In this document: positions 1 through 24,000 of the stretch, in pieces | How the letters are laid out: every line of letters begins with the position of its first letter | How positions within the stretch are numbered: the first letter of the stretch is position 1 | DNA from: Peptococcaceae bacterium | GTDB taxonomy: Bacteria > Bacillota > Desulfotomaculia > Desulfotomaculales > JACDOK01 | Assembly (NCBI GenBank): GCA_017656185.1 | Contig: JACDOK010000005.1 | Coordinates: 49,201-73,200, forward strand | Direction of reading: 5' to 3' | DNA length: 24,000 nt | Translations under genes and position numbers: made by a program | The notes under the pieces: generated by a model | The model's input: only the letters and a program-made list of their open reading frames with translations | Told to the model about the DNA's origin: nothing | Databases searched by the model: none

Positions 1-70
1 TAAACTTGATACTCAGTTGCTAATAGCGGTGGAACTCGGTTATATGGATCATGGATCGTAACCATGATGT

Positions 71-105
71 ATTTAATTTAATTTAATTTAATTTAATTTA
101 ATTTA
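71..105. repeat. Pentanucleotide microsatellite (ATTTA)x7
   Basis: Seven perfect tandem ATTTA units read directly at 71-105, in an AT-rich non-coding stretch. Confidence 0.9.
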
Positions 106-261
106 TAGAGTGTCCCGGTTGATCTCAGGCCTGCATAAAAAAGTAAACAGCGAACAAAAAATCAGTGAACGGTGAACAGTAATTAAAAAAATACGTTAAT
201 TATCACTCTCTGTTATTTTTCTCCTTTCCAAATTTACCGTTTACCGTTTACTATTTACTCT

Positions 262-591
262 TCATATCGTAATCACATGCCCCGAGCCGGGGGTGGCCCA
301 ATCCGTTATTAAGTAAGTTAGATAATTGATGGTGGAGTGTTTTAAACCCGACGGCAGGTCCTCCTTGAAAGGAATAGCTTTGCTCTTGCACACGTATACT
401 TCGGCGCCCGCCTCCAGTAAATCATAGATATGATCGGTAATCAGCTCCCGTACTTCGGCACTCCGCAGGCTGGCGCCTAGAAACCATATCTTGACGCTGG
501 TTCCCTCTTCCATTAAAAACGCGCTTGTCATCCTGATCACGTCGGTAACGTTTTCGGTGTCTGTCGACTTGACGATAAATAAAATATTCAT
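262..591 (-). CDS. DsrE/DsrF-like (sulfur-relay fold) family protein, 109 aa
   Basis: Complete ORF with ATG at 591 and a GGGAGAG Shine-Dalgarno just upstream on the minus strand. The layout MNILFIVKS...VYVCKS...GHVITI resembles small DsrE/DsrF-family proteins (N-terminal beta strand, central conserved Cys, C-terminal hydrophobic strand). Family assigned by eye only. Confidence 0.5.
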   Translation of the reverse strand: MNILFIVKSTDTENVTDVIRMTSAFLMEEGTSVKIWFLGASLRSAEVRELITDHIYDLLEAGAEVYVCKSKAIPFKEDLPSGLKHSTINYLTYLITDWATPGSGHVITI

Positions 592-732
592 TTTTATCTC
601 TCCCTACGATATAGAAGCCCGCTAGATTGTTCTTTTAATCACATTATATACCACGGTACCTACTACATGCGTAAAAATTTATCCCAAACCAAGTTAGATT
701 CATGTTTGCAATCTGTTTGCAAACCGCGCAAA

Positions 733-769
733 TAACAAAAAAGGTTTGCAACAGCTGTTGTTGCAAACC
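733..769 (-). terminator. Intrinsic terminator downstream of the tRNA-Leu 3' end
   Basis: On the minus strand GGTTTGCAA (769-761) pairs with TTGCAAACC (751-743) and is followed by TTTTTTGTTATTT, starting 14 nt after the CCA end of the tRNA remnant. Confidence 0.6.
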
Positions 770-782
770 CCTTACTTTCTTT

Positions 783-837
783 TGGTGCGGCAGAGAGGAT
801 TTGAACCTCCACGGGGTAACCCCCACTAGATCCTGAA
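783..837 (-). tRNA. tRNA-Leu(CAG) 3' fragment (anticodon loop to CCA); not a complete gene, probable att-site remnant
   Basis: The minus strand reads TTCAGGA (anticodon loop, CAG) - TCTAG - TGGGGGTTACCCCGT (long variable arm) - GGAGG TTCAAAT CCTCT (T arm) - CTGCCGC - A - CCA. The required 5' acceptor strand GCGGCAG, the D arm and the CTAGA anticodon-stem strand are absent from the next ~300 nt. Confidence 0.7.
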
Positions 838-857
838 TTTGCTTTGTTGTCTCCTAG

Positions 858-889
858 GTCCGGCAAGGTCAGCGAAAGCCTTGCCGGAC
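858..889. repeat. Perfect 11-bp-stem inverted repeat at the island edge
   Basis: GTCCGGCAAGG (858-868) and CCTTGCCGGAC (879-889) flank a 10-nt loop. The 10-bp palindrome GGGGTACCCC follows at 900-909. No U-tract on either strand. Confidence 0.6.
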
Positions 890-1133
890 ACGGCGTTAGG
901 GGTACCCCAACAAAAAGATCTAGCAAAAAGGTGCCAACTAGAATGCCCGTTTTTAAAAGAAAGGGTATGTTGAAGCGCCTAAAAAAATACCGGTCTGTAA
1001 GGTCATCAAGTAAAGTGGGCTGATACTAAGTGAAATTCAGCGTATAGTTTTAAAGTCCTGCTTGTGTTAAAAAGAGGAATGTATTAGTAAGACAAAGAAA
1101 GACAATTTAAATCTCTGGGTTAGGAGGTATATT

Positions 1134-1448
1134 GTGAGTATAAAAAACCCGTCCTTTGGAAGACGGTACACGGCAGACATAGATGATTGGTGCGATCAAA
1201 ATGCCATTCCACGCAAAAAAGAGACAAGCGTATATACGGGAACCAGCGAGGTAGAACAAGCGGTTCTAAATTTAGATCTGCAAGACGGTATAAACAAACT
1301 TCCTGGGGAAATGGCAAGTGCATTTCGTCTCTCTCTCGCAGGTTATTCAATTCTTGAAATAGCTGAAAAAATGAATCTTAGTATAGAAGAGGCCGACCAA
1401 TTGATTACTGAGGCAGAAGAACGACTTAAAGAGTATTTCAAAGGCTAA
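1134..1448 (+). CDS. Small sigma-70 region-4-like HTH protein (104 aa)
   Basis: GTG start preceded by TAGGAGGT. The C-terminal LPGEMASAFRLSLAGYSILEIAEKMNLSIEEADQLITEAEERLKEYF matches the region 4.2 HTH pattern (LPxxxRxxfxLxxxxGxSxxEIAxxxxxSxxxVxxxxxrAxxxL). Regions 2 and 3 are absent. Confidence 0.5.
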   Translation: MSIKNPSFGRRYTADIDDWCDQNAIPRKKETSVYTGTSEVEQAVLNLDLQDGINKLPGEMASAFRLSLAGYSILEIAEKMNLSIEEADQLITEAEERLKEYFKG

Positions 1449-1472
1449 ACACCAAAAAACGTGAATGAGATC

Positions 1473-1569
1473 TTTCGCATAATGGATCAACTACGAAAAC
1501 ATCGGCCTGTAAAAGCGGTAAAATGACGGTCTTTGGTAGAGTTAAGACGTAAAAATGATTTCGCATAAT
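1473..1569 (+). repeat. Two exact 11-bp direct repeats TTTCGCATAAT (1473-1483 and 1559-1569)
   Basis: Read directly. Both copies are preceded by AATGA, and they lie between the regulator gene and the recombinase gene. Confidence 0.7.
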
Positions 1570-1577
1570 TTTGACGC

Positions 1578-1609
1578 GCCCTGTTCGCCCAGAACAGGGC
1601 TTTTTTATT
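1578..1609 (+). terminator. Intrinsic terminator
   Basis: GCCCTGTTC (1578-1586) pairs with GAACAGGGC (1592-1600), followed by TTTTTTATT. Confidence 0.7.
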
Positions 1610-1628
1610 GCCCCGGGGGTGATCGCTT

Positions 1629-2468
1629 CTGAAGAGCAATTCTGAGCTGTCTCAAGCCAGTCTCAAGGCCTATGCTGAAGACGTCAGAGATTTTGAGCGC
1701 TGGTTTAAGCAGGTTAATAAGGAAGAACTGCAGCCGGCGGCCGTCACGAGCATCGATCTCAGGGACTACCGTAATGCTTTAATAAAGCGCGGCGCCAAAC
1801 CCGCCACCATCAACAGGCGCCTGGGCATTAAAAAATGGCTCTTGCGGGCCCTGGATGAAGGCCAGATAAAAATACTGCCCGAGTTTCCGAAACAGCTTGC
1901 TCAGCAGGACCTCGCGCCGAAGTCGTTGACGAGGAGAGAGCAGCGCGCACTCGCCCGCGCTGTAGAACGATACGGCAGCCCGCGCGACAAGGCCTTAATA
2001 CAAACGATGCTGGGCTCGGGGTTGAGGGTTTCGGAAATAGCCCGGTTGGAAAGACAGGATGTGATAATACGAGAGAGGTCCGGGAAAATCGTAGTAAGGG
2101 CCGGCAAGGGGATGAAGTACCGCGAGGTACCCATCGGCCCCCAAACCAGAAAAGTACTGAAAAAGTACTTTGACCAGGAGCACCCGGGCAAGTATGTTTT
2201 CCCCGGCCGCAGTCAAGTACGGCCGGTTACGGTAAGAGCTATCCAGTATGTTATAAAGAAGTATGCCGATCTTGCCAAACTGGATCTCAAGAAACTTTAT
2301 CCTCACATCCTAAGGCATACCTTTGCGAAAAACTTGATTGATAACGGTGTTGATTTAGTGACGGTTGCCACGCTTTTAGGACACCGCCGGCTGGAAACGA
2401 CAATGCGATATACGAGGCCCCGTATGGAGGATCTACAGAGGGCCGTAGATGAGTTGGAAGGGGAGTAA
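1629..2468 (+). CDS. Tyrosine recombinase/integrase (XerC/D-like, phage-integrase family); 5' end uncertain, possibly truncated
   Basis: The catalytic domain has GLRVSE (Arg I), HILRHTFA (His-x-x-Arg) and LGHRRLETTMRYT (His, nucleophile Tyr). The in-frame sequence upstream of the tracked TTG (1842) encodes the core-binding domain (SQASLKAYAEDVRDFERWF...ITSIDLRDYRNALIKRGAKPATINRRLG) back to a TGA at 1620-1622. There is no in-frame ATG/GTG/TTG between 1623 and 1841; CTG at 1629 follows a GGGGGTGA SD-like motif. Confidence 0.8.
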   Translation: MKSNSELSQASLKAYAEDVRDFERWFKQVNKEELQPAAVTSIDLRDYRNALIKRGAKPATINRRLGIKKWLLRALDEGQIKILPEFPKQLAQQDLAPKSLTRREQRALARAVERYGSPRDKALIQTMLGSGLRVSEIARLERQDVIIRERSGKIVVRAGKGMKYREVPIGPQTRKVLKKYFDQEHPGKYVFPGRSQVRPVTVRAIQYVIKKYADLAKLDLKKLYPHILRHTFAKNLIDNGVDLVTVATLLGHRRLETTMRYTRPRMEDLQRAVDELEGE

Positions 2469-2509
2469 GAGAGGCTTTGGGGTAAGAACTTATAGAGGAG
2501 CGGATATAT

Positions 2510-2740
2510 ATGGCAGACTGGATTAATGGTCCTTGCTTCTACGTTTCCTGCGTGGATGGGGACAAATTTGTCCTTCTGGCGGGGCCGTTCCGGACACACC
2601 AAGAAGCATTGGATTTGGTAGACAAAGCCGCCAAACTGGCGTGTAAATTGGACCGCAAAGCAGCCTTTTACTCGTTTGGGACGGTTAAGATGGCGGATGG
2701 TCACAAACAGGGTATACTTAACAAGTATTTAGGTGTCTAG
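2510..2740 (+). CDS. Hypothetical protein (76 aa)
   Basis: ATG preceded by AGAGGAGC and followed by a terminator-like hairpin. No recognisable domain. Confidence 0.45.
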   Translation: MADWINGPCFYVSCVDGDKFVLLAGPFRTHQEALDLVDKAAKLACKLDRKAAFYSFGTVKMADGHKQGILNKYLGV

Positions 2741-2768
2741 TTCTAGTGTAGTTGGTTAGATAGTAAAC

Positions 2769-2806
2769 GCCGGCACTTCCGGTTCGGGAAATGGCCGGCT
2801 TTTTGA
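2769..2806 (+). terminator. Intrinsic terminator-like hairpin
   Basis: GCCGGCACTTCC pairs with GGAAATGGCCGGC (one mismatch), followed by TTTTTGATTT. Confidence 0.55.
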
Positions 2807-2842
2807 TTTGGGTCCTGCCGTGCCTGTTATGGAGGTGTTAGG

Positions 2843-3193
2843 GTGGAGAACTTCCCCTTAGGGGCTAAGGTTCAGATACAGGCCCATCTCAAACCTATGA
2901 CCGTACTTGACACCGAAAAGAAACTGGCACAGAAAACGTGGAAGCGTGTAAAGACGAGCAAAAAAGGTGTTGTCGTAGGTGTGCGATCGGTAAAAGAAGG
3001 GCAAATCCATTGGGACTATGACCGTCGGTTTAGACCTTCACGCCACATCAAGGTGTACCTGGTCGCGGTGGCCATGAACCGGATCCTCAGGGTATTACCG
3101 GCTGACCTTGAGGAATGTACCGAAGAGGAGACCGCGCAAGCAACTGATATTAGGATCCCCGGGCAACTGGAATTGTTTACAGGGGAGAACTAA
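2843..3193 (+). CDS. Hypothetical protein (116 aa)
   Basis: GTG start after GGAGGTG, with coding-like composition. No recognisable domain. Confidence 0.4.
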   Translation: MENFPLGAKVQIQAHLKPMTVLDTEKKLAQKTWKRVKTSKKGVVVGVRSVKEGQIHWDYDRRFRPSRHIKVYLVAVAMNRILRVLPADLEECTEEETAQATDIRIPGQLELFTGEN

Positions 3194-3204
3194 GGTTTCT
3201 GTAA

Positions 3205-4887
3205 ATGGGTGGTGATATAATGTCAGAGCTGATGCCCATACGTGTGCAAGATATAGAACCTAATCCCAGGAACCCTCGGAAAAAGTTTAATGACGCTGCG
3301 CTGGAGGAACTTGCCGCGAGTATTCGTGAAGTAGGCATCTTACAGCCCCTTGTAGTGGTACCGTTAGGCGGTACCGGAAAGGCGGGGCGCTACCGCCTGC
3401 TGTGTGGGGAGCGCCGGTGGAGGGCCGCCCAGCTGGCGGGTATTGAGAGCGTTCCCGCAATTATAGAGGATGGCCTGACACCCGAGCAGGAAGACCAGGT
3501 TATGTTAATTGAAAACCTTCAACGCCAAGATTTAGATCCTCTGGAAGAAGCCCGGGCGCTTAAAGCCCTGATCAAGGAACACGGTTGGAAACAGGTTGAT
3601 CTGGCGGGCAAACTGGGGATCAGTCAGGCTCAGATCGCTAACCGTATCCGGCTGCTCGACCTTCCCCAAGACGTCCAAGAAAATATTTCCCGTGGAATAT
3701 TGTCGGTGGCGCACGGAAAAATTCTCGCCGGGCTGAAACGCTGGCCCGAACTGCAGTCCGAAATAGCGAAAGAAGCGGTTCAATGCAAGTATACCATCCG
3801 GGAACTTGACCAGGCCATTAATTATGCCGTAGTGAGAACCGGCATGCTTTTGGAGCGTGCCGAATTTGACACGACCAAATGTGAAGTATGCAAAGACCGG
3901 GTTACCATCAAATACCCGGCCTGGTCCGATCAAAAGCGGCCGTGGTGTATGCGTCCCGAGTGCTTTAACTCGAAGCAGGCCGAGGCTGTCAACAAGCGGA
4001 AGAAAGAACTTAAGGCCAAACTGGCGGCTAACGACGGCGAGAGAACGCCCCTAAACATAGCCGACCTTGTCGAAGAAAACGTCGAGTTCGTGGATCTCAG
4101 TCTTTCCCACCTGAAAGAAGTCATCAATGATGCTGAATGCAAAAAATGCAAGGACTGCAGGGACGTCCTGGATTACGATGGCAGTACCAAACCGGTGTGT
4201 CTGAATCCTTCTTGCGTCGATAAACAAAAAGCGTCTGCTGCCAGAGCCCAAACAAAAGCGGAAAATGCCAGGGCTCAGGAAAAGATCAAGACGGCGGCAC
4301 TGGAAATCAAGCAGGCTGTGACCGAGTTCATCGATCCCGTGGTCATTGATCTGGTGAAACAAAGTCGGGCGGTTTGGAAAAAGGAGACTAAGGATCACAC
4401 TGATGAAAAACCTTTAATTGATCGTGAAAGTGTCCTTACCCTGAATGGGCTTCTGGCCTATTGGAATACCAAGAACGAGATCTGTAAGGAAGCCACGAGC
4501 ATGCCGCGGCAGCTAGGTGATACTAAAGTCTTTATCCCGGAACAAGACGTAGAGTTTGAGGGCTACGAACCCTACACGTACTCCGGAAAATACGATACCA
4601 TCACTGTCACGGACGGCCGGCTCGTTATTAAGAACAATAACGGTTCTGTTAAAGACCTGCCACCGGCCTTGCCTGTTTACTACCGCATCTTTGCGACACA
4701 ATATGTCGGGTCAAAATATGTTGAGCAGATCGTCGGCATCCGGACACCTTCCCGAACAATCATTGTCTACGGCCACGATAGTGTCATAATGCGCAAGAAT
4801 CTTTTTGACCGGTGGATTAAACTGGTCGAGGAATTGCCGGGTGTCGGTACCTTAGATGAAATTAAAAACGGAGGGGTCAAATCATAA
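3205..4887 (+). CDS. ParB/Spo0J-like N-terminal domain protein with HTH, two Cys4 zinc-ribbon-like clusters and a long C-terminal extension (560 aa; alternative start ATG 3220)
   Basis: IEPNPRNPRK, GILQPLVVV and the LCGERRWRAAQLAG box (ParB GxxRxxA CTP-binding motif). HTH at GWKQVDLAGKLGISQAQIANRIRLLDLP. Cys clusters CEVCKDR...CMRPEC and CKKCKDC...CLNPSC. About 170 further residues with no recognisable fold. Confidence 0.8.
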   Translation: MGGDIMSELMPIRVQDIEPNPRNPRKKFNDAALEELAASIREVGILQPLVVVPLGGTGKAGRYRLLCGERRWRAAQLAGIESVPAIIEDGLTPEQEDQVMLIENLQRQDLDPLEEARALKALIKEHGWKQVDLAGKLGISQAQIANRIRLLDLPQDVQENISRGILSVAHGKILAGLKRWPELQSEIAKEAVQCKYTIRELDQAINYAVVRTGMLLERAEFDTTKCEVCKDRVTIKYPAWSDQKRPWCMRPECFNSKQAEAVNKRKKELKAKLAANDGERTPLNIADLVEENVEFVDLSLSHLKEVINDAECKKCKDCRDVLDYDGSTKPVCLNPSCVDKQKASAARAQTKAENARAQEKIKTAALEIKQAVTEFIDPVVIDLVKQSRAVWKKETKDHTDEKPLIDRESVLTLNGLLAYWNTKNEICKEATSMPRQLGDTKVFIPEQDVEFEGYEPYTYSGKYDTITVTDGRLVIKNNNGSVKDLPPALPVYYRIFATQYVGSKYVEQIVGIRTPSRTIIVYGHDSVIMRKNLFDRWIKLVEELPGVGTLDEIKNGGVKS

Positions 4888-4901
4888 AGCTTCACGGTCC
4901 A

Positions 4902-5234
4902 TTGCAGAATATAACTAAAAACGCGGTTCTGGCGCATTGTGTGGAGCCAGCACGGAGTTTTATCCGGCGGACGATCGGACTTATAGGACGAAGACATTTT
5001 GAGCCCGGTGATGCCCTCTGGATCAAGCCGTGCCGCGGTATCCACACCTTCGGGATGCGCTTTCCCATAGATATAGTCTATCTGGATAACAATTGGAAAG
5101 TCATGCGTACTGTAGCAAGTCTTAAACCGTGGCGCCAGGGTCCGATAGCTTTTTCCGCATCCCAGGTTATTGAACTTCCGGCCGGAACGCTGGAACGAAC
5201 AGACACCCGGATAGGGGATCAGCTTATCTTATAA
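4902..5234 (+). CDS. DUF192 (COG1430) family protein, 110 aa
   Basis: GLIGRRHFEPGDALWIKPCRGIHTFGMRFPIDIVYLD...VIELPAGTLERTDTRIGDQL matches the DUF192 pattern (GLMgr...IHtfgMrfplDvvflD...vlElpaG...GD.l). Confidence 0.6.
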   Translation: MQNITKNAVLAHCVEPARSFIRRTIGLIGRRHFEPGDALWIKPCRGIHTFGMRFPIDIVYLDNNWKVMRTVASLKPWRQGPIAFSASQVIELPAGTLERTDTRIGDQLIL

Positions 5235-5241
5235 TGAACCG

Positions 5242-5265
5242 CACCGCCCAGGGCGGTGTTTTGCT
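5242..5265 (+). terminator. Intrinsic terminator-like hairpin
   Basis: CACCGCC pairs with GGCGGTG, followed by TTTTGCTCTT immediately after the DUF192 stop. It lies inside the 5' extension of the tracked ORF 5234..5680, which argues for the later start. Confidence 0.5.
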
Positions 5266-5296
5266 CTTAGAAACAGGCAAAGGGGGTTATGGTAAG

Positions 5297-5680
5297 ATGT
5301 GTGCAGCGCGTGATAGCCTCGAACATAAATTTGCTGCGCCGGTAGCACGGGTCCTCAAAGAAGAGTTCGGTAGCTTGTCCCGGGCGTTGCGCTACTTTGA
5401 GCAGCGGTTCGGAGCCGCAGCACTGGAAATTATGACTGAAACCAAGGAAATCACGGCGCTTGATCCTGTTTTCCGTACCGGACCAAACGGCGTAGTGTTT
5501 GACCATATGCAGGAGTTTTTGAAGCGGCCTTGGAGCGTAAGCTGTCCAAGGCCCGGAAGTTTAACAGAAATATTTCAGAAGCACGGTTTGATACAAAGGA
5601 ACAAATGCGGCAAGTGGGTTTGGAACCTGGACCGCAGCACGGTAACACTTGAAAAGAAAACATTGCCGAAGGCCGGCTAA
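5297..5680 (+). CDS. Hypothetical protein (127 aa from ATG 5297)
   Basis: In-frame ATG at 5297 preceded by AGGGGG (5281-5286). The tracked start 5234 precedes a terminator hairpin. No recognisable domain. Confidence 0.4.
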   Translation: MCAARDSLEHKFAAPVARVLKEEFGSLSRALRYFEQRFGAAALEIMTETKEITALDPVFRTGPNGVVFDHMQEFLKRPWSVSCPRPGSLTEIFQKHGLIQRNKCGKWVWNLDRSTVTLEKKTLPKAG

Positions 5681-5692
5681 AGCCGGCCTTTT
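5671..5692 (+). terminator. Intrinsic terminator-like hairpin
   Basis: GGCCGGC TAAA GCCGGCC followed by TTTT. The stop codon of the preceding ORF sits in the loop. Confidence 0.55.
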
Positions 5693-5705
5693 CACTGTAA
5701 GGTGG

Positions 5706-6977
5706 GTGGTACCGCTGAAACCGGTAAAAACCATTCTGGCGGTGGTGGACCGCGAGTTCGAACAGTCTTTAATGTCGGCGGATGAATTAGATGTCTTGGC
5801 CACTGCATATTCGCAGGAGGACCTTCTCGCGGAGGTAACGCGCCGCCGCCCGGAAGTAGTTGTTGTATCAGCCGACCTGCAGGGTTCTATGGATCCCTGG
5901 GAAGTTGCCAGGCAGTTACGCACCCAAAACGCCCGGGTTGTCTTCCTGGCGGGCGTTATCGACCGTGAAAGCGATCTTGTGGCAGGCCTGGTGGGGCTGG
6001 CGGTATACGACATCCTTTTCGACCCCGTAACTCCTGATGATGTGATCCACAGCATTATGAATCCTGCCGGCCTGTCAGACTGGGCGGATGTTGTAGTTAA
6101 CCCCACCGGCCCGGCGCCACACGGCGAACCGGAGGGGGAACGAAAGAACAAATTCTTTTTCTGGGGAAAAAGGAAGGATGATAACCACAACGGCCGGGGC
6201 AACGGTACGGTATTTGTATCCCATCCCTTAGTAACTATTTGGAACCCCTCGGGGAGATACAAAAATACCACGGCCCTTAACCTGGCGGTGGCGGCTGCCA
6301 AAGCCGGCCTCAACACCGCGCTTGTCAACTGCGACCTGATGAACCCCGAGCTGGATGTATGGTTTGATATTCCGCAAACGAGTATGGAAAAAGTTCTGCA
6401 GACAGCAAACCATGGGGCCGGGATAATGACTATGGGCAGCAAGCTAAAGCCTGAGCTGGTACCTAATATGCTTAAGATATACGGGTGGGGCGTCTATTAC
6501 CTGCCTGCCGGCAATAAGCTGGATAACCTAGGTACCCCGGACCTGGCCGAGGACCCGAGAGACGCCGTGGCTTTTATGGAAAAGGTCATTTTAGCAGTGT
6601 ATCAGCGCAACGTAAAAGGTAAACCTGCCGTTACCATAATAAATGCCGGTACCGGGTTTGAATACCCGCCTACTTTCGCCGCTTTAAAGAATGCCGGTAT
6701 TGTTGTTATCCCCCTGGCCGGCGAAAGGCAGGAAGCTGAAATTGTAAAGCGGCAGCTGCATGAACTCGCCCGTTTGGACGTTGAACCGCAGTGGGTGGAA
6801 CTTCTCTGGGAACTGGACGGCACCAAACCGTCCAAGCGGATCTGCCGGAAAAGGCTCTCCGTAACTGCGGACCCGGAAGGGTACCTGCAGGCGTCTCACC
6901 GCCGCCGGCCGTACTGCCTGACGGACCGGGGAAGCGTAGAATGGCGGGAAATAATAAACAAGCTTTTGGGGTGGTAG
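5706..6977 (+). CDS. TadZ/CpaE-like protein 1: pseudo-receiver domain + ParA/MinD-like domain with degenerate Walker A (start uncertain, 5649-5745)
   Basis: The N-terminus is CheY-like (KTILAVVD..., EVVVVSADLQG with Ser where the phospho-Asp is expected, VVFLAG). The C-terminal ParA/MinD fold is VTIWNPSGRYKNTTALNLAVAAAKAGLNTALVNCDL; the P-loop position (6243-6272) reads NPSGRYKNTT instead of KGGxGK[ST]T. Confidence 0.6.
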   Translation: MVPLKPVKTILAVVDREFEQSLMSADELDVLATAYSQEDLLAEVTRRRPEVVVVSADLQGSMDPWEVARQLRTQNARVVFLAGVIDRESDLVAGLVGLAVYDILFDPVTPDDVIHSIMNPAGLSDWADVVVNPTGPAPHGEPEGERKNKFFFWGKRKDDNHNGRGNGTVFVSHPLVTIWNPSGRYKNTTALNLAVAAAKAGLNTALVNCDLMNPELDVWFDIPQTSMEKVLQTANHGAGIMTMGSKLKPELVPNMLKIYGWGVYYLPAGNKLDNLGTPDLAEDPRDAVAFMEKVILAVYQRNVKGKPAVTIINAGTGFEYPPTFAALKNAGIVVIPLAGERQEAEIVKRQLHELARLDVEPQWVELLWELDGTKPSKRICRKRLSVTADPEGYLQASHRRRPYCLTDRGSVEWREIINKLLGW

Positions 6978-6994
6978 AAATACTCTCTTAGATT

Positions 6995-7010
6995 AGATTT
7001 CTAGAAATCT
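6995..7010. promoter_or_regulatory. Perfect 16-bp palindrome AGATTTCTAGAAATCT upstream of the TA module
   Basis: Read directly; followed by TTTTT. It could be a weak terminator or a protein-binding site. Confidence 0.35.
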
Positions 7011-7045
7011 TTTTACCATTTGGGCTGGTAAAATTTCTTAAGGTG

Positions 7046-7063
7046 TGTTATCATTTGATAACA
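7046..7063. promoter_or_regulatory. Palindrome TGTTATCA-TT-TGATAACA, candidate operator for the MqsA-like HTH antitoxin
   Basis: 8-bp perfect arms with a 2-nt spacer, ending 26 nt upstream of the toxin start codon in an AT-rich promoter-like region. Confidence 0.4.
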
Positions 7064-7088
7064 AAGGACATACTATAAGGAGAGGTTT

Positions 7089-7445
7089 ATGTCTTTATCA
7101 CCTCCCGATGCTATCGAAACATTCTTACAGCAAGTTAGGCGACTTATTGATATCGGCAGATTTGATTTAGTGATTCGTAAAGAAACACGGGCAGCAATGG
7201 TCGCTCTTGGGTTCTCGTCCAAATGGGAGGTAGCTGCAGTAGTAAAGAACCTTGCGGTAAGCGATTACGCCGAAGGGCCATGCCCTGACGATAATCCTAA
7301 TCATACCGGTGATATCTGGGTGTTTGGTCCTGAAATAGAAGGTAACCAGTACTATTTGAAGATTAAGGTGCGAGATCGACCTGAGGTAGTCTGCCTGTCT
7401 TTTCATATTCCCAAATGGCCACTTCGTTGCCCATATCGCAAGTAA
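7089..7445 (+). CDS. mqsR: MqsR-family type II toxin (mRNA interferase), 118 aa
   Basis: ATG after AAGGAGAGG. It is colinear by eye with E. coli MqsR: LQQVRRLIDIGRF vs LSQVKKLVNAGQV, HTGDIWVF vs HTIWQDVY, and GNQYYLKIKV...VVCLSFH vs GQVYLKITV...LIVSFK. Confidence 0.75.
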   Translation: MSLSPPDAIETFLQQVRRLIDIGRFDLVIRKETRAAMVALGFSSKWEVAAVVKNLAVSDYAEGPCPDDNPNHTGDIWVFGPEIEGNQYYLKIKVRDRPEVVCLSFHIPKWPLRCPYRK

Positions 7446-7488
7446 CTATTAGTTGCGGAAAAATAGCAGGAAAAGGAGGTGTTTGATA

Positions 7489-8460
7489 ATGGAACACTGG
7501 CGGTACTGTCCCGAATGTGACAAAGAAACACAATTTATTATTAAAAAAGAACGGGAAGAGCATACGATTAGGGGCGAAAGAATAACGATAGATTTGCCCT
7601 TTTTAGCGTGCTCTCTTTGTGGTCTTGAACTGTTTGATGAAGAACTAACCGGTGGCGCATTACGCGCGGCTTATGATGAAGTTCGAAAAAGAAAAGGGTT
7701 TCCTTCTCCAGATGAGTTAAAAGCAATTCGTAAGAAAATGGATCTAAGCCAGCGAGAGCTTGCTAAACTGCTTGGGTGGAGCCATATTACCATTCATCGT
7801 TATGAGAAAGGAAGTTTTCCCAATGAAGCACATGCAACAGTATTAGAAAGCCTTATTAAGAATCCCACCTATGCTCTGGAACTTCTCAAGAGAAATGCTG
7901 CCAACTTTACTGCTGATGAATTTCACAAAGTGGAATCAAAGTTGCGTCGTTTTGTAACAGAATCGTCTGGCCAAGGGTCTTCACGGGGTAACCGCCCTTT
8001 TGTCATTGAGAAATTGGGTGGAATGGTGGTCTTTTTTGCCCAAAACATTCCTAGCCTTTTTAAAACCAAGCTGCTAAAGCTTTTATGGTATTCTGATTTT
8101 CTCCATTTTAAACGTCACGGCTGCTCAATATCGGGTCTTCAGTATGTTCATCACCGCTGGGGGCCCGTGCCGCGCAACTATACTCAATTACTTGGCCAAC
8201 TTGAGGGCGATGGTGTCATTCGCATTGAGCCGACACTCTTGGGTGAATATGAAGGAGAGCTTATCATTCCATTACGTTATGATGTGGCTAAGATCCTAAC
8301 TGGCGAGGAACAAAACACCATTAACACCGTATTAGGTTACTTTAAGTCTTGGTCGGCCAAGAAATTATCTGACTACTCACATAAAGAAAAAGCCTATGTC
8401 GCTACAGAACATCGTGATCTTATAAGTTACGATTTTGCGAAAGATCTATCCATTAACTAA
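7489..8460 (+). CDS. MqsA-type antitoxin (YgiT zinc ribbon + XRE HTH) fused to a C-terminal Panacea/DUF4065 (SocA-like) domain, 323 aa
   Basis: ATG 7489 preceded by AAGGAGG. The zinc ribbon is CPEC...CSLCG. The HTH is LKAIRKKMDLSQRELAKLLGWSHITIHRYEKG. The C-terminal KLLKLLWYSDFLHFKRHGCSISGLQYVHHRWGPVPRNY fits the DUF4065 signature (KLqKLLYyaD...G.p.tg..y....GPV). Confidence 0.75.
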   Translation: MEHWRYCPECDKETQFIIKKEREEHTIRGERITIDLPFLACSLCGLELFDEELTGGALRAAYDEVRKRKGFPSPDELKAIRKKMDLSQRELAKLLGWSHITIHRYEKGSFPNEAHATVLESLIKNPTYALELLKRNAANFTADEFHKVESKLRRFVTESSGQGSSRGNRPFVIEKLGGMVVFFAQNIPSLFKTKLLKLLWYSDFLHFKRHGCSISGLQYVHHRWGPVPRNYTQLLGQLEGDGVIRIEPTLLGEYEGELIIPLRYDVAKILTGEEQNTINTVLGYFKSWSAKKLSDYSHKEKAYVATEHRDLISYDFAKDLSIN

Positions 8461-8546
8461 AAGCAATACGGGATAGTACTAAACTTCCATGACCGAATAC
8501 AAAGTGGTGGAACGCGGAACTCCGGCAGCAATATAGGCTCGCTGCT

Positions 8547-8574
8547 GGCGCAGTAAAAACGGCGCAGTAAAAAC
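8547..8574. repeat. Perfect tandem duplication of the 14-mer GGCGCAGTAAAAAC
   Basis: Read directly: copies at 8547-8560 and 8561-8574, in the intergenic region. Confidence 0.9.
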
Positions 8575-8595
8575 GTCAGCAGGATTTAGAATCAA

Positions 8596-8628
8596 GGCCG
8601 GTAGCTTTGCTAACCGGCCTTTTTATTT
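8596..8628 (+). terminator. Intrinsic terminator
   Basis: GGCCGGT (8596-8602) pairs with ACCGGCC (8613-8619), followed by TTTTTATTTT. Confidence 0.6.
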
Positions 8629-8693
8629 TCAAAGGAGGTATTTTTCGTGGAACGAATAATCTTAATTCAGACCAGGGACAGGAGGTCGTAAGC

Positions 8694-9287
8694 ATGCGTA
8701 GAGGGTACAAGTTGTTGATAGCGGTGGTGTTGAGTTTGCTCGTGGCGGTGCCGGCGGCTTTCGCGGGAATCAGCTACAACGTAGAGGTCTACGTGAACGG
8801 TGAAAAAGTAGACTTCCCGGACGCGAAGCCTTTCATCGACACCGCTAAGGCCCGGACGTACGTCCCCCTGCGCTTCGTCAGCGAGGCACTGGGCGGCAAG
8901 GTCGCCTGGGACGCCCAGGCCAAAACGGCCGTCGTGGAGCGCAACAACGTGCAGGTAAGGATGCGGATCGGCAGCAGGGTGGCCCTGCGGGACGGGCAGG
9001 ATGTGGCCCTGGACGCCCCGGCAATGATTAGCAAAGCACGGACGATGGTGCCCTTGCGGTTTGTGAGTGAGGCCCTGGGCGCGAAAGTCGTGTGGAACAG
9101 CGGCAAGGTGCTCATCACTGACGACGGCGCATCAGGCGGCGGAAATGAAGTAGTAGACGACCTTTACTTCGGGGATCACAACTATTATGACGGGAACGTA
9201 GAAGTGATCGACCTTAAACCCGGCGGCGGTGGGAAAGATACCACGCCAGCAGATAACAGCATTGAAGATATACCCTGGGCAGAGTAG
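8694..9287 (+). CDS. Secreted copper-amine-oxidase N-terminal-domain (stalk-like) protein, 197 aa
   Basis: ATG 8694 after AGGAGG. Signal peptide MRRGYKLLIAVVLSLLVAVPAAFA. Two copies of the hallmark motif: ARTYVPLRFVSEALGGKVAWD and ARTMVPLRFVSEALGAKVVWN. Confidence 0.7.
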   Translation: MRRGYKLLIAVVLSLLVAVPAAFAGISYNVEVYVNGEKVDFPDAKPFIDTAKARTYVPLRFVSEALGGKVAWDAQAKTAVVERNNVQVRMRIGSRVALRDGQDVALDAPAMISKARTMVPLRFVSEALGAKVVWNSGKVLITDDGASGGGNEVVDDLYFGDHNYYDGNVEVIDLKPGGGGKDTTPADNSIEDIPWAE

Positions 9288-9351
9288 TCGATACATGTAA
9301 CCGGGAATGTTGAACATATTAACGATCAAGTAAAGATTAAGAGTGAGTAAA

Positions 9352-9379
9352 AACCTCCGCATCGGAGGTTTTGTTTTTT
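9352..9379 (+). terminator. Intrinsic terminator
   Basis: AACCTCCG CAT CGGAGGTT followed by TTGTTTTTT. Confidence 0.7.
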
Positions 9380-9392
9380 GGGAGGGAAAACA

Positions 9393-12086
9393 TTGCGTAA
9401 GATATTTCTTGTTTCAATGGTTCTGCTGCTAGTAATGGCTTTTATAGCCCCGGCGCTGGCCATGCCGGTGGACGAGGTCACGACCTACGGCTTCAGCCCG
9501 GAGAGAAACCGCGAGGCCAAAGTGGACGGGAACCTGTTCCACCTGGCCTGGTACCACGGCGGCAGCGCCGGCTACACTTCCTTTTCCGAACCGTTAATTC
9601 TGGACGGCGACCACTGGGGCGGCCGGCTGGCGGGGAAAACGGTGGTGCTGACCGTCGAGGGCAACCGCCTGTGCGGTTACGTCCTGGACGCCCCCACCCT
9701 GGACAGGGCCCCGACTTTTCATGAAGAAAAGCCGGAGTGGTGGGTACAGCTGAGCGGGGACAAAAACACGAAAAGCGACCCCACATTTGTGGATCGGGGA
9801 AACCGCAAGTACGTCTACGTGGGGACGTACAGCCATTTTCTCAACCTGGTTGATATTACGGACTTTTTCCATCCGACGTTGAAGAAATTTAACGCGCAGT
9901 ACGCCACGGACATTACTTCGTCCCCGCTGGTCTTGGACTGGCACGGCCATGAAGTGGCGGTGGCGACCACCGGTAACACCGGCAAGGTGCTTTTGGTGGT
10001 TGACCAGGAAGAAGTGTTCTACGTCGATGCCGGTGCGGGGCGCACGTCTTCGTCCCCGGCCCCGGTGGCCGGCGGACGGGCCTTCGCGGTCGGCCTGGAC
10101 CAGGGGCCGAGCCGCGGGGAACTGCGCATTTATTATCTGGACGACCTTTTGGATATTCGGGATGGTGAAGTGGTACAAGTCAGCCAAAAGGCGCGAGTAG
10201 CAGAACGGCTTTATTCCGGCCTGGCCGGCAGCTTCGCGGTGGACGGTGACGTTCTTTACTTCGGCGACCAGCAGAGCCACTTGTATGCCTACGATACGAA
10301 GCACAAGACGTTTCTCTGGAAAAACAGGACACACGCTCCTCACTTCGCGCACCGGTCACCGGCGCTGACTTCCGATACCGTGTACTGGTCCGCCGTCGAA
10401 AAACCCGGGCAGATTATAGCTCTGGACAAGGCGACCGGCAGGACGCGCTCAGTCAGCAAGCAGTTCAGCTCGCGGGCCCAGACCCCGCCCACGGTGGCAA
10501 GCACGCCGACAAGCAAGACAATCTGGGCCGGTACCGGGGGCGGCTGGATGGTGGGCCTGCACGCCGACGACCTGCAGAAGGAGCGATTCAAGTCCTTCCA
10601 GGTGGTCACCGGCGCCCTCAAGGACAAGTTCGGCTCCGGCGTCGCGGGTACGGTTTCTGCGGCCGGGAAATGGGCGGTGGCCTCCACCGAAGCCGGCATT
10701 ATCGCCTGGCGCTTGGCTGACAGGTTCAACCTGCAGGCCGTAGACCTGCAGACAGGGATACCGGAAGGTGAGAAGGCCCAGCCCGGGCAAACCTACCAGG
10801 GCACGGCCACCTTCAAATACGAAAGCGGCGATTACGGCACTGTGCCCGAGGCCCCGGTAGGTGTGTTTGTAAACGGTGAATACGTGACCCTCACCGACGA
10901 AAACGGCAAGGAACTGCCCAAGAGAACGATCGACAAACAGACCTTCTACTACCTTGAAGACCTGAAACGCGGCGAGGAACGCACGGTGTACTTCACCTGG
11001 AAAGCCACCAGAGCCGGGAAAATCACGGCGGTCATTAACCTGGACAAGCCGCCGGTAATGTGGTTCTTCCAGGAGGACACCTTTGAGGATAACGAACTGA
11101 CAGTACCCATCCCGATGGACGCGGTCAACCTCGTGGCCGTCAGCATCGACCCCGGCACCGACGAAGCCAAACCGGGGCAGCGCTACCGGGGTACCGTGAC
11201 CTTCGCGAACGACGCGGACGTGCCCGTCACCAATGTCCCTGTCGCCTTCTATAACAACGAGTACCGGGGTTGCCTTACAGATGACTCCGGCAACAAAATC
11301 TCGCGCGTCGATTTCCCGGCGCTTTCAGAACGTACATACAACTTCGAATGGCAGGCACCGCCGTCTGGCACGGTGACGTTGAAAGGGGTCATCGACACAC
11401 CACCGCTGCCGGACGACTACGCGGAAACAGACGAAACAGACAACATCTGTGAAGCCGAAGCACCGGTGATCGGGGCACCGGTGAAAAGCAGCGGCACGCT
11501 AACCTTCCATGCCATCAACCAGGCCGGGCACAAAGGATTGGGACCGGTAAAACACCGTCCTGTCAATGAAGCAAAGTGGACAGACTGGGTGACGGCCATT
11601 TTAAAACCTAAGGCCCCCACACCGCCTAAGGGCACATTGGTGAGCTGGGAGATCACCTCGGCAAAGCTGACTTATCCCAAGAAACACCCCTGCTTCACCT
11701 TCGGTTCGCCCTGGCCGCCACAGGGAACGCGGACCATTAATATGACTCCGAAAGGCCACACTGCCGTAGCAGAGTTCGAAGAAGACTGGTCGCTGAACGG
11801 GGCACCTATTTACGCGCGCTGGATCGACTGCGACGGCAGCTTCATTGACGAAGGGCCCATTCCAGGACCGACACCCTATACGATCACCGCGCAGTACACG
11901 ATCAAGTACACCTATCAGTATCAGGTCAAGCACCGCGACTGCGACACGGTATGTGACGCGGAAGGCAACTGCCACCGCGACTGCGATACGTGGTACGAGA
12001 CGGTAACCAAGACCGGCACCACCAGCGGGACGGCCTCGCAAGACCTGCTGGTGACAGGGACAGGCGTAGGGAGTTATGCCGGTTAA
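9393..12086 (+). CDS. Large secreted protein (~897 aa): signal peptide + PQQ/BamB-like beta-propeller + two CARDB-like Ig-fold repeats + Cys-rich C-terminal region
   Basis: TTG 9393 lies 6 nt after GGAGGG. Signal peptide (M)RKIFLVSMVLLLVMAFIAPALA. Propeller-blade motifs include VLYFGDQQSHLYAYDTKHKTFLWKN and VYWSAVEKPGQIIALDKATGRTR. Two paralogous segments start NLQAVDLQTG...KAQPGQTYQGTATF and NLVAVSIDPG...AKPGQRYRGTVTF, CARDB-like with ...TVYFTWKA/...YNFEWQA. HRDCD occurs twice, 14 residues apart (11931-11996). Confidence 0.7.
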   Translation: MRKIFLVSMVLLLVMAFIAPALAMPVDEVTTYGFSPERNREAKVDGNLFHLAWYHGGSAGYTSFSEPLILDGDHWGGRLAGKTVVLTVEGNRLCGYVLDAPTLDRAPTFHEEKPEWWVQLSGDKNTKSDPTFVDRGNRKYVYVGTYSHFLNLVDITDFFHPTLKKFNAQYATDITSSPLVLDWHGHEVAVATTGNTGKVLLVVDQEEVFYVDAGAGRTSSSPAPVAGGRAFAVGLDQGPSRGELRIYYLDDLLDIRDGEVVQVSQKARVAERLYSGLAGSFAVDGDVLYFGDQQSHLYAYDTKHKTFLWKNRTHAPHFAHRSPALTSDTVYWSAVEKPGQIIALDKATGRTRSVSKQFSSRAQTPPTVASTPTSKTIWAGTGGGWMVGLHADDLQKERFKSFQVVTGALKDKFGSGVAGTVSAAGKWAVASTEAGIIAWRLADRFNLQAVDLQTGIPEGEKAQPGQTYQGTATFKYESGDYGTVPEAPVGVFVNGEYVTLTDENGKELPKRTIDKQTFYYLEDLKRGEERTVYFTWKATRAGKITAVINLDKPPVMWFFQEDTFEDNELTVPIPMDAVNLVAVSIDPGTDEAKPGQRYRGTVTFANDADVPVTNVPVAFYNNEYRGCLTDDSGNKISRVDFPALSERTYNFEWQAPPSGTVTLKGVIDTPPLPDDYAETDETDNICEAEAPVIGAPVKSSGTLTFHAINQAGHKGLGPVKHRPVNEAKWTDWVTAILKPKAPTPPKGTLVSWEITSAKLTYPKKHPCFTFGSPWPPQGTRTINMTPKGHTAVAEFEEDWSLNGAPIYARWIDCDGSFIDEGPIPGPTPYTITAQYTIKYTYQYQVKHRDCDTVCDAEGNCHRDCDTWYETVTKTGTTSGTASQDLLVTGTGVGSYAG

Positions 12087-12109
12087 TAGCAATGAAAGAA
12101 GGTTATTAC

Positions 12110-12142
12110 GAACATCCCGGGAAATCAATTCCCGGGATGTTC
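12110..12142 (+). terminator. Perfect 14-bp-stem hairpin after the large gene (terminator-like, weak U-tract)
   Basis: GAACATCCCGGGAA (12110-12123), a 5-nt loop, then TTCCCGGGATGTTC (12129-12142). The following sequence CCTTAAAAACC is not U-rich. Confidence 0.4.
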
Positions 12143-12190
12143 CTTAAAAACCATCAATGAGATATTGAACCGTTACCGAAAGGGAAGTCT

Positions 12191-12568
12191 ATGGTAAACA
12201 ACCAAAGAATTAAAAGAATAGGAACTTTAGATAGACGTGTGATAGAGCTACTAGGACTTTCTATGGCAGAAGGACTGCCTATTCTGATAGGAGATCAAAA
12301 TATTGCACATATGAAAAAGGCACATCCTGAAGACTATGCTCAATATGGTCATAAGATTGAAGAAATTTTATCCTCGCCAACTTATGTTGCAAAACATCCA
12401 CGAAAGAGTTCCATAGAATATGTTAAGGTCTACGAAGTAGAAAATGATTACGTCCTAGTAGCAGTTTGGGCTTCGGGGAGAGGGGTTTTATTTGCTAGAA
12501 CATTATTTGTAATGTCTAATAAAAAAATAAAAAAATATTTTAGCAAAAATGCTTTTAAGCGATATTGA
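12191..12568 (+). CDS. Small PBECR-like (Barnase/EndoU/ColicinE5-D/RelE-like nuclease) domain protein, 125 aa; family assignment tentative
   Basis: The pattern LPILIGDQNIAHMKKAHPEDY...IEEILSSPTYVAKHP...SIEYVKVY...YVLVAVWASGRGVLFARTLF matches, as I remember it, the small Firmicute/phage PBECR proteins (I.I....I.HI.KRHP.D....I..I...PDYV......SIEF.K....Y..VAV....G..F.RT.Y). The gene is markedly AT-rich relative to its neighbours. Confidence 0.4.
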   Translation: MVNNQRIKRIGTLDRRVIELLGLSMAEGLPILIGDQNIAHMKKAHPEDYAQYGHKIEEILSSPTYVAKHPRKSSIEYVKVYEVENDYVLVAVWASGRGVLFARTLFVMSNKKIKKYFSKNAFKRY

Positions 12569-12570
12569 GT

Positions 12571-12598
12571 TTGACACTATCAGTTATTCTGCTATAAT
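12571..12598 (+). promoter_or_regulatory. Strong sigma-70/SigA-type promoter (TTGACA - 16 nt - TGCTATAAT, extended -10)
   Basis: TTGACA at 12571-12576, TG at 12590-12591 and TATAAT at 12593-12598, starting 3 nt after the preceding stop codon. Confidence 0.6.
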
Positions 12599-12604
12599 AA
12601 TTAG

Positions 12605-12753
12605 TGAAATACGTATAATAACAGGAGAAACTTGAGGGCGGAACAGGCAGCCGCCGCCACGTACATACAAGTGTATGTACGGTAGGAGATGCAGATTGCC
12701 ACCTGCCAAGTTTCTCAACCGTTTCAAGGGCCGCGTTTTTCCGCGGCCTTTTT
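12605..12753 (+). ncRNA. Candidate structured leader/sRNA (unassigned class) ending in an intrinsic terminator
   Basis: Closing 10-bp helix GAGAAACTTG (12625-12634) / CAAGTTTCTC (12707-12716). Internal perfect hairpin GTACATAC-AAGT-GTATGTAC (12661-12680). GGCGG (12637-12641) / CCGCC (12651-12655) forms a hairpin whose loop GGCAG (12646-12650) can alternatively pair with CTGCC (12703-12707), giving pseudoknot potential. The terminator is GGCCGCG (12729-12735) / CGCGGCC (12742-12748) + TTTTT. No plausible ORF. Confidence 0.4.
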
Positions 12754-12778
12754 CATATTTTTAAGTCGTTTATGTTTT

Positions 12779-12807
12779 GCGCCTCGTTAGAAGGCGCTTT
12801 TTGTTTT
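12779..12807 (+). terminator. Second tandem intrinsic terminator
   Basis: GCGCCT (12779-12784) / AGGCGC (12792-12797) followed by TTTTTGTTTT. Confidence 0.55.
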
Positions 12808-12883
12808 GCAACAGCAGAGGTCTCCAGTGTTCTGGTTAGTTAGCCGGATAGGAGAATATGGGGGAATTGGGGGAAACGAGGGG

Positions 12884-13402
12884 GTGATAACGATTCGGGA
12901 TCAGCGCGGTTCCCTGACCTTAACCCTGGTGCCTATCTTTTTGATGATTGCCCTGATGGTATTCTTCATCGTCATCGGTACCGCCTTCGGAGCCAGGAAA
13001 GTTGCCTACTGCACTTACCAGTGGTTTGGGGAAGCGATGGACTTTGCCGCTATGGACGCCAATCAGGACGGGGATTTATCGCAAGTAGCGCTGCGTACTC
13101 CTACGGCCCAAACGGCCTTTACCAGGGTCTTTGCCGAGATGACCGGCACCGAATACATAAACGGTAGCTTTATACCACAAGGGCAAAGTCCGTATCCTGG
13201 GCCGATCACCCTGGACAGCTTCGAACCGGTGCAGCCCGGCGACCCCATTCCGTACGGCACAGCCAGGCAGCCGGGTTATGTAGCGGTTATTACCGTGCCG
13301 GTATTTGGTGACGAATATCCATTTATCGGTGAGCAATATGTCACCGTGCCCATGCGGTATTTTGCCGTAGCCCGGTCTGCGGAAGGCATAATCGATCATT
13401 GA
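12884..13402 (+). CDS. TadG/TadE-like pseudopilin (Flp pilus assembly, Tad_N-like N-terminus), 172 aa
   Basis: In-frame GTG 12884 preceded by ACGAGGGGG. The N-terminus (V)ITIRDQRGSLTLTLVPIFLMIALMVFFIVIG resembles the TadE/G-like signature (ERGsvaveFALvLPvLLll..g). Confidence 0.5.
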   Translation: MITIRDQRGSLTLTLVPIFLMIALMVFFIVIGTAFGARKVAYCTYQWFGEAMDFAAMDANQDGDLSQVALRTPTAQTAFTRVFAEMTGTEYINGSFIPQGQSPYPGPITLDSFEPVQPGDPIPYGTARQPGYVAVITVPVFGDEYPFIGEQYVTVPMRYFAVARSAEGIIDH

Positions 13403-13409
13403 GGAGGGA

Positions 13410-14741
13410 TTGAAAATCGGACTTACGGTAGAAGAAAACTGGAGTAGTCACCTCAAAAAACAGAGGGAGAAAATTACGGAAGAGATCGCGCGCCAGCTAT
13501 CTAGGGATCATCCCGAGATACTTCGCGGTGAACTGTCAGATACAGTAGAACATCTTATCCGCCAGGCGGTCGTTCAGCACCCGGACTTGGCACCGGATGA
13601 AGTGGAAGAGGTAGTGGCTGCAATCAAAGGCCAGGTTACCGGATACGGCCCGCTGCAAGAACTCTTCGCGGACCCGGATATTACGGAAATTATGATTAAC
13701 CCTACCAAGGACGGTCCAAGAGTTTTCTACAGCAAACACGGTGTCAAGTTTCCCGTCGAACGCCGTATTTTCAAAGACGACCGCGAGGTAACATTGTTTT
13801 GCCAGCGCATATGCGAAAATGCCGGGCGCCCCTTCAACGCCGACGCGCCGATCGTGGACGCGTGGCTCAAAGACGGCAGCCGTATCAACGTGATGGGGTT
13901 TAAGGTGTCTCCTCTCGGCACGACGGCTACGATCAGAAAGTCGCCTTTGCTGCGACCGCCTTTACCCCTATCGGCTTTGGTGGCATCGGGGACCTTCCCA
14001 CAGTTTGTAGCCGATTTTATGGTCGACGTGCTCGTCAAAGGACACGCTAATTTAGGTGTTTTCGGACGCACGGACAGCGGCAAAACGACAGTCCTCCGGA
14101 GCCTGGGCGATTATATTGATCCCGCCGACCGAACCGTAATAACGGAAACCAGCTTTGAACTCGCATTTCCCAACCTGCCGAACTGCATTAACCTGGTTGA
14201 GGTTGCCTACGGAAACGAAACAATCGTCGATATGAGCATGTTGTGCCGGGCGGTGAACCGCATCAACCCCGACCGTATGATGGTCGGTGAGATCCGCAGC
14301 AGGGAAGTAATTGCCGCCTCCCAGCTCGCGGCCTCCACGTCAGGTGGCTTCTGGACCACCGGCCACGCCGGGAGCGTTGATGATTTGCGGACCCGCCTTT
14401 GGGGCATGTTTCTGGACGGCGGCGTCGAGATCCCGCCGAACTTTTTAGACGAGATAATCCGGTCAATGTTTGATTTCTTGATCTTCCTTGATAAAGAGAG
14501 CAAGACCGATCGCCGCGTCTTAATGTCGCTGGTCGAAGTTACAAGCGAAGGATACCGTACCATTATCCGCTTTGACGAACGGGAATTCCTGGCCAGCCAA
14601 AAACAGACGTATCGATGGATATTTGAAAACCCGGTCACGGACGAGCGCCTGTCACGCCTGGCATTCCGGGGCGCAAAAGTCAAACAGGAATACCGGGAGG
14701 TAGGACACAGAAAACACTTTTACTTGGAGGGTAACGAGTAA
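13410..14741 (+). CDS. tadA: Tad pilus secretion ATPase TadA/CpaF (VirB11-like T2SS/T4SS E family), 443 aa
   Basis: GYGPLQELFADPDITEIMIN, Walker A GRTDSGKTT, Asp box, Walker B PDRMMVGEIR and His box TTGHAGS. Confidence 0.9.
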   Translation: MKIGLTVEENWSSHLKKQREKITEEIARQLSRDHPEILRGELSDTVEHLIRQAVVQHPDLAPDEVEEVVAAIKGQVTGYGPLQELFADPDITEIMINPTKDGPRVFYSKHGVKFPVERRIFKDDREVTLFCQRICENAGRPFNADAPIVDAWLKDGSRINVMGFKVSPLGTTATIRKSPLLRPPLPLSALVASGTFPQFVADFMVDVLVKGHANLGVFGRTDSGKTTVLRSLGDYIDPADRTVITETSFELAFPNLPNCINLVEVAYGNETIVDMSMLCRAVNRINPDRMMVGEIRSREVIAASQLAASTSGGFWTTGHAGSVDDLRTRLWGMFLDGGVEIPPNFLDEIIRSMFDFLIFLDKESKTDRRVLMSLVEVTSEGYRTIIRFDEREFLASQKQTYRWIFENPVTDERLSRLAFRGAKVKQEYREVGHRKHFYLEGNE

Positions 14742-15550
14742 TGATAACTCTCCTGCTCATACTCGGGCTGTTCGGCAGCCTTTTGTTTTTGTTTTATACC
14801 TTAACCACCGGGCGTTCTCCCATAGAACGCAACCTGAAAGCTGTCATCAAAAATTTTATGTTTTGCTCCGGAATCCCTTTAGTCGTTGCCCTGGTTTTCT
14901 TTTTGGTTGGGAATATTCTTTTCGCTACGCCGGTGGCAGGACTGGTGTGGGGGATCTTGGGATGGTTCGTTCCCCTATGGGTAATCGACGCTGCCAAGGG
15001 CCGCCGGCAGGCACGCCTTCGCGCGATCTCACGCGACTTCATTACCAGTGCAGCCGGGCTTTACAGCGCCAACCAGGTCACCAGCGAAGTAATCACTACC
15101 GCAGGGAAGCGTTTACCAGAACCCTTAGGATCCGAGTTTCGGGATATGGCACAAAAATACAGCCTTGACCCATATGTCTTACCCCAAAAACTTTTTGAAG
15201 ATCTGGCTGAAAAATACGGTCTTAATGAATTCAAGGCGGTAGGACAGATTTTGGATGCCGCCAACATTGCCGGGGGGCCGCGTGCCGCCGGACGTGGTTT
15301 AAAACGCCTCGGGCGTGCTTTGCGCCTTAGAGACCGCCTGGCGACCGAACGACAGAAAGCAATGTTGGAACCAGCCGTAGCCGCCGTCGTGGTCATATGC
15401 TTAATGATAATGGGATTGGTTCTTGATGTGACTGTTCTCAGACCATACTTTGCAGCTGCCGGGCGGTGGGTTTTAAGCGCCAGCTCTGTTTTAACGGTTG
15501 CGATGATATTCGCGGTGGTGAGATTGTTCCGGTTCAAAGATCTGTTTTAG
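14741..15550 (+). CDS. tadB: TadB-like type II secretion system F-domain membrane protein, 269 aa
   Basis: ATG overlaps the tadA stop (TAATG). N-terminal TM segments, a cytoplasmic T2SSF-like helical domain (LPEPLGSEFRDMAQKY...) and C-terminal TM segments. Confidence 0.7.
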   Translation: MITLLLILGLFGSLLFLFYTLTTGRSPIERNLKAVIKNFMFCSGIPLVVALVFFLVGNILFATPVAGLVWGILGWFVPLWVIDAAKGRRQARLRAISRDFITSAAGLYSANQVTSEVITTAGKRLPEPLGSEFRDMAQKYSLDPYVLPQKLFEDLAEKYGLNEFKAVGQILDAANIAGGPRAAGRGLKRLGRALRLRDRLATERQKAMLEPAVAAVVVICLMIMGLVLDVTVLRPYFAAAGRWVLSASSVLTVAMIFAVVRLFRFKDLF

Positions 15551-15562
15551 GGAGGAGGAATA

Positions 15563-16399
15563 TTGCAGGCAATGGAACTTGTACCTGATATATGGGCCAT
15601 CGGGCTATTCCTGGCTCTTTTGTTTACGTTTATAAGCTTGACGGTACCAATGGGCCCGGACAAAACCAGCGCGATTAAGGTCACAGCCGATGCGGTCCAG
15701 CGTTACTTGATAAAGTATTACACCAAGGATCATAAACCCTATAATTTAGAGATCCTGGGCCGTTCGGTAGGCCAAGTACTCAGGGCTTCACTTTTGATTG
15801 GCGGCGGCCTGGGTGCAGTCACTTTCTTGGGTGCCGCCAAGTTTGTAGGAGCTTGGACCCTGCCTGCAGCTCTGGTTGCGTTCTTTTCGGGAGCCGCGCT
15901 GGTTGAACTTACCCTCGTAAACGAGTTTCGTGCTTGGCAGCAGAAAATGCTTGACGGCCTACCTGCTTTAGTTAATTTTGTCCCGGCCTTTTTGGATATC
16001 GGCAGCATTACTGCCCGTGAAGCGTTGGAAAAAACCGTGCCTTTCCTGCCGGAACCCCTTCGATCGGAAATGGTAGAAACAGTAGGTCATATTTCCCGCA
16101 CCGCTGATGCCGAGAAGGCCTTTGATGAACTCGCCCAAAAGGTACGGCACCCGATAATGGACGCCATATGTTCCCGCCTGGCGGCGCGCTGGGATACCAA
16201 GGTCACCTCCGACATCTTCGACGACTTGAGTGATCAGATGGATGATTTAAAAGAAATCACCGCTACGAAAGCTACGACAGCGAAAACTGCCTATTTTGCC
16301 CTGGTATGCGTGGCTGGCTTAATTGGTGCGGGGCTGGTTTTTGCCTATCCGGGAATAAGGTTTCTGGCAGACCAATTCGGAAGGGGGTTTGGAATGTAA
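15563..16399 (+). CDS. tadC: TadC-like type II secretion system F-domain membrane protein, 278 aa
   Basis: TTG after GGGAGGAGG. Same TM - T2SSF (LPEPLRSEMVETVGHISRTADAEKAFDELA) - TM layout, and paralogous position after tadB. Confidence 0.7.
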   Translation: MQAMELVPDIWAIGLFLALLFTFISLTVPMGPDKTSAIKVTADAVQRYLIKYYTKDHKPYNLEILGRSVGQVLRASLLIGGGLGAVTFLGAAKFVGAWTLPAALVAFFSGAALVELTLVNEFRAWQQKMLDGLPALVNFVPAFLDIGSITAREALEKTVPFLPEPLRSEMVETVGHISRTADAEKAFDELAQKVRHPIMDAICSRLAARWDTKVTSDIFDDLSDQMDDLKEITATKATTAKTAYFALVCVAGLIGAGLVFAYPGIRFLADQFGRGFGM

Positions 16400-16430
16400 G
16401 GGGACAAAAAGAATGTAAAGGGGGCAAAAA
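16392..16430. repeat. Imperfect tandem duplication (19 + 20 nt) spanning the tadC stop codon
   Basis: GAATGTAAGGGGACAAAAA (16392-16410) and GAATGTAAAGGGGGCAAAAA (16411-16430). The second copy carries an ATG-TAA start-stop pair plus the SD of the next small ORF. Confidence 0.7.
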
Positions 16431-16431
16431 T

Positions 16432-16545
16432 ATGGGGCGAGTGTTGTTATTTTTACTCTGCGCCGGGATGGGTGTACTCCTTATCCTGGCGTTTTTTTGG
16501 TGGCTGTTTACCGTCGGATCGTGGTGTTTTACTATCGCTTGCTAA
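16432..16545 (+). CDS. Possible 37-aa hydrophobic membrane peptide
   Basis: ATG 16432 preceded by AAAGGGGG. The sequence MGRVLLFLLCAGMGVLLILAFFWWLFTVGSWCFTIAC is essentially one or two TM helices. Too short to be supported by composition alone. Confidence 0.3.
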   Translation: MGRVLLFLLCAGMGVLLILAFFWWLFTVGSWCFTIAC

Positions 16546-16569
16546 TTTAAATCAAGGAGGAAAGAAAAT

Positions 16570-16755
16570 ATGCCGACTATTTTACGGAAGCTTATGAAAG
16601 ATCAGAGAGGAAGCCTTCCTCAAATGACGTGGACCATCGGAGCTGCAGTCGTTACCGCACTTGCCCTTATCGGGGCTATGGTGTATTTCCCGGATATCGT
16701 CGAGAGCTTTTTCCGGGCGGCCACAGACTGGATCAGAGCGCAATTTGGTTTCTAG
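16570..16755 (+). CDS. flp: Flp-family-like pilin (61 aa), divergent
   Basis: Strong SD AAGGAGG. The size, the charged leader MPTILRKLMKDQRG, and the following hydrophobic helix SLPQMTWTIGAAVVTALALIGAMVYF parallel Flp prepilins (M..L..F..DE.G/ATAIEYGLIAALIAV). Position within the tad operon is consistent. Confidence 0.55.
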   Translation: MPTILRKLMKDQRGSLPQMTWTIGAAVVTALALIGAMVYFPDIVESFFRAATDWIRAQFGF

Positions 16756-16767
16756 GGAGCGATTTAA

Positions 16768-17181
16768 GTGCTTCACAAAGTGATTGCAACTTTCGGCGCC
16801 CTGTTCATTATCCTTGGTGTTACGCTATCTGGAGCGCTATTAGTGGGTATGATAGGGCAGTGGTACGTCGTTACCAACCAAGCACAGTTTTTGGCCGAAA
16901 GCCAGGGTAAATACGGAGGCTACACGACCGAGGCCGAAGCTGCTATGCAGCAGTTCTACCACGATTATAATCTTGACCCTTCAGAAGTCGACGTCTATGT
17001 ATCTGCGCCGGGAGGGCCCGTTCCCTGGGGTACGGTAGTGACAGCACGCATTACCGTACCCTTTAAGTTTCAAGTCGGGTCGTTTATGACCCCGTTTGAA
17101 GTTCTTTTAACGGGATACGGTCGATCGGTAAGCACCTACCTGCCCGGCAGCTACGACGTTACTTATACGTCACCTTCATAA
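16768..17181 (+). CDS. TadE-like / DUF4320-like minor pilin candidate, 137 aa
   Basis: GTG after GGGAG. A single N-terminal hydrophobic helix (VIATFGALFIILGVTLSGALLVGMIG) is followed by a beta-rich domain (VVTARITVPFKFQVG), immediately after the pilin gene. Family assignment is tentative. Confidence 0.35.
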   Translation: MLHKVIATFGALFIILGVTLSGALLVGMIGQWYVVTNQAQFLAESQGKYGGYTTEAEAAMQQFYHDYNLDPSEVDVYVSAPGGPVPWGTVVTARITVPFKFQVGSFMTPFEVLLTGYGRSVSTYLPGSYDVTYTSPS

Positions 17182-17194
17182 GAGGGAAGGTAGA

Positions 17195-17806
17195 ATGGGT
17201 ACTAAAGGCCGGGATTTGCTCTTGTGGCTTTTTACTTTAACGTCTCTGGTCGTGTTAGCCCTAAGCAGATATCCAAGCACCCTGACTTGGGCGAAAGGTC
17301 TATTATGGGTTGCCATCCTCTCCGCTGGGATGATTCTTTGGTTTATATGTTATACCTTACCCAAAGCCCATCGCGATTCACGAAAGCAGGGTTTCGGGAC
17401 TGTGGTGCTGCTGCCGGTGAACCGCTGGTGGGCTTTACTTTTGATATACCTGAGTGGAGAAAGGATTTGCGGTACTCCTCGCCGAGCTTATGAAATCCAT
17501 ATCCTTTTCTCAAAGGAACTTTCAAAGCTTTCCATATGGGAGTTTTTAAAGCGCTTGGAGGATGACCTGATACTGGCAAAAGATTCTTTGCCCGGGTGTT
17601 TGTTTCTCTGGGAAACACCTGCTCCGGTTCCTTCAACTATACGGCAGTTGATCCGGGATCTTGCAGTCCAGGGAAACGCCTTCTGGCAAACCGGTCGTTG
17701 GCCGATCCCCGAACTCCCTTTCTTACCGTCACTCTTAAAGAAGAAAAAAAGACACGTACACCGGGGAGCACTACTGCTCTCCGCAGAAGGAGGCGACAAC
17801 CCTTGA
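17195..17806 (+). CDS. Hypothetical membrane protein, 203 aa
   Basis: ATG after GGGAAGG. Three predicted TM helices in the N-terminal half. No recognisable domain. Confidence 0.45.
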   Translation: MGTKGRDLLLWLFTLTSLVVLALSRYPSTLTWAKGLLWVAILSAGMILWFICYTLPKAHRDSRKQGFGTVVLLPVNRWWALLLIYLSGERICGTPRRAYEIHILFSKELSKLSIWEFLKRLEDDLILAKDSLPGCLFLWETPAPVPSTIRQLIRDLAVQGNAFWQTGRWPIPELPFLPSLLKKKKRHVHRGALLLSAEGGDNP

Positions 17807-18471
17807 GTAAAAAAGCTGCAATCATAGTGTCCGTTGTTTTGGCCCTGGTCTTTACTGTGTTGGTTACGGCTAATGCCAACCGGCGTTTTGCAGAGGCAAC
17901 CCGTACTGTGGAAGTGGTTCAAACTACACAGTATATTCCTGCGGGAGCAATGGTCGACCCTGACGATATAAAACTTGTCAAAGTGCCGGACGAAATTGCC
18001 GCCGGCTTGATCCAAGATCCGGATAAAGTAGTGGGCAAGATAACCCGGGTCGGCTTAGTAAAAGGACAGTATATTTGGGAAGACACAGTAGGGCCGGGTC
18101 TGCCTTGCCGTCCTGGTTACATTGAAGTCCACGTACCGACGGATCTTTCCAGTTCTGCTTGCGTGATCGCCGGCGACAGGGTTAACGTTTACCCGATTAA
18201 CAAATCCGCCGTGTACAGCGAGACTCCACCATCCACCAAGCCACTGGCCGAAGGACTGCGTGTCTTACACAGCTATGATCAATCCGGACAGGAGATTGAT
18301 CCCGTCAAACGCAGCGTATTAAAGGAGGTAGCCACATCCGGGAAAAACGTGGCTGTGTCGGTAGCGCTAGAAGTGCCAAAGGATATGGCAGACCAGATTG
18401 TAAAGTTTGCGTCCCACAAGGCAATATATCTGACCAAGTGCCCGCCGGATAGAAGCTGGGGGGAAGAATAA
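17803..18471 (+). CDS. cpaB: CpaB/RcpC-like Flp pilus assembly protein (SAF domain), 222 aa
   Basis: TTG 17803 lies 9 nt after GAAGGAGG and overlaps the preceding stop (TTGA). An N-terminal TM (AAIIVSVVLALVFTVLV) is followed by an SAF-like VEVVQTTQYIPAGAMVDPDDIKLVKVPDEIAAGLIQDPDKVVGKITRVGLVKGQYI. The tracked 17596 start overlaps the previous gene by 210 nt. Confidence 0.7.
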   Translation: MSKKAAIIVSVVLALVFTVLVTANANRRFAEATRTVEVVQTTQYIPAGAMVDPDDIKLVKVPDEIAAGLIQDPDKVVGKITRVGLVKGQYIWEDTVGPGLPCRPGYIEVHVPTDLSSSACVIAGDRVNVYPINKSAVYSETPPSTKPLAEGLRVLHSYDQSGQEIDPVKRSVLKEVATSGKNVAVSVALEVPKDMADQIVKFASHKAIYLTKCPPDRSWGEE

Positions 18472-18473
18472 TA

Positions 18474-19091
18474 ATGCGCAAATTGACCCTTGCGCCGTGG
18501 AAGTCTGTTCCCCCCGCAGTGCTCTTCGCGGGCGGAAAAATCGCGGAGCTGGATATTACCTGGCCGGATTTTTCCGAACCCGGCTACCAGGACCACTTAA
18601 CCGGGCTCCCGAACCGCCGGGCTTTCGACGAGGCCCTGCAGCAGGCCGTGGAACAGGCCGATCTCCAGGGGGCGGCGTTCGGTTTAATTATCCTGGACCT
18701 GGATCATTTCAAACAGATCAACGATACCCATGGCCACCAGGCGGGGGACGCCATACTGCAGTTTTTCGCCACAATGATGGCGTCGGCCACCCGCGACACC
18801 GACCTGGCAGCCAGGTACGGGGGCGAGGAATTCGTAGTGCTGTCACCCGCCTACCAAGAAATTTTCAACATTGGTGAGAGGATACGCCTGGCAGTCAGTC
18901 AGGCGCCTTTTCATTTATCGCCCGATATCCACGTGACCGCTACCTGTTCTTTCGGCTGCGCGGTGTATCCGCAGGATGCACCGGACAAGGATCGGTTAAT
19001 AAAAGCGGCTGATAAGGCCCTGTATACGGCCAAGGAAGCCGGGCGCAACCAGGGACGGCGGGCCGGAGGAGAGGGGGGTGAAAATAGTTGA
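18474..19091 (+). CDS. Stand-alone GGDEF-domain diguanylate cyclase (205 aa) with intact active site and I-site
   Basis: LTGLPNRRAF, DLDHFKQINDTHGHQAGD, I-site RDTD (18792-18803), GGEEF (18819-18833) and KAADKALYTAKEAGRN. Only ~40 residues precede the domain, so there is no sensor domain. Confidence 0.9.
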   Translation: MRKLTLAPWKSVPPAVLFAGGKIAELDITWPDFSEPGYQDHLTGLPNRRAFDEALQQAVEQADLQGAAFGLIILDLDHFKQINDTHGHQAGDAILQFFATMMASATRDTDLAARYGGEEFVVLSPAYQEIFNIGERIRLAVSQAPFHLSPDIHVTATCSFGCAVYPQDAPDKDRLIKAADKALYTAKEAGRNQGRRAGGEGGENS

Positions 19092-20569
19092 TCTGTGTTA
19101 TCGCCGCGGAAGCTGATGTGGCGCAAGTAATAAAGAAAAACCTTGGAGAGATGTACCCGGATTGGACGTTTGAGGTCTGTACGGATGCAGCTGAACTAGA
19201 CAAGTGGAGCCGCAAAAGGCCCGACGTACTGGTGTTGAGCCGTTTTCTTCCCGGTGAAGACGCGTGGTCATTATTGCCAGATATTCCCGTAATGTTTGCG
19301 GCTACCCATGTCGTTTTACTGGTCGGGGAAGATTCGGAACAAACGCGGTCGTACATCAGGAAAGCAGCACAATATGGGCTCGAAAACTACGTTTCCGGCA
19401 CACTACCCGGCGATCGGCCTTATACCTTGCCCATAGCATTGCAGTACGGGCGGGCCGAGGTTATGGGCGGGAAGAGCCGGCGGAATAAGGTGCGTGCCCG
19501 TCAGGATTCAATACCTGACCGAAAATCTCAAAATCAAAATATAGAATGCGATGACCGGTTACAGAAGCAATGTTTAGACAAACTTTCATACCAGTGTTGT
19601 TTATACAATCCGCCTCGGCCCGGGCAGAACGGTCAGGATGAAGCACAAACTATGACGACCCCTGCCTGGGGGTCTTTTTTACGTTCCGAAGACGATGTTC
19701 CCAGGCAAAAATGGAATGCCCAGCGCGGGATCCTGGTAGTCGTCACGTGCAACAAAGGCGGTGCCGGAAAGACCACTACCGTTGCAACGCTGGCTGTGGC
19801 GCTGGCAAATGCGGATATGGAAGTTATTGCCGTTGACACCGATTTTGAGGGCCCGGATCTGGAAACATTCTTTCAATTACAGGTGGAGCGTGGGCGTGGC
19901 ATAGAAGCCCTGGCAGGACGCACAAAAAGCCTGGAATTGCTGGTTGAACAATTGCTTCTGACCCCTGAGAAATACCCTAACCTGCGGATACTACCTGGCC
20001 CGGCCGACAGGACGATTTTGCCTGAAACCCTGTTTCGTCCTGGGGAGTTGGCAGACATCCTGGACATACTGGTCGGATGGGCACCGGTAGTAATAGTAGA
20101 TACGCCGCCTAATTTTTGGACGAAGCCCTGGTTGCCGGACGTGTTCAATATGGCTGACCTGGTTATAGCTGTAGTGGATCAGTCACAGTTCACTATGGAA
20201 GACATCCGCAGGTACGCTCCGAAGTTACTGCAAATGGGCGTGCGCCCCGAGAAGATAAGGCTGGTATTGAATAAGTTCTTGCCACGTCTCCACAATCCGC
20301 GCAAAGTGGAAGAAGCCTTCTGTAGCGGTTTTAAAAGCAGTGTGCCGCGCAAGGTTTTGCCCTGCGTTATTGCCACCATCCCTAATGACTGGGATGCCCA
20401 CGTTTTAAAGGGATATAAGGGTGAAGCGGTGGGGCTGGATGACGCACGCAGCCAGTGGCACCATCTTGCGGCGGAAGTTGCTGCCGAGGCCGGGCAGCGT
20501 TATGTGAAGCCGGAACAGAAGGCGAAAAAGGGCCTTTTGGGGTTGGGGTTTTTAAGGAGGAGGAAGTAG
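19088..20569 (+). CDS. tadZ: TadZ/CpaE-like protein 2: pseudo-receiver domain + ParA/MinD ATPase with intact deviant Walker A, 493 aa
   Basis: TTG overlaps the GGDEF stop (TTGA). REC-like features: ICVIAAEAD, then DVLVLSRFLPGED with Ser at the phospho-acceptor position. A low-complexity linker follows. ATPase features: ILVVVTCNKGGAGKTTTVATLAVALA, VIAVDTDFEGPD, VVIVDTPP. Confidence 0.75.
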   Translation: MICVIAAEADVAQVIKKNLGEMYPDWTFEVCTDAAELDKWSRKRPDVLVLSRFLPGEDAWSLLPDIPVMFAATHVVLLVGEDSEQTRSYIRKAAQYGLENYVSGTLPGDRPYTLPIALQYGRAEVMGGKSRRNKVRARQDSIPDRKSQNQNIECDDRLQKQCLDKLSYQCCLYNPPRPGQNGQDEAQTMTTPAWGSFLRSEDDVPRQKWNAQRGILVVVTCNKGGAGKTTTVATLAVALANADMEVIAVDTDFEGPDLETFFQLQVERGRGIEALAGRTKSLELLVEQLLLTPEKYPNLRILPGPADRTILPETLFRPGELADILDILVGWAPVVIVDTPPNFWTKPWLPDVFNMADLVIAVVDQSQFTMEDIRRYAPKLLQMGVRPEKIRLVLNKFLPRLHNPRKVEEAFCSGFKSSVPRKVLPCVIATIPNDWDAHVLKGYKGEAVGLDDARSQWHHLAAEVAAEAGQRYVKPEQKAKKGLLGLGFLRRRK

Positions 20570-20572
20570 TTT

Positions 20573-21628
20573 ATGGGCCTGAGTAAGGAAACGATAGAAC
20601 GCATAAAAGAAATGGCAACATTTCTTAGTGAGGATTACATAGCAGAAGCCTTCAATGTGCCCCCTGACGTCGTTAGAGCCGTTTTGAGGGATGAAATTGA
20701 ACCGGACGATGCAGATAATGAGAGTTCCCCGTTGAATGCCCAGGATCGTATCCAGGTGGTGGAACGGTCGAAATTCGTGCGGAACCGGACGGTAACGGTC
20801 ATCGCGCCCGGCGGCGGGAAAGGCAAGACGTCCCTGCTGGCATCCCTGGCACTAACCGCCGCCTTGTACGTACCCGAGCAGCGGCCTGTAGCCCTGATAG
20901 ACTGTGCGGAAGTTTCTAAGCTGGGAACCTGGCTGCAGGGCCTAGGCTACCTGGATATGGTTGCAGGGAATGATACATACCCCACAATCGCAGATTGGCC
21001 GGAAAAAGACGAACAATTTTACCTGGAAGAACTCACGATCCAACATCCCCAACTGGAAAATCTATACCTCGTGCCGGGTGCATATACGGTCGAACAGTGG
21101 AGAAACATCGGCATGGCAAGAATGCGTAATGCCATTGCAACTTTGCAGCGCAGTTGCGAAATGGTGTTCGTGGATCTACCGGCAGATGTCGCAGTGATCG
21201 GAAAACTCCTGCCGCTGCACGATTTGATAGTGGTAGTGATCACCGCAGATTATCCCGGAGTTGAAGGATTATTGCAGTTGGTGCCGTTGCTCAAACACTT
21301 GAGTGTACTTGAAAGGTGTCTTTTGGTTCTGAACAGGTTGGGTTGTGCGGGCGGTCTGTCACAAAAAGACTGCCGTCAGGTATTGCGCCAGGTGCTGGAC
21401 GAGGACGTGATATTCGGCGGGCTGGTACCGGAAGAGCCCGGCCTGCCGCAGCAATTTAAAAAGGGCAGGCCTCTTGTGCTGGCGGACCCGCAGTCACCGT
21501 ACTGTGCTGAAATACGGCACATTCTAAGCCAGTTATGCCCGGACTGGAAACTTAACGGACATAACCAACGCAATGAGAAAAACGGTGGCATTATCGGTAT
21601 TCTGAAAAAGCTGAGAAGAGGTGGTTAG
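20573..21628 (+). CDS. ParA/MinD-family ATPase 3 (CpaE-like) with short N-terminal helical/HTH-like segment, 351 aa
   Basis: ATG after GGAGGAGGAAG. Walker A-like VTVIAPGGGKGKTSLLASLALTAA, then VALIDCAE and MVFVDLPADV. Confidence 0.6.
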   Translation: MGLSKETIERIKEMATFLSEDYIAEAFNVPPDVVRAVLRDEIEPDDADNESSPLNAQDRIQVVERSKFVRNRTVTVIAPGGGKGKTSLLASLALTAALYVPEQRPVALIDCAEVSKLGTWLQGLGYLDMVAGNDTYPTIADWPEKDEQFYLEELTIQHPQLENLYLVPGAYTVEQWRNIGMARMRNAIATLQRSCEMVFVDLPADVAVIGKLLPLHDLIVVVITADYPGVEGLLQLVPLLKHLSVLERCLLVLNRLGCAGGLSQKDCRQVLRQVLDEDVIFGGLVPEEPGLPQQFKKGRPLVLADPQSPYCAEIRHILSQLCPDWKLNGHNQRNEKNGGIIGILKKLRRGG

Positions 21629-21740
21629 GTTGGCTTTGTGGTTCTGTAAATGTGGAACTGAGTTTGAAAGAAGCACAAAGGAATCTGGATAACTGAGCAG
21701 CTAAAAATGGCCTTTCCCCGGCCCCTGGAGGGAATTAACG

Positions 21741-22244
21741 GTGGATTGGAGTGCAACACTTTCAATGTTTTTCGGCTGTTTGCTACCATCGAGTATTGCA
21801 GCCTATACTGACTGGCGCCGATATGAGCTTCCGGATTATCTGACCCTGCCGATGCTGGGCTGGGGGCTCGCTTACGGCGTATATATGGGATTTGGCAAGG
21901 CAGCGATCACCGGCGCCGCGGCGGGGTTTATGCTCGGGTTAGTTTCAGCCCTGCTGGGGCAAATGGGAGGTGGGGATATCAAGTTCATGGCTGCGCTGGG
22001 GGCCTGGACAGGGCTTTACGGCCTGGCCGTTATCCTCATAGTCGCCAGTTGCCTGGGAGTTATATGGGGTGTCATCCGCATGGCCCGGGCTGGTACGTTA
22101 AAATACTGGATCAAAAAACCCTGGAGCCGGTTGCCGAATGACCCGGCAGCACCCGCACCCGTAAATGCGGTAGCCTTCGGTACCTGCCTGGCTGTTGGTC
22201 TCTGGTGCTACATATTATCAAGTATCGCGGGGGTGATCCGATAA
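21741..22244 (+). CDS. tadV: A24-family prepilin peptidase, TadV/CpaA type (no methyltransferase domain), 167 aa
   Basis: GTG after GGAGGG. A multi-TM protein with both catalytic Asp motifs: AAYTDWRRYELPD and GGGDIKFMAALGAWTG. Confidence 0.85.
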   Translation: MDWSATLSMFFGCLLPSSIAAYTDWRRYELPDYLTLPMLGWGLAYGVYMGFGKAAITGAAAGFMLGLVSALLGQMGGGDIKFMAALGAWTGLYGLAVILIVASCLGVIWGVIRMARAGTLKYWIKKPWSRLPNDPAAPAPVNAVAFGTCLAVGLWCYILSSIAGVIR

Positions 22245-23122
22245 TGCTATACCGGCCCCACCAGGTTGGGTTAAGCGTGGCGTTGATCAGCGGGTTAATT
22301 AGCTATGCGTTGTGGCGCGACTTTATTCCATGTGGAATATACGGTTGTCCGGCTGATGTTACACTATTGGGATTCTCTATAGCCGCCTGGGGTGCACTTT
22401 TTTACTTAACTGTTGCACTTCTCTTCTGGTGTGAAGCGTACCGGGTATTACCGGTGGTCTTGGGCACGGGTATTCTGGTGCATGCGGGGTTGTTTCTTAC
22501 AAACCCTCAATTTTGCTGGTTATGCATCATCCTTTTCTGTCTATCCCTGGGAATGCTGGGGCTTGTGCTGTCAGCCCAGCCGCCGGCCTTGGCTTTTATT
22601 GCCAATAAACCGGGCAATGTGGTTGTGGTCCTTCTTATCATTGCCGCCGCCGGTTTGGGGATAGGGGTGTCTTATGACATCCATGCTAAAACCGGGTGGA
22701 CACCCTTCAATGCCGTACCTGCTAAAAATGCAGTAGCCGAAGCCAGTAACCCCGCCGCTGGCCGGTTACCTCCGAGTTTGCTCGCTGTTACTACGCCCGA
22801 CGGTATCGCGAAAAAAGTGAACCTGGCCGTAAAGCCGGCCCTGGTGATCTCGCCCCACTGCAAACACTGCGGTGAAGTTCTCCAAACGGTCGCCGATCTA
22901 CCTCAAGACCGCCGGCCGTATATCATAGCCTTAAACGGCAGTGAAGCGGAAGTAAAAAATAAGCTCGCCGACGCCGGGTTATCCCCGGCCTTTTACTTTC
23001 TCGATGAAGATTTATCCCTGCAATGGGTGCCTTCCCTGGTATGGATGGAACAGGAGAAACGCTGTTTAGAAGATGGCATAGGCCCGGATGACCTTTTAAA
23101 AATCCTAAAGAAGGTGATGTAG
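22244..23122 (+). CDS. VKOR-like membrane oxidoreductase fused to a thioredoxin-like domain (DsbB/DsbA-analogous), 292 aa
   Basis: ATG overlaps the tadV stop (ATAATG). Loop Cys pair CGIYGC (22331-22348) is followed by LLGFSIAAWGALFY. Membrane-embedded CWLC is at 22514-22525, with about 5 TM helices. The C-terminal soluble domain carries SPHCKHCGEVL (CxxC at 22859-22870). Confidence 0.6.
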   Translation: MLYRPHQVGLSVALISGLISYALWRDFIPCGIYGCPADVTLLGFSIAAWGALFYLTVALLFWCEAYRVLPVVLGTGILVHAGLFLTNPQFCWLCIILFCLSLGMLGLVLSAQPPALAFIANKPGNVVVVLLIIAAAGLGIGVSYDIHAKTGWTPFNAVPAKNAVAEASNPAAGRLPPSLLAVTTPDGIAKKVNLAVKPALVISPHCKHCGEVLQTVADLPQDRRPYIIALNGSEAEVKNKLADAGLSPAFYFLDEDLSLQWVPSLVWMEQEKRCLEDGIGPDDLLKILKKVM

Positions 23123-23123
23123 A

Positions 23124-23966
23124 GTGTTCGGATTGGGAAAAGGCAAGGCGAAACCCCGGGTCCCCGTGGCCCTGCTGATATCTCTCGTGATCGGGCTGGC
23201 CGTAGCCGGGGGTACCGGCATGTACCTGAAAGACAGCCTGGCAAACACATCCGAGACTATAGAGGTAGCCGTACCGGCCAGGAACATCCCCCCGTACCAT
23301 ACCATTACGGCCAGCGATCTGACCTGGCGTACCATCGCGCCCCAACAGCGCGAACCCAACACAGTGGTGACGCCCGATGCCCTTGTGGGAAAAGTCGCCC
23401 GGGTCACGCTCTACAAATCAGAGCAGATCCGCCGCGAACGCCTGGCGGGCCCAAACCTGCTGGCGGGGTACGAGTTTGTCACCGTGAACATTGACCTGGC
23501 CCGATCCGGTGGTGCCAGCCCTGGTGACATCGTGGACGTATATGCTTTAACCATGACCGAAAGGTCGTCCTGGGTGTTGGGGAAGAAGAAACCTGTCGCC
23601 CGGAACGCCATCGTCCTGGATCTCTGGGACGGCCAAGGGAACCGGATTGACACAGCTACCAGCGGTGTAGGCTTAGTGGAAGCGACGACTAAAGCCCTTT
23701 CCGCCGGGGGCAACAAACCACCGGCGGTCGCCCGCCTGGCTGTACGGCCGCAGGATGTCAGCGGGGTGGTACCGGGAGCCGCTGCGGGATCCCAAACCAG
23801 TATCGTCCTGGTTGTCAAAAACAAGCAAAAACCTGTTGAAAATGAAAGGGGGGCTTTCAGCTCCAGTGAAGAAATGGAAGCAGCTGGGCGAAAAGATCAA
23901 GAACTGGGCAACCGAGGAGGAGAAGCCGGAGCCGGTAACGGAACAGAACAAGCCCAAAACCATTGA
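23124..23966 (+). CDS. Second CpaB/RcpC-like SAF-domain protein, 280 aa, with low-complexity C-terminal tail
   Basis: GTG after AAGGTG. N-terminal TM (VALLISLVIGLAVAGG), then an SAF-like IEVAVPARNIPPYHTITASDLTWRTI...ALVGKVARVTLYKSEQI. The tail is Gly/Glu/Ala-rich. Confidence 0.6.
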   Translation: MFGLGKGKAKPRVPVALLISLVIGLAVAGGTGMYLKDSLANTSETIEVAVPARNIPPYHTITASDLTWRTIAPQQREPNTVVTPDALVGKVARVTLYKSEQIRRERLAGPNLLAGYEFVTVNIDLARSGGASPGDIVDVYALTMTERSSWVLGKKKPVARNAIVLDLWDGQGNRIDTATSGVGLVEATTKALSAGGNKPPAVARLAVRPQDVSGVVPGAAAGSQTSIVLVVKNKQKPVENERGAFSSSEEMEAAGRKDQELGNRGGEAGAGNGTEQAQNH

Positions 23967-24000
23967 CGACTGCACCCGTTTCATTCGCAGAATGGCCACG
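23842..24000 (+). CDS. Possible 5' part of a further gene running off the window (alternative frame overlapping the cpaB-2 tail)
   Basis: The frame is open from ATG 23842 (or GTG 23866) to the window end: MKGGLSAPVKKWKQLGEKIKNWATEEEKPEPVTEQNKPKTIDDCTRFIRRMAT. The SD is weak and the stretch is too short to judge. Confidence 0.2.
   Translation, partial: MKGGLSAPVKKWKQLGEKIKNWATEEEKPEPVTEQNKPKTIDDCTRFIRRMAT

Follow-up and report, generated by a model that had tools for sequence, protein, structure and literature searches.

A skipping-rope RNA and a predicted BECR-fold nuclease gene form a putative mobile module upstream of a tad operon

The skipping-rope motif (Rfam RF02924) was described by Weinberg et al. 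2017 (PMC5737381). Its discoverers reported the family to be without self-cleavage and without small-molecule binding, and they judged a riboswitch role improbable because the RNAs seldom occur in 5′ UTRs and end in a terminator of their own (PMC5737381). They also noted that the RNA is associated with a specific protein whose gene lies close by, in either orientation, and in their view the motif carries out a "biochemically challenging task" (PMC5737381). The DUF3800-I to -XI and drum motifs (Weinberg et al. 2017) are similar in being conserved structured RNAs with 3′ terminators, one nearby protein family, and unknown function, but their structures are unrelated and their partner proteins are different.

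Pairs of a small endoRNase-type protein and a noncoding RNA are also familiar from type III toxin–antitoxin (TA) systems (ToxIN, CptIN, and TenpIN), which are carried by plasmids and prophages and in which a pseudoknotted RNA, present in excess, neutralizes the protein by direct binding. In Clostridioides difficile, the structured noncoding RNA RCd22 is found in a prophage beside the RNase-like abortive-infection protein AbiF, which it neutralizes in cis and in trans through a direct RNA–protein interaction (bioRxiv 10.1101/2025.04.15.648962). A further point of comparison is provided by the BECR RNase toxins, including colicin D/E5, RelE, BrnT, and CDI toxins, together with the phage PBECR domains (Iyer et al. 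2017, PMC5512222). These carry conserved His, Arg, and Thr/Ser-type residues and occur in phages, plasmids, and conflict systems.

The locus that we describe lies in a 24,000-nucleotide stretch of Peptococcaceae DNA, the whole of which is referred to here as the window. Its RNA shares with the skipping-rope family the helices, the conserved nucleotides, the loop–loop pseudoknot, the Rho-independent terminator, and a nearby protein, and it differs in nothing essential, having only an unusually long P3, a 4-bp P4, and two terminators. Like the type III TA systems, the locus appears to combine a small endoRNase-type protein with a noncoding RNA that would be in excess over it. Unlike those systems, the predicted fold of the protein is BECR and not that of the ToxN/AbiQ, CptN, or TenpN families; the RNA is a single junction of 70 to 90 nt and not a series of tandem 34- to 45-nt repeats; it lies downstream with its own promoter, whereas the type III RNA lies upstream and is separated by a terminator; and its sequence is highly conserved, whereas theirs evolves fast. 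In contrast to type I TA systems, the RNA shows no complementarity to the PBECR3 mRNA beyond that of shuffled RNAs. The AbiF–RCd22 pair differs in having an abiF motif RNA located upstream and a protein of another family. Finally, the PBECR3 protein of the window falls into the same predicted fold class as the BECR toxins, but these are neutralized by proteins, whereas the only universal neighbor of PBECR3 is an RNA.

The Rfam cmscan check that an earlier, sequence-only reading of the window had proposed returned RF02924 at full length (model positions 1-80 of 80), at 57.2 bits, where the gathering score is 36.7, and with an E-value of 1.9e-11 for the whole window. With R1, our custom covariance model, the same RNA scores 65 bits. 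It contains the GAGG-NCGGAAC-GGCAG-CCG and GGAGAUG-GCC-type nucleotides of RF02924 as well as its P1 helix and P2 and P4 hairpins, and the region 12605-12760 folds with −58.2 kcal/mol as compared with −38.6 ± 3.9 kcal/mol for dinucleotide shuffles (z = −5.1, 0 of 200 as stable). The structured RNA is genuine and belongs to the already known skipping-rope family. Skipping-rope was the sole above-threshold Rfam match, with no riboswitch class detected, in agreement with the sequence-only reading, which had recognized none. A permissive Rfam E-value scan of 12400-12950 yielded only terminator look-alikes below threshold, neither ARAGORN nor Rfam called a tRNA, and the second R1 match in the window (6247-6318, minus strand; 12.4 bits, E = 0.8) is noise. 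We consider it almost certain that this is a skipping-rope RNA and that it is independent of the tad genes downstream.

Table 1. Positions of the gene, RNA, and transcription signals in the window.
Feature	Position	Strand	Details
Low-GC island	12090-12810		31-39% GC over 12100-12700 versus ~57% in the flanks; contains gene, RNA, and terminators
PBECR3 gene, 125 aa	12191-12568 (stop included)	+	Predicted BECR-fold RNase-like; conserved protein partner of the RNA
Codon TGG (Trp93)	12467-12469	+	Family has Arg; motif VAVR[AV][ST]
Sigma-70/sigmaA-type promoter of the RNA	12571-12598	+	TTGACA 12571-12576, 16 nt, TG 12590-12591, c, TATAAT 12593-12598
P1, 5′ strand GAGAAACTTG	12625-12634	+	10 bp, perfect, with 12707-12716; read from the sequence
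Skipping-rope RNA (Rfam RF02924)	12627-12714	+	Rfam covariance model, full length
P2 hairpin	12637-12655	+	GGCGG 12637-12641, loop AACAGGCAG, CCGCC 12651-12655
Pseudoknot strand GGCA, P2 loop	12646-12649	+	Pairs with UGCC 12697-12700
P3 arm	12660-12681	+	9 bp, loop AAGU; variable, optional
Junction UAGGAGAU	12683-12690	+	Almost invariant in family alignments
P4 hairpin	12691-12706	+	GCAG 12691-12694, loop AUUGCCAC, CUGC 12703-12706
Pseudoknot strand UGCC, P4 loop	12697-12700	+	Pairs with GGCA 12646-12649
P1, 3′ strand CAAGTTTCTC	12707-12716	+	Pairs with 12625-12634
Intrinsic terminator 1	12726-12761	+	Stem 12726-12751 (10 pairs, 7 G-C), T-rich tail; starts 12 nt after the RNA
Intrinsic terminator 2	12779-12807	+	Stem 12779-12797, T run to 12807

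Covariation among 70 distinct family sequences supports P1, P2, P4, and a pseudoknot between the P2 and P4 loops. P1, with 6 to 13 bp, forms in all 70 members from unrelated sequences; P2 is paired in 99.1% of alignment cells, with compensatory changes at three of five pairs, and P4 in 99.4%, with compensatory changes at five of five. The perfect 10-bp closing helix and the GGCGG/CCGCC hairpin that had been read from the window by eye are confirmed. The perfect 8-bp hairpin, formed by GTACATAC (12661-12668) and GTATGTAC (12673-12680) and extended to 9 bp by C12660-G12681, is also confirmed, as an optional arm: a P3 hairpin of at least 3 bp is present in only 29 of the 70 members, the others having an 8- to 10-nt linker, and the copy in the window is the longest seen. 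When applied to 18 sequences, MAFFT and RNAalifold found just P2 and P4, the alignment ends being out of register, and P1 and P3 were analyzed with a custom script.

The pairing between the two loops comprises four Watson–Crick pairs in the window. Its central pair is C-G in 62 sequences and U-A in 8, and the next pair is G-U in 53 and G-C in 17, with 95% of cells paired. This pairing is absent from the search model, and it appears to match the published skipping-rope drawing. A different pseudoknot-type alternative, GGCAG with CTGCC, had been suggested from the window alone; its two central pairs fail to form in 33 and 51 of the 70 sequences, no measure beats shuffles, and the conserved pairing is that of GGCA with UGCC.

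The promoter of the RNA, described earlier as the best in the window, matches the consensus at 12 of 12 positions with an extended −10 element. It is unique in the 24 kb, where the next best candidate scores 10/12, and it begins 3 nt past the PBECR3 stop codon; transcription probably starts near 12604-12606. Equivalent promoters precede the RNA in PBECR3-linked loci (n = 68), scoring 12/12 in about half of them and at least 10/12 in nearly all. Promoters before PBECR3 itself are mostly weak, the best in the window being 8/12, and most of the RNAs that have no PBECR3 gene nearby (orphans) are without a promoter dedicated to them, with 8/12 or less in 24 of 39. A terminator starts within 60 nt past the RNA in 65 of 74 loci versus 12 of 74 upstream control regions, and 17 of 74 loci have two or more terminators within 150 nt. 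Both terminators proposed for the window were recovered. The stand-alone small RNA, which the sequence-only reading had offered as one option while overlooking the partner gene just upstream, is essentially right: the RNA appears to be transcribed independently, from a promoter of its own to a terminator of its own.

That gene encodes a protein matching the Pfam family PBECR3 (PF18812) with 87.2 bits against a cut-off of 30 (E = 9.8e-25) and PBECR2 with an E-value of 3.7e-10; the predicted BECR/RNase assignment rests on Pfam. We found 16 homologues at 46-72% identity. An AF2 model of the protein has a mean pLDDT of 94.4, and its best PDB neighbors in Foldseek, the RNase toxin BrnT (top, E = 0.24), an S. 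pneumoniae toxin–antitoxin module, and a CDI toxin, are all non-significant (E ≥ 0.24). Searches against PDB sequences and PADLOC gave no match, and NCBIfam gave a single spurious match and none to a type III toxin. One PHROG, of unknown function, was matched, and no homologue was present among annotated GenBank phages. By analogy with Iyer et al. 2017 and a 2026 BECR preprint, the catalytic-type residues of PBECR3 would be a His of the N-terminal helix and an Arg and a Thr/Ser on the C-terminal strands. The window protein has H40, H45, K79, and R103, and R93 is replaced by Trp. Of 66 distinct family members, 65 have Arg93, and only the window deviates (R93W).

The core of the RNA is nearly invariant in alignments across Bacillota, Fusobacteriota, and Synergistota, with about 90% identity as compared with 35-70% for the PBECR3 protein. 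This higher conservation of the RNA than of the protein, unlike in the fast co-evolving type III antitoxins, was counted against the RNA acting as a neutralizer.

Gene and RNA are paired with great regularity when loci are found through the protein alone, by exact-protein look-ups, genome and viral scans, and plasmids. Among 74 such loci, 72 carry the RNA beside PBECR3, and at the other two the contig breaks off 166 and 128 nt past the gene. The look-ups placed the RNA 29-137 nt past the stop codon at four of five evaluable places (the fifth is the contig ending after 166 nt); the genome and viral scans found it in 64 of 65 PBECR3 loci, the exception being L039, with no RNA within 128 nt of available downstream sequence; and all four plasmids checked have it, including B. 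subtilis pTA1060. In the window, the RNA starts 58 nt past the end of the gene. Starting from the RNA instead, PBECR3 adjoins in 11 of 21 viral loci and in 47 of ~80 true metagenome matches. Of 120 metagenome matches, 21 were pattern-only, were not confirmed by the covariance model, and were discarded. Judging from these neighborhoods, stand-alone PBECR3 depends almost completely on the RNA, and not the reverse.

The RNA is also the only conserved neighbor of PBECR3. Neighbor clustering over 65 loci gave no conserved protein partner, and the largest cluster of upstream genes covers 4 of the 65. PBECR3 is frameshifted or truncated beside an intact RNA in several loci (L047, L074, L073, L076, L018/L092, and L041), and we saw no degenerate RNA beside an intact PBECR3 gene. 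R93W in the window is counted toward the same one-sided decay. In one locus (L046), a canonical pair stands in tandem with a second pair in which both the PBECR-like gene and the RNA behind it are divergent, which we count in favor of co-diversification of gene and RNA. In Bacillus and Planococcus copies, the RNA is turned around with respect to the gene. Overall, it is very likely that PBECR3 has the RNA as its obligate functional partner.

The best overall explanation, to which we give a probability of roughly 60%, is that 12191-12807 is a self-contained acquired module of PBECR3 and the RNA, with neutralization of the RNase as the likeliest role of the RNA. One part would be the PBECR3 gene, encoding a predicted metal-independent BECR-fold RNase of the colicin D/E5 and RelE kind, and the other the skipping-rope RNA gene directly 3′, with its own consensus promoter and intrinsic terminator or terminators. 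The RNA forms a junction of P1, P2, P4, and an optional P3, and its fold is locked by 4 bp of kissing contact of the P2 loop with the P4 loop. Present in large excess, it would act in trans on the RNase protein and most probably keep it inactive, as an RNA antitoxin or pseudo-substrate, and the pair would act as an addiction or abortive-infection module of plasmids and prophages. Broken PBECR3 genes with intact RNAs, and an RNA promoter stronger than that of the protein, are what a toxin/antidote pair predicts, and the neutralization of the adjacent AbiF by RCd22 through direct binding is a precedent (bioRxiv 10.1101/2025.04.15.648962). Taken by itself, the step that the RNA neutralizes the nuclease, and is not its cofactor or substrate, stands a little short of even odds.

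It is unlikely, but less so than the other alternatives, that PBECR3 has in the RNA an obligate cofactor, a guide, an activator, or a dedicated substrate, and not an inhibitor. The two would then form a working ribonucleoprotein, in which the RNase would act only with the RNA or would process it into an active species. Such a role would explain equally well that the protein almost never occurs without the RNA, and it would agree with the RNA being the only conserved partner of PBECR3, with the very high conservation of the RNA core, and with the challenging task envisaged by the discoverers (PMC5737381). The orphan RNAs speak against it, since they keep all conserved nucleotides with no PBECR3 gene nearby, which indicates that the RNA does not need the protein, as do the broken PBECR3 genes beside intact RNAs. 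A cofactor also predicts matched amounts, but the promoter of the RNA is far stronger than that of the protein.

Orphan RNAs are common, and many of them lie in phage tRNA arrays or after housekeeping genes. In the phage locus L011 the RNA is found 1 nt after a tRNA, and there and in phage locus L007 drum RNAs adjoin the skipping-rope RNAs. Elsewhere the RNA lies 4 nt past the stop codon of AbiD/Abi_2 genes, follows MazF/PemK-like genes, or overlaps the stop codon of a CptN gene (L114; CptIN match of 109 bits in NCBIfam) that has its own CptI antitoxin with the canonical two repeats and terminator. Its position after toxins of unrelated folds argues against a simple one-to-one cognate inhibitor and would better fit a generic substrate mimic or another role. 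The broadest such role is a general one apart from PBECR3, in which the RNA would be a tRNA-like decoy or mimic, built of a closing stem and two arms that meet through their loops. It would buffer many endoribonuclease toxins and serve phages as counter-defense, PBECR3 being its most frequent neighbor. These toxin genes, the tRNA arrays, the adjoining drum RNAs, and the near-invariant core across three phyla all favor a general decoy, but we find it improbable: associations with toxins other than PBECR3 are rare (one AbiD lineage, one CptN locus, and two PemK-like genes), and adjacency could have arisen by chance because the loci sit in toxin-rich mobile DNA. The lack of a tRNA call by ARAGORN or Rfam counts against it as well, and the near-complete dependence of PBECR3 on the RNA is explained no better than by the module with a neutralizing RNA.

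A more specific form of that module is tentative and, on balance, somewhat unlikely: PBECR3 and the RNA may constitute an undescribed type III-like RNA-antitoxin class of addiction or abortive-infection systems, whose single conserved pseudoknotted RNA would neutralize the RNase as a substrate mimic and, not being a co-evolved binder, would also buffer AbiD, CptN, and MazF-like toxins, the copies in phage tRNA arrays acting as counter-defense decoys. The skipping-rope RNA has been without a known function since 2017, and its pairing with PBECR3 makes its role directly testable. Pointers to that role are the one-way dependence, the strong promoter on PBECR3-linked copies but on few orphans, and the decay of the nuclease beside an intact RNA, to which its occurrence behind genes of three further RNase-toxin families and within the tRNA arrays of phages can be added. 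An antitoxin or decoy would represent a new RNA-based control of RNase toxins and would give a role to genes carried by pTA1060 and other well-known plasmids.

The sequence-only reading had proposed a riboswitch or attenuator in the 5′ leader of the ~11-kb tad operon, possibly one sensing a second messenger, based on the strong promoter and structured RNA followed by two terminators, the last of which ends 77 nt before the tad genes begin, and on the lack of another good promoter in that gap. We regard this as highly improbable. Of 92 related loci compared with the tad proteins of the window, none has tad genes near the RNA, and both PBECR3 and the RNA are missing at three syntenic tad loci, in a Bacillota MAG, Moorella thermoacetica, and a Moorellaceae genome. 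The RNA has a fixed arrangement behind a different gene, PBECR3; it belongs to a foreign low-GC island; and DNA homology with other cassettes stops at 12727. P1 ends at 12716, the terminator stem starts at 12726, and both are formed in the MFE fold, so that, with no overlap, there is no obvious competing fold. The Rfam result and the verdict of the discoverers likewise disfavor a riboswitch, and the link drawn to the in-operon GGDEF gene and c-di-GMP found no support. A good promoter between the terminators and tad is indeed absent, but this says nothing about the RNA because the closest syntenic relative (L093) has a terminator directly before the tad gene and likewise no promoter.

The island segment is absent from that relative, where homology ends near 12035-12086 and resumes at 12878, making ~12087-12877 specific to the window. 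The relative holds a different gene in the same slot, encoding a 155-aa coiled-coil protein. Elsewhere, the cassette is found among primases and integrases and on small plasmids. Gene and RNA probably represent a mobile two-part cassette that was acquired horizontally. The module would have inserted at a variable site within a conserved operon comprising a Cu-amine-oxidase-like gene, a gene for a large beta-propeller protein, and the tad genes, with no designed regulatory link to tad and at most an accidental effect of its strong promoter and terminators on downstream transcription. For annotation of the window, a tad riboswitch, possibly for c-di-GMP, is replaced by a known RNA family and a putative mobile nuclease cassette inside the operon. 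Terminator 2, which is not conserved with the other cassettes, may be a back-up terminator or part of the host intergenic region.

We give next to no weight to an antisense RNA acting in type I style on the PBECR3 or tad mRNA, for which the duplex energies with the mRNA of PBECR3, with the region where its translation starts, and with the tad leader show no advantage over shuffled RNAs (z = +0.7 to +2.6) and orientation relative to the gene flips, or to a DNA-level element such as a tRNA-gene-like integration target or attC-like site, which would suit the position at the 3′ end of small cassette-like genes and the integrase or recombinase genes just past the RNA in L114, L021, and L212, but not the conserved promoter and terminator and strand-specific G-U pairs, which indicate a transcribed RNA, nor the window copy, near which there is no integrase. 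The window also encodes ParB/KorB, ParA, and a Panacea antitoxin, and its host DNA looks like a plasmid or conjugative element.

An Rfam cmscan, proposed in the sequence-only reading, returned a single above-threshold result for the window in Rfam 15: 12627-12714 (+) matches the full model of the skipping-rope RNA, RF02924, at 57.2 bits (E 1.9e-11; gathering score 36.7 bits). The element is an additional member of a known RNA family, and an ordinary one within it. The promoter, helices, hairpins and two terminators listed in that reading are all present in the sequence, and the promoter is indeed the best in the window, the sole 12/12 site with an extended -10 across the 24 kb (the runner-up scores 10/12). 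Folding of 12605-12760 is 5 standard deviations better than that of dinucleotide shuffles. Weinberg et al. 2017 (PMC5737381) described the family as highly conserved and followed by Rho-independent terminators and, because it seldom occurs in 5′ UTRs, as an "improbable" riboswitch; our literature search found no later functional study of it.

Features of the window, with the comparison loci that carry several RNA copies
Feature	Position	Strand	Remarks
Promoter (TTGACA, 16 nt, TG-c-TATAAT)	12571-12576, 12590-12598	+	12/12 match, extended -10
Closing helix (P1)	12625-12634/12707-12716	+	perfect 10 bp
P2 stem (GGCGG/CCGCC)	12637-12641/12651-12655	+	
Pseudoknot	12646-12649 with 12697-12700	+	four Watson-Crick pairs
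P3 hairpin	12661-12680	+	perfect 8 bp; 9 bp with C12660-G12681
Terminator-like hairpin 1 with T tail	12726-12751	+	
Terminator-like hairpin 2 with T tail	12779-12797	+	
PBECR3 ORF, 125 aa	12191-12568		Pfam E 9.8e-25
ParB/KorB-like protein, ParA-like ATPases, MqsA/HTH-SocA-Panacea antitoxin fusion	3205-4887, 5649-6977, 7453-8460, 19088-21628		
Multi-copy RNA loci	L042 3294-3362, 4408-4485, 4506-4576; L019 8064-8232; L068 3606-3684		

To examine the structure, we compared 74 sequences, 70 of them distinct. Pairing reaches 99% in hairpins P2 and P4, where three and five positions, respectively, show compensatory changes, and P1 forms in all 70 distinct sequences despite their unrelated sequence. 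Covariation upholds P1, P2 and P4; the 8-bp hairpin of the sequence-only reading, P3, proves optional (29 of 70 have one, the window's being the longest hairpin seen). The pseudoknot alternative proposed there, GGCAG with CTGCC, fails on covariation; supported instead is a loop-loop pairing of GGCA in the P2 loop with UGYC in the P4 loop, in which the central pair is U-A instead of C-G in 8 sequences and the adjacent one G-C instead of G-U in 17. This pseudoknot is absent from R1, the covariance model of the RNA that we built.

The upstream gene ends 2 nt ahead of the -35 box of the RNA promoter. It belongs to PBECR3, a family carried by phages and conjugative elements whose members Iyer et al. 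2017 (PMC5512222) predicted to be metal-independent RNases with a BECR fold. An AlphaFold2 model of the protein is confident (pLDDT 94.4), and its nearest PDB neighbours are RNase toxins (BrnT, an S. pneumoniae toxin-antitoxin module and a CDI toxin), all of them non-significant (E at least 0.24). Sequence search found no solved homologue, and no PADLOC model matches the protein. Within its VAVR motif, residue 93 is Trp (TGG, 12467-12469), a position occupied by Arg in 65 of 66 distinct homologues; the R93W change might weaken or abolish nuclease function, or be a sequencing error. Gene and RNA form a sharp low-GC island, with 31-39% GC over 12100-12700 versus ~57% on both sides. At its left edge, just past the stop of a 902-aa gene, lies a perfect 14-bp inverted repeat (GAACATCCCGGGAA / TTCCCGGGATGTTC, 5-nt loop, 12110-12142) without a T tail, which may serve the gene before it as terminator or stabiliser, or else mark a junction.

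Exact-protein look-ups with four PBECR3 homologues placed the RNA 29-137 nt past the stop codon in 4 of 5 evaluable places; at the fifth, the contig stops 166 nt past the gene and a partial RNA match starts at the contig edge. Protein-alignment scans yielded 65 PBECR3 loci (49 genome and 16 viral), of which 64 have a strong R1 match (52-85 bits) just downstream, the sole exception (L039) having merely 128 nt of contig past the gene. All four small plasmids carry the RNA, including B. subtilis pTA1060, a C. botulinum 9-kb plasmid and Fusobacterium plasmids. Searches starting from the RNA found PBECR3 adjoining it in 11 of 21 viral loci and in 47 of about 80 model-confirmed metagenome loci. Counted in both directions, the dependence is asymmetric: PBECR3 is essentially never seen without the RNA, and the RNA is often seen without PBECR3. 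No other conserved neighbour of PBECR3 was found, the largest upstream-gene cluster, mostly of assorted HTH proteins, covering 4 of the 65 loci, and the RNA is the sole conserved partner of this predicted RNase gene. The strength and asymmetry of the link to RNase-toxin genes give the element its interest and make the function of the skipping-rope family testable.

The RNA lies on the strand of the gene, save in Bacillus and Planococcus copies; on the plasmids L096 (pTA1060; NC_001766.1 record 5763-6260), L027 and L028, it is convergent on the opposite strand. All three, and L026 as well, encode a ~300-aa protein immediately upstream of PBECR3; the one in L026 is HTH_36. The nuclease is named "PBECR2 nuclease fold domain-containing protein" in RefSeq, and no RNA appears in the gene tables examined. 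Locus L046 holds tandem modules: at 2301-2812, a divergent PBECR-like gene (E 1e-13 to our PBECR3 profile) precedes an RNA that is likewise divergent (14.8 bits) and has an enlarged P2 loop, and at 2914-3476, a canonical RNA follows a canonical PBECR3 gene that has a 12/12 promoter of its own. Two or three skipping-rope copies, some degenerate, lie by one PBECR3 gene in L042, L019 and L068.

Among 68 PBECR3-linked loci, about half have a 12/12 site as the best -35/-10 match directly ahead of the RNA, and nearly all reach 10/12 or more; the median distance from stop codon to RNA is 55 nt. Promoters ahead of the PBECR3 gene are mostly weak (the best in the window scores 8/12), and most orphan RNAs lack one of their own, 24 of 39 scoring 8/12 or less. 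A terminator begins within 60 nt past the RNA in 65 of 74 loci versus 12 of 74 control regions, and 17 of the 74 have two. Judged by these sequence counts, promoter and terminator belong to the PBECR3-RNA module.

We propose that the RNA would act in trans on the PBECR3 protein, most likely as an antitoxin or pseudo-substrate that neutralises it. This is suggested by promoter strength, which is far greater for the RNA than for the protein and is so only in PBECR3-linked copies, and by asymmetric decay: six or seven PBECR3 genes have frameshifts or truncations next to an RNA that is intact, and no intact gene beside a degenerate RNA was seen among the loci examined. The Trp in place of the conserved Arg93, the pairing of divergent protein with divergent RNA in L046 and the occurrence on small plasmids, typical of addiction modules, point the same way, and AbiF-RCd22 provides a precedent for an RNA neutralising an RNase-like protein. 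Two observations speak against a simple cognate inhibitor: conservation is much higher in the RNA than in the protein, and the RNA also directly follows AbiD, CptN and MazF/PemK-like genes and sits in phage tRNA arrays. These same observations keep two rivals in contention, that the RNA is a cofactor or substrate of PBECR3 and that it is a decoy for RNase toxins in general. An antisense role finds no support. Damaged genes (frameshifted, truncated or lacking the N terminus) by intact high-scoring RNAs occur in L047, L074, L073, L076, L041 and L018/L092.

Next to AbiD (Pfam E 2e-41, PADLOC E 1e-82), the RNA starts 4 nt past the stop codon, which leaves no space for a separate promoter, so that it would form part of the 3′ UTR, with a terminator behind it; AbiD/Abi_2-linked copies occur in L133 (3377-4390), L100, L187 and L218. 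Another copy directly follows a CptN toxin gene that retains its own CptI repeats. That locus, L114 (840-1535), is a complete canonical type III CptIN, with two ~50-nt CptI-like repeats, a terminator and cptN (NCBIfam equivalog, 109 bits), whose stop codon the skipping-rope RNA overlaps; the toxin carries the motif despite its existing RNA antitoxin, and an integrase-like ORF, judged by eye, lies beyond. Genes with PemK/MazF-like toxin domains abut the RNA in L131 (410-824) and precede it by 167 nt in L016 (6564-7571). In phage and metagenome tRNA arrays, the RNA takes the position of a tRNA gene (L005 4886-6123, L011 3759-8424, L007 4227-4449, L102 and L204); in L011 it starts 1 nt past tRNA-Leu and a macro-domain gene follows. 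Drum RNAs (RF02958) adjoin it in L007 and share its array in L011.

The sequence-only reading had favoured a riboswitch or attenuator of the tad operon, which the comparative data reject. DNA homology to other cassettes is restricted to 12218-12727, and the 92 related loci compared hold no homologue of the tad ATPase, TadE-like, T2SSF, Cu-amine-oxidase-like or 902-aa proteins encoded in the window. Conversely, three relatives have tad loci syntenic with the window (a Bacillota MAG, with 66% identity in the ATPase and 76% in the TadE-like protein, Moorella thermoacetica and a Moorellaceae genome), in the order Cu_amine_oxidN1, large protein, small Tad protein, ATPase, then SAF, GGDEF and ParA-like genes; both PBECR3 and the RNA are absent from all three, the top R1 score of 12 bits being noise. 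The large-protein and TadE-like genes overlap in Moorella, indicating one operon. In the closest relative, L093, a different gene, for a 155-aa coiled-coil repeat protein (3916-4383), fills the slot, which is thus variable, and an intrinsic terminator (4415-4457) directly precedes the ribosome-binding site of the first tad gene, so the lack of a tad promoter is an ancestral state and does not speak for a leader RNA. The stand-alone sRNA offered as the other possibility was essentially right: the RNA is an independent, strongly promoted and terminated gene.

The PBECR3-RNA pair is mobile. Judging from its ParB/KorB, ParA-like and Panacea-domain antitoxin genes, the window is probably a plasmid or integrative conjugative element with a Tad/T4SS-like apparatus. 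For its first tad gene, the probable start codon is GTG 12884 or an ATT close by, immediately behind a G-rich Shine-Dalgarno-like run. The TTG at 12806, given as the ORF start, falls within terminator 2 and is unlikely to be the true one.

Follow-up and report, generated by a model that had tools for sequence, protein, structure and literature searches.

The R64 thin pilus and the PAPI-1 pilus are type IV filament machines that lie within or next to a conjugative T4SS gene cluster and serve mating contact. The R64 thin pilus is cited in PMC4027160, and Tad systems are thought to derive from archaeal Epd-like/FlaI-type systems (PMC6668835). Secretin-less tad operons in Clostridia have already been catalogued, so the kind of locus described here is known: the sections of that survey on which we draw list tad operons for Moorella, Desulfotomaculum and Pelotomaculum, describe Flp-like pilins that lack Tyr+6, and report tadZ, tadC and rcpC (PMC3244431). 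The same sections make no mention of conserved extra genes, a tandem second module or a link to T4SS genes, and our literature search found no report of these three features for such tad loci.

We analyzed a window of 24,000 nucleotides (the whole stretch of DNA) and compared it with 60 related loci, 32 from genomes and 28 from metagenomes, of Moorella, Ammonifex, Desulfofundulus, Desulforudis, Pelotomaculum, Desulfotruncus and other Clostridia. Across these 60 loci the cluster family is largely restricted to Clostridia that are anaerobic and often thermophilic, with two cluster copies per genome in two assemblies. Judged by its predicted gene products, the region from 12884 to 23966 encodes an intact, secretin-less pilus machine of Tad type (type IVc-like) from a monoderm Clostridium, with 15 tightly packed ORFs, all on the plus strand:

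12884..13402, +, prepilin-like minor pilin (g01), 172 aa, leader MITIRDQRG/SL
13410..14741, +, TadA/CpaF-type secretion ATPase, T2SSE 59.9 bits
14741..15550, +, TadB-like platform protein, T2SSF 21 bits (E 3.4e-4)
15563..16399, +, TadC-like platform protein, homologous to the TadB family
16432..16545, +, single-pass hydrophobic peptide, 37 aa, between the TadC and pilin genes
16570..16755, +, Flp-sized prepilin, 61 aa, predicted cleavage KDQRG/SLPQMTW
16768..17181, +, N-terminally anchored core protein (g07), 137 aa, N-terminus MLxKVI
17195..17806, +, membrane protein (g08), 203 aa, core gene
17803..18471, +, CpaB/RcpC-like protein 1, 222 aa, begins with TTG, which overlaps the stop codon of the gene before it
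18474..19091, +, stand-alone GGDEF diguanylate cyclase, 205 aa, GGDEF 163 bits
19088..20569, +, TadZ-like protein, receiver-like N-terminus and ParA/MinD ATPase, Walker A KGGAGKTT
20573..21628, +, second ParA/MinD-like protein, atypical Walker A (GGGKGKTS) without the signature Lys
21741..22244, +, TadV-type short prepilin peptidase, 167 aa, Peptidase_A24 69.4 bits
22244..23122, +, VKOR-like and thioredoxin-like fusion (family-level match), membrane thiol-disulfide oxidoreductase, 292 aa
23124..23966, +, CpaB/RcpC-like protein 2, 280 aa, SAF 35.4 bits

The ORF listing and a reading of the junctions confirmed the packing described in the sequence-only reading, including its single exception: successive gaps and overlaps are 7, -1, 12, 32, 24, 12, 13, -4, 2, -4, 3, 112, -1 and 1 nt, the largest lying at 21629-21740, with junction motifs TAATG (14739-14743), TTGA (17803 and 19088) and ATAATG (22241). 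Shine-Dalgarno-like purine-rich stretches precede most of the starts inspected. We recognized no promoter for the operon, and its first gene is preceded, at a distance of 90-160 nt, by two intrinsic terminators. All 15 ORFs are intact, the catalytic motifs are kept (ATPase Walker boxes, peptidase GGGD, cyclase GGEEF and the CxxC pairs), and the alignments to relatives contain no frameshifts.

The earlier assignments of TadA/CpaF, TadB, TadC and TadV all held. The closest solved structure to the ATPase in the PDB is Caulobacter CpaF (124 bits), ahead of FlaI (97) and VirB11 (48), and the Walker A (GRTDSGKTT), Walker B Glu and His box are invariant in its alignment (A1). The TadB-like protein, whose gene is present in 30 of the 32 genome loci, falls below the T2SSF cut-off of 25.2 bits, and a close Desulfofundulus homologue gives an unmarked T2SSF match. 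T2SSF matches the TadC-like protein of the window on its own with an E value of 0.094 and 6 of 18 members of its family with a best E of 2.8e-5, while hhalign relates it to the TadB family at 94.9% (E 4.3e-8, 222 columns); TadB and TadC are by homology a predicted paralogous pair. The peptidase lies well over the Peptidase_A24 cut-off (26.5 bits), carries the motifs YTDW..LPD and GGGDIK, and weakly matches EppA and FlaK. Secretin and TadD, reported as missing, had no Pfam match among the plus-strand genes scanned.

The pilins fared less well, having been described as one Flp-like pilin and two pseudopilins. The 61-aa prepilin, with a predicted mature form of 47 aa (17% aromatic), is Flp-sized but has neither the Glu5/Tyr6 motif nor a Pfam Flp_Fap match. 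Among the matches listed, the leader Gly and hydrophobic core are kept in 26 of 26 pilin homologues, and none has Glu at position +5, where Met or Leu predominates and Ala, Val or Thr occurs in some. The 172-aa protein has the same [KR]D[EQ][RK]G leader, the Gly of which is invariant across its 19 aligned homologues, and stands as a prepilin-like protein; it has no Pfam match of its own, its AF2 model (pLDDT 47) is too low in confidence to use, and a Pfam-verified TadE protein in locus L006 has a leader of the same kind, RDESG. The pseudopilin label of the 137-aa protein was not supported: its aligned N-termini show no prepilin leader. Its gene is found in 23 of 32 loci; we detected no homology to the 172-aa protein and a weak match (31%) to the TadE globular region. 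A small hydrophobic peptide with an FWW/W..W pattern occupies the slot between TadC and the pilin in at least seven loci (L001, L002, L007, L020, L021, L027 and L036), called as a 42-aa gene in L002, and the 37-aa ORF of the window is genuine. The gene for the 203-aa membrane protein keeps a fixed position in 24 of 32 loci; the protein has no match in Pfam, NCBIfam or PHROG, and its AF2 model has a pLDDT of 45.5.

Profile matches supported both CpaB and ParA/MinD paralogues. CpaB1 exceeds the SAF cut-off (29.4 bits) and stays under those of RcpC (22.3 bits) and TIGR03177 (54 bits); CpaB2 likewise passes for SAF and stays under for RcpC (17.2 bits), and it follows the peptidase gene also in L001, L002, L004, L013, L027 and L030. 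The TadZ-like protein matches CbiA, AAA_31, ParA and MipZ, and Soj, MinD and CapB in the PDB, with a weak response-regulator match over residues 2-104. The second ParA-like protein, encoded at a conserved position after the TadZ-like gene in relatives, matches MinD_arch, BcsQ and Ssd at E values of about 1e-10 and CbiA under the cut-off (20.4 bits). The cyclase call was upheld, with GGEEF and an RxxD I-site (RDTDLAARYGGEEF) intact; 13 of 32 genome loci have a GGDEF match, and in the five where its position was mapped the gene is flanked by CpaB1 and the ParA gene. Relatives also carry other c-di-GMP genes: HD genes in three loci and, within the T4SS module of L071, a dCache-GGDEF-EAL gene. The VKOR-thioredoxin fusion holds at the family level only, as a remote match: Pfam VKOR matches 5 of 29 family members (best E 1.5e-13), the family profile finds VKOR structures 6wv9 (E 2.9e-4) and 3kp9/4nv6 (E 4e-3) as well as thioredoxins, and the window protein alone has no Pfam match. 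A loop Cys pair, a membrane CxxC (CWLC) and a thioredoxin CxxC (CKHC) are conserved in its alignments (A2 and A5). Most of the genes previously set apart as non-canonical accessories turn out to be core to the cluster family, namely the 203-aa protein, both CpaB proteins and the ParA paralogues, and the GGDEF gene recurs at the same position.

The operon had also been called complete and bounded at 12884 and 23966. Its core is intact, but conserved partner genes lie upstream and a further frame runs past the window end; comparison of related loci shows the 15 genes as the central part of a larger conserved cluster that begins at 5649 and continues beyond 24000 with a second ATPase module:

5649..6977, +, receiver-like and ParA-like protein, TadZ-like paralogue 1, first conserved gene of the cluster
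8607..9287, +, secreted Cu_amine_oxidN1-domain protein, Pfam 120.8 bits
9378..12086, +, 902-aa secreted protein with Sec signal peptide, PQQ-like beta-propeller and CARDB-like region (Pfam PQQ_2, CARDB)
23842..24000, +, open frame overlapping the CpaB2 end and running off the window, start at or before 23842

The product of the first of these genes has weak Pfam matches to Response_reg and CbiA and a degenerate Walker A (SGRYKNTT), and its homologues lie upstream of the ATPase on the same strand in many related loci, between an SLT/M23 hydrolase and the pilus genes. The Cu_amine_oxidN1 protein, whose likely start is M30 at 8694, is a wall-associated partner; it adjoins the large secreted protein in 16 of 32 genome loci, with an SLH-like substitute in the Moorella loci. 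In 22 of 32 loci the sequence immediately before the pilus genes encodes a conserved counterpart of the C-terminal ~325 aa of the 902-aa protein (residues ~578-902). At the position of the frame at 23842, relatives encode a second CpaF-like (T2SSE) ATPase followed by a second TadB/TadC/pilin set; the 53 visible residues of the frame are too few to show similarity. Two window-specific insertions, at 7089-8460 and 12191-12797, interrupt the conserved cluster with a toxin-antitoxin pair and a PBECR3/skipping-rope RNA unit, and the insertion at 12191-12797 brings both terminators to just upstream of the first pilus gene.

Whether the pilus is cargo or serves element transfer had been left open, and the related loci give a partial answer. 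Upstream flank of 8 kb or more is available for 20 of the genome loci; of these, 11 clear cases and one weak case have genes for VirB4, a polytopic VirB6-like protein and an SLT+M23 hydrolase directly upstream on the same strand, with VirB4 identified by P-loop_TraG, AAA_10 and a CD1110-type NCBIfam match (E 1.7e-60); the metagenome loci L043 and L063 add two cases with T4SS genes upstream. Genes for T4SS_pilin (VirB2-like) and PrgI lie further upstream in relatives. L017/L048 and L047 have a coupling-protein (T4CP) gene (T4SS-DNA_transf, 174.5 bits) downstream of the pilus module, which in L017 and L047 is therefore bracketed by the VirB4-to-hydrolase genes on one side and this T4CP gene on the other; in L022 the T4CP gene is 2 kb upstream of the ATPase. 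ParB, topoisomerase, FtsK, PolA, SF1 helicase, integrase and Dam methylase genes are further neighbours, and the comparison shows the cluster family to be a putative module of mobile, conjugative-type elements. The window itself lacks transfer genes: as stated earlier, searches found no VirB4, coupling protein or secretin, nor did they find a VirB6-like or hydrolase gene, which counts against a mating role, and the T4SS position of relatives holds an integrase, ParB, DUF192 and a 148-aa ORF. In Desulfofundulus australicus the stretch from 10 kb before the first ATPase to about 10 kb after it is also free of T4SS genes, and the closely related Logan contig L004 takes this to about +19 kb; Neomoorella carbonis has housekeeping genes upstream of the pilus cluster, L039 has a T4SS module without the pilus module, and we identified no relaxase in any sampled flank. 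The Ammonifex locus adjoins cellulose-synthase genes; these neighbours and c-di-GMP control are equally compatible with plain adhesion or biofilm formation.

The position of the cluster among conjugation genes in many relatives suggests a cell-to-cell mating role. We propose, with a probability of roughly 55%, that the locus is a pilus module of conjugative elements, probably used for mating contact under c-di-GMP control. The CpaF-like ATPase would power the TadB/TadC platform, and the short A24 peptidase is predicted to cleave the leader shared by the 61-aa pilin and the 172-aa minor pilin. By analogy, the CpaB-like and ParA/TadZ-like proteins may form an envelope ring and position the machine, while the VKOR-thioredoxin enzyme may oxidize cysteines of exported components. 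The pilus would provide the donor-cell contact or aggregation step of mating, as R64/PAPI-1 type IVb thin pili do, and the in-operon GGDEF cyclase, with the HD genes of relatives, would place it under c-di-GMP control. The transfer genes of the window may lie beyond the 24 kb or have been lost.

A tentative alternative, to which we give appreciably less credence, sees here an ordinary Tad pilus for adhesion or biofilm formation, one that would help host cells attach to surfaces or aggregate, switched by c-di-GMP and carried as mobile-element cargo (a "widespread colonization island") with no role in DNA transfer. Adhesion is the usual Tad function (PMC13170226), and the in-operon GGDEF gene, the HD and GGDEF-EAL genes of relatives, the adhesin-like appearance of the beta-propeller/CARDB and wall-domain proteins, the Ammonifex cellulose-synthase-like genes, the loci lacking a nearby T4SS (one with housekeeping neighbours) and the want of transfer genes in the window would all fit it. 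Cargo, however, is normally variable, yet in 11-12 of 20 loci, drawn from several different families, this module comes directly after the T4SS hydrolase gene and in the same orientation, and in L017 and L047 it has the VirB4 block on one side and the coupling-protein gene on the other, the slot of a structural part of a transfer operon.

Decay of the window locus into a remnant on a degenerate element, its pilus module no longer expressed, appears improbable. The integrase reading frame is short of about 30 codons at its N-terminal end and has no canonical start, two foreign units have entered the cluster, the second of them setting terminators before the pilus genes, and no T4SS genes stand where they would usually be; against this stand the 15 intact ORFs with their tight or overlapping junctions, preserved motifs and frameshift-free alignments. 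A competence pilus for DNA uptake, of the kind that Micrococcus luteus has in the Flp pilus required for its natural transformation, is the least probable reading of all. Tad/Flp-dependent transformation has a monoderm precedent (PMC4322843, PMC8467076), and ParB, topoisomerase and helicase genes lie nearby, but no ComEA, ComEC or DprA-like protein was found among the window genes scanned, and the DNA-related neighbours are of the transfer/partition type (VirB4, T4CP, ParB) rather than the uptake type.

In its parts, the window system shares with the Tad/Flp (type IVc) pili of Caulobacter crescentus, Aggregatibacter and Pseudomonas the CpaF/TadA-type ATPase, the split TadB/TadC platform, a TadZ-like ParA/MinD protein, a CpaB/RcpC-like SAF protein, a short TadV peptidase and a pilin of ~60 aa. 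It differs from them in lacking secretin, TadD and RcpB, as expected of a monoderm, in a pilin without Glu5/Tyr6 or a Flp_Fap match, in having three ParA-like and two CpaB-like genes, in family core extras (the 37-aa peptide, the 137-aa and 203-aa proteins and the large secreted protein), and in the GGDEF and VKOR-thioredoxin genes within the operon. Gram-positive secretin-less tad operons (Imam et al. 2011, PMC3244431; Bifidobacterium breve Tad; Eubacterium rectale TadZ) represent the same kind of locus in the same taxa. The R64 and PAPI-1 pili are type IVb, with a PilQ secretin, a PilV adhesin shufflon and Gram-negative hosts, whereas the window system belongs to the Tad clade in a monoderm and its mating role is a proposed one. 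The Micrococcus luteus Flp pilus is, like the window system, a monoderm Tad/Flp machine tied to cell-to-cell DNA movement (PMC4322843); that system is chromosomal and imports DNA, whereas the neighbours of the window family are export/conjugation genes. Archaeal Epd-like/FlaI-type pili resemble it in the pilin leader without Glu5, in the weak peptidase matches and in FlaI being the top NCBIfam match of the ATPase (129.5 bits), but among solved structures CpaF ranks above FlaI, and a platform divided into TadB and TadC is characteristic of Tad systems, as are the CpaB genes.

An ORF map and a reading of the gene junctions confirmed that 15 genes run in the same direction on the + strand from 12884 to 23966, the span in which the sequence-only reading had placed a complete secretin-less Tad operon. 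Neighboring genes overlap or are separated by gaps of no more than 32 nt, with TAATG at 14739, TTGA at 17803 and 19088, and ATAATG at 22241, and the sole long gap in the operon measures 112 nt (21629-21740). The 37-aa ORF can be regarded as real, given that at least seven related loci encode similar hydrophobic peptides at this place.

Genes of the operon in the window, in order
12884-13402, +, 172-aa prepilin-like protein (g01)
13410-14741, +, predicted TadA/CpaF-type ATPase
14741-15550, +, TadB candidate
15563-16399, +, TadC candidate
16432-16545, +, 37-aa hydrophobic peptide
16570-16755, +, 61-aa predicted pilin
16768-17181, +, 137-aa protein (g07)
17195-17806, +, 203-aa membrane protein (g08)
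17803-18471, +, CpaB-like protein (CpaB1)
following CpaB1, +, GGDEF protein
19088-20569, +, TadZ-like protein
20573-21628, +, ParA-like protein
21741-22244, +, TadV-type peptidase
22244-23122, +, 292-aa VKOR-thioredoxin-like protein (VKOR-Trx)
23124-23966, +, CpaB-like protein (CpaB2)

The conserved cluster is longer than this operon. When the window proteins were mapped onto related loci (genome, metagenome or Logan contigs, numbered with the prefix L), the cluster opened at 5649, and on the basis of this shared gene order we place its start in the window there and not at 12884. Across the relatives the order begins with a receiver/ParA-like gene, a wall-domain protein (Cu_amine_oxidN1 or SLH), a large secreted protein, a minor pilin, the ATPase, TadB, and TadC; continues with a small peptide, the pilin, the 137-aa and 203-aa proteins, CpaB1, and, in some loci, the GGDEF gene; and closes with TadZ-like, ParA-like, VKOR-like (some loci), peptidase, and CpaB2 genes. 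After CpaB2 the relatives carry another CpaF-like ATPase gene, accompanied by a TadB/TadC/pilin set of its own. An open frame exits the window end at this place; similarity of its 53 residues to the relatives' second ATPase was undetectable, and we dropped the idea of such a similarity. The tandem Tad-like module lies directly 3' of CpaB2 at 7313-13064 in L004 and starts at 19133 in L027, 20639 in L001, and 20930 in L002. In L004 it comprises a CpaF-like ATPase, membrane proteins of ~300 and ~260 aa, a 64-aa putative pilin, and further genes, with glycosyltransferase, methyltransferase, and VanW genes 3' of it. The VKOR-like gene is found 5' of the peptidase gene in L001, L002, L007, and L025 and 3' of it in the window, whose 112-nt gap marks the spot where the gene would otherwise sit; the swapped order together with the gap at the usual place suggests a local rearrangement. 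Two terminators precede the first pilus gene in the window, and no operon promoter was recognized there.

Several components of a Tad machine could be assigned, directly or through their families. The ATPase matched T2SSE at 59.9 bits (Pfam cut-off 24.9), and among solved structures it scored higher with Caulobacter CpaF (124 bits) than with FlaI (97) or VirB11 (48); by these profile and structure-match scores it is predicted to belong to the TadA/CpaF clade. Its Walker boxes and His box are invariant across the family. The TadV-type peptidase matched Peptidase_A24 at 69.4 bits (cut-off 26.5), is 167 aa long without an N-terminal PilD domain, and has Asp residues within YTDW and GGGDIK in its translation; it is a clear short A24 peptidase with the two Asp expected of TadV. 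The proposed TadA and TadV lie above their HMM cut-offs, the proposed TadB falls below, and TadC is reached via its family: the former matched T2SSF at 21 bits, just under the cut-off, with an above-threshold match in a homologue, and the latter had no T2SSF match of its own, though six of 18 family members did, and its family aligned with the TadB family by hhalign (94.9%, E 4e-8). A split platform encoded by two adjacent genes is thus predicted at the family level, the window proteins alone being below threshold; PDB profile searches returned no solved homologue of TadB or TadC. The TadZ-like protein has a ParA/MinD domain above Pfam cut-offs and a weak receiver match at its N-terminus (E 5.6e-4), and the TadZ structure 3FKQ was not among its PDB matches at E<=1e-3. 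In the neighboring ParA-like protein the Walker A motif is atypical. SAF was above cut-off in both CpaB-like proteins, with RcpC at 22.3 and 17.2 bits (cut-off 28.8) and TIGR03177 at 54 against 71. As the earlier reading held, the window contains neither an RcpA secretin nor TadD: Pfam scans gave no Secretin or TadD match in any window gene scanned, and monoderm Tad systems are expected to be without both (PMC6668835).

The predicted 61-aa pilin and g01 have the leader [KR]D[EQ][RK]G in common, with a hydrophobic stretch after it, and the leader Gly is invariant in all homologues of both. The same leader type, RDESG, occurs in a Pfam-verified TadE protein of a related metagenome locus. In size, leader Gly, and hydrophobic core the 61-aa protein is pilin-like; it had no Flp_Fap match even at E<=10, and in 26 homologues position +5 was never Glu and +6 never Tyr. 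It is best described as a putative pilin that is Flp-sized and not canonical Flp, and it fits the 'Flp-like' class that Imam et al. (PMC3244431) set out for Gram-positives. Of the two pseudopilins initially called, g01 retains that status through the common prepilin leader, but g07 does not, as it has no such leader and is not homologous to g01. Neither matched TadE in Pfam, and g07 aligned with a TadE protein at only 31% by hhalign. We rejected g01 and g07 as paralogous pseudopilins, their hhalign value being 9% and the comparison with the TadE protein inconclusive or negative. Single-sequence AF2 models were of low confidence for g01 (pLDDT 47) and g08 (pLDDT 45.5). The predicted mature pilin has 47 aa, of which 8 (17%) are Phe, Trp or Tyr, and its C-terminal motif W-I-R-x-x-F-G-F is aromatic and conserved. 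Because the pilin is aromatic and many hosts are syntrophs or metal/sulfate reducers, conductive pili (e-pili) come to mind as a conceivable role.

A genome scan yielded 32 related loci, of which all except three are assigned to Clostridia, with hosts that include Moorella, Ammonifex, Desulfofundulus, Desulforudis, Pelotomaculum, and Desulfotruncus, and a metagenome scan added 28. The ATPase is present in all 32 genome loci, TadB in 30, TadC in 27, the 203-aa protein in 24, the pilin in 23, the GGDEF protein in 13, and the VKOR-like protein in 4; two assemblies carry two copies of the cluster each. No locus in the genome collection scanned was identical to the window, and an exact 41-mer search of metagenome contigs had no match. 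IMG/VR contained no relatives of the ATPase, and its best plasmid and phage relatives were only ~32-34% identical, which indicates that the element is not a known plasmid or phage.

Clustering of the genes in the flanks of these loci revealed three recurrent same-strand genes on the 5' side: a VirB4-family ATPase (P-loop_TraG, AAA_10; CD1110-type), a polytopic VirB6-like protein, and an SLT+M23 hydrolase. By HMM, this trio lies directly 5' of the receiver/ParA-like gene in 11 clear cases and one weak case among the 20 genome loci whose upstream flank spans at least 8 kb, and in two metagenome loci as well (L043, L063). Farther 5' the relatives carry VirB2-like T4SS_pilin genes and PrgI. A type IV coupling protein (T4CP; T4SS-DNA_transf, 174.5 bits) is encoded just 3' of the pilus module in L017/L048 and L047, so that in L017 and L047 the module sits between the VirB4-to-hydrolase genes and the T4CP gene; in L022 a T4CP gene lies 2 kb before the ATPase, and L031 encodes an FtsK-like protein. 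Other neighbors are of mobile-element type: ParB, topoisomerase, FtsK, PolA, helicase, Dam methylase, and integrases. The T4SS modules of L039 (3882-5039) and L041 (1-501) contain genes for two or three small VirB2-like proteins of Pfam family T4SS_pilin, and the VirB6-like protein there also scores for T4SS_pilin; in L041, IS605/IS607-type genes break the block between PrgI and VirB4.

We infer that the most likely function is that of a mating pilus, with plain adhesion cargo as the main rival. The specific proposal is that a retractile Tad pilus is a built-in mating organ of conjugative elements of monoderm Clostridia, encoded between the VirB4/VirB6/hydrolase block and the T4CP gene and controlled by c-di-GMP; we offer it tentatively, with a probability of roughly one in three (0.35). 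The association of pilus and T4SS genes on which it draws is strong but not universal: L039 has a T4SS module without a pilus module, some pilus clusters have no T4SS within the sampled reach, and one abuts housekeeping genes. No relaxase was seen in the sampled flanks of the related loci. In Ammonifex thiophilus (L071, 2414-14354), BcsB-like and GT2/MshEN (c-di-GMP-binding) cellulose-synthase-like genes lie just 5' of the T4SS_pilin/PrgI/VirB4 block, and a dCache-GGDEF-EAL gene is inserted between the VirB4 and VirB6-like genes; such neighbors fit adhesion or biofilm formation as well as mating. As to c-di-GMP, GGEEF and an RxxD I-site can be read in the translation of the window's GGDEF protein (PF00990, 163 bits), which is predicted to be a cyclase with an intact GG[DE]EF active site.

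The window itself is a new member of this family, and any transfer genes that its element has lie beyond the 24 kb. A VirB4 HMM made from the relatives' sequences found no VirB4 among six-frame ORFs of the window, and phmmer searches with the relatives' T4CPs found no coupling protein, both as had been read from the sequence; HMMs of the relatives' genes gave no VirB6-like protein or SLT+M23 hydrolase, and general Pfam scans of window genes no relaxase families. The genes 5' of the cluster and two insertions are as follows.

Element genes and insertions in the window
1560-2468, region with the Xer-like tyrosine recombinase frame; Phage_integrase at 1842-2468 (118 bits)
within 3205-5680, 560-aa ParB with a long C-terminal extension
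7089-7445, MqsR-like toxin gene
7453-8460, 335-aa MqsA/HTH-SocA/Panacea fusion
12191-12568, PBECR3 nuclease gene
12571-12598, perfect sigma-70 promoter of the skipping-rope RNA (TTGACA-16-TATAAT)
12627-12714, skipping-rope RNA RF02924 (57.2 bits, gathering score 36.7)
12726-12751 and 12779-12797, intrinsic terminators

The recombinase aligns in frame from 1653 with a 305-aa homologue in L031 and has no ATG, GTG or TTG before 1842; ~30 N-terminal residues are missing relative to that homologue. A stop codon and a hairpin resembling a terminator (~1575-1612) immediately precede the frame. GC content drops to 42-46% left of position 2000. The region ~1560-2468 may be the left junction of the element, whose right end is beyond the window; no tRNA or convincing direct repeat was found in the window. 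Phase variation by the short recombinase (FimB/E-like) was rejected, as inverted repeats flank no promoter region. Beyond general ParB, Spo0J, and Noc models, the best match of ParB was the PRTRC-system ParB (134.6 bits, below cut-off). Next come a DUF192 protein and a 148-aa ORF without matches, the three genes holding the slot of the relatives' VirB4, VirB6-like, and hydrolase genes; a ParB is also found 5' of the cluster in L002 and L052. The integrase, ParB, DUF192, and adjoining small ORFs are essentially window-specific, with only one ParB and one integrase homologue among the relatives. Both the MqsR/MqsA-SocA pair (7089-8460), sited between two conserved pilus-cluster genes, and the PBECR3 gene with the skipping-rope RNA directly 3' of it (12191-12797) are insertions that the relatives lack, except for one weak MqsA-like fragment. 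The PBECR3/skipping-rope pair, absent from seven related loci, may be an RNA-toxin module; Weinberg et al. 2017 reported that the RNA is found in association with a neighboring gene for a protein whose role is unknown. A conserved operon-regulating role for the RNA was discarded in view of this absence and of its own promoter and terminators.

The identification of the 292-aa protein as a VKOR-thioredoxin fusion stood as a remote relationship supported by family-level matches, but the window protein alone had no Pfam or NCBIfam match. Its family is small (59 representatives among 1.84 billion proteins); Pfam VKOR was matched by 5 of 29 members, and the family profile reached VKOR structures at E 2.9e-4 to 4e-3, including a Synechococcus VKOR-Trx fusion, and Trx domains at E 8.5e-7. 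Family members also keep a cysteine pattern that fits such a fusion, and we treat the protein as a putative remote member. In the alignment of its homologues (A5), a VanW domain occurs in 8 of 29, and L004 has a VanW gene 3' of its second pilus module, which hints at a link of this oxidoreductase family to cell-wall functions. A tandem HRDCDT-coding repeat (11931-11990) falls in the C-terminal, Cys-rich part of the 902-aa secreted protein; this protein may be a substrate of VKOR-Trx, whose gene belongs to the same cluster.

At the level of the machine, the cluster is a genuine, intact Tad-type system of a kind already catalogued in Clostridia and is ordinary. What appears to be new is that a conserved family, marked by core genes of its own, has been defined and that it is embedded in monoderm T4SS clusters; our literature search, of incomplete coverage, found no paper on a link between Tad pili and conjugation in Gram-positives. 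Practical gains, smaller but real, are a pilin leader motif and a set of family-specific core genes that escape the present Pfam, NCBIfam, and Flp models, and a link of c-di-GMP signaling and disulfide-bond formation to pilus assembly in a monoderm. The result for the window itself is more modest. If true, the mating-pilus proposal would describe conjugation aided by a type IV pilus for the first time in Firmicutes. Accounts of Gram-positive conjugation usually involve no pilus and have contact between donor and recipient made via surface adhesins; a conserved Tad module wired into the T4SS clusters of Moorella, Ammonifex, Desulfofundulus, Pelotomaculum, and related anaerobes makes that view newly testable and offers a candidate route by which genes could move between thermophilic acetogens, sulfate reducers, and syntrophs.

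What the first reader, a model, noticed from the sequence alone, without database searches (positions are those of the whole stretch)
18474..19091. Sensor-less GGDEF cyclase translationally coupled between cpaB and tadZ
The cyclase has an intact GGEEF active site and an RxxD I-site but only ~40 N-terminal residues, so no obvious input domain. Its ATG is 2 nt after the cpaB stop, and its stop overlaps the TTG of the TadZ-like gene. Stoichiometric co-expression with the pilus machinery is therefore built in. No recognisable c-di-GMP receptor is visible: the TadA N-terminus lacks an MshEN-like motif and no PilZ domain is apparent. The target could be one of the pseudo-receiver/ParA-like proteins or the upstream leader RNA. 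This suggests a locally acting c-di-GMP circuit dedicated to a mobile Tad system.
Basis: partly seen in the sequence, partly recalled or inferred. Interest (0 to 1): 0.65.

Follow-up and report, generated by a model that had tools for sequence, protein, structure and literature searches.

The report
Pilus-operon cyclase partnered with TadZ ATPase
A small signalling enzyme that makes the bacterial messenger c-di-GMP sits inside a pilus-building operon and in related bacteria is fused to the neighbouring pilus-organising ATPase, which points to a messenger circuit dedicated to that pilus, although no biochemistry has been done.

Summary
ORF 18474..19091 (+) encodes a 205-aa stand-alone GGDEF protein with GGEEF and RxxD (RDTD). 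Only 38 residues precede the domain. Its ATG lies 2 nt after the cpaB stop, and its TGA overlaps the TTG of a TadZ-like gene.

The gene is not a stray. It belongs to a distinct family of ~200-aa GGDEF proteins (19 clusters, GGEEF invariant, conserved N-terminal extension). Five other loci from Moorella-type, Desulfotomaculum-type and Thermoanaerobacterales bacteria show the same cpaB-GGDEF-tadZ order.

The main new evidence is gene fusion. One relative (P0241) joins an intact family-type GGDEF in-frame to TadZ at exactly this gene junction, in a syntenic locus. Other relatives carry a GGDEF between the pseudo-receiver and ParA domains. Two fusions have lost the catalytic site but keep RxxD. 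GGDEF and TadZ co-diverge (r=0.92). Moorella thermoacetica retains a deletion relic of the gene.

No PilZ domain, MshEN domain or c-di-GMP riboswitch is present. The "leader RNA" is a skipping-rope RNA with its own promoter and terminators, and it is absent from related loci.

Best reading: a cyclase docked on TadZ, with its own I-site as the likely sensor. This is a new variant of local c-di-GMP signalling, closest to BcsE-BcsQ. Activity, binding and target are all untested.

The parts
18474..19091 (+). Stand-alone GGDEF diguanylate cyclase gene (205 aa)
   Evidence: ORF. Pfam GGDEF E=6.5e-48. AF2 pLDDT 89.7 with a GGDEF fold. Member of a dedicated ~200-aa family.
18474..18587 (+). Family-specific 38-residue N-terminal extension with no sensor domain and no stalk helix
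   Evidence: Conserved W9, S/P-P, F18 and W30-P31 in 19 family members. Residues 21-38 pack on the domain core with pLDDT >90, and residues 1-20 are poorly defined. The WP motif is retained in fusions P0241 and P0255.
18792..18803 (+). I-site RxxD (R107-D-T-D110)
   Evidence: Read. D110 is invariant in the family; position 107 is R in 12, K in 6 and E in 1. RxxD is kept in the catalytically dead fusions P0189 (RDND) and P0255 (RYTD).
18819..18833 (+). Active-site GGEEF (residues 116-120)
   Evidence: Read. Invariant in 19/19 family members together with D75, D77, N83, D84, D92, K187 and R191.
17803..18471 (+). cpaB/rcpC-like gene (SAF domain); its stop lies 2 nt before the GGDEF ATG
   Evidence: Pfam SAF 1.2e-06; RcpC 22 bits, below cut-off. 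Gene call in L001. In L011, L012, L013 and L094 this gene overlaps the GGDEF start by 8 nt.
19088..20569 (+). TadZ-like ATPase (493 aa). Pseudo-receiver residues 1-127, disordered linker 129-210, MinD/ParA domain 215-470 with Walker A NKGGAGKT, C-terminal helix 475-488. Its TTG overlaps the GGDEF stop.
   Evidence: Pfam CbiA/ParA/AAA_31. Alignment A2 shows S51 in the phospho-acceptor position. AF2 model. Foldseek hits E. rectale TadZ 3FKQ at rank 3 as the only two-domain match. Fusions with GGDEF in homologues.
20573..21628 (+). Second, shorter ParA/MinD-like protein (351 aa), conserved directly downstream of TadZ-like
   Evidence: Pfam CbiA 20 bits, below cut-off. A positional homologue is present in L007, L009, L011, L012, L013, L094, L095 and L096.
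13410..14741 (+). TadA/CpaF-like secretion ATPase (443 aa) without an MshEN N-domain
   Evidence: Pfam T2SSE matches residues 121-333 only. No MshEN motif by regex.
14741..16399 (+). Two TadB/TadC-like platform protein genes (14741..15550 and 15563..16399)
   Evidence: T2SSF 21 bits, below cut-off, for the first; no hit for the second. Position is conserved after T2SSE in all related loci.
21741..22244 (+). Prepilin peptidase (Peptidase_A24)
   Evidence: Pfam 4.2e-19.
23124..23966 (+). Second cpaB-like gene, opening a second Tad-like gene set that continues beyond the window
   Evidence: Pfam SAF 1.6e-08. In L001 it is followed by T2SSE (404 aa), two platform-like genes and a small protein with a faint Flp_Fap hit.
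12571..12797 (+). Separate unit, not part of the cyclase module: consensus promoter (12571-12598), skipping-rope RNA (12627-12714) and two terminator hairpins (12726-12751, 12779-12797)
   Evidence: Rfam RF02924 57.2 bits against a gathering score of 36.7. Promoter 12/12 with TG, and terminators. Fold z=-4.8. Absent from 7 related loci.

Best explanation
The ORF encodes a real, apparently catalytically competent diguanylate cyclase that works as an accessory subunit of the TadZ-like pilus ATPase encoded immediately downstream.

Shown by sequence and comparison:
- The protein belongs to a dedicated ~200-aa GGDEF family. The active site is invariant, the residue that specifies c-di-GMP is retained (D92, equivalent to PleD D344), and a family-specific 38-residue N-terminal extension is conserved.
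- The family occupies the cpaB-to-tadZ slot of a double Tad-like pilus island in Moorella-type, Desulfotomaculum-type and Thermoanaerobacterales Firmicutes.
- The GGDEF and TadZ-like proteins co-diverge.
- In several lineages they form one polypeptide.

Inferred mechanism:
- The monomeric GGDEF has no dimerisation or sensor domain, so it docks on the TadZ-like protein, possibly through the N-terminal extension.
- ATP-dependent sandwich dimerisation of the MinD/ParA domain brings two GGDEF domains together, so c-di-GMP is made at the pilus platform.
- The product binds the cyclase's own RxxD I-site. This limits synthesis and/or switches the state of the TadZ complex, and so controls assembly or placement of the pilus machine.

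The I-site is proposed as the sensor because it is the feature kept in fused copies that have lost catalysis.
For: Catalytic competence:
- Pfam GGDEF E=6.5e-48.
- GGEEF, D75/D77, N83/D84, D92, K187 and R191 are invariant in 19/19 family members.
- AF2 pLDDT is 89.7, with TM 0.9 to c-di-GMP-bound GGDEF domains.
- The best PDB sequence hits are PleD-type cyclases at about 1e-46.

Dedicated family:
- 18 homologues score 169-239 bits at mostly >=94% coverage including the N-terminus. Scores then drop to generic GGDEF hits at about 75% coverage.

Synteny:
- cpaB-GGDEF-tadZ occurs in the window, L007, L011, L012, L013 and L094.
- The cpaB/GGDEF junction runs from an 8-nt overlap to a 2-nt gap.
- The GGDEF/tadZ junction runs from a 13-nt overlap to a 20-nt gap in five of the six loci. 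L011 is called at 150 nt, but the tadZ reading frame there is open from 7622, directly after the GGDEF stop at 7621.

Fusions:
- P0241 joins an intact family-type GGDEF (52% identical, RYGGEEF, RGGD) in-frame to TadZ at the same junction, in the fully syntenic locus L096.
- P0209, P0208 and P0216 have the order pseudo-REC, GGDEF, ParA. P0209 sits in a syntenic locus of Desulfofundulus kuznetsovii.
- P0296 carries a GGDEF before its ParA domain.
- A 683-aa Desulfoscipio protein carries GGDEF (weak hit) plus ParA hits.
- P0189 and P0255 have lost the catalytic residues but keep RxxD.

Co-divergence: r=0.92, Mantel p about 2e-4, over 9 same-contig pairs.

No dimerising stalk helix is present in the model.

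TadZ-like features: deviant Walker A NKGGxGKT, typical of dimerising MinD/ParA ATPases, plus a pseudo-receiver domain.

Precedents:
- The GGDEF* domain of BcsE binds the MinD/ParA-type BcsQ directly and holds c-di-GMP at its I-site (PMC7439463).
- Direct cyclase-receptor contacts govern c-di-GMP signalling in a Firmicute (PMC7064775, abstract).
Against: - No biochemical evidence exists for activity, for GGDEF-TadZ binding or for c-di-GMP binding.
- The I-site arginine is not strictly conserved in the stand-alone family (K in 6, E in 1) or in P0209 and P0208 (KxxD).
- In two elements the family member is not adjacent to the 493-aa-type TadZ. In L005/L006 it ends a T4SS module about 10 kb upstream. 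In L002 it follows a T2SSE gene and a different CbiA-like gene.
- The gene is dispensable. It is absent in Desulforudis L008 and metagenome L015, and deleted in M. thermoacetica L095.
- The internally fused GGDEFs are only about 31% identical to the window protein, so they may have a different origin and role.
- P0241 comes from a single short-read assembly, so an indel artefact cannot be fully excluded.
- The dimerisation-activation step is pure inference.
Confidence: 0.55

Rival explanations
1. Host-manipulation cargo. The cyclase has no dedicated partner. It is expressed constitutively together with the element's pilus or transfer genes. It raises the global c-di-GMP pool of the host and drives aggregation or biofilm, which helps adhesion or conjugative spread.
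For: - There is no sensor domain, so output would be set by expression level.
- The element looks mobile: integrase and toxin-antitoxin modules in the window, T4SS genes in related loci, and an integrase at the end of L096.
- Cyclases encoded on ICEs and genomic islands are known (PMC4542580 and PMC10672970, listed).
- No PilZ, MshEN or riboswitch receptor lies in the operon.
- In L005/L006 the gene sits at the end of the T4SS module.
Against: - Repeated fusion to the TadZ-like ATPase, including catalytically dead copies that cannot raise any pool.
- A fixed operon slot with translational coupling.
- Co-divergence with TadZ.
- A conserved non-catalytic N-terminal extension.
Confidence: 0.2
2. 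Mainly a receptor or scaffold. The GGDEF protein senses c-di-GMP made by chromosomal cyclases through its RxxD site and relays this to TadZ. Its own catalysis is marginal.
For: - Fusions P0189 and P0255 retain RxxD but have lost the metal-binding, GTP-binding and GGEEF residues.
- D110 is invariant across all nine aligned forms.
- Precedents are BcsE and degenerate GGDEF receptors such as PopA and PelD (own knowledge).
Against: - Every catalytic residue is invariant in 19/19 stand-alone members and in fusion P0241, which indicates selection on catalysis.
- By contrast, the I-site arginine varies (R, K or E) in the stand-alone family.
Confidence: 0.12
3. The c-di-GMP made by the cyclase acts on the upstream structured RNA (12605-12753) as a riboswitch-like leader of the Tad operon.
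For: - The RNA lies between a perfect promoter and the first operon gene, and is followed by two terminator hairpins, so read-through could gate the operon.
- The RNA is strongly structured, with z=-4.8.
Against: - It is a skipping-rope RNA. This class is described as followed by terminators, rarely in 5' UTRs, and associated with a nearby protein-coding gene on either strand (PMC5737381). Here a PBECR3 nuclease gene lies directly upstream.
- No skipping-rope or c-di-GMP riboswitch match was found in 7 related loci that carry the GGDEF family or a GGDEF::TadZ fusion.
Confidence: 0.03
4. A decaying passenger gene with no current role.
For: - The gene was lost or deleted in some lineages.
- A GGDEF fragment lies in L005/L006.
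- A stub of the GGDEF domain remains in D. australicus P0215.
Against: - The ORF is intact with all functional residues.
- About 50% divergence between family members with invariant active-site positions implies purifying selection.
- The gene co-diverges with TadZ.
Confidence: 0.03

Closest known systems
BcsE-BcsQ(R) regulatory complex of enterobacterial cellulose secretion
   Same: A GGDEF-fold domain with an RxxD I-site is physically attached to a MinD/ParA-family ATPase inside an envelope nanomachine operon. BcsE also contains a degenerate receiver domain. The domain set REC*, GGDEF and ParA of fusions such as P0209 therefore mirrors BcsE plus BcsQ (PMC7439463). Some TadZ-like homologues are even auto-named BcsQ.
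   Different: The GGDEF domain of BcsE is degenerate and only senses c-di-GMP, whereas the window protein has a complete active site. The machine here is a Tad-like pilus rather than a cellulose synthase. No PilZ acceptor such as BcsA is present. No sequence-level membership was found. The interaction here is inferred from fusions, not shown.
TadZ/CpaE localisation ATPases of Tad (type IVc) pili (E. rectale TadZ, PDB 3FKQ; Caulobacter CpaE)
   Same: The downstream partner has an atypical receiver domain lacking the phospho-acceptor Asp, followed by a MinD/ParA ATPase. It sits in a tad-like operon with tadA, tadB/C-like genes, cpaB and a prepilin peptidase. 3FKQ is the only full-length two-domain structural match.
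   Different: It is very distant in sequence: the profile finds no 3FKQ hit, and proteins named CpaE score only E of about 1e-7. It has a long disordered linker and a C-terminal amphipathic helix. No TadZ/CpaE has been reported to bind or partner a GGDEF protein in the literature I could search.
c-di-GMP control of type IV pili through MshE/PilB (MshEN domain), FimX and PilZ
   Same: c-di-GMP is coupled directly to the cytoplasmic part of a type IV filament machine (review PMC11656802).
   Different: Those systems sense c-di-GMP at the motor ATPase N-domain or through EAL/PilZ adaptors. Here the TadA-like motor lacks MshEN and no PilZ is present. The link is to the ParA-like organiser, and the source enzyme is encoded inside the operon.
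Partner- or dimerisation-activated cyclases (PleD, WspR, SiaD-SiaC)
   Same: The GGDEF domain needs an external dimerising or activating module. Fusion P0209 places the GGDEF directly next to a dimerising module, as in REC-GGDEF regulators. The SiaD-SiaC structure 7e6g is among the structural hits.
   Different: The proposed activator is an ATP-dependent MinD/ParA dimer encoded by a separate gene. No such activation has been shown for any cyclase, as far as I know.
Cyclases carried by ICEs and genomic islands (SXT/R391 DgcK/DgcL; Vibrio alginolyticus island cyclase)
   Same: The diguanylate cyclase is encoded on an integrative mobile element (PMC4542580 and PMC10672970).
   Different: Those are cargo genes that act on the host's global pool (own knowledge of the cited work). 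This one is embedded in and fused to a structural operon component.

Membership tests
GGDEF diguanylate cyclase (PF00990) | Profile match above the curated threshold over the whole domain | tested here: met
   163 bits against a cut-off of 23.8, covering profile positions 3-161 of 161.
GGDEF diguanylate cyclase (PF00990) | Intact GG(D/E)EF active-site motif with the metal- and GTP-binding residues | tested here: met
   GGEEF at residues 116-120. D75, D77, N83, D84, D92, K187 and R191 are invariant in 19/19 family members. Mapping to PleD N335/D344 is from own knowledge.
GGDEF diguanylate cyclase (PF00990) | GGDEF (palm-like) fold | tested here: met
   AF2 pLDDT 89.7. Foldseek TM up to 0.90 with rmsd 1.6 A to 3ign, and matches to PleD and WspR.
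GGDEF diguanylate cyclase (PF00990) | Allosteric I-site RxxD five residues upstream of GGDEF | tested here: met
   RDTD at residues 107-110. Within the family the site is R/K/E-xx-D, with D invariant.
GGDEF diguanylate cyclase (PF00990) | Synthesis of c-di-GMP from GTP | not testable with these tools
   Requires an enzyme assay.
GGDEF diguanylate cyclase (PF00990) | N-terminal sensor or dimerisation module (usual but not defining) | tested here: not met
   No Pfam domain in residues 1-38. No helix or coiled coil in the model.
TadZ/CpaE pilus-localisation ATPase | N-terminal atypical receiver domain without a phospho-acceptor Asp | tested here: met
   Five-stranded alternating strand-helix domain, residues 1-127, pLDDT >90. 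S51 occupies the Asp position in the conserved SRFLPG motif.
TadZ/CpaE pilus-localisation ATPase | C-terminal MinD/ParA ATPase with deviant Walker A | tested here: met
   Pfam CbiA, ParA, AAA_31 and MipZ hits. NKGGAGKT is invariant. MinD, ParA and FleN are the top structural matches.
TadZ/CpaE pilus-localisation ATPase | Sequence-level relatedness to characterised TadZ/CpaE | tested here: inconclusive
   The profile search of PDB sequences does not find 3FKQ. Proteins named CpaE appear only at E from 4e-8 to 1e-6. Foldseek does find 3FKQ at rank 3, E=2e-9, over both domains.
Tad (type IVc) pilus system | TadA/CpaF-type ATPase, prepilin peptidase and CpaB/RcpC in one locus | tested here: met
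   T2SSE 2.2e-16, Peptidase_A24 4.2e-19, SAF 1.2e-06.
Tad (type IVc) pilus system | Two TadB/TadC platform proteins and an Flp-type pilin | tested here: inconclusive
   T2SSF scores 21 bits, below the 25.2 cut-off, for one protein and gives no hit for the other. The 61-aa candidate pilin has no Pfam hit. Only a faint Flp_Fap hit appears in the second gene set.
PilZ / MshEN c-di-GMP receptors | PilZ domain or MshEN motif in an operon protein | tested here: not met
   No Pfam hit in 27 window proteins. No motif by regex in six-frame ORFs. None is listed in the precomputed Pfam hits of 11 related loci.
c-di-GMP riboswitch (Rfam c-di-GMP-I/II) | Covariance-model match at the gathering score | tested here: not met
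   The only Rfam match in the window is skipping-rope.
skipping-rope RNA (RF02924) | Covariance-model match at the gathering score, followed by an intrinsic terminator | tested here: met
   57.2 bits against 36.7, full model 1-80. Terminators at 12726-12751 and 12779-12797. Class description in PMC5737381.
BcsE-BcsQ-type GGDEF:MinD/ParA complex (works-like comparison only) | Direct binding of the GGDEF-fold domain to the ATPase | not testable with these tools
   Supported only indirectly, by natural fusions and co-divergence.

The most novel reading that the evidence does not exclude
TadZ/CpaE-class MinD/ParA ATPases are a previously unrecognised output, and possibly activator, of c-di-GMP signalling. 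In this reading an attached GGDEF module is switched on by the ATP-dependent TadZ dimer and reports back through its I-site. The pilus organiser would then both make and read c-di-GMP, an ATP-to-c-di-GMP relay at the machine. Catalytically dead fusions would represent the pure-receptor end state. This would give a concrete candidate for the missing c-di-GMP effector of Tad pili.
Probability: 0.3. Interest if true: 0.75.

Novelty: new variant of a known kind. Interest (0 to 1): 0.58.

Why it matters
c-di-GMP is known to control Tad pilus dynamics, but the effectors are not identified. The Caulobacter study only postulates two hypothetical effectors (PMC6581867). A natural series links c-di-GMP chemistry to the TadZ-like organiser ATPase: a separate gene, an intact fusion and catalytically dead I-site-only fusions. 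This gives a directly testable pair of proteins.

The series also offers a simple model for "local" second-messenger signalling in Gram-positive anaerobes: a sensor-less cyclase whose activity may be set by a partner's nucleotide state. In addition, it shows an accessory signalling gene being gained, fused and deleted within one family of integrative pilus islands.

Tried and rejected
1. A genome-contig scan with the single TadZ-like protein returned only one locus, Desulforudis L008, which has no GGDEF.
2. A metagenome-contig scan with the TadZ alignment used generic Walker-A patterns. Only 4 of 80 loci were true family members, and 3 of those were too short to judge. No unbiased frequency could therefore be derived. 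My estimate that the GGDEF is present, unfused or fused, in roughly a fifth to a quarter of loci rests on cluster counts and a handful of loci.
3. PLSDB plasmids gave no match to the TadZ-like protein. The element is therefore more likely integrative than a known plasmid.
4. A search of the 5.8-billion protein set with an alignment of the two degenerate GGDEF* domains found nothing at E<=0.001. Conservation of RxxD in a larger degenerate family could not be tested.
5. Rfam found no RNA family in 7 related loci, which removes the leader RNA as a conserved partner.
6. The supplement of the skipping-rope paper is not held, so the protein domain it associates with could not be checked against PBECR3.
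7. I looked for a gene whose presence tracks the GGDEF. SpoIIM-like and DUF5677 genes vary independently of it, so no candidate receptor emerged.
8. A Hypr-type cGAMP synthase was considered and rejected, because the specificity position is Asp (D92) in all members (mapping from own knowledge).
9. AlphaFold-Multimer of GGDEF with TadZ is not available here, and the tool does not accept chimeric inputs.
Full report
**Observation**

The ORF at 18474..19091 (+) is real: ATG start, 205 aa.
- Pfam places a complete GGDEF domain at residues 39-193 (E=6.5e-48).
- Read directly from the sequence, GGEEF is residues 116-120 (nt 18819-18833).
- RDTD (RxxD) is residues 107-110 (nt 18792-18803), five residues upstream of GGEEF, the canonical I-site position.
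- The preceding SAF/RcpC-like cpaB gene ends with TAA at 18469-18471, 2 nt before the ATG.
- The GGDEF stop TGA (19089-19091) overlaps TTG (19088-19090) of a 493-aa ORF with MinD/ParA-type domains.
- The TTG start is credible. Homologues begin at the aligned position with M-x-C-[VIL]-I-A-A-E, and a G-rich Shine-Dalgarno-like run lies upstream.
- cpaB more likely starts at 17803 than at 17596 (gene call).

**The protein**

An AlphaFold2 model built on 19 family sequences is confident (pLDDT 89.7). It superposes on solved c-di-GMP-bound GGDEF domains with TM up to 0.90. PleD-type cyclases are the best PDB sequence matches, at about 1e-46.

There is no N-terminal stalk helix or coiled coil. Residues 21-38 pack on the domain core and residues 1-20 are poorly defined.

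The homology search shows a sharp discontinuity. Eighteen proteins of 167-228 aa score 169-239 bits, mostly with >=94% coverage that includes the N-terminus. After them come only generic GGDEF hits covering about 75%. The family comes from Desulfoscipio gibsoniae, Moorella naiadis, Moorellaceae and Thermoanaerobacterales/Thermoanaerobacteraceae genomes.

In the family alignment:
- GGEEF, D75, D77, N83, D84, D92, K187 and R191 are invariant.
- D92 corresponds to PleD D344. It is Asp, as in c-di-GMP synthases, not the Ser of cGAMP-making Hypr enzymes (mapping from my own knowledge).
- The I-site Asp (D110) is invariant. The Arg position is R in 12, K in 6 and E in 1.
- The N-terminal extension carries conserved W9, S/P-P, F18 and W30-P31. 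It is therefore a family hallmark, not a random leader.

**Genomic context**

The window carries a tyrosine integrase (1842..2468), ParB, MqsR/MqsA-type toxin-antitoxin genes and a PBECR3 nuclease. A Tad-like operon follows: an unknown 191-198-aa protein, a TadA-like T2SSE ATPase, two TadB/C-like proteins, small proteins, cpaB, GGDEF, a TadZ-like protein, a second ParA-like protein and a prepilin peptidase. A second Tad-like gene set then opens with a second cpaB at 23124 and continues beyond the window.

The order cpaB-GGDEF-tadZ recurs in five other loci:
- Moorella naiadis (L007)
- Moorellaceae AZ2 (L011)
- a Thermoanaerobacterales MAG (L012)
- a Logan contig (L013)
- the complete genome of Neomoorella glycerini (L094), which was reached through TadZ rather than through the GGDEF

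At the cpaB/GGDEF junction the spacing ranges from an 8-nt overlap to a 2-nt gap. At the GGDEF/tadZ junction it ranges from a 13-nt overlap to a 20-nt gap in five of the six loci. In L011 the called gap is 150 nt, but the tadZ reading frame there is open from 7622, directly after the GGDEF stop at 7621.

Elsewhere the family member stays inside the same type of element but at another place:
- In L005/L006 it lies at the end of a conjugative T4SS module (PrgI, TraC-like, VirB4-like, SLT/M23) upstream of the Tad genes.
- In Desulfoscipio (L002) it follows a T2SSE gene and a CbiA-like gene.

The module is accessory. It is absent from Desulforudis L008 and metagenome L015. In Moorella thermoacetica L095 the 132-nt cpaB-tadZ spacer still encodes LKAADQALYAEEAGPNRGKN. 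This is 71% identical to the C-terminus of the M. naiadis protein and is a deletion relic.

**Link to the TadZ-like ATPase**

This is the main new result. Searching with the TadZ-like protein and with a profile against 1.84 billion representatives recovered several fusion proteins (Pfam; sequences).

1. P0241 (680 aa) joins an intact family-type GGDEF to the TadZ-like protein. The GGDEF is 52% identical to the window protein and carries IFWPEF, the I-site RGGD, RYGGEEF and TCSFGCAVYP. It runs in-frame into ...VLCVIAAD..., exactly where the window has its stop/start overlap. Its locus L096 is fully syntenic, from T2SSE to the second Tad set and an integrase.
2. P0209, P0208 and P0216 have the order pseudo-receiver, GGDEF (RWGGDEF), ParA. 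P0209 is from the complete genome of Desulfofundulus kuznetsovii and sits in a syntenic locus. A 683-aa Desulfoscipio protein with a weak GGDEF hit plus ParA hits, and P0296, also combine GGDEF with ParA. These internal GGDEFs are only about 31% identical to the window protein. They are therefore either independent recruitments or fast-diverging copies.
3. P0189 and P0255 carry family-derived GGDEF domains (TGLPN, IGERI and VVWPAY signatures). Both have lost the metal-binding, GTP-binding and GGEEF residues (RYDKSKI; HYDKERF) but retain RxxD (RDND; RYTD).

Two further traces of decay were seen. P0215 of D. australicus looks like P0209 with the GGDEF deleted, leaving the stub RDALTGCYTRR. L005/L006 carry an extra GGDEF fragment.

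Across nine same-contig GGDEF/TadZ pairs the pairwise identities correlate (r=0.92, Mantel p about 2e-4). The two genes have therefore been inherited together over divergence down to about 50% identity.

**The partner**

The AF2 model of the 493-aa protein (pLDDT 78.8) shows four parts:
- a confident five-stranded receiver-like domain (residues 1-127)
- a disordered linker (129-210), which is the place where P0209-type proteins carry their GGDEF
- a MinD/ParA domain (215-470)
- a C-terminal helix (475-488)

The receiver's phospho-acceptor position is Ser within an invariant SRFLPG motif, and the Walker A is the deviant NKGGxGKT.

By sequence the closest solved proteins are MinD, FleN and related ATPases, and the profile does not hit TadZ 3FKQ. 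By structure, 3FKQ (E. rectale TadZ) ranks third and is the only match spanning both domains. I therefore call the protein TadZ-like by architecture and position. Sequence-level membership remains inconclusive.

**Receptor question**

No PilZ or MshEN domain occurs in any window protein scanned, and none was found by motif regex in six-frame ORFs. None is listed in the precomputed Pfam hits of eleven related loci.

The upstream RNA is a skipping-rope RNA (RF02924, 57.2 bits, 12627..12714).
- It is preceded by a 12/12 consensus promoter with an extended TG (12571-12598).
- It is followed by two terminator hairpins and is strongly structured (z=-4.8).
- The class was described as terminator-followed, rarely 5'-UTR-located, and associated with a nearby protein gene on either strand (PMC5737381).
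- Here the neighbour is a PBECR3 nuclease gene.
- No such RNA occurs in seven related loci that carry the GGDEF family or a GGDEF::TadZ fusion.

The RNA is thus a separate feature of this particular element, not a conserved target.

**Mechanism**

Shown:
- a catalytically complete, sensor-less GGDEF
- a fixed operon slot with tight coupling
- co-divergence with the TadZ-like ATPase and repeated fusion to it
- survival of the I-site in catalytically dead fusions

Inferred:
- The GGDEF docks on TadZ.
- GGDEF catalysis needs two domains face to face, and this protein has no dimeriser. The ATP-sandwich dimer of the MinD/ParA domain is therefore the most economical activator.
- The product, held at RxxD, limits synthesis and/or changes the state of the TadZ complex, and so controls pilus assembly or placement.

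The best precedent is BcsE-BcsQ. The GGDEF* domain of BcsE binds the MinD/ParA-type BcsQ directly and keeps c-di-GMP at its I-site next to the cellulose synthase (PMC7439463). Direct cyclase-receptor contacts also govern c-di-GMP signalling in Bacillus subtilis (PMC7064775, abstract).

The main rival is that the gene is mobile-element cargo raising the host's global pool, as for ICE-borne cyclases (PMC4542580, PMC10672970). This fits the lack of a sensor and of a receptor. It does not explain the fusions, the dead-but-retained copies or the conserved extension.

**Novelty and limits**

I found no report linking TadZ/CpaE to GGDEF proteins or to c-di-GMP binding. The Caulobacter work on c-di-GMP and Tad pili leaves the effectors open.

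This is a new variant of local c-di-GMP signalling, not a new principle.

Everything functional is inferred from sequence and comparative evidence. P0241 rests on one short-read assembly. The frequency of the module among TadZ-family loci is only roughly known, because the large scans returned few usable loci.

Noticed in passing
window 12571-12797 (+), next to 12191-12568: A skipping-rope RNA (RF02924) forms its own unit. It has a perfect TTGACA-16-TATAAT promoter with an extended TG, the RNA itself, and two terminators. It lies directly after a PBECR3 (phage Barnase/EndoU/RelE-like) nuclease gene. The class is reported to associate with a specific nearby protein, so PBECR3 may be that partner. 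Because no other promoter-like site precedes the first Tad gene, read-through of these terminators could also gate the operon.
   Followed up: partly
L095 7869-8000 (Moorella thermoacetica contig): The 132-nt spacer between cpaB and tadZ encodes a relic of the GGDEF C-terminus (LKAADQALYAEEAGPNRGKN, 71% identical to the M. naiadis protein). The cyclase gene was therefore deleted in this lineage.
   Followed up: yes
window 13410-23966 and L001 11078-17045: Two Tad-like gene sets lie in tandem. The first has a TadA of 443 aa. The second starts with a second cpaB at 23124 and continues with a 404-aa T2SSE ATPase, platform-like genes and a small protein with a faint Flp hit. This double arrangement is conserved in L007, L009, L012, L013, L094, L095 and L096. 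Why two sets are kept is unexplained.
   Followed up: partly
L005/L006 1474-9997; L010 8670-10781: Related islands carry conjugative type IV secretion genes next to the Tad-like genes or next to a TadZ-like fusion: PrgI, TraC-like, a VirB4-like ATPase, an SLT/M23 hydrolase and a VirD4/TraG coupling protein. The Tad-like pilus may serve mating-pair formation of an integrative conjugative element in Gram-positive anaerobes.
   Followed up: no
window 5649-6977 (+), next to ParB at 3205-4887: A third protein of receiver-like plus ParA/CbiA-like type (442 aa; weak Response_reg and CbiA hits) lies near a 560-aa ParB homologue. It may be a partition ATPase of the element built on the same architecture as the TadZ-like protein.
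   Followed up: no
window 7089-8460 (+): An MqsR-like toxin gene is followed by a 335-aa antitoxin-like protein that combines MqsA zinc-ribbon/HTH and SocA/Panacea domains.
   Followed up: no
window 8607-12086 (+): A Cu_amine_oxidN1-domain protein and a 902-aa secreted protein with a PQQ-like beta-propeller and a weak, sub-threshold CARDB hit precede the Tad operon. The same pair type (a Cu_amine_oxidN1 protein followed by a large protein) lies upstream of the Tad genes in L002, L005, L009 and L011. It may be a pilus-associated adhesin or a cell-wall anchor.
   Followed up: no
P0215 (Desulfofundulus australicus) compared with P0209; L005/L006 11377-11538: Further traces of GGDEF turnover were seen. 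The D. australicus TadZ-like protein keeps only the first residues of the inserted GGDEF domain (RDALTGCYTRR). L005/L006 carry a 55-bit GGDEF fragment about 800 bp downstream of the intact gene.
   Followed up: partly
P0232 (715 aa, found): A relative of the TadZ-like ParA domain is fused to a T4SS_pilin domain (PF18895). This is another hint that this ATPase family is tied to conjugation machinery.
   Followed up: no
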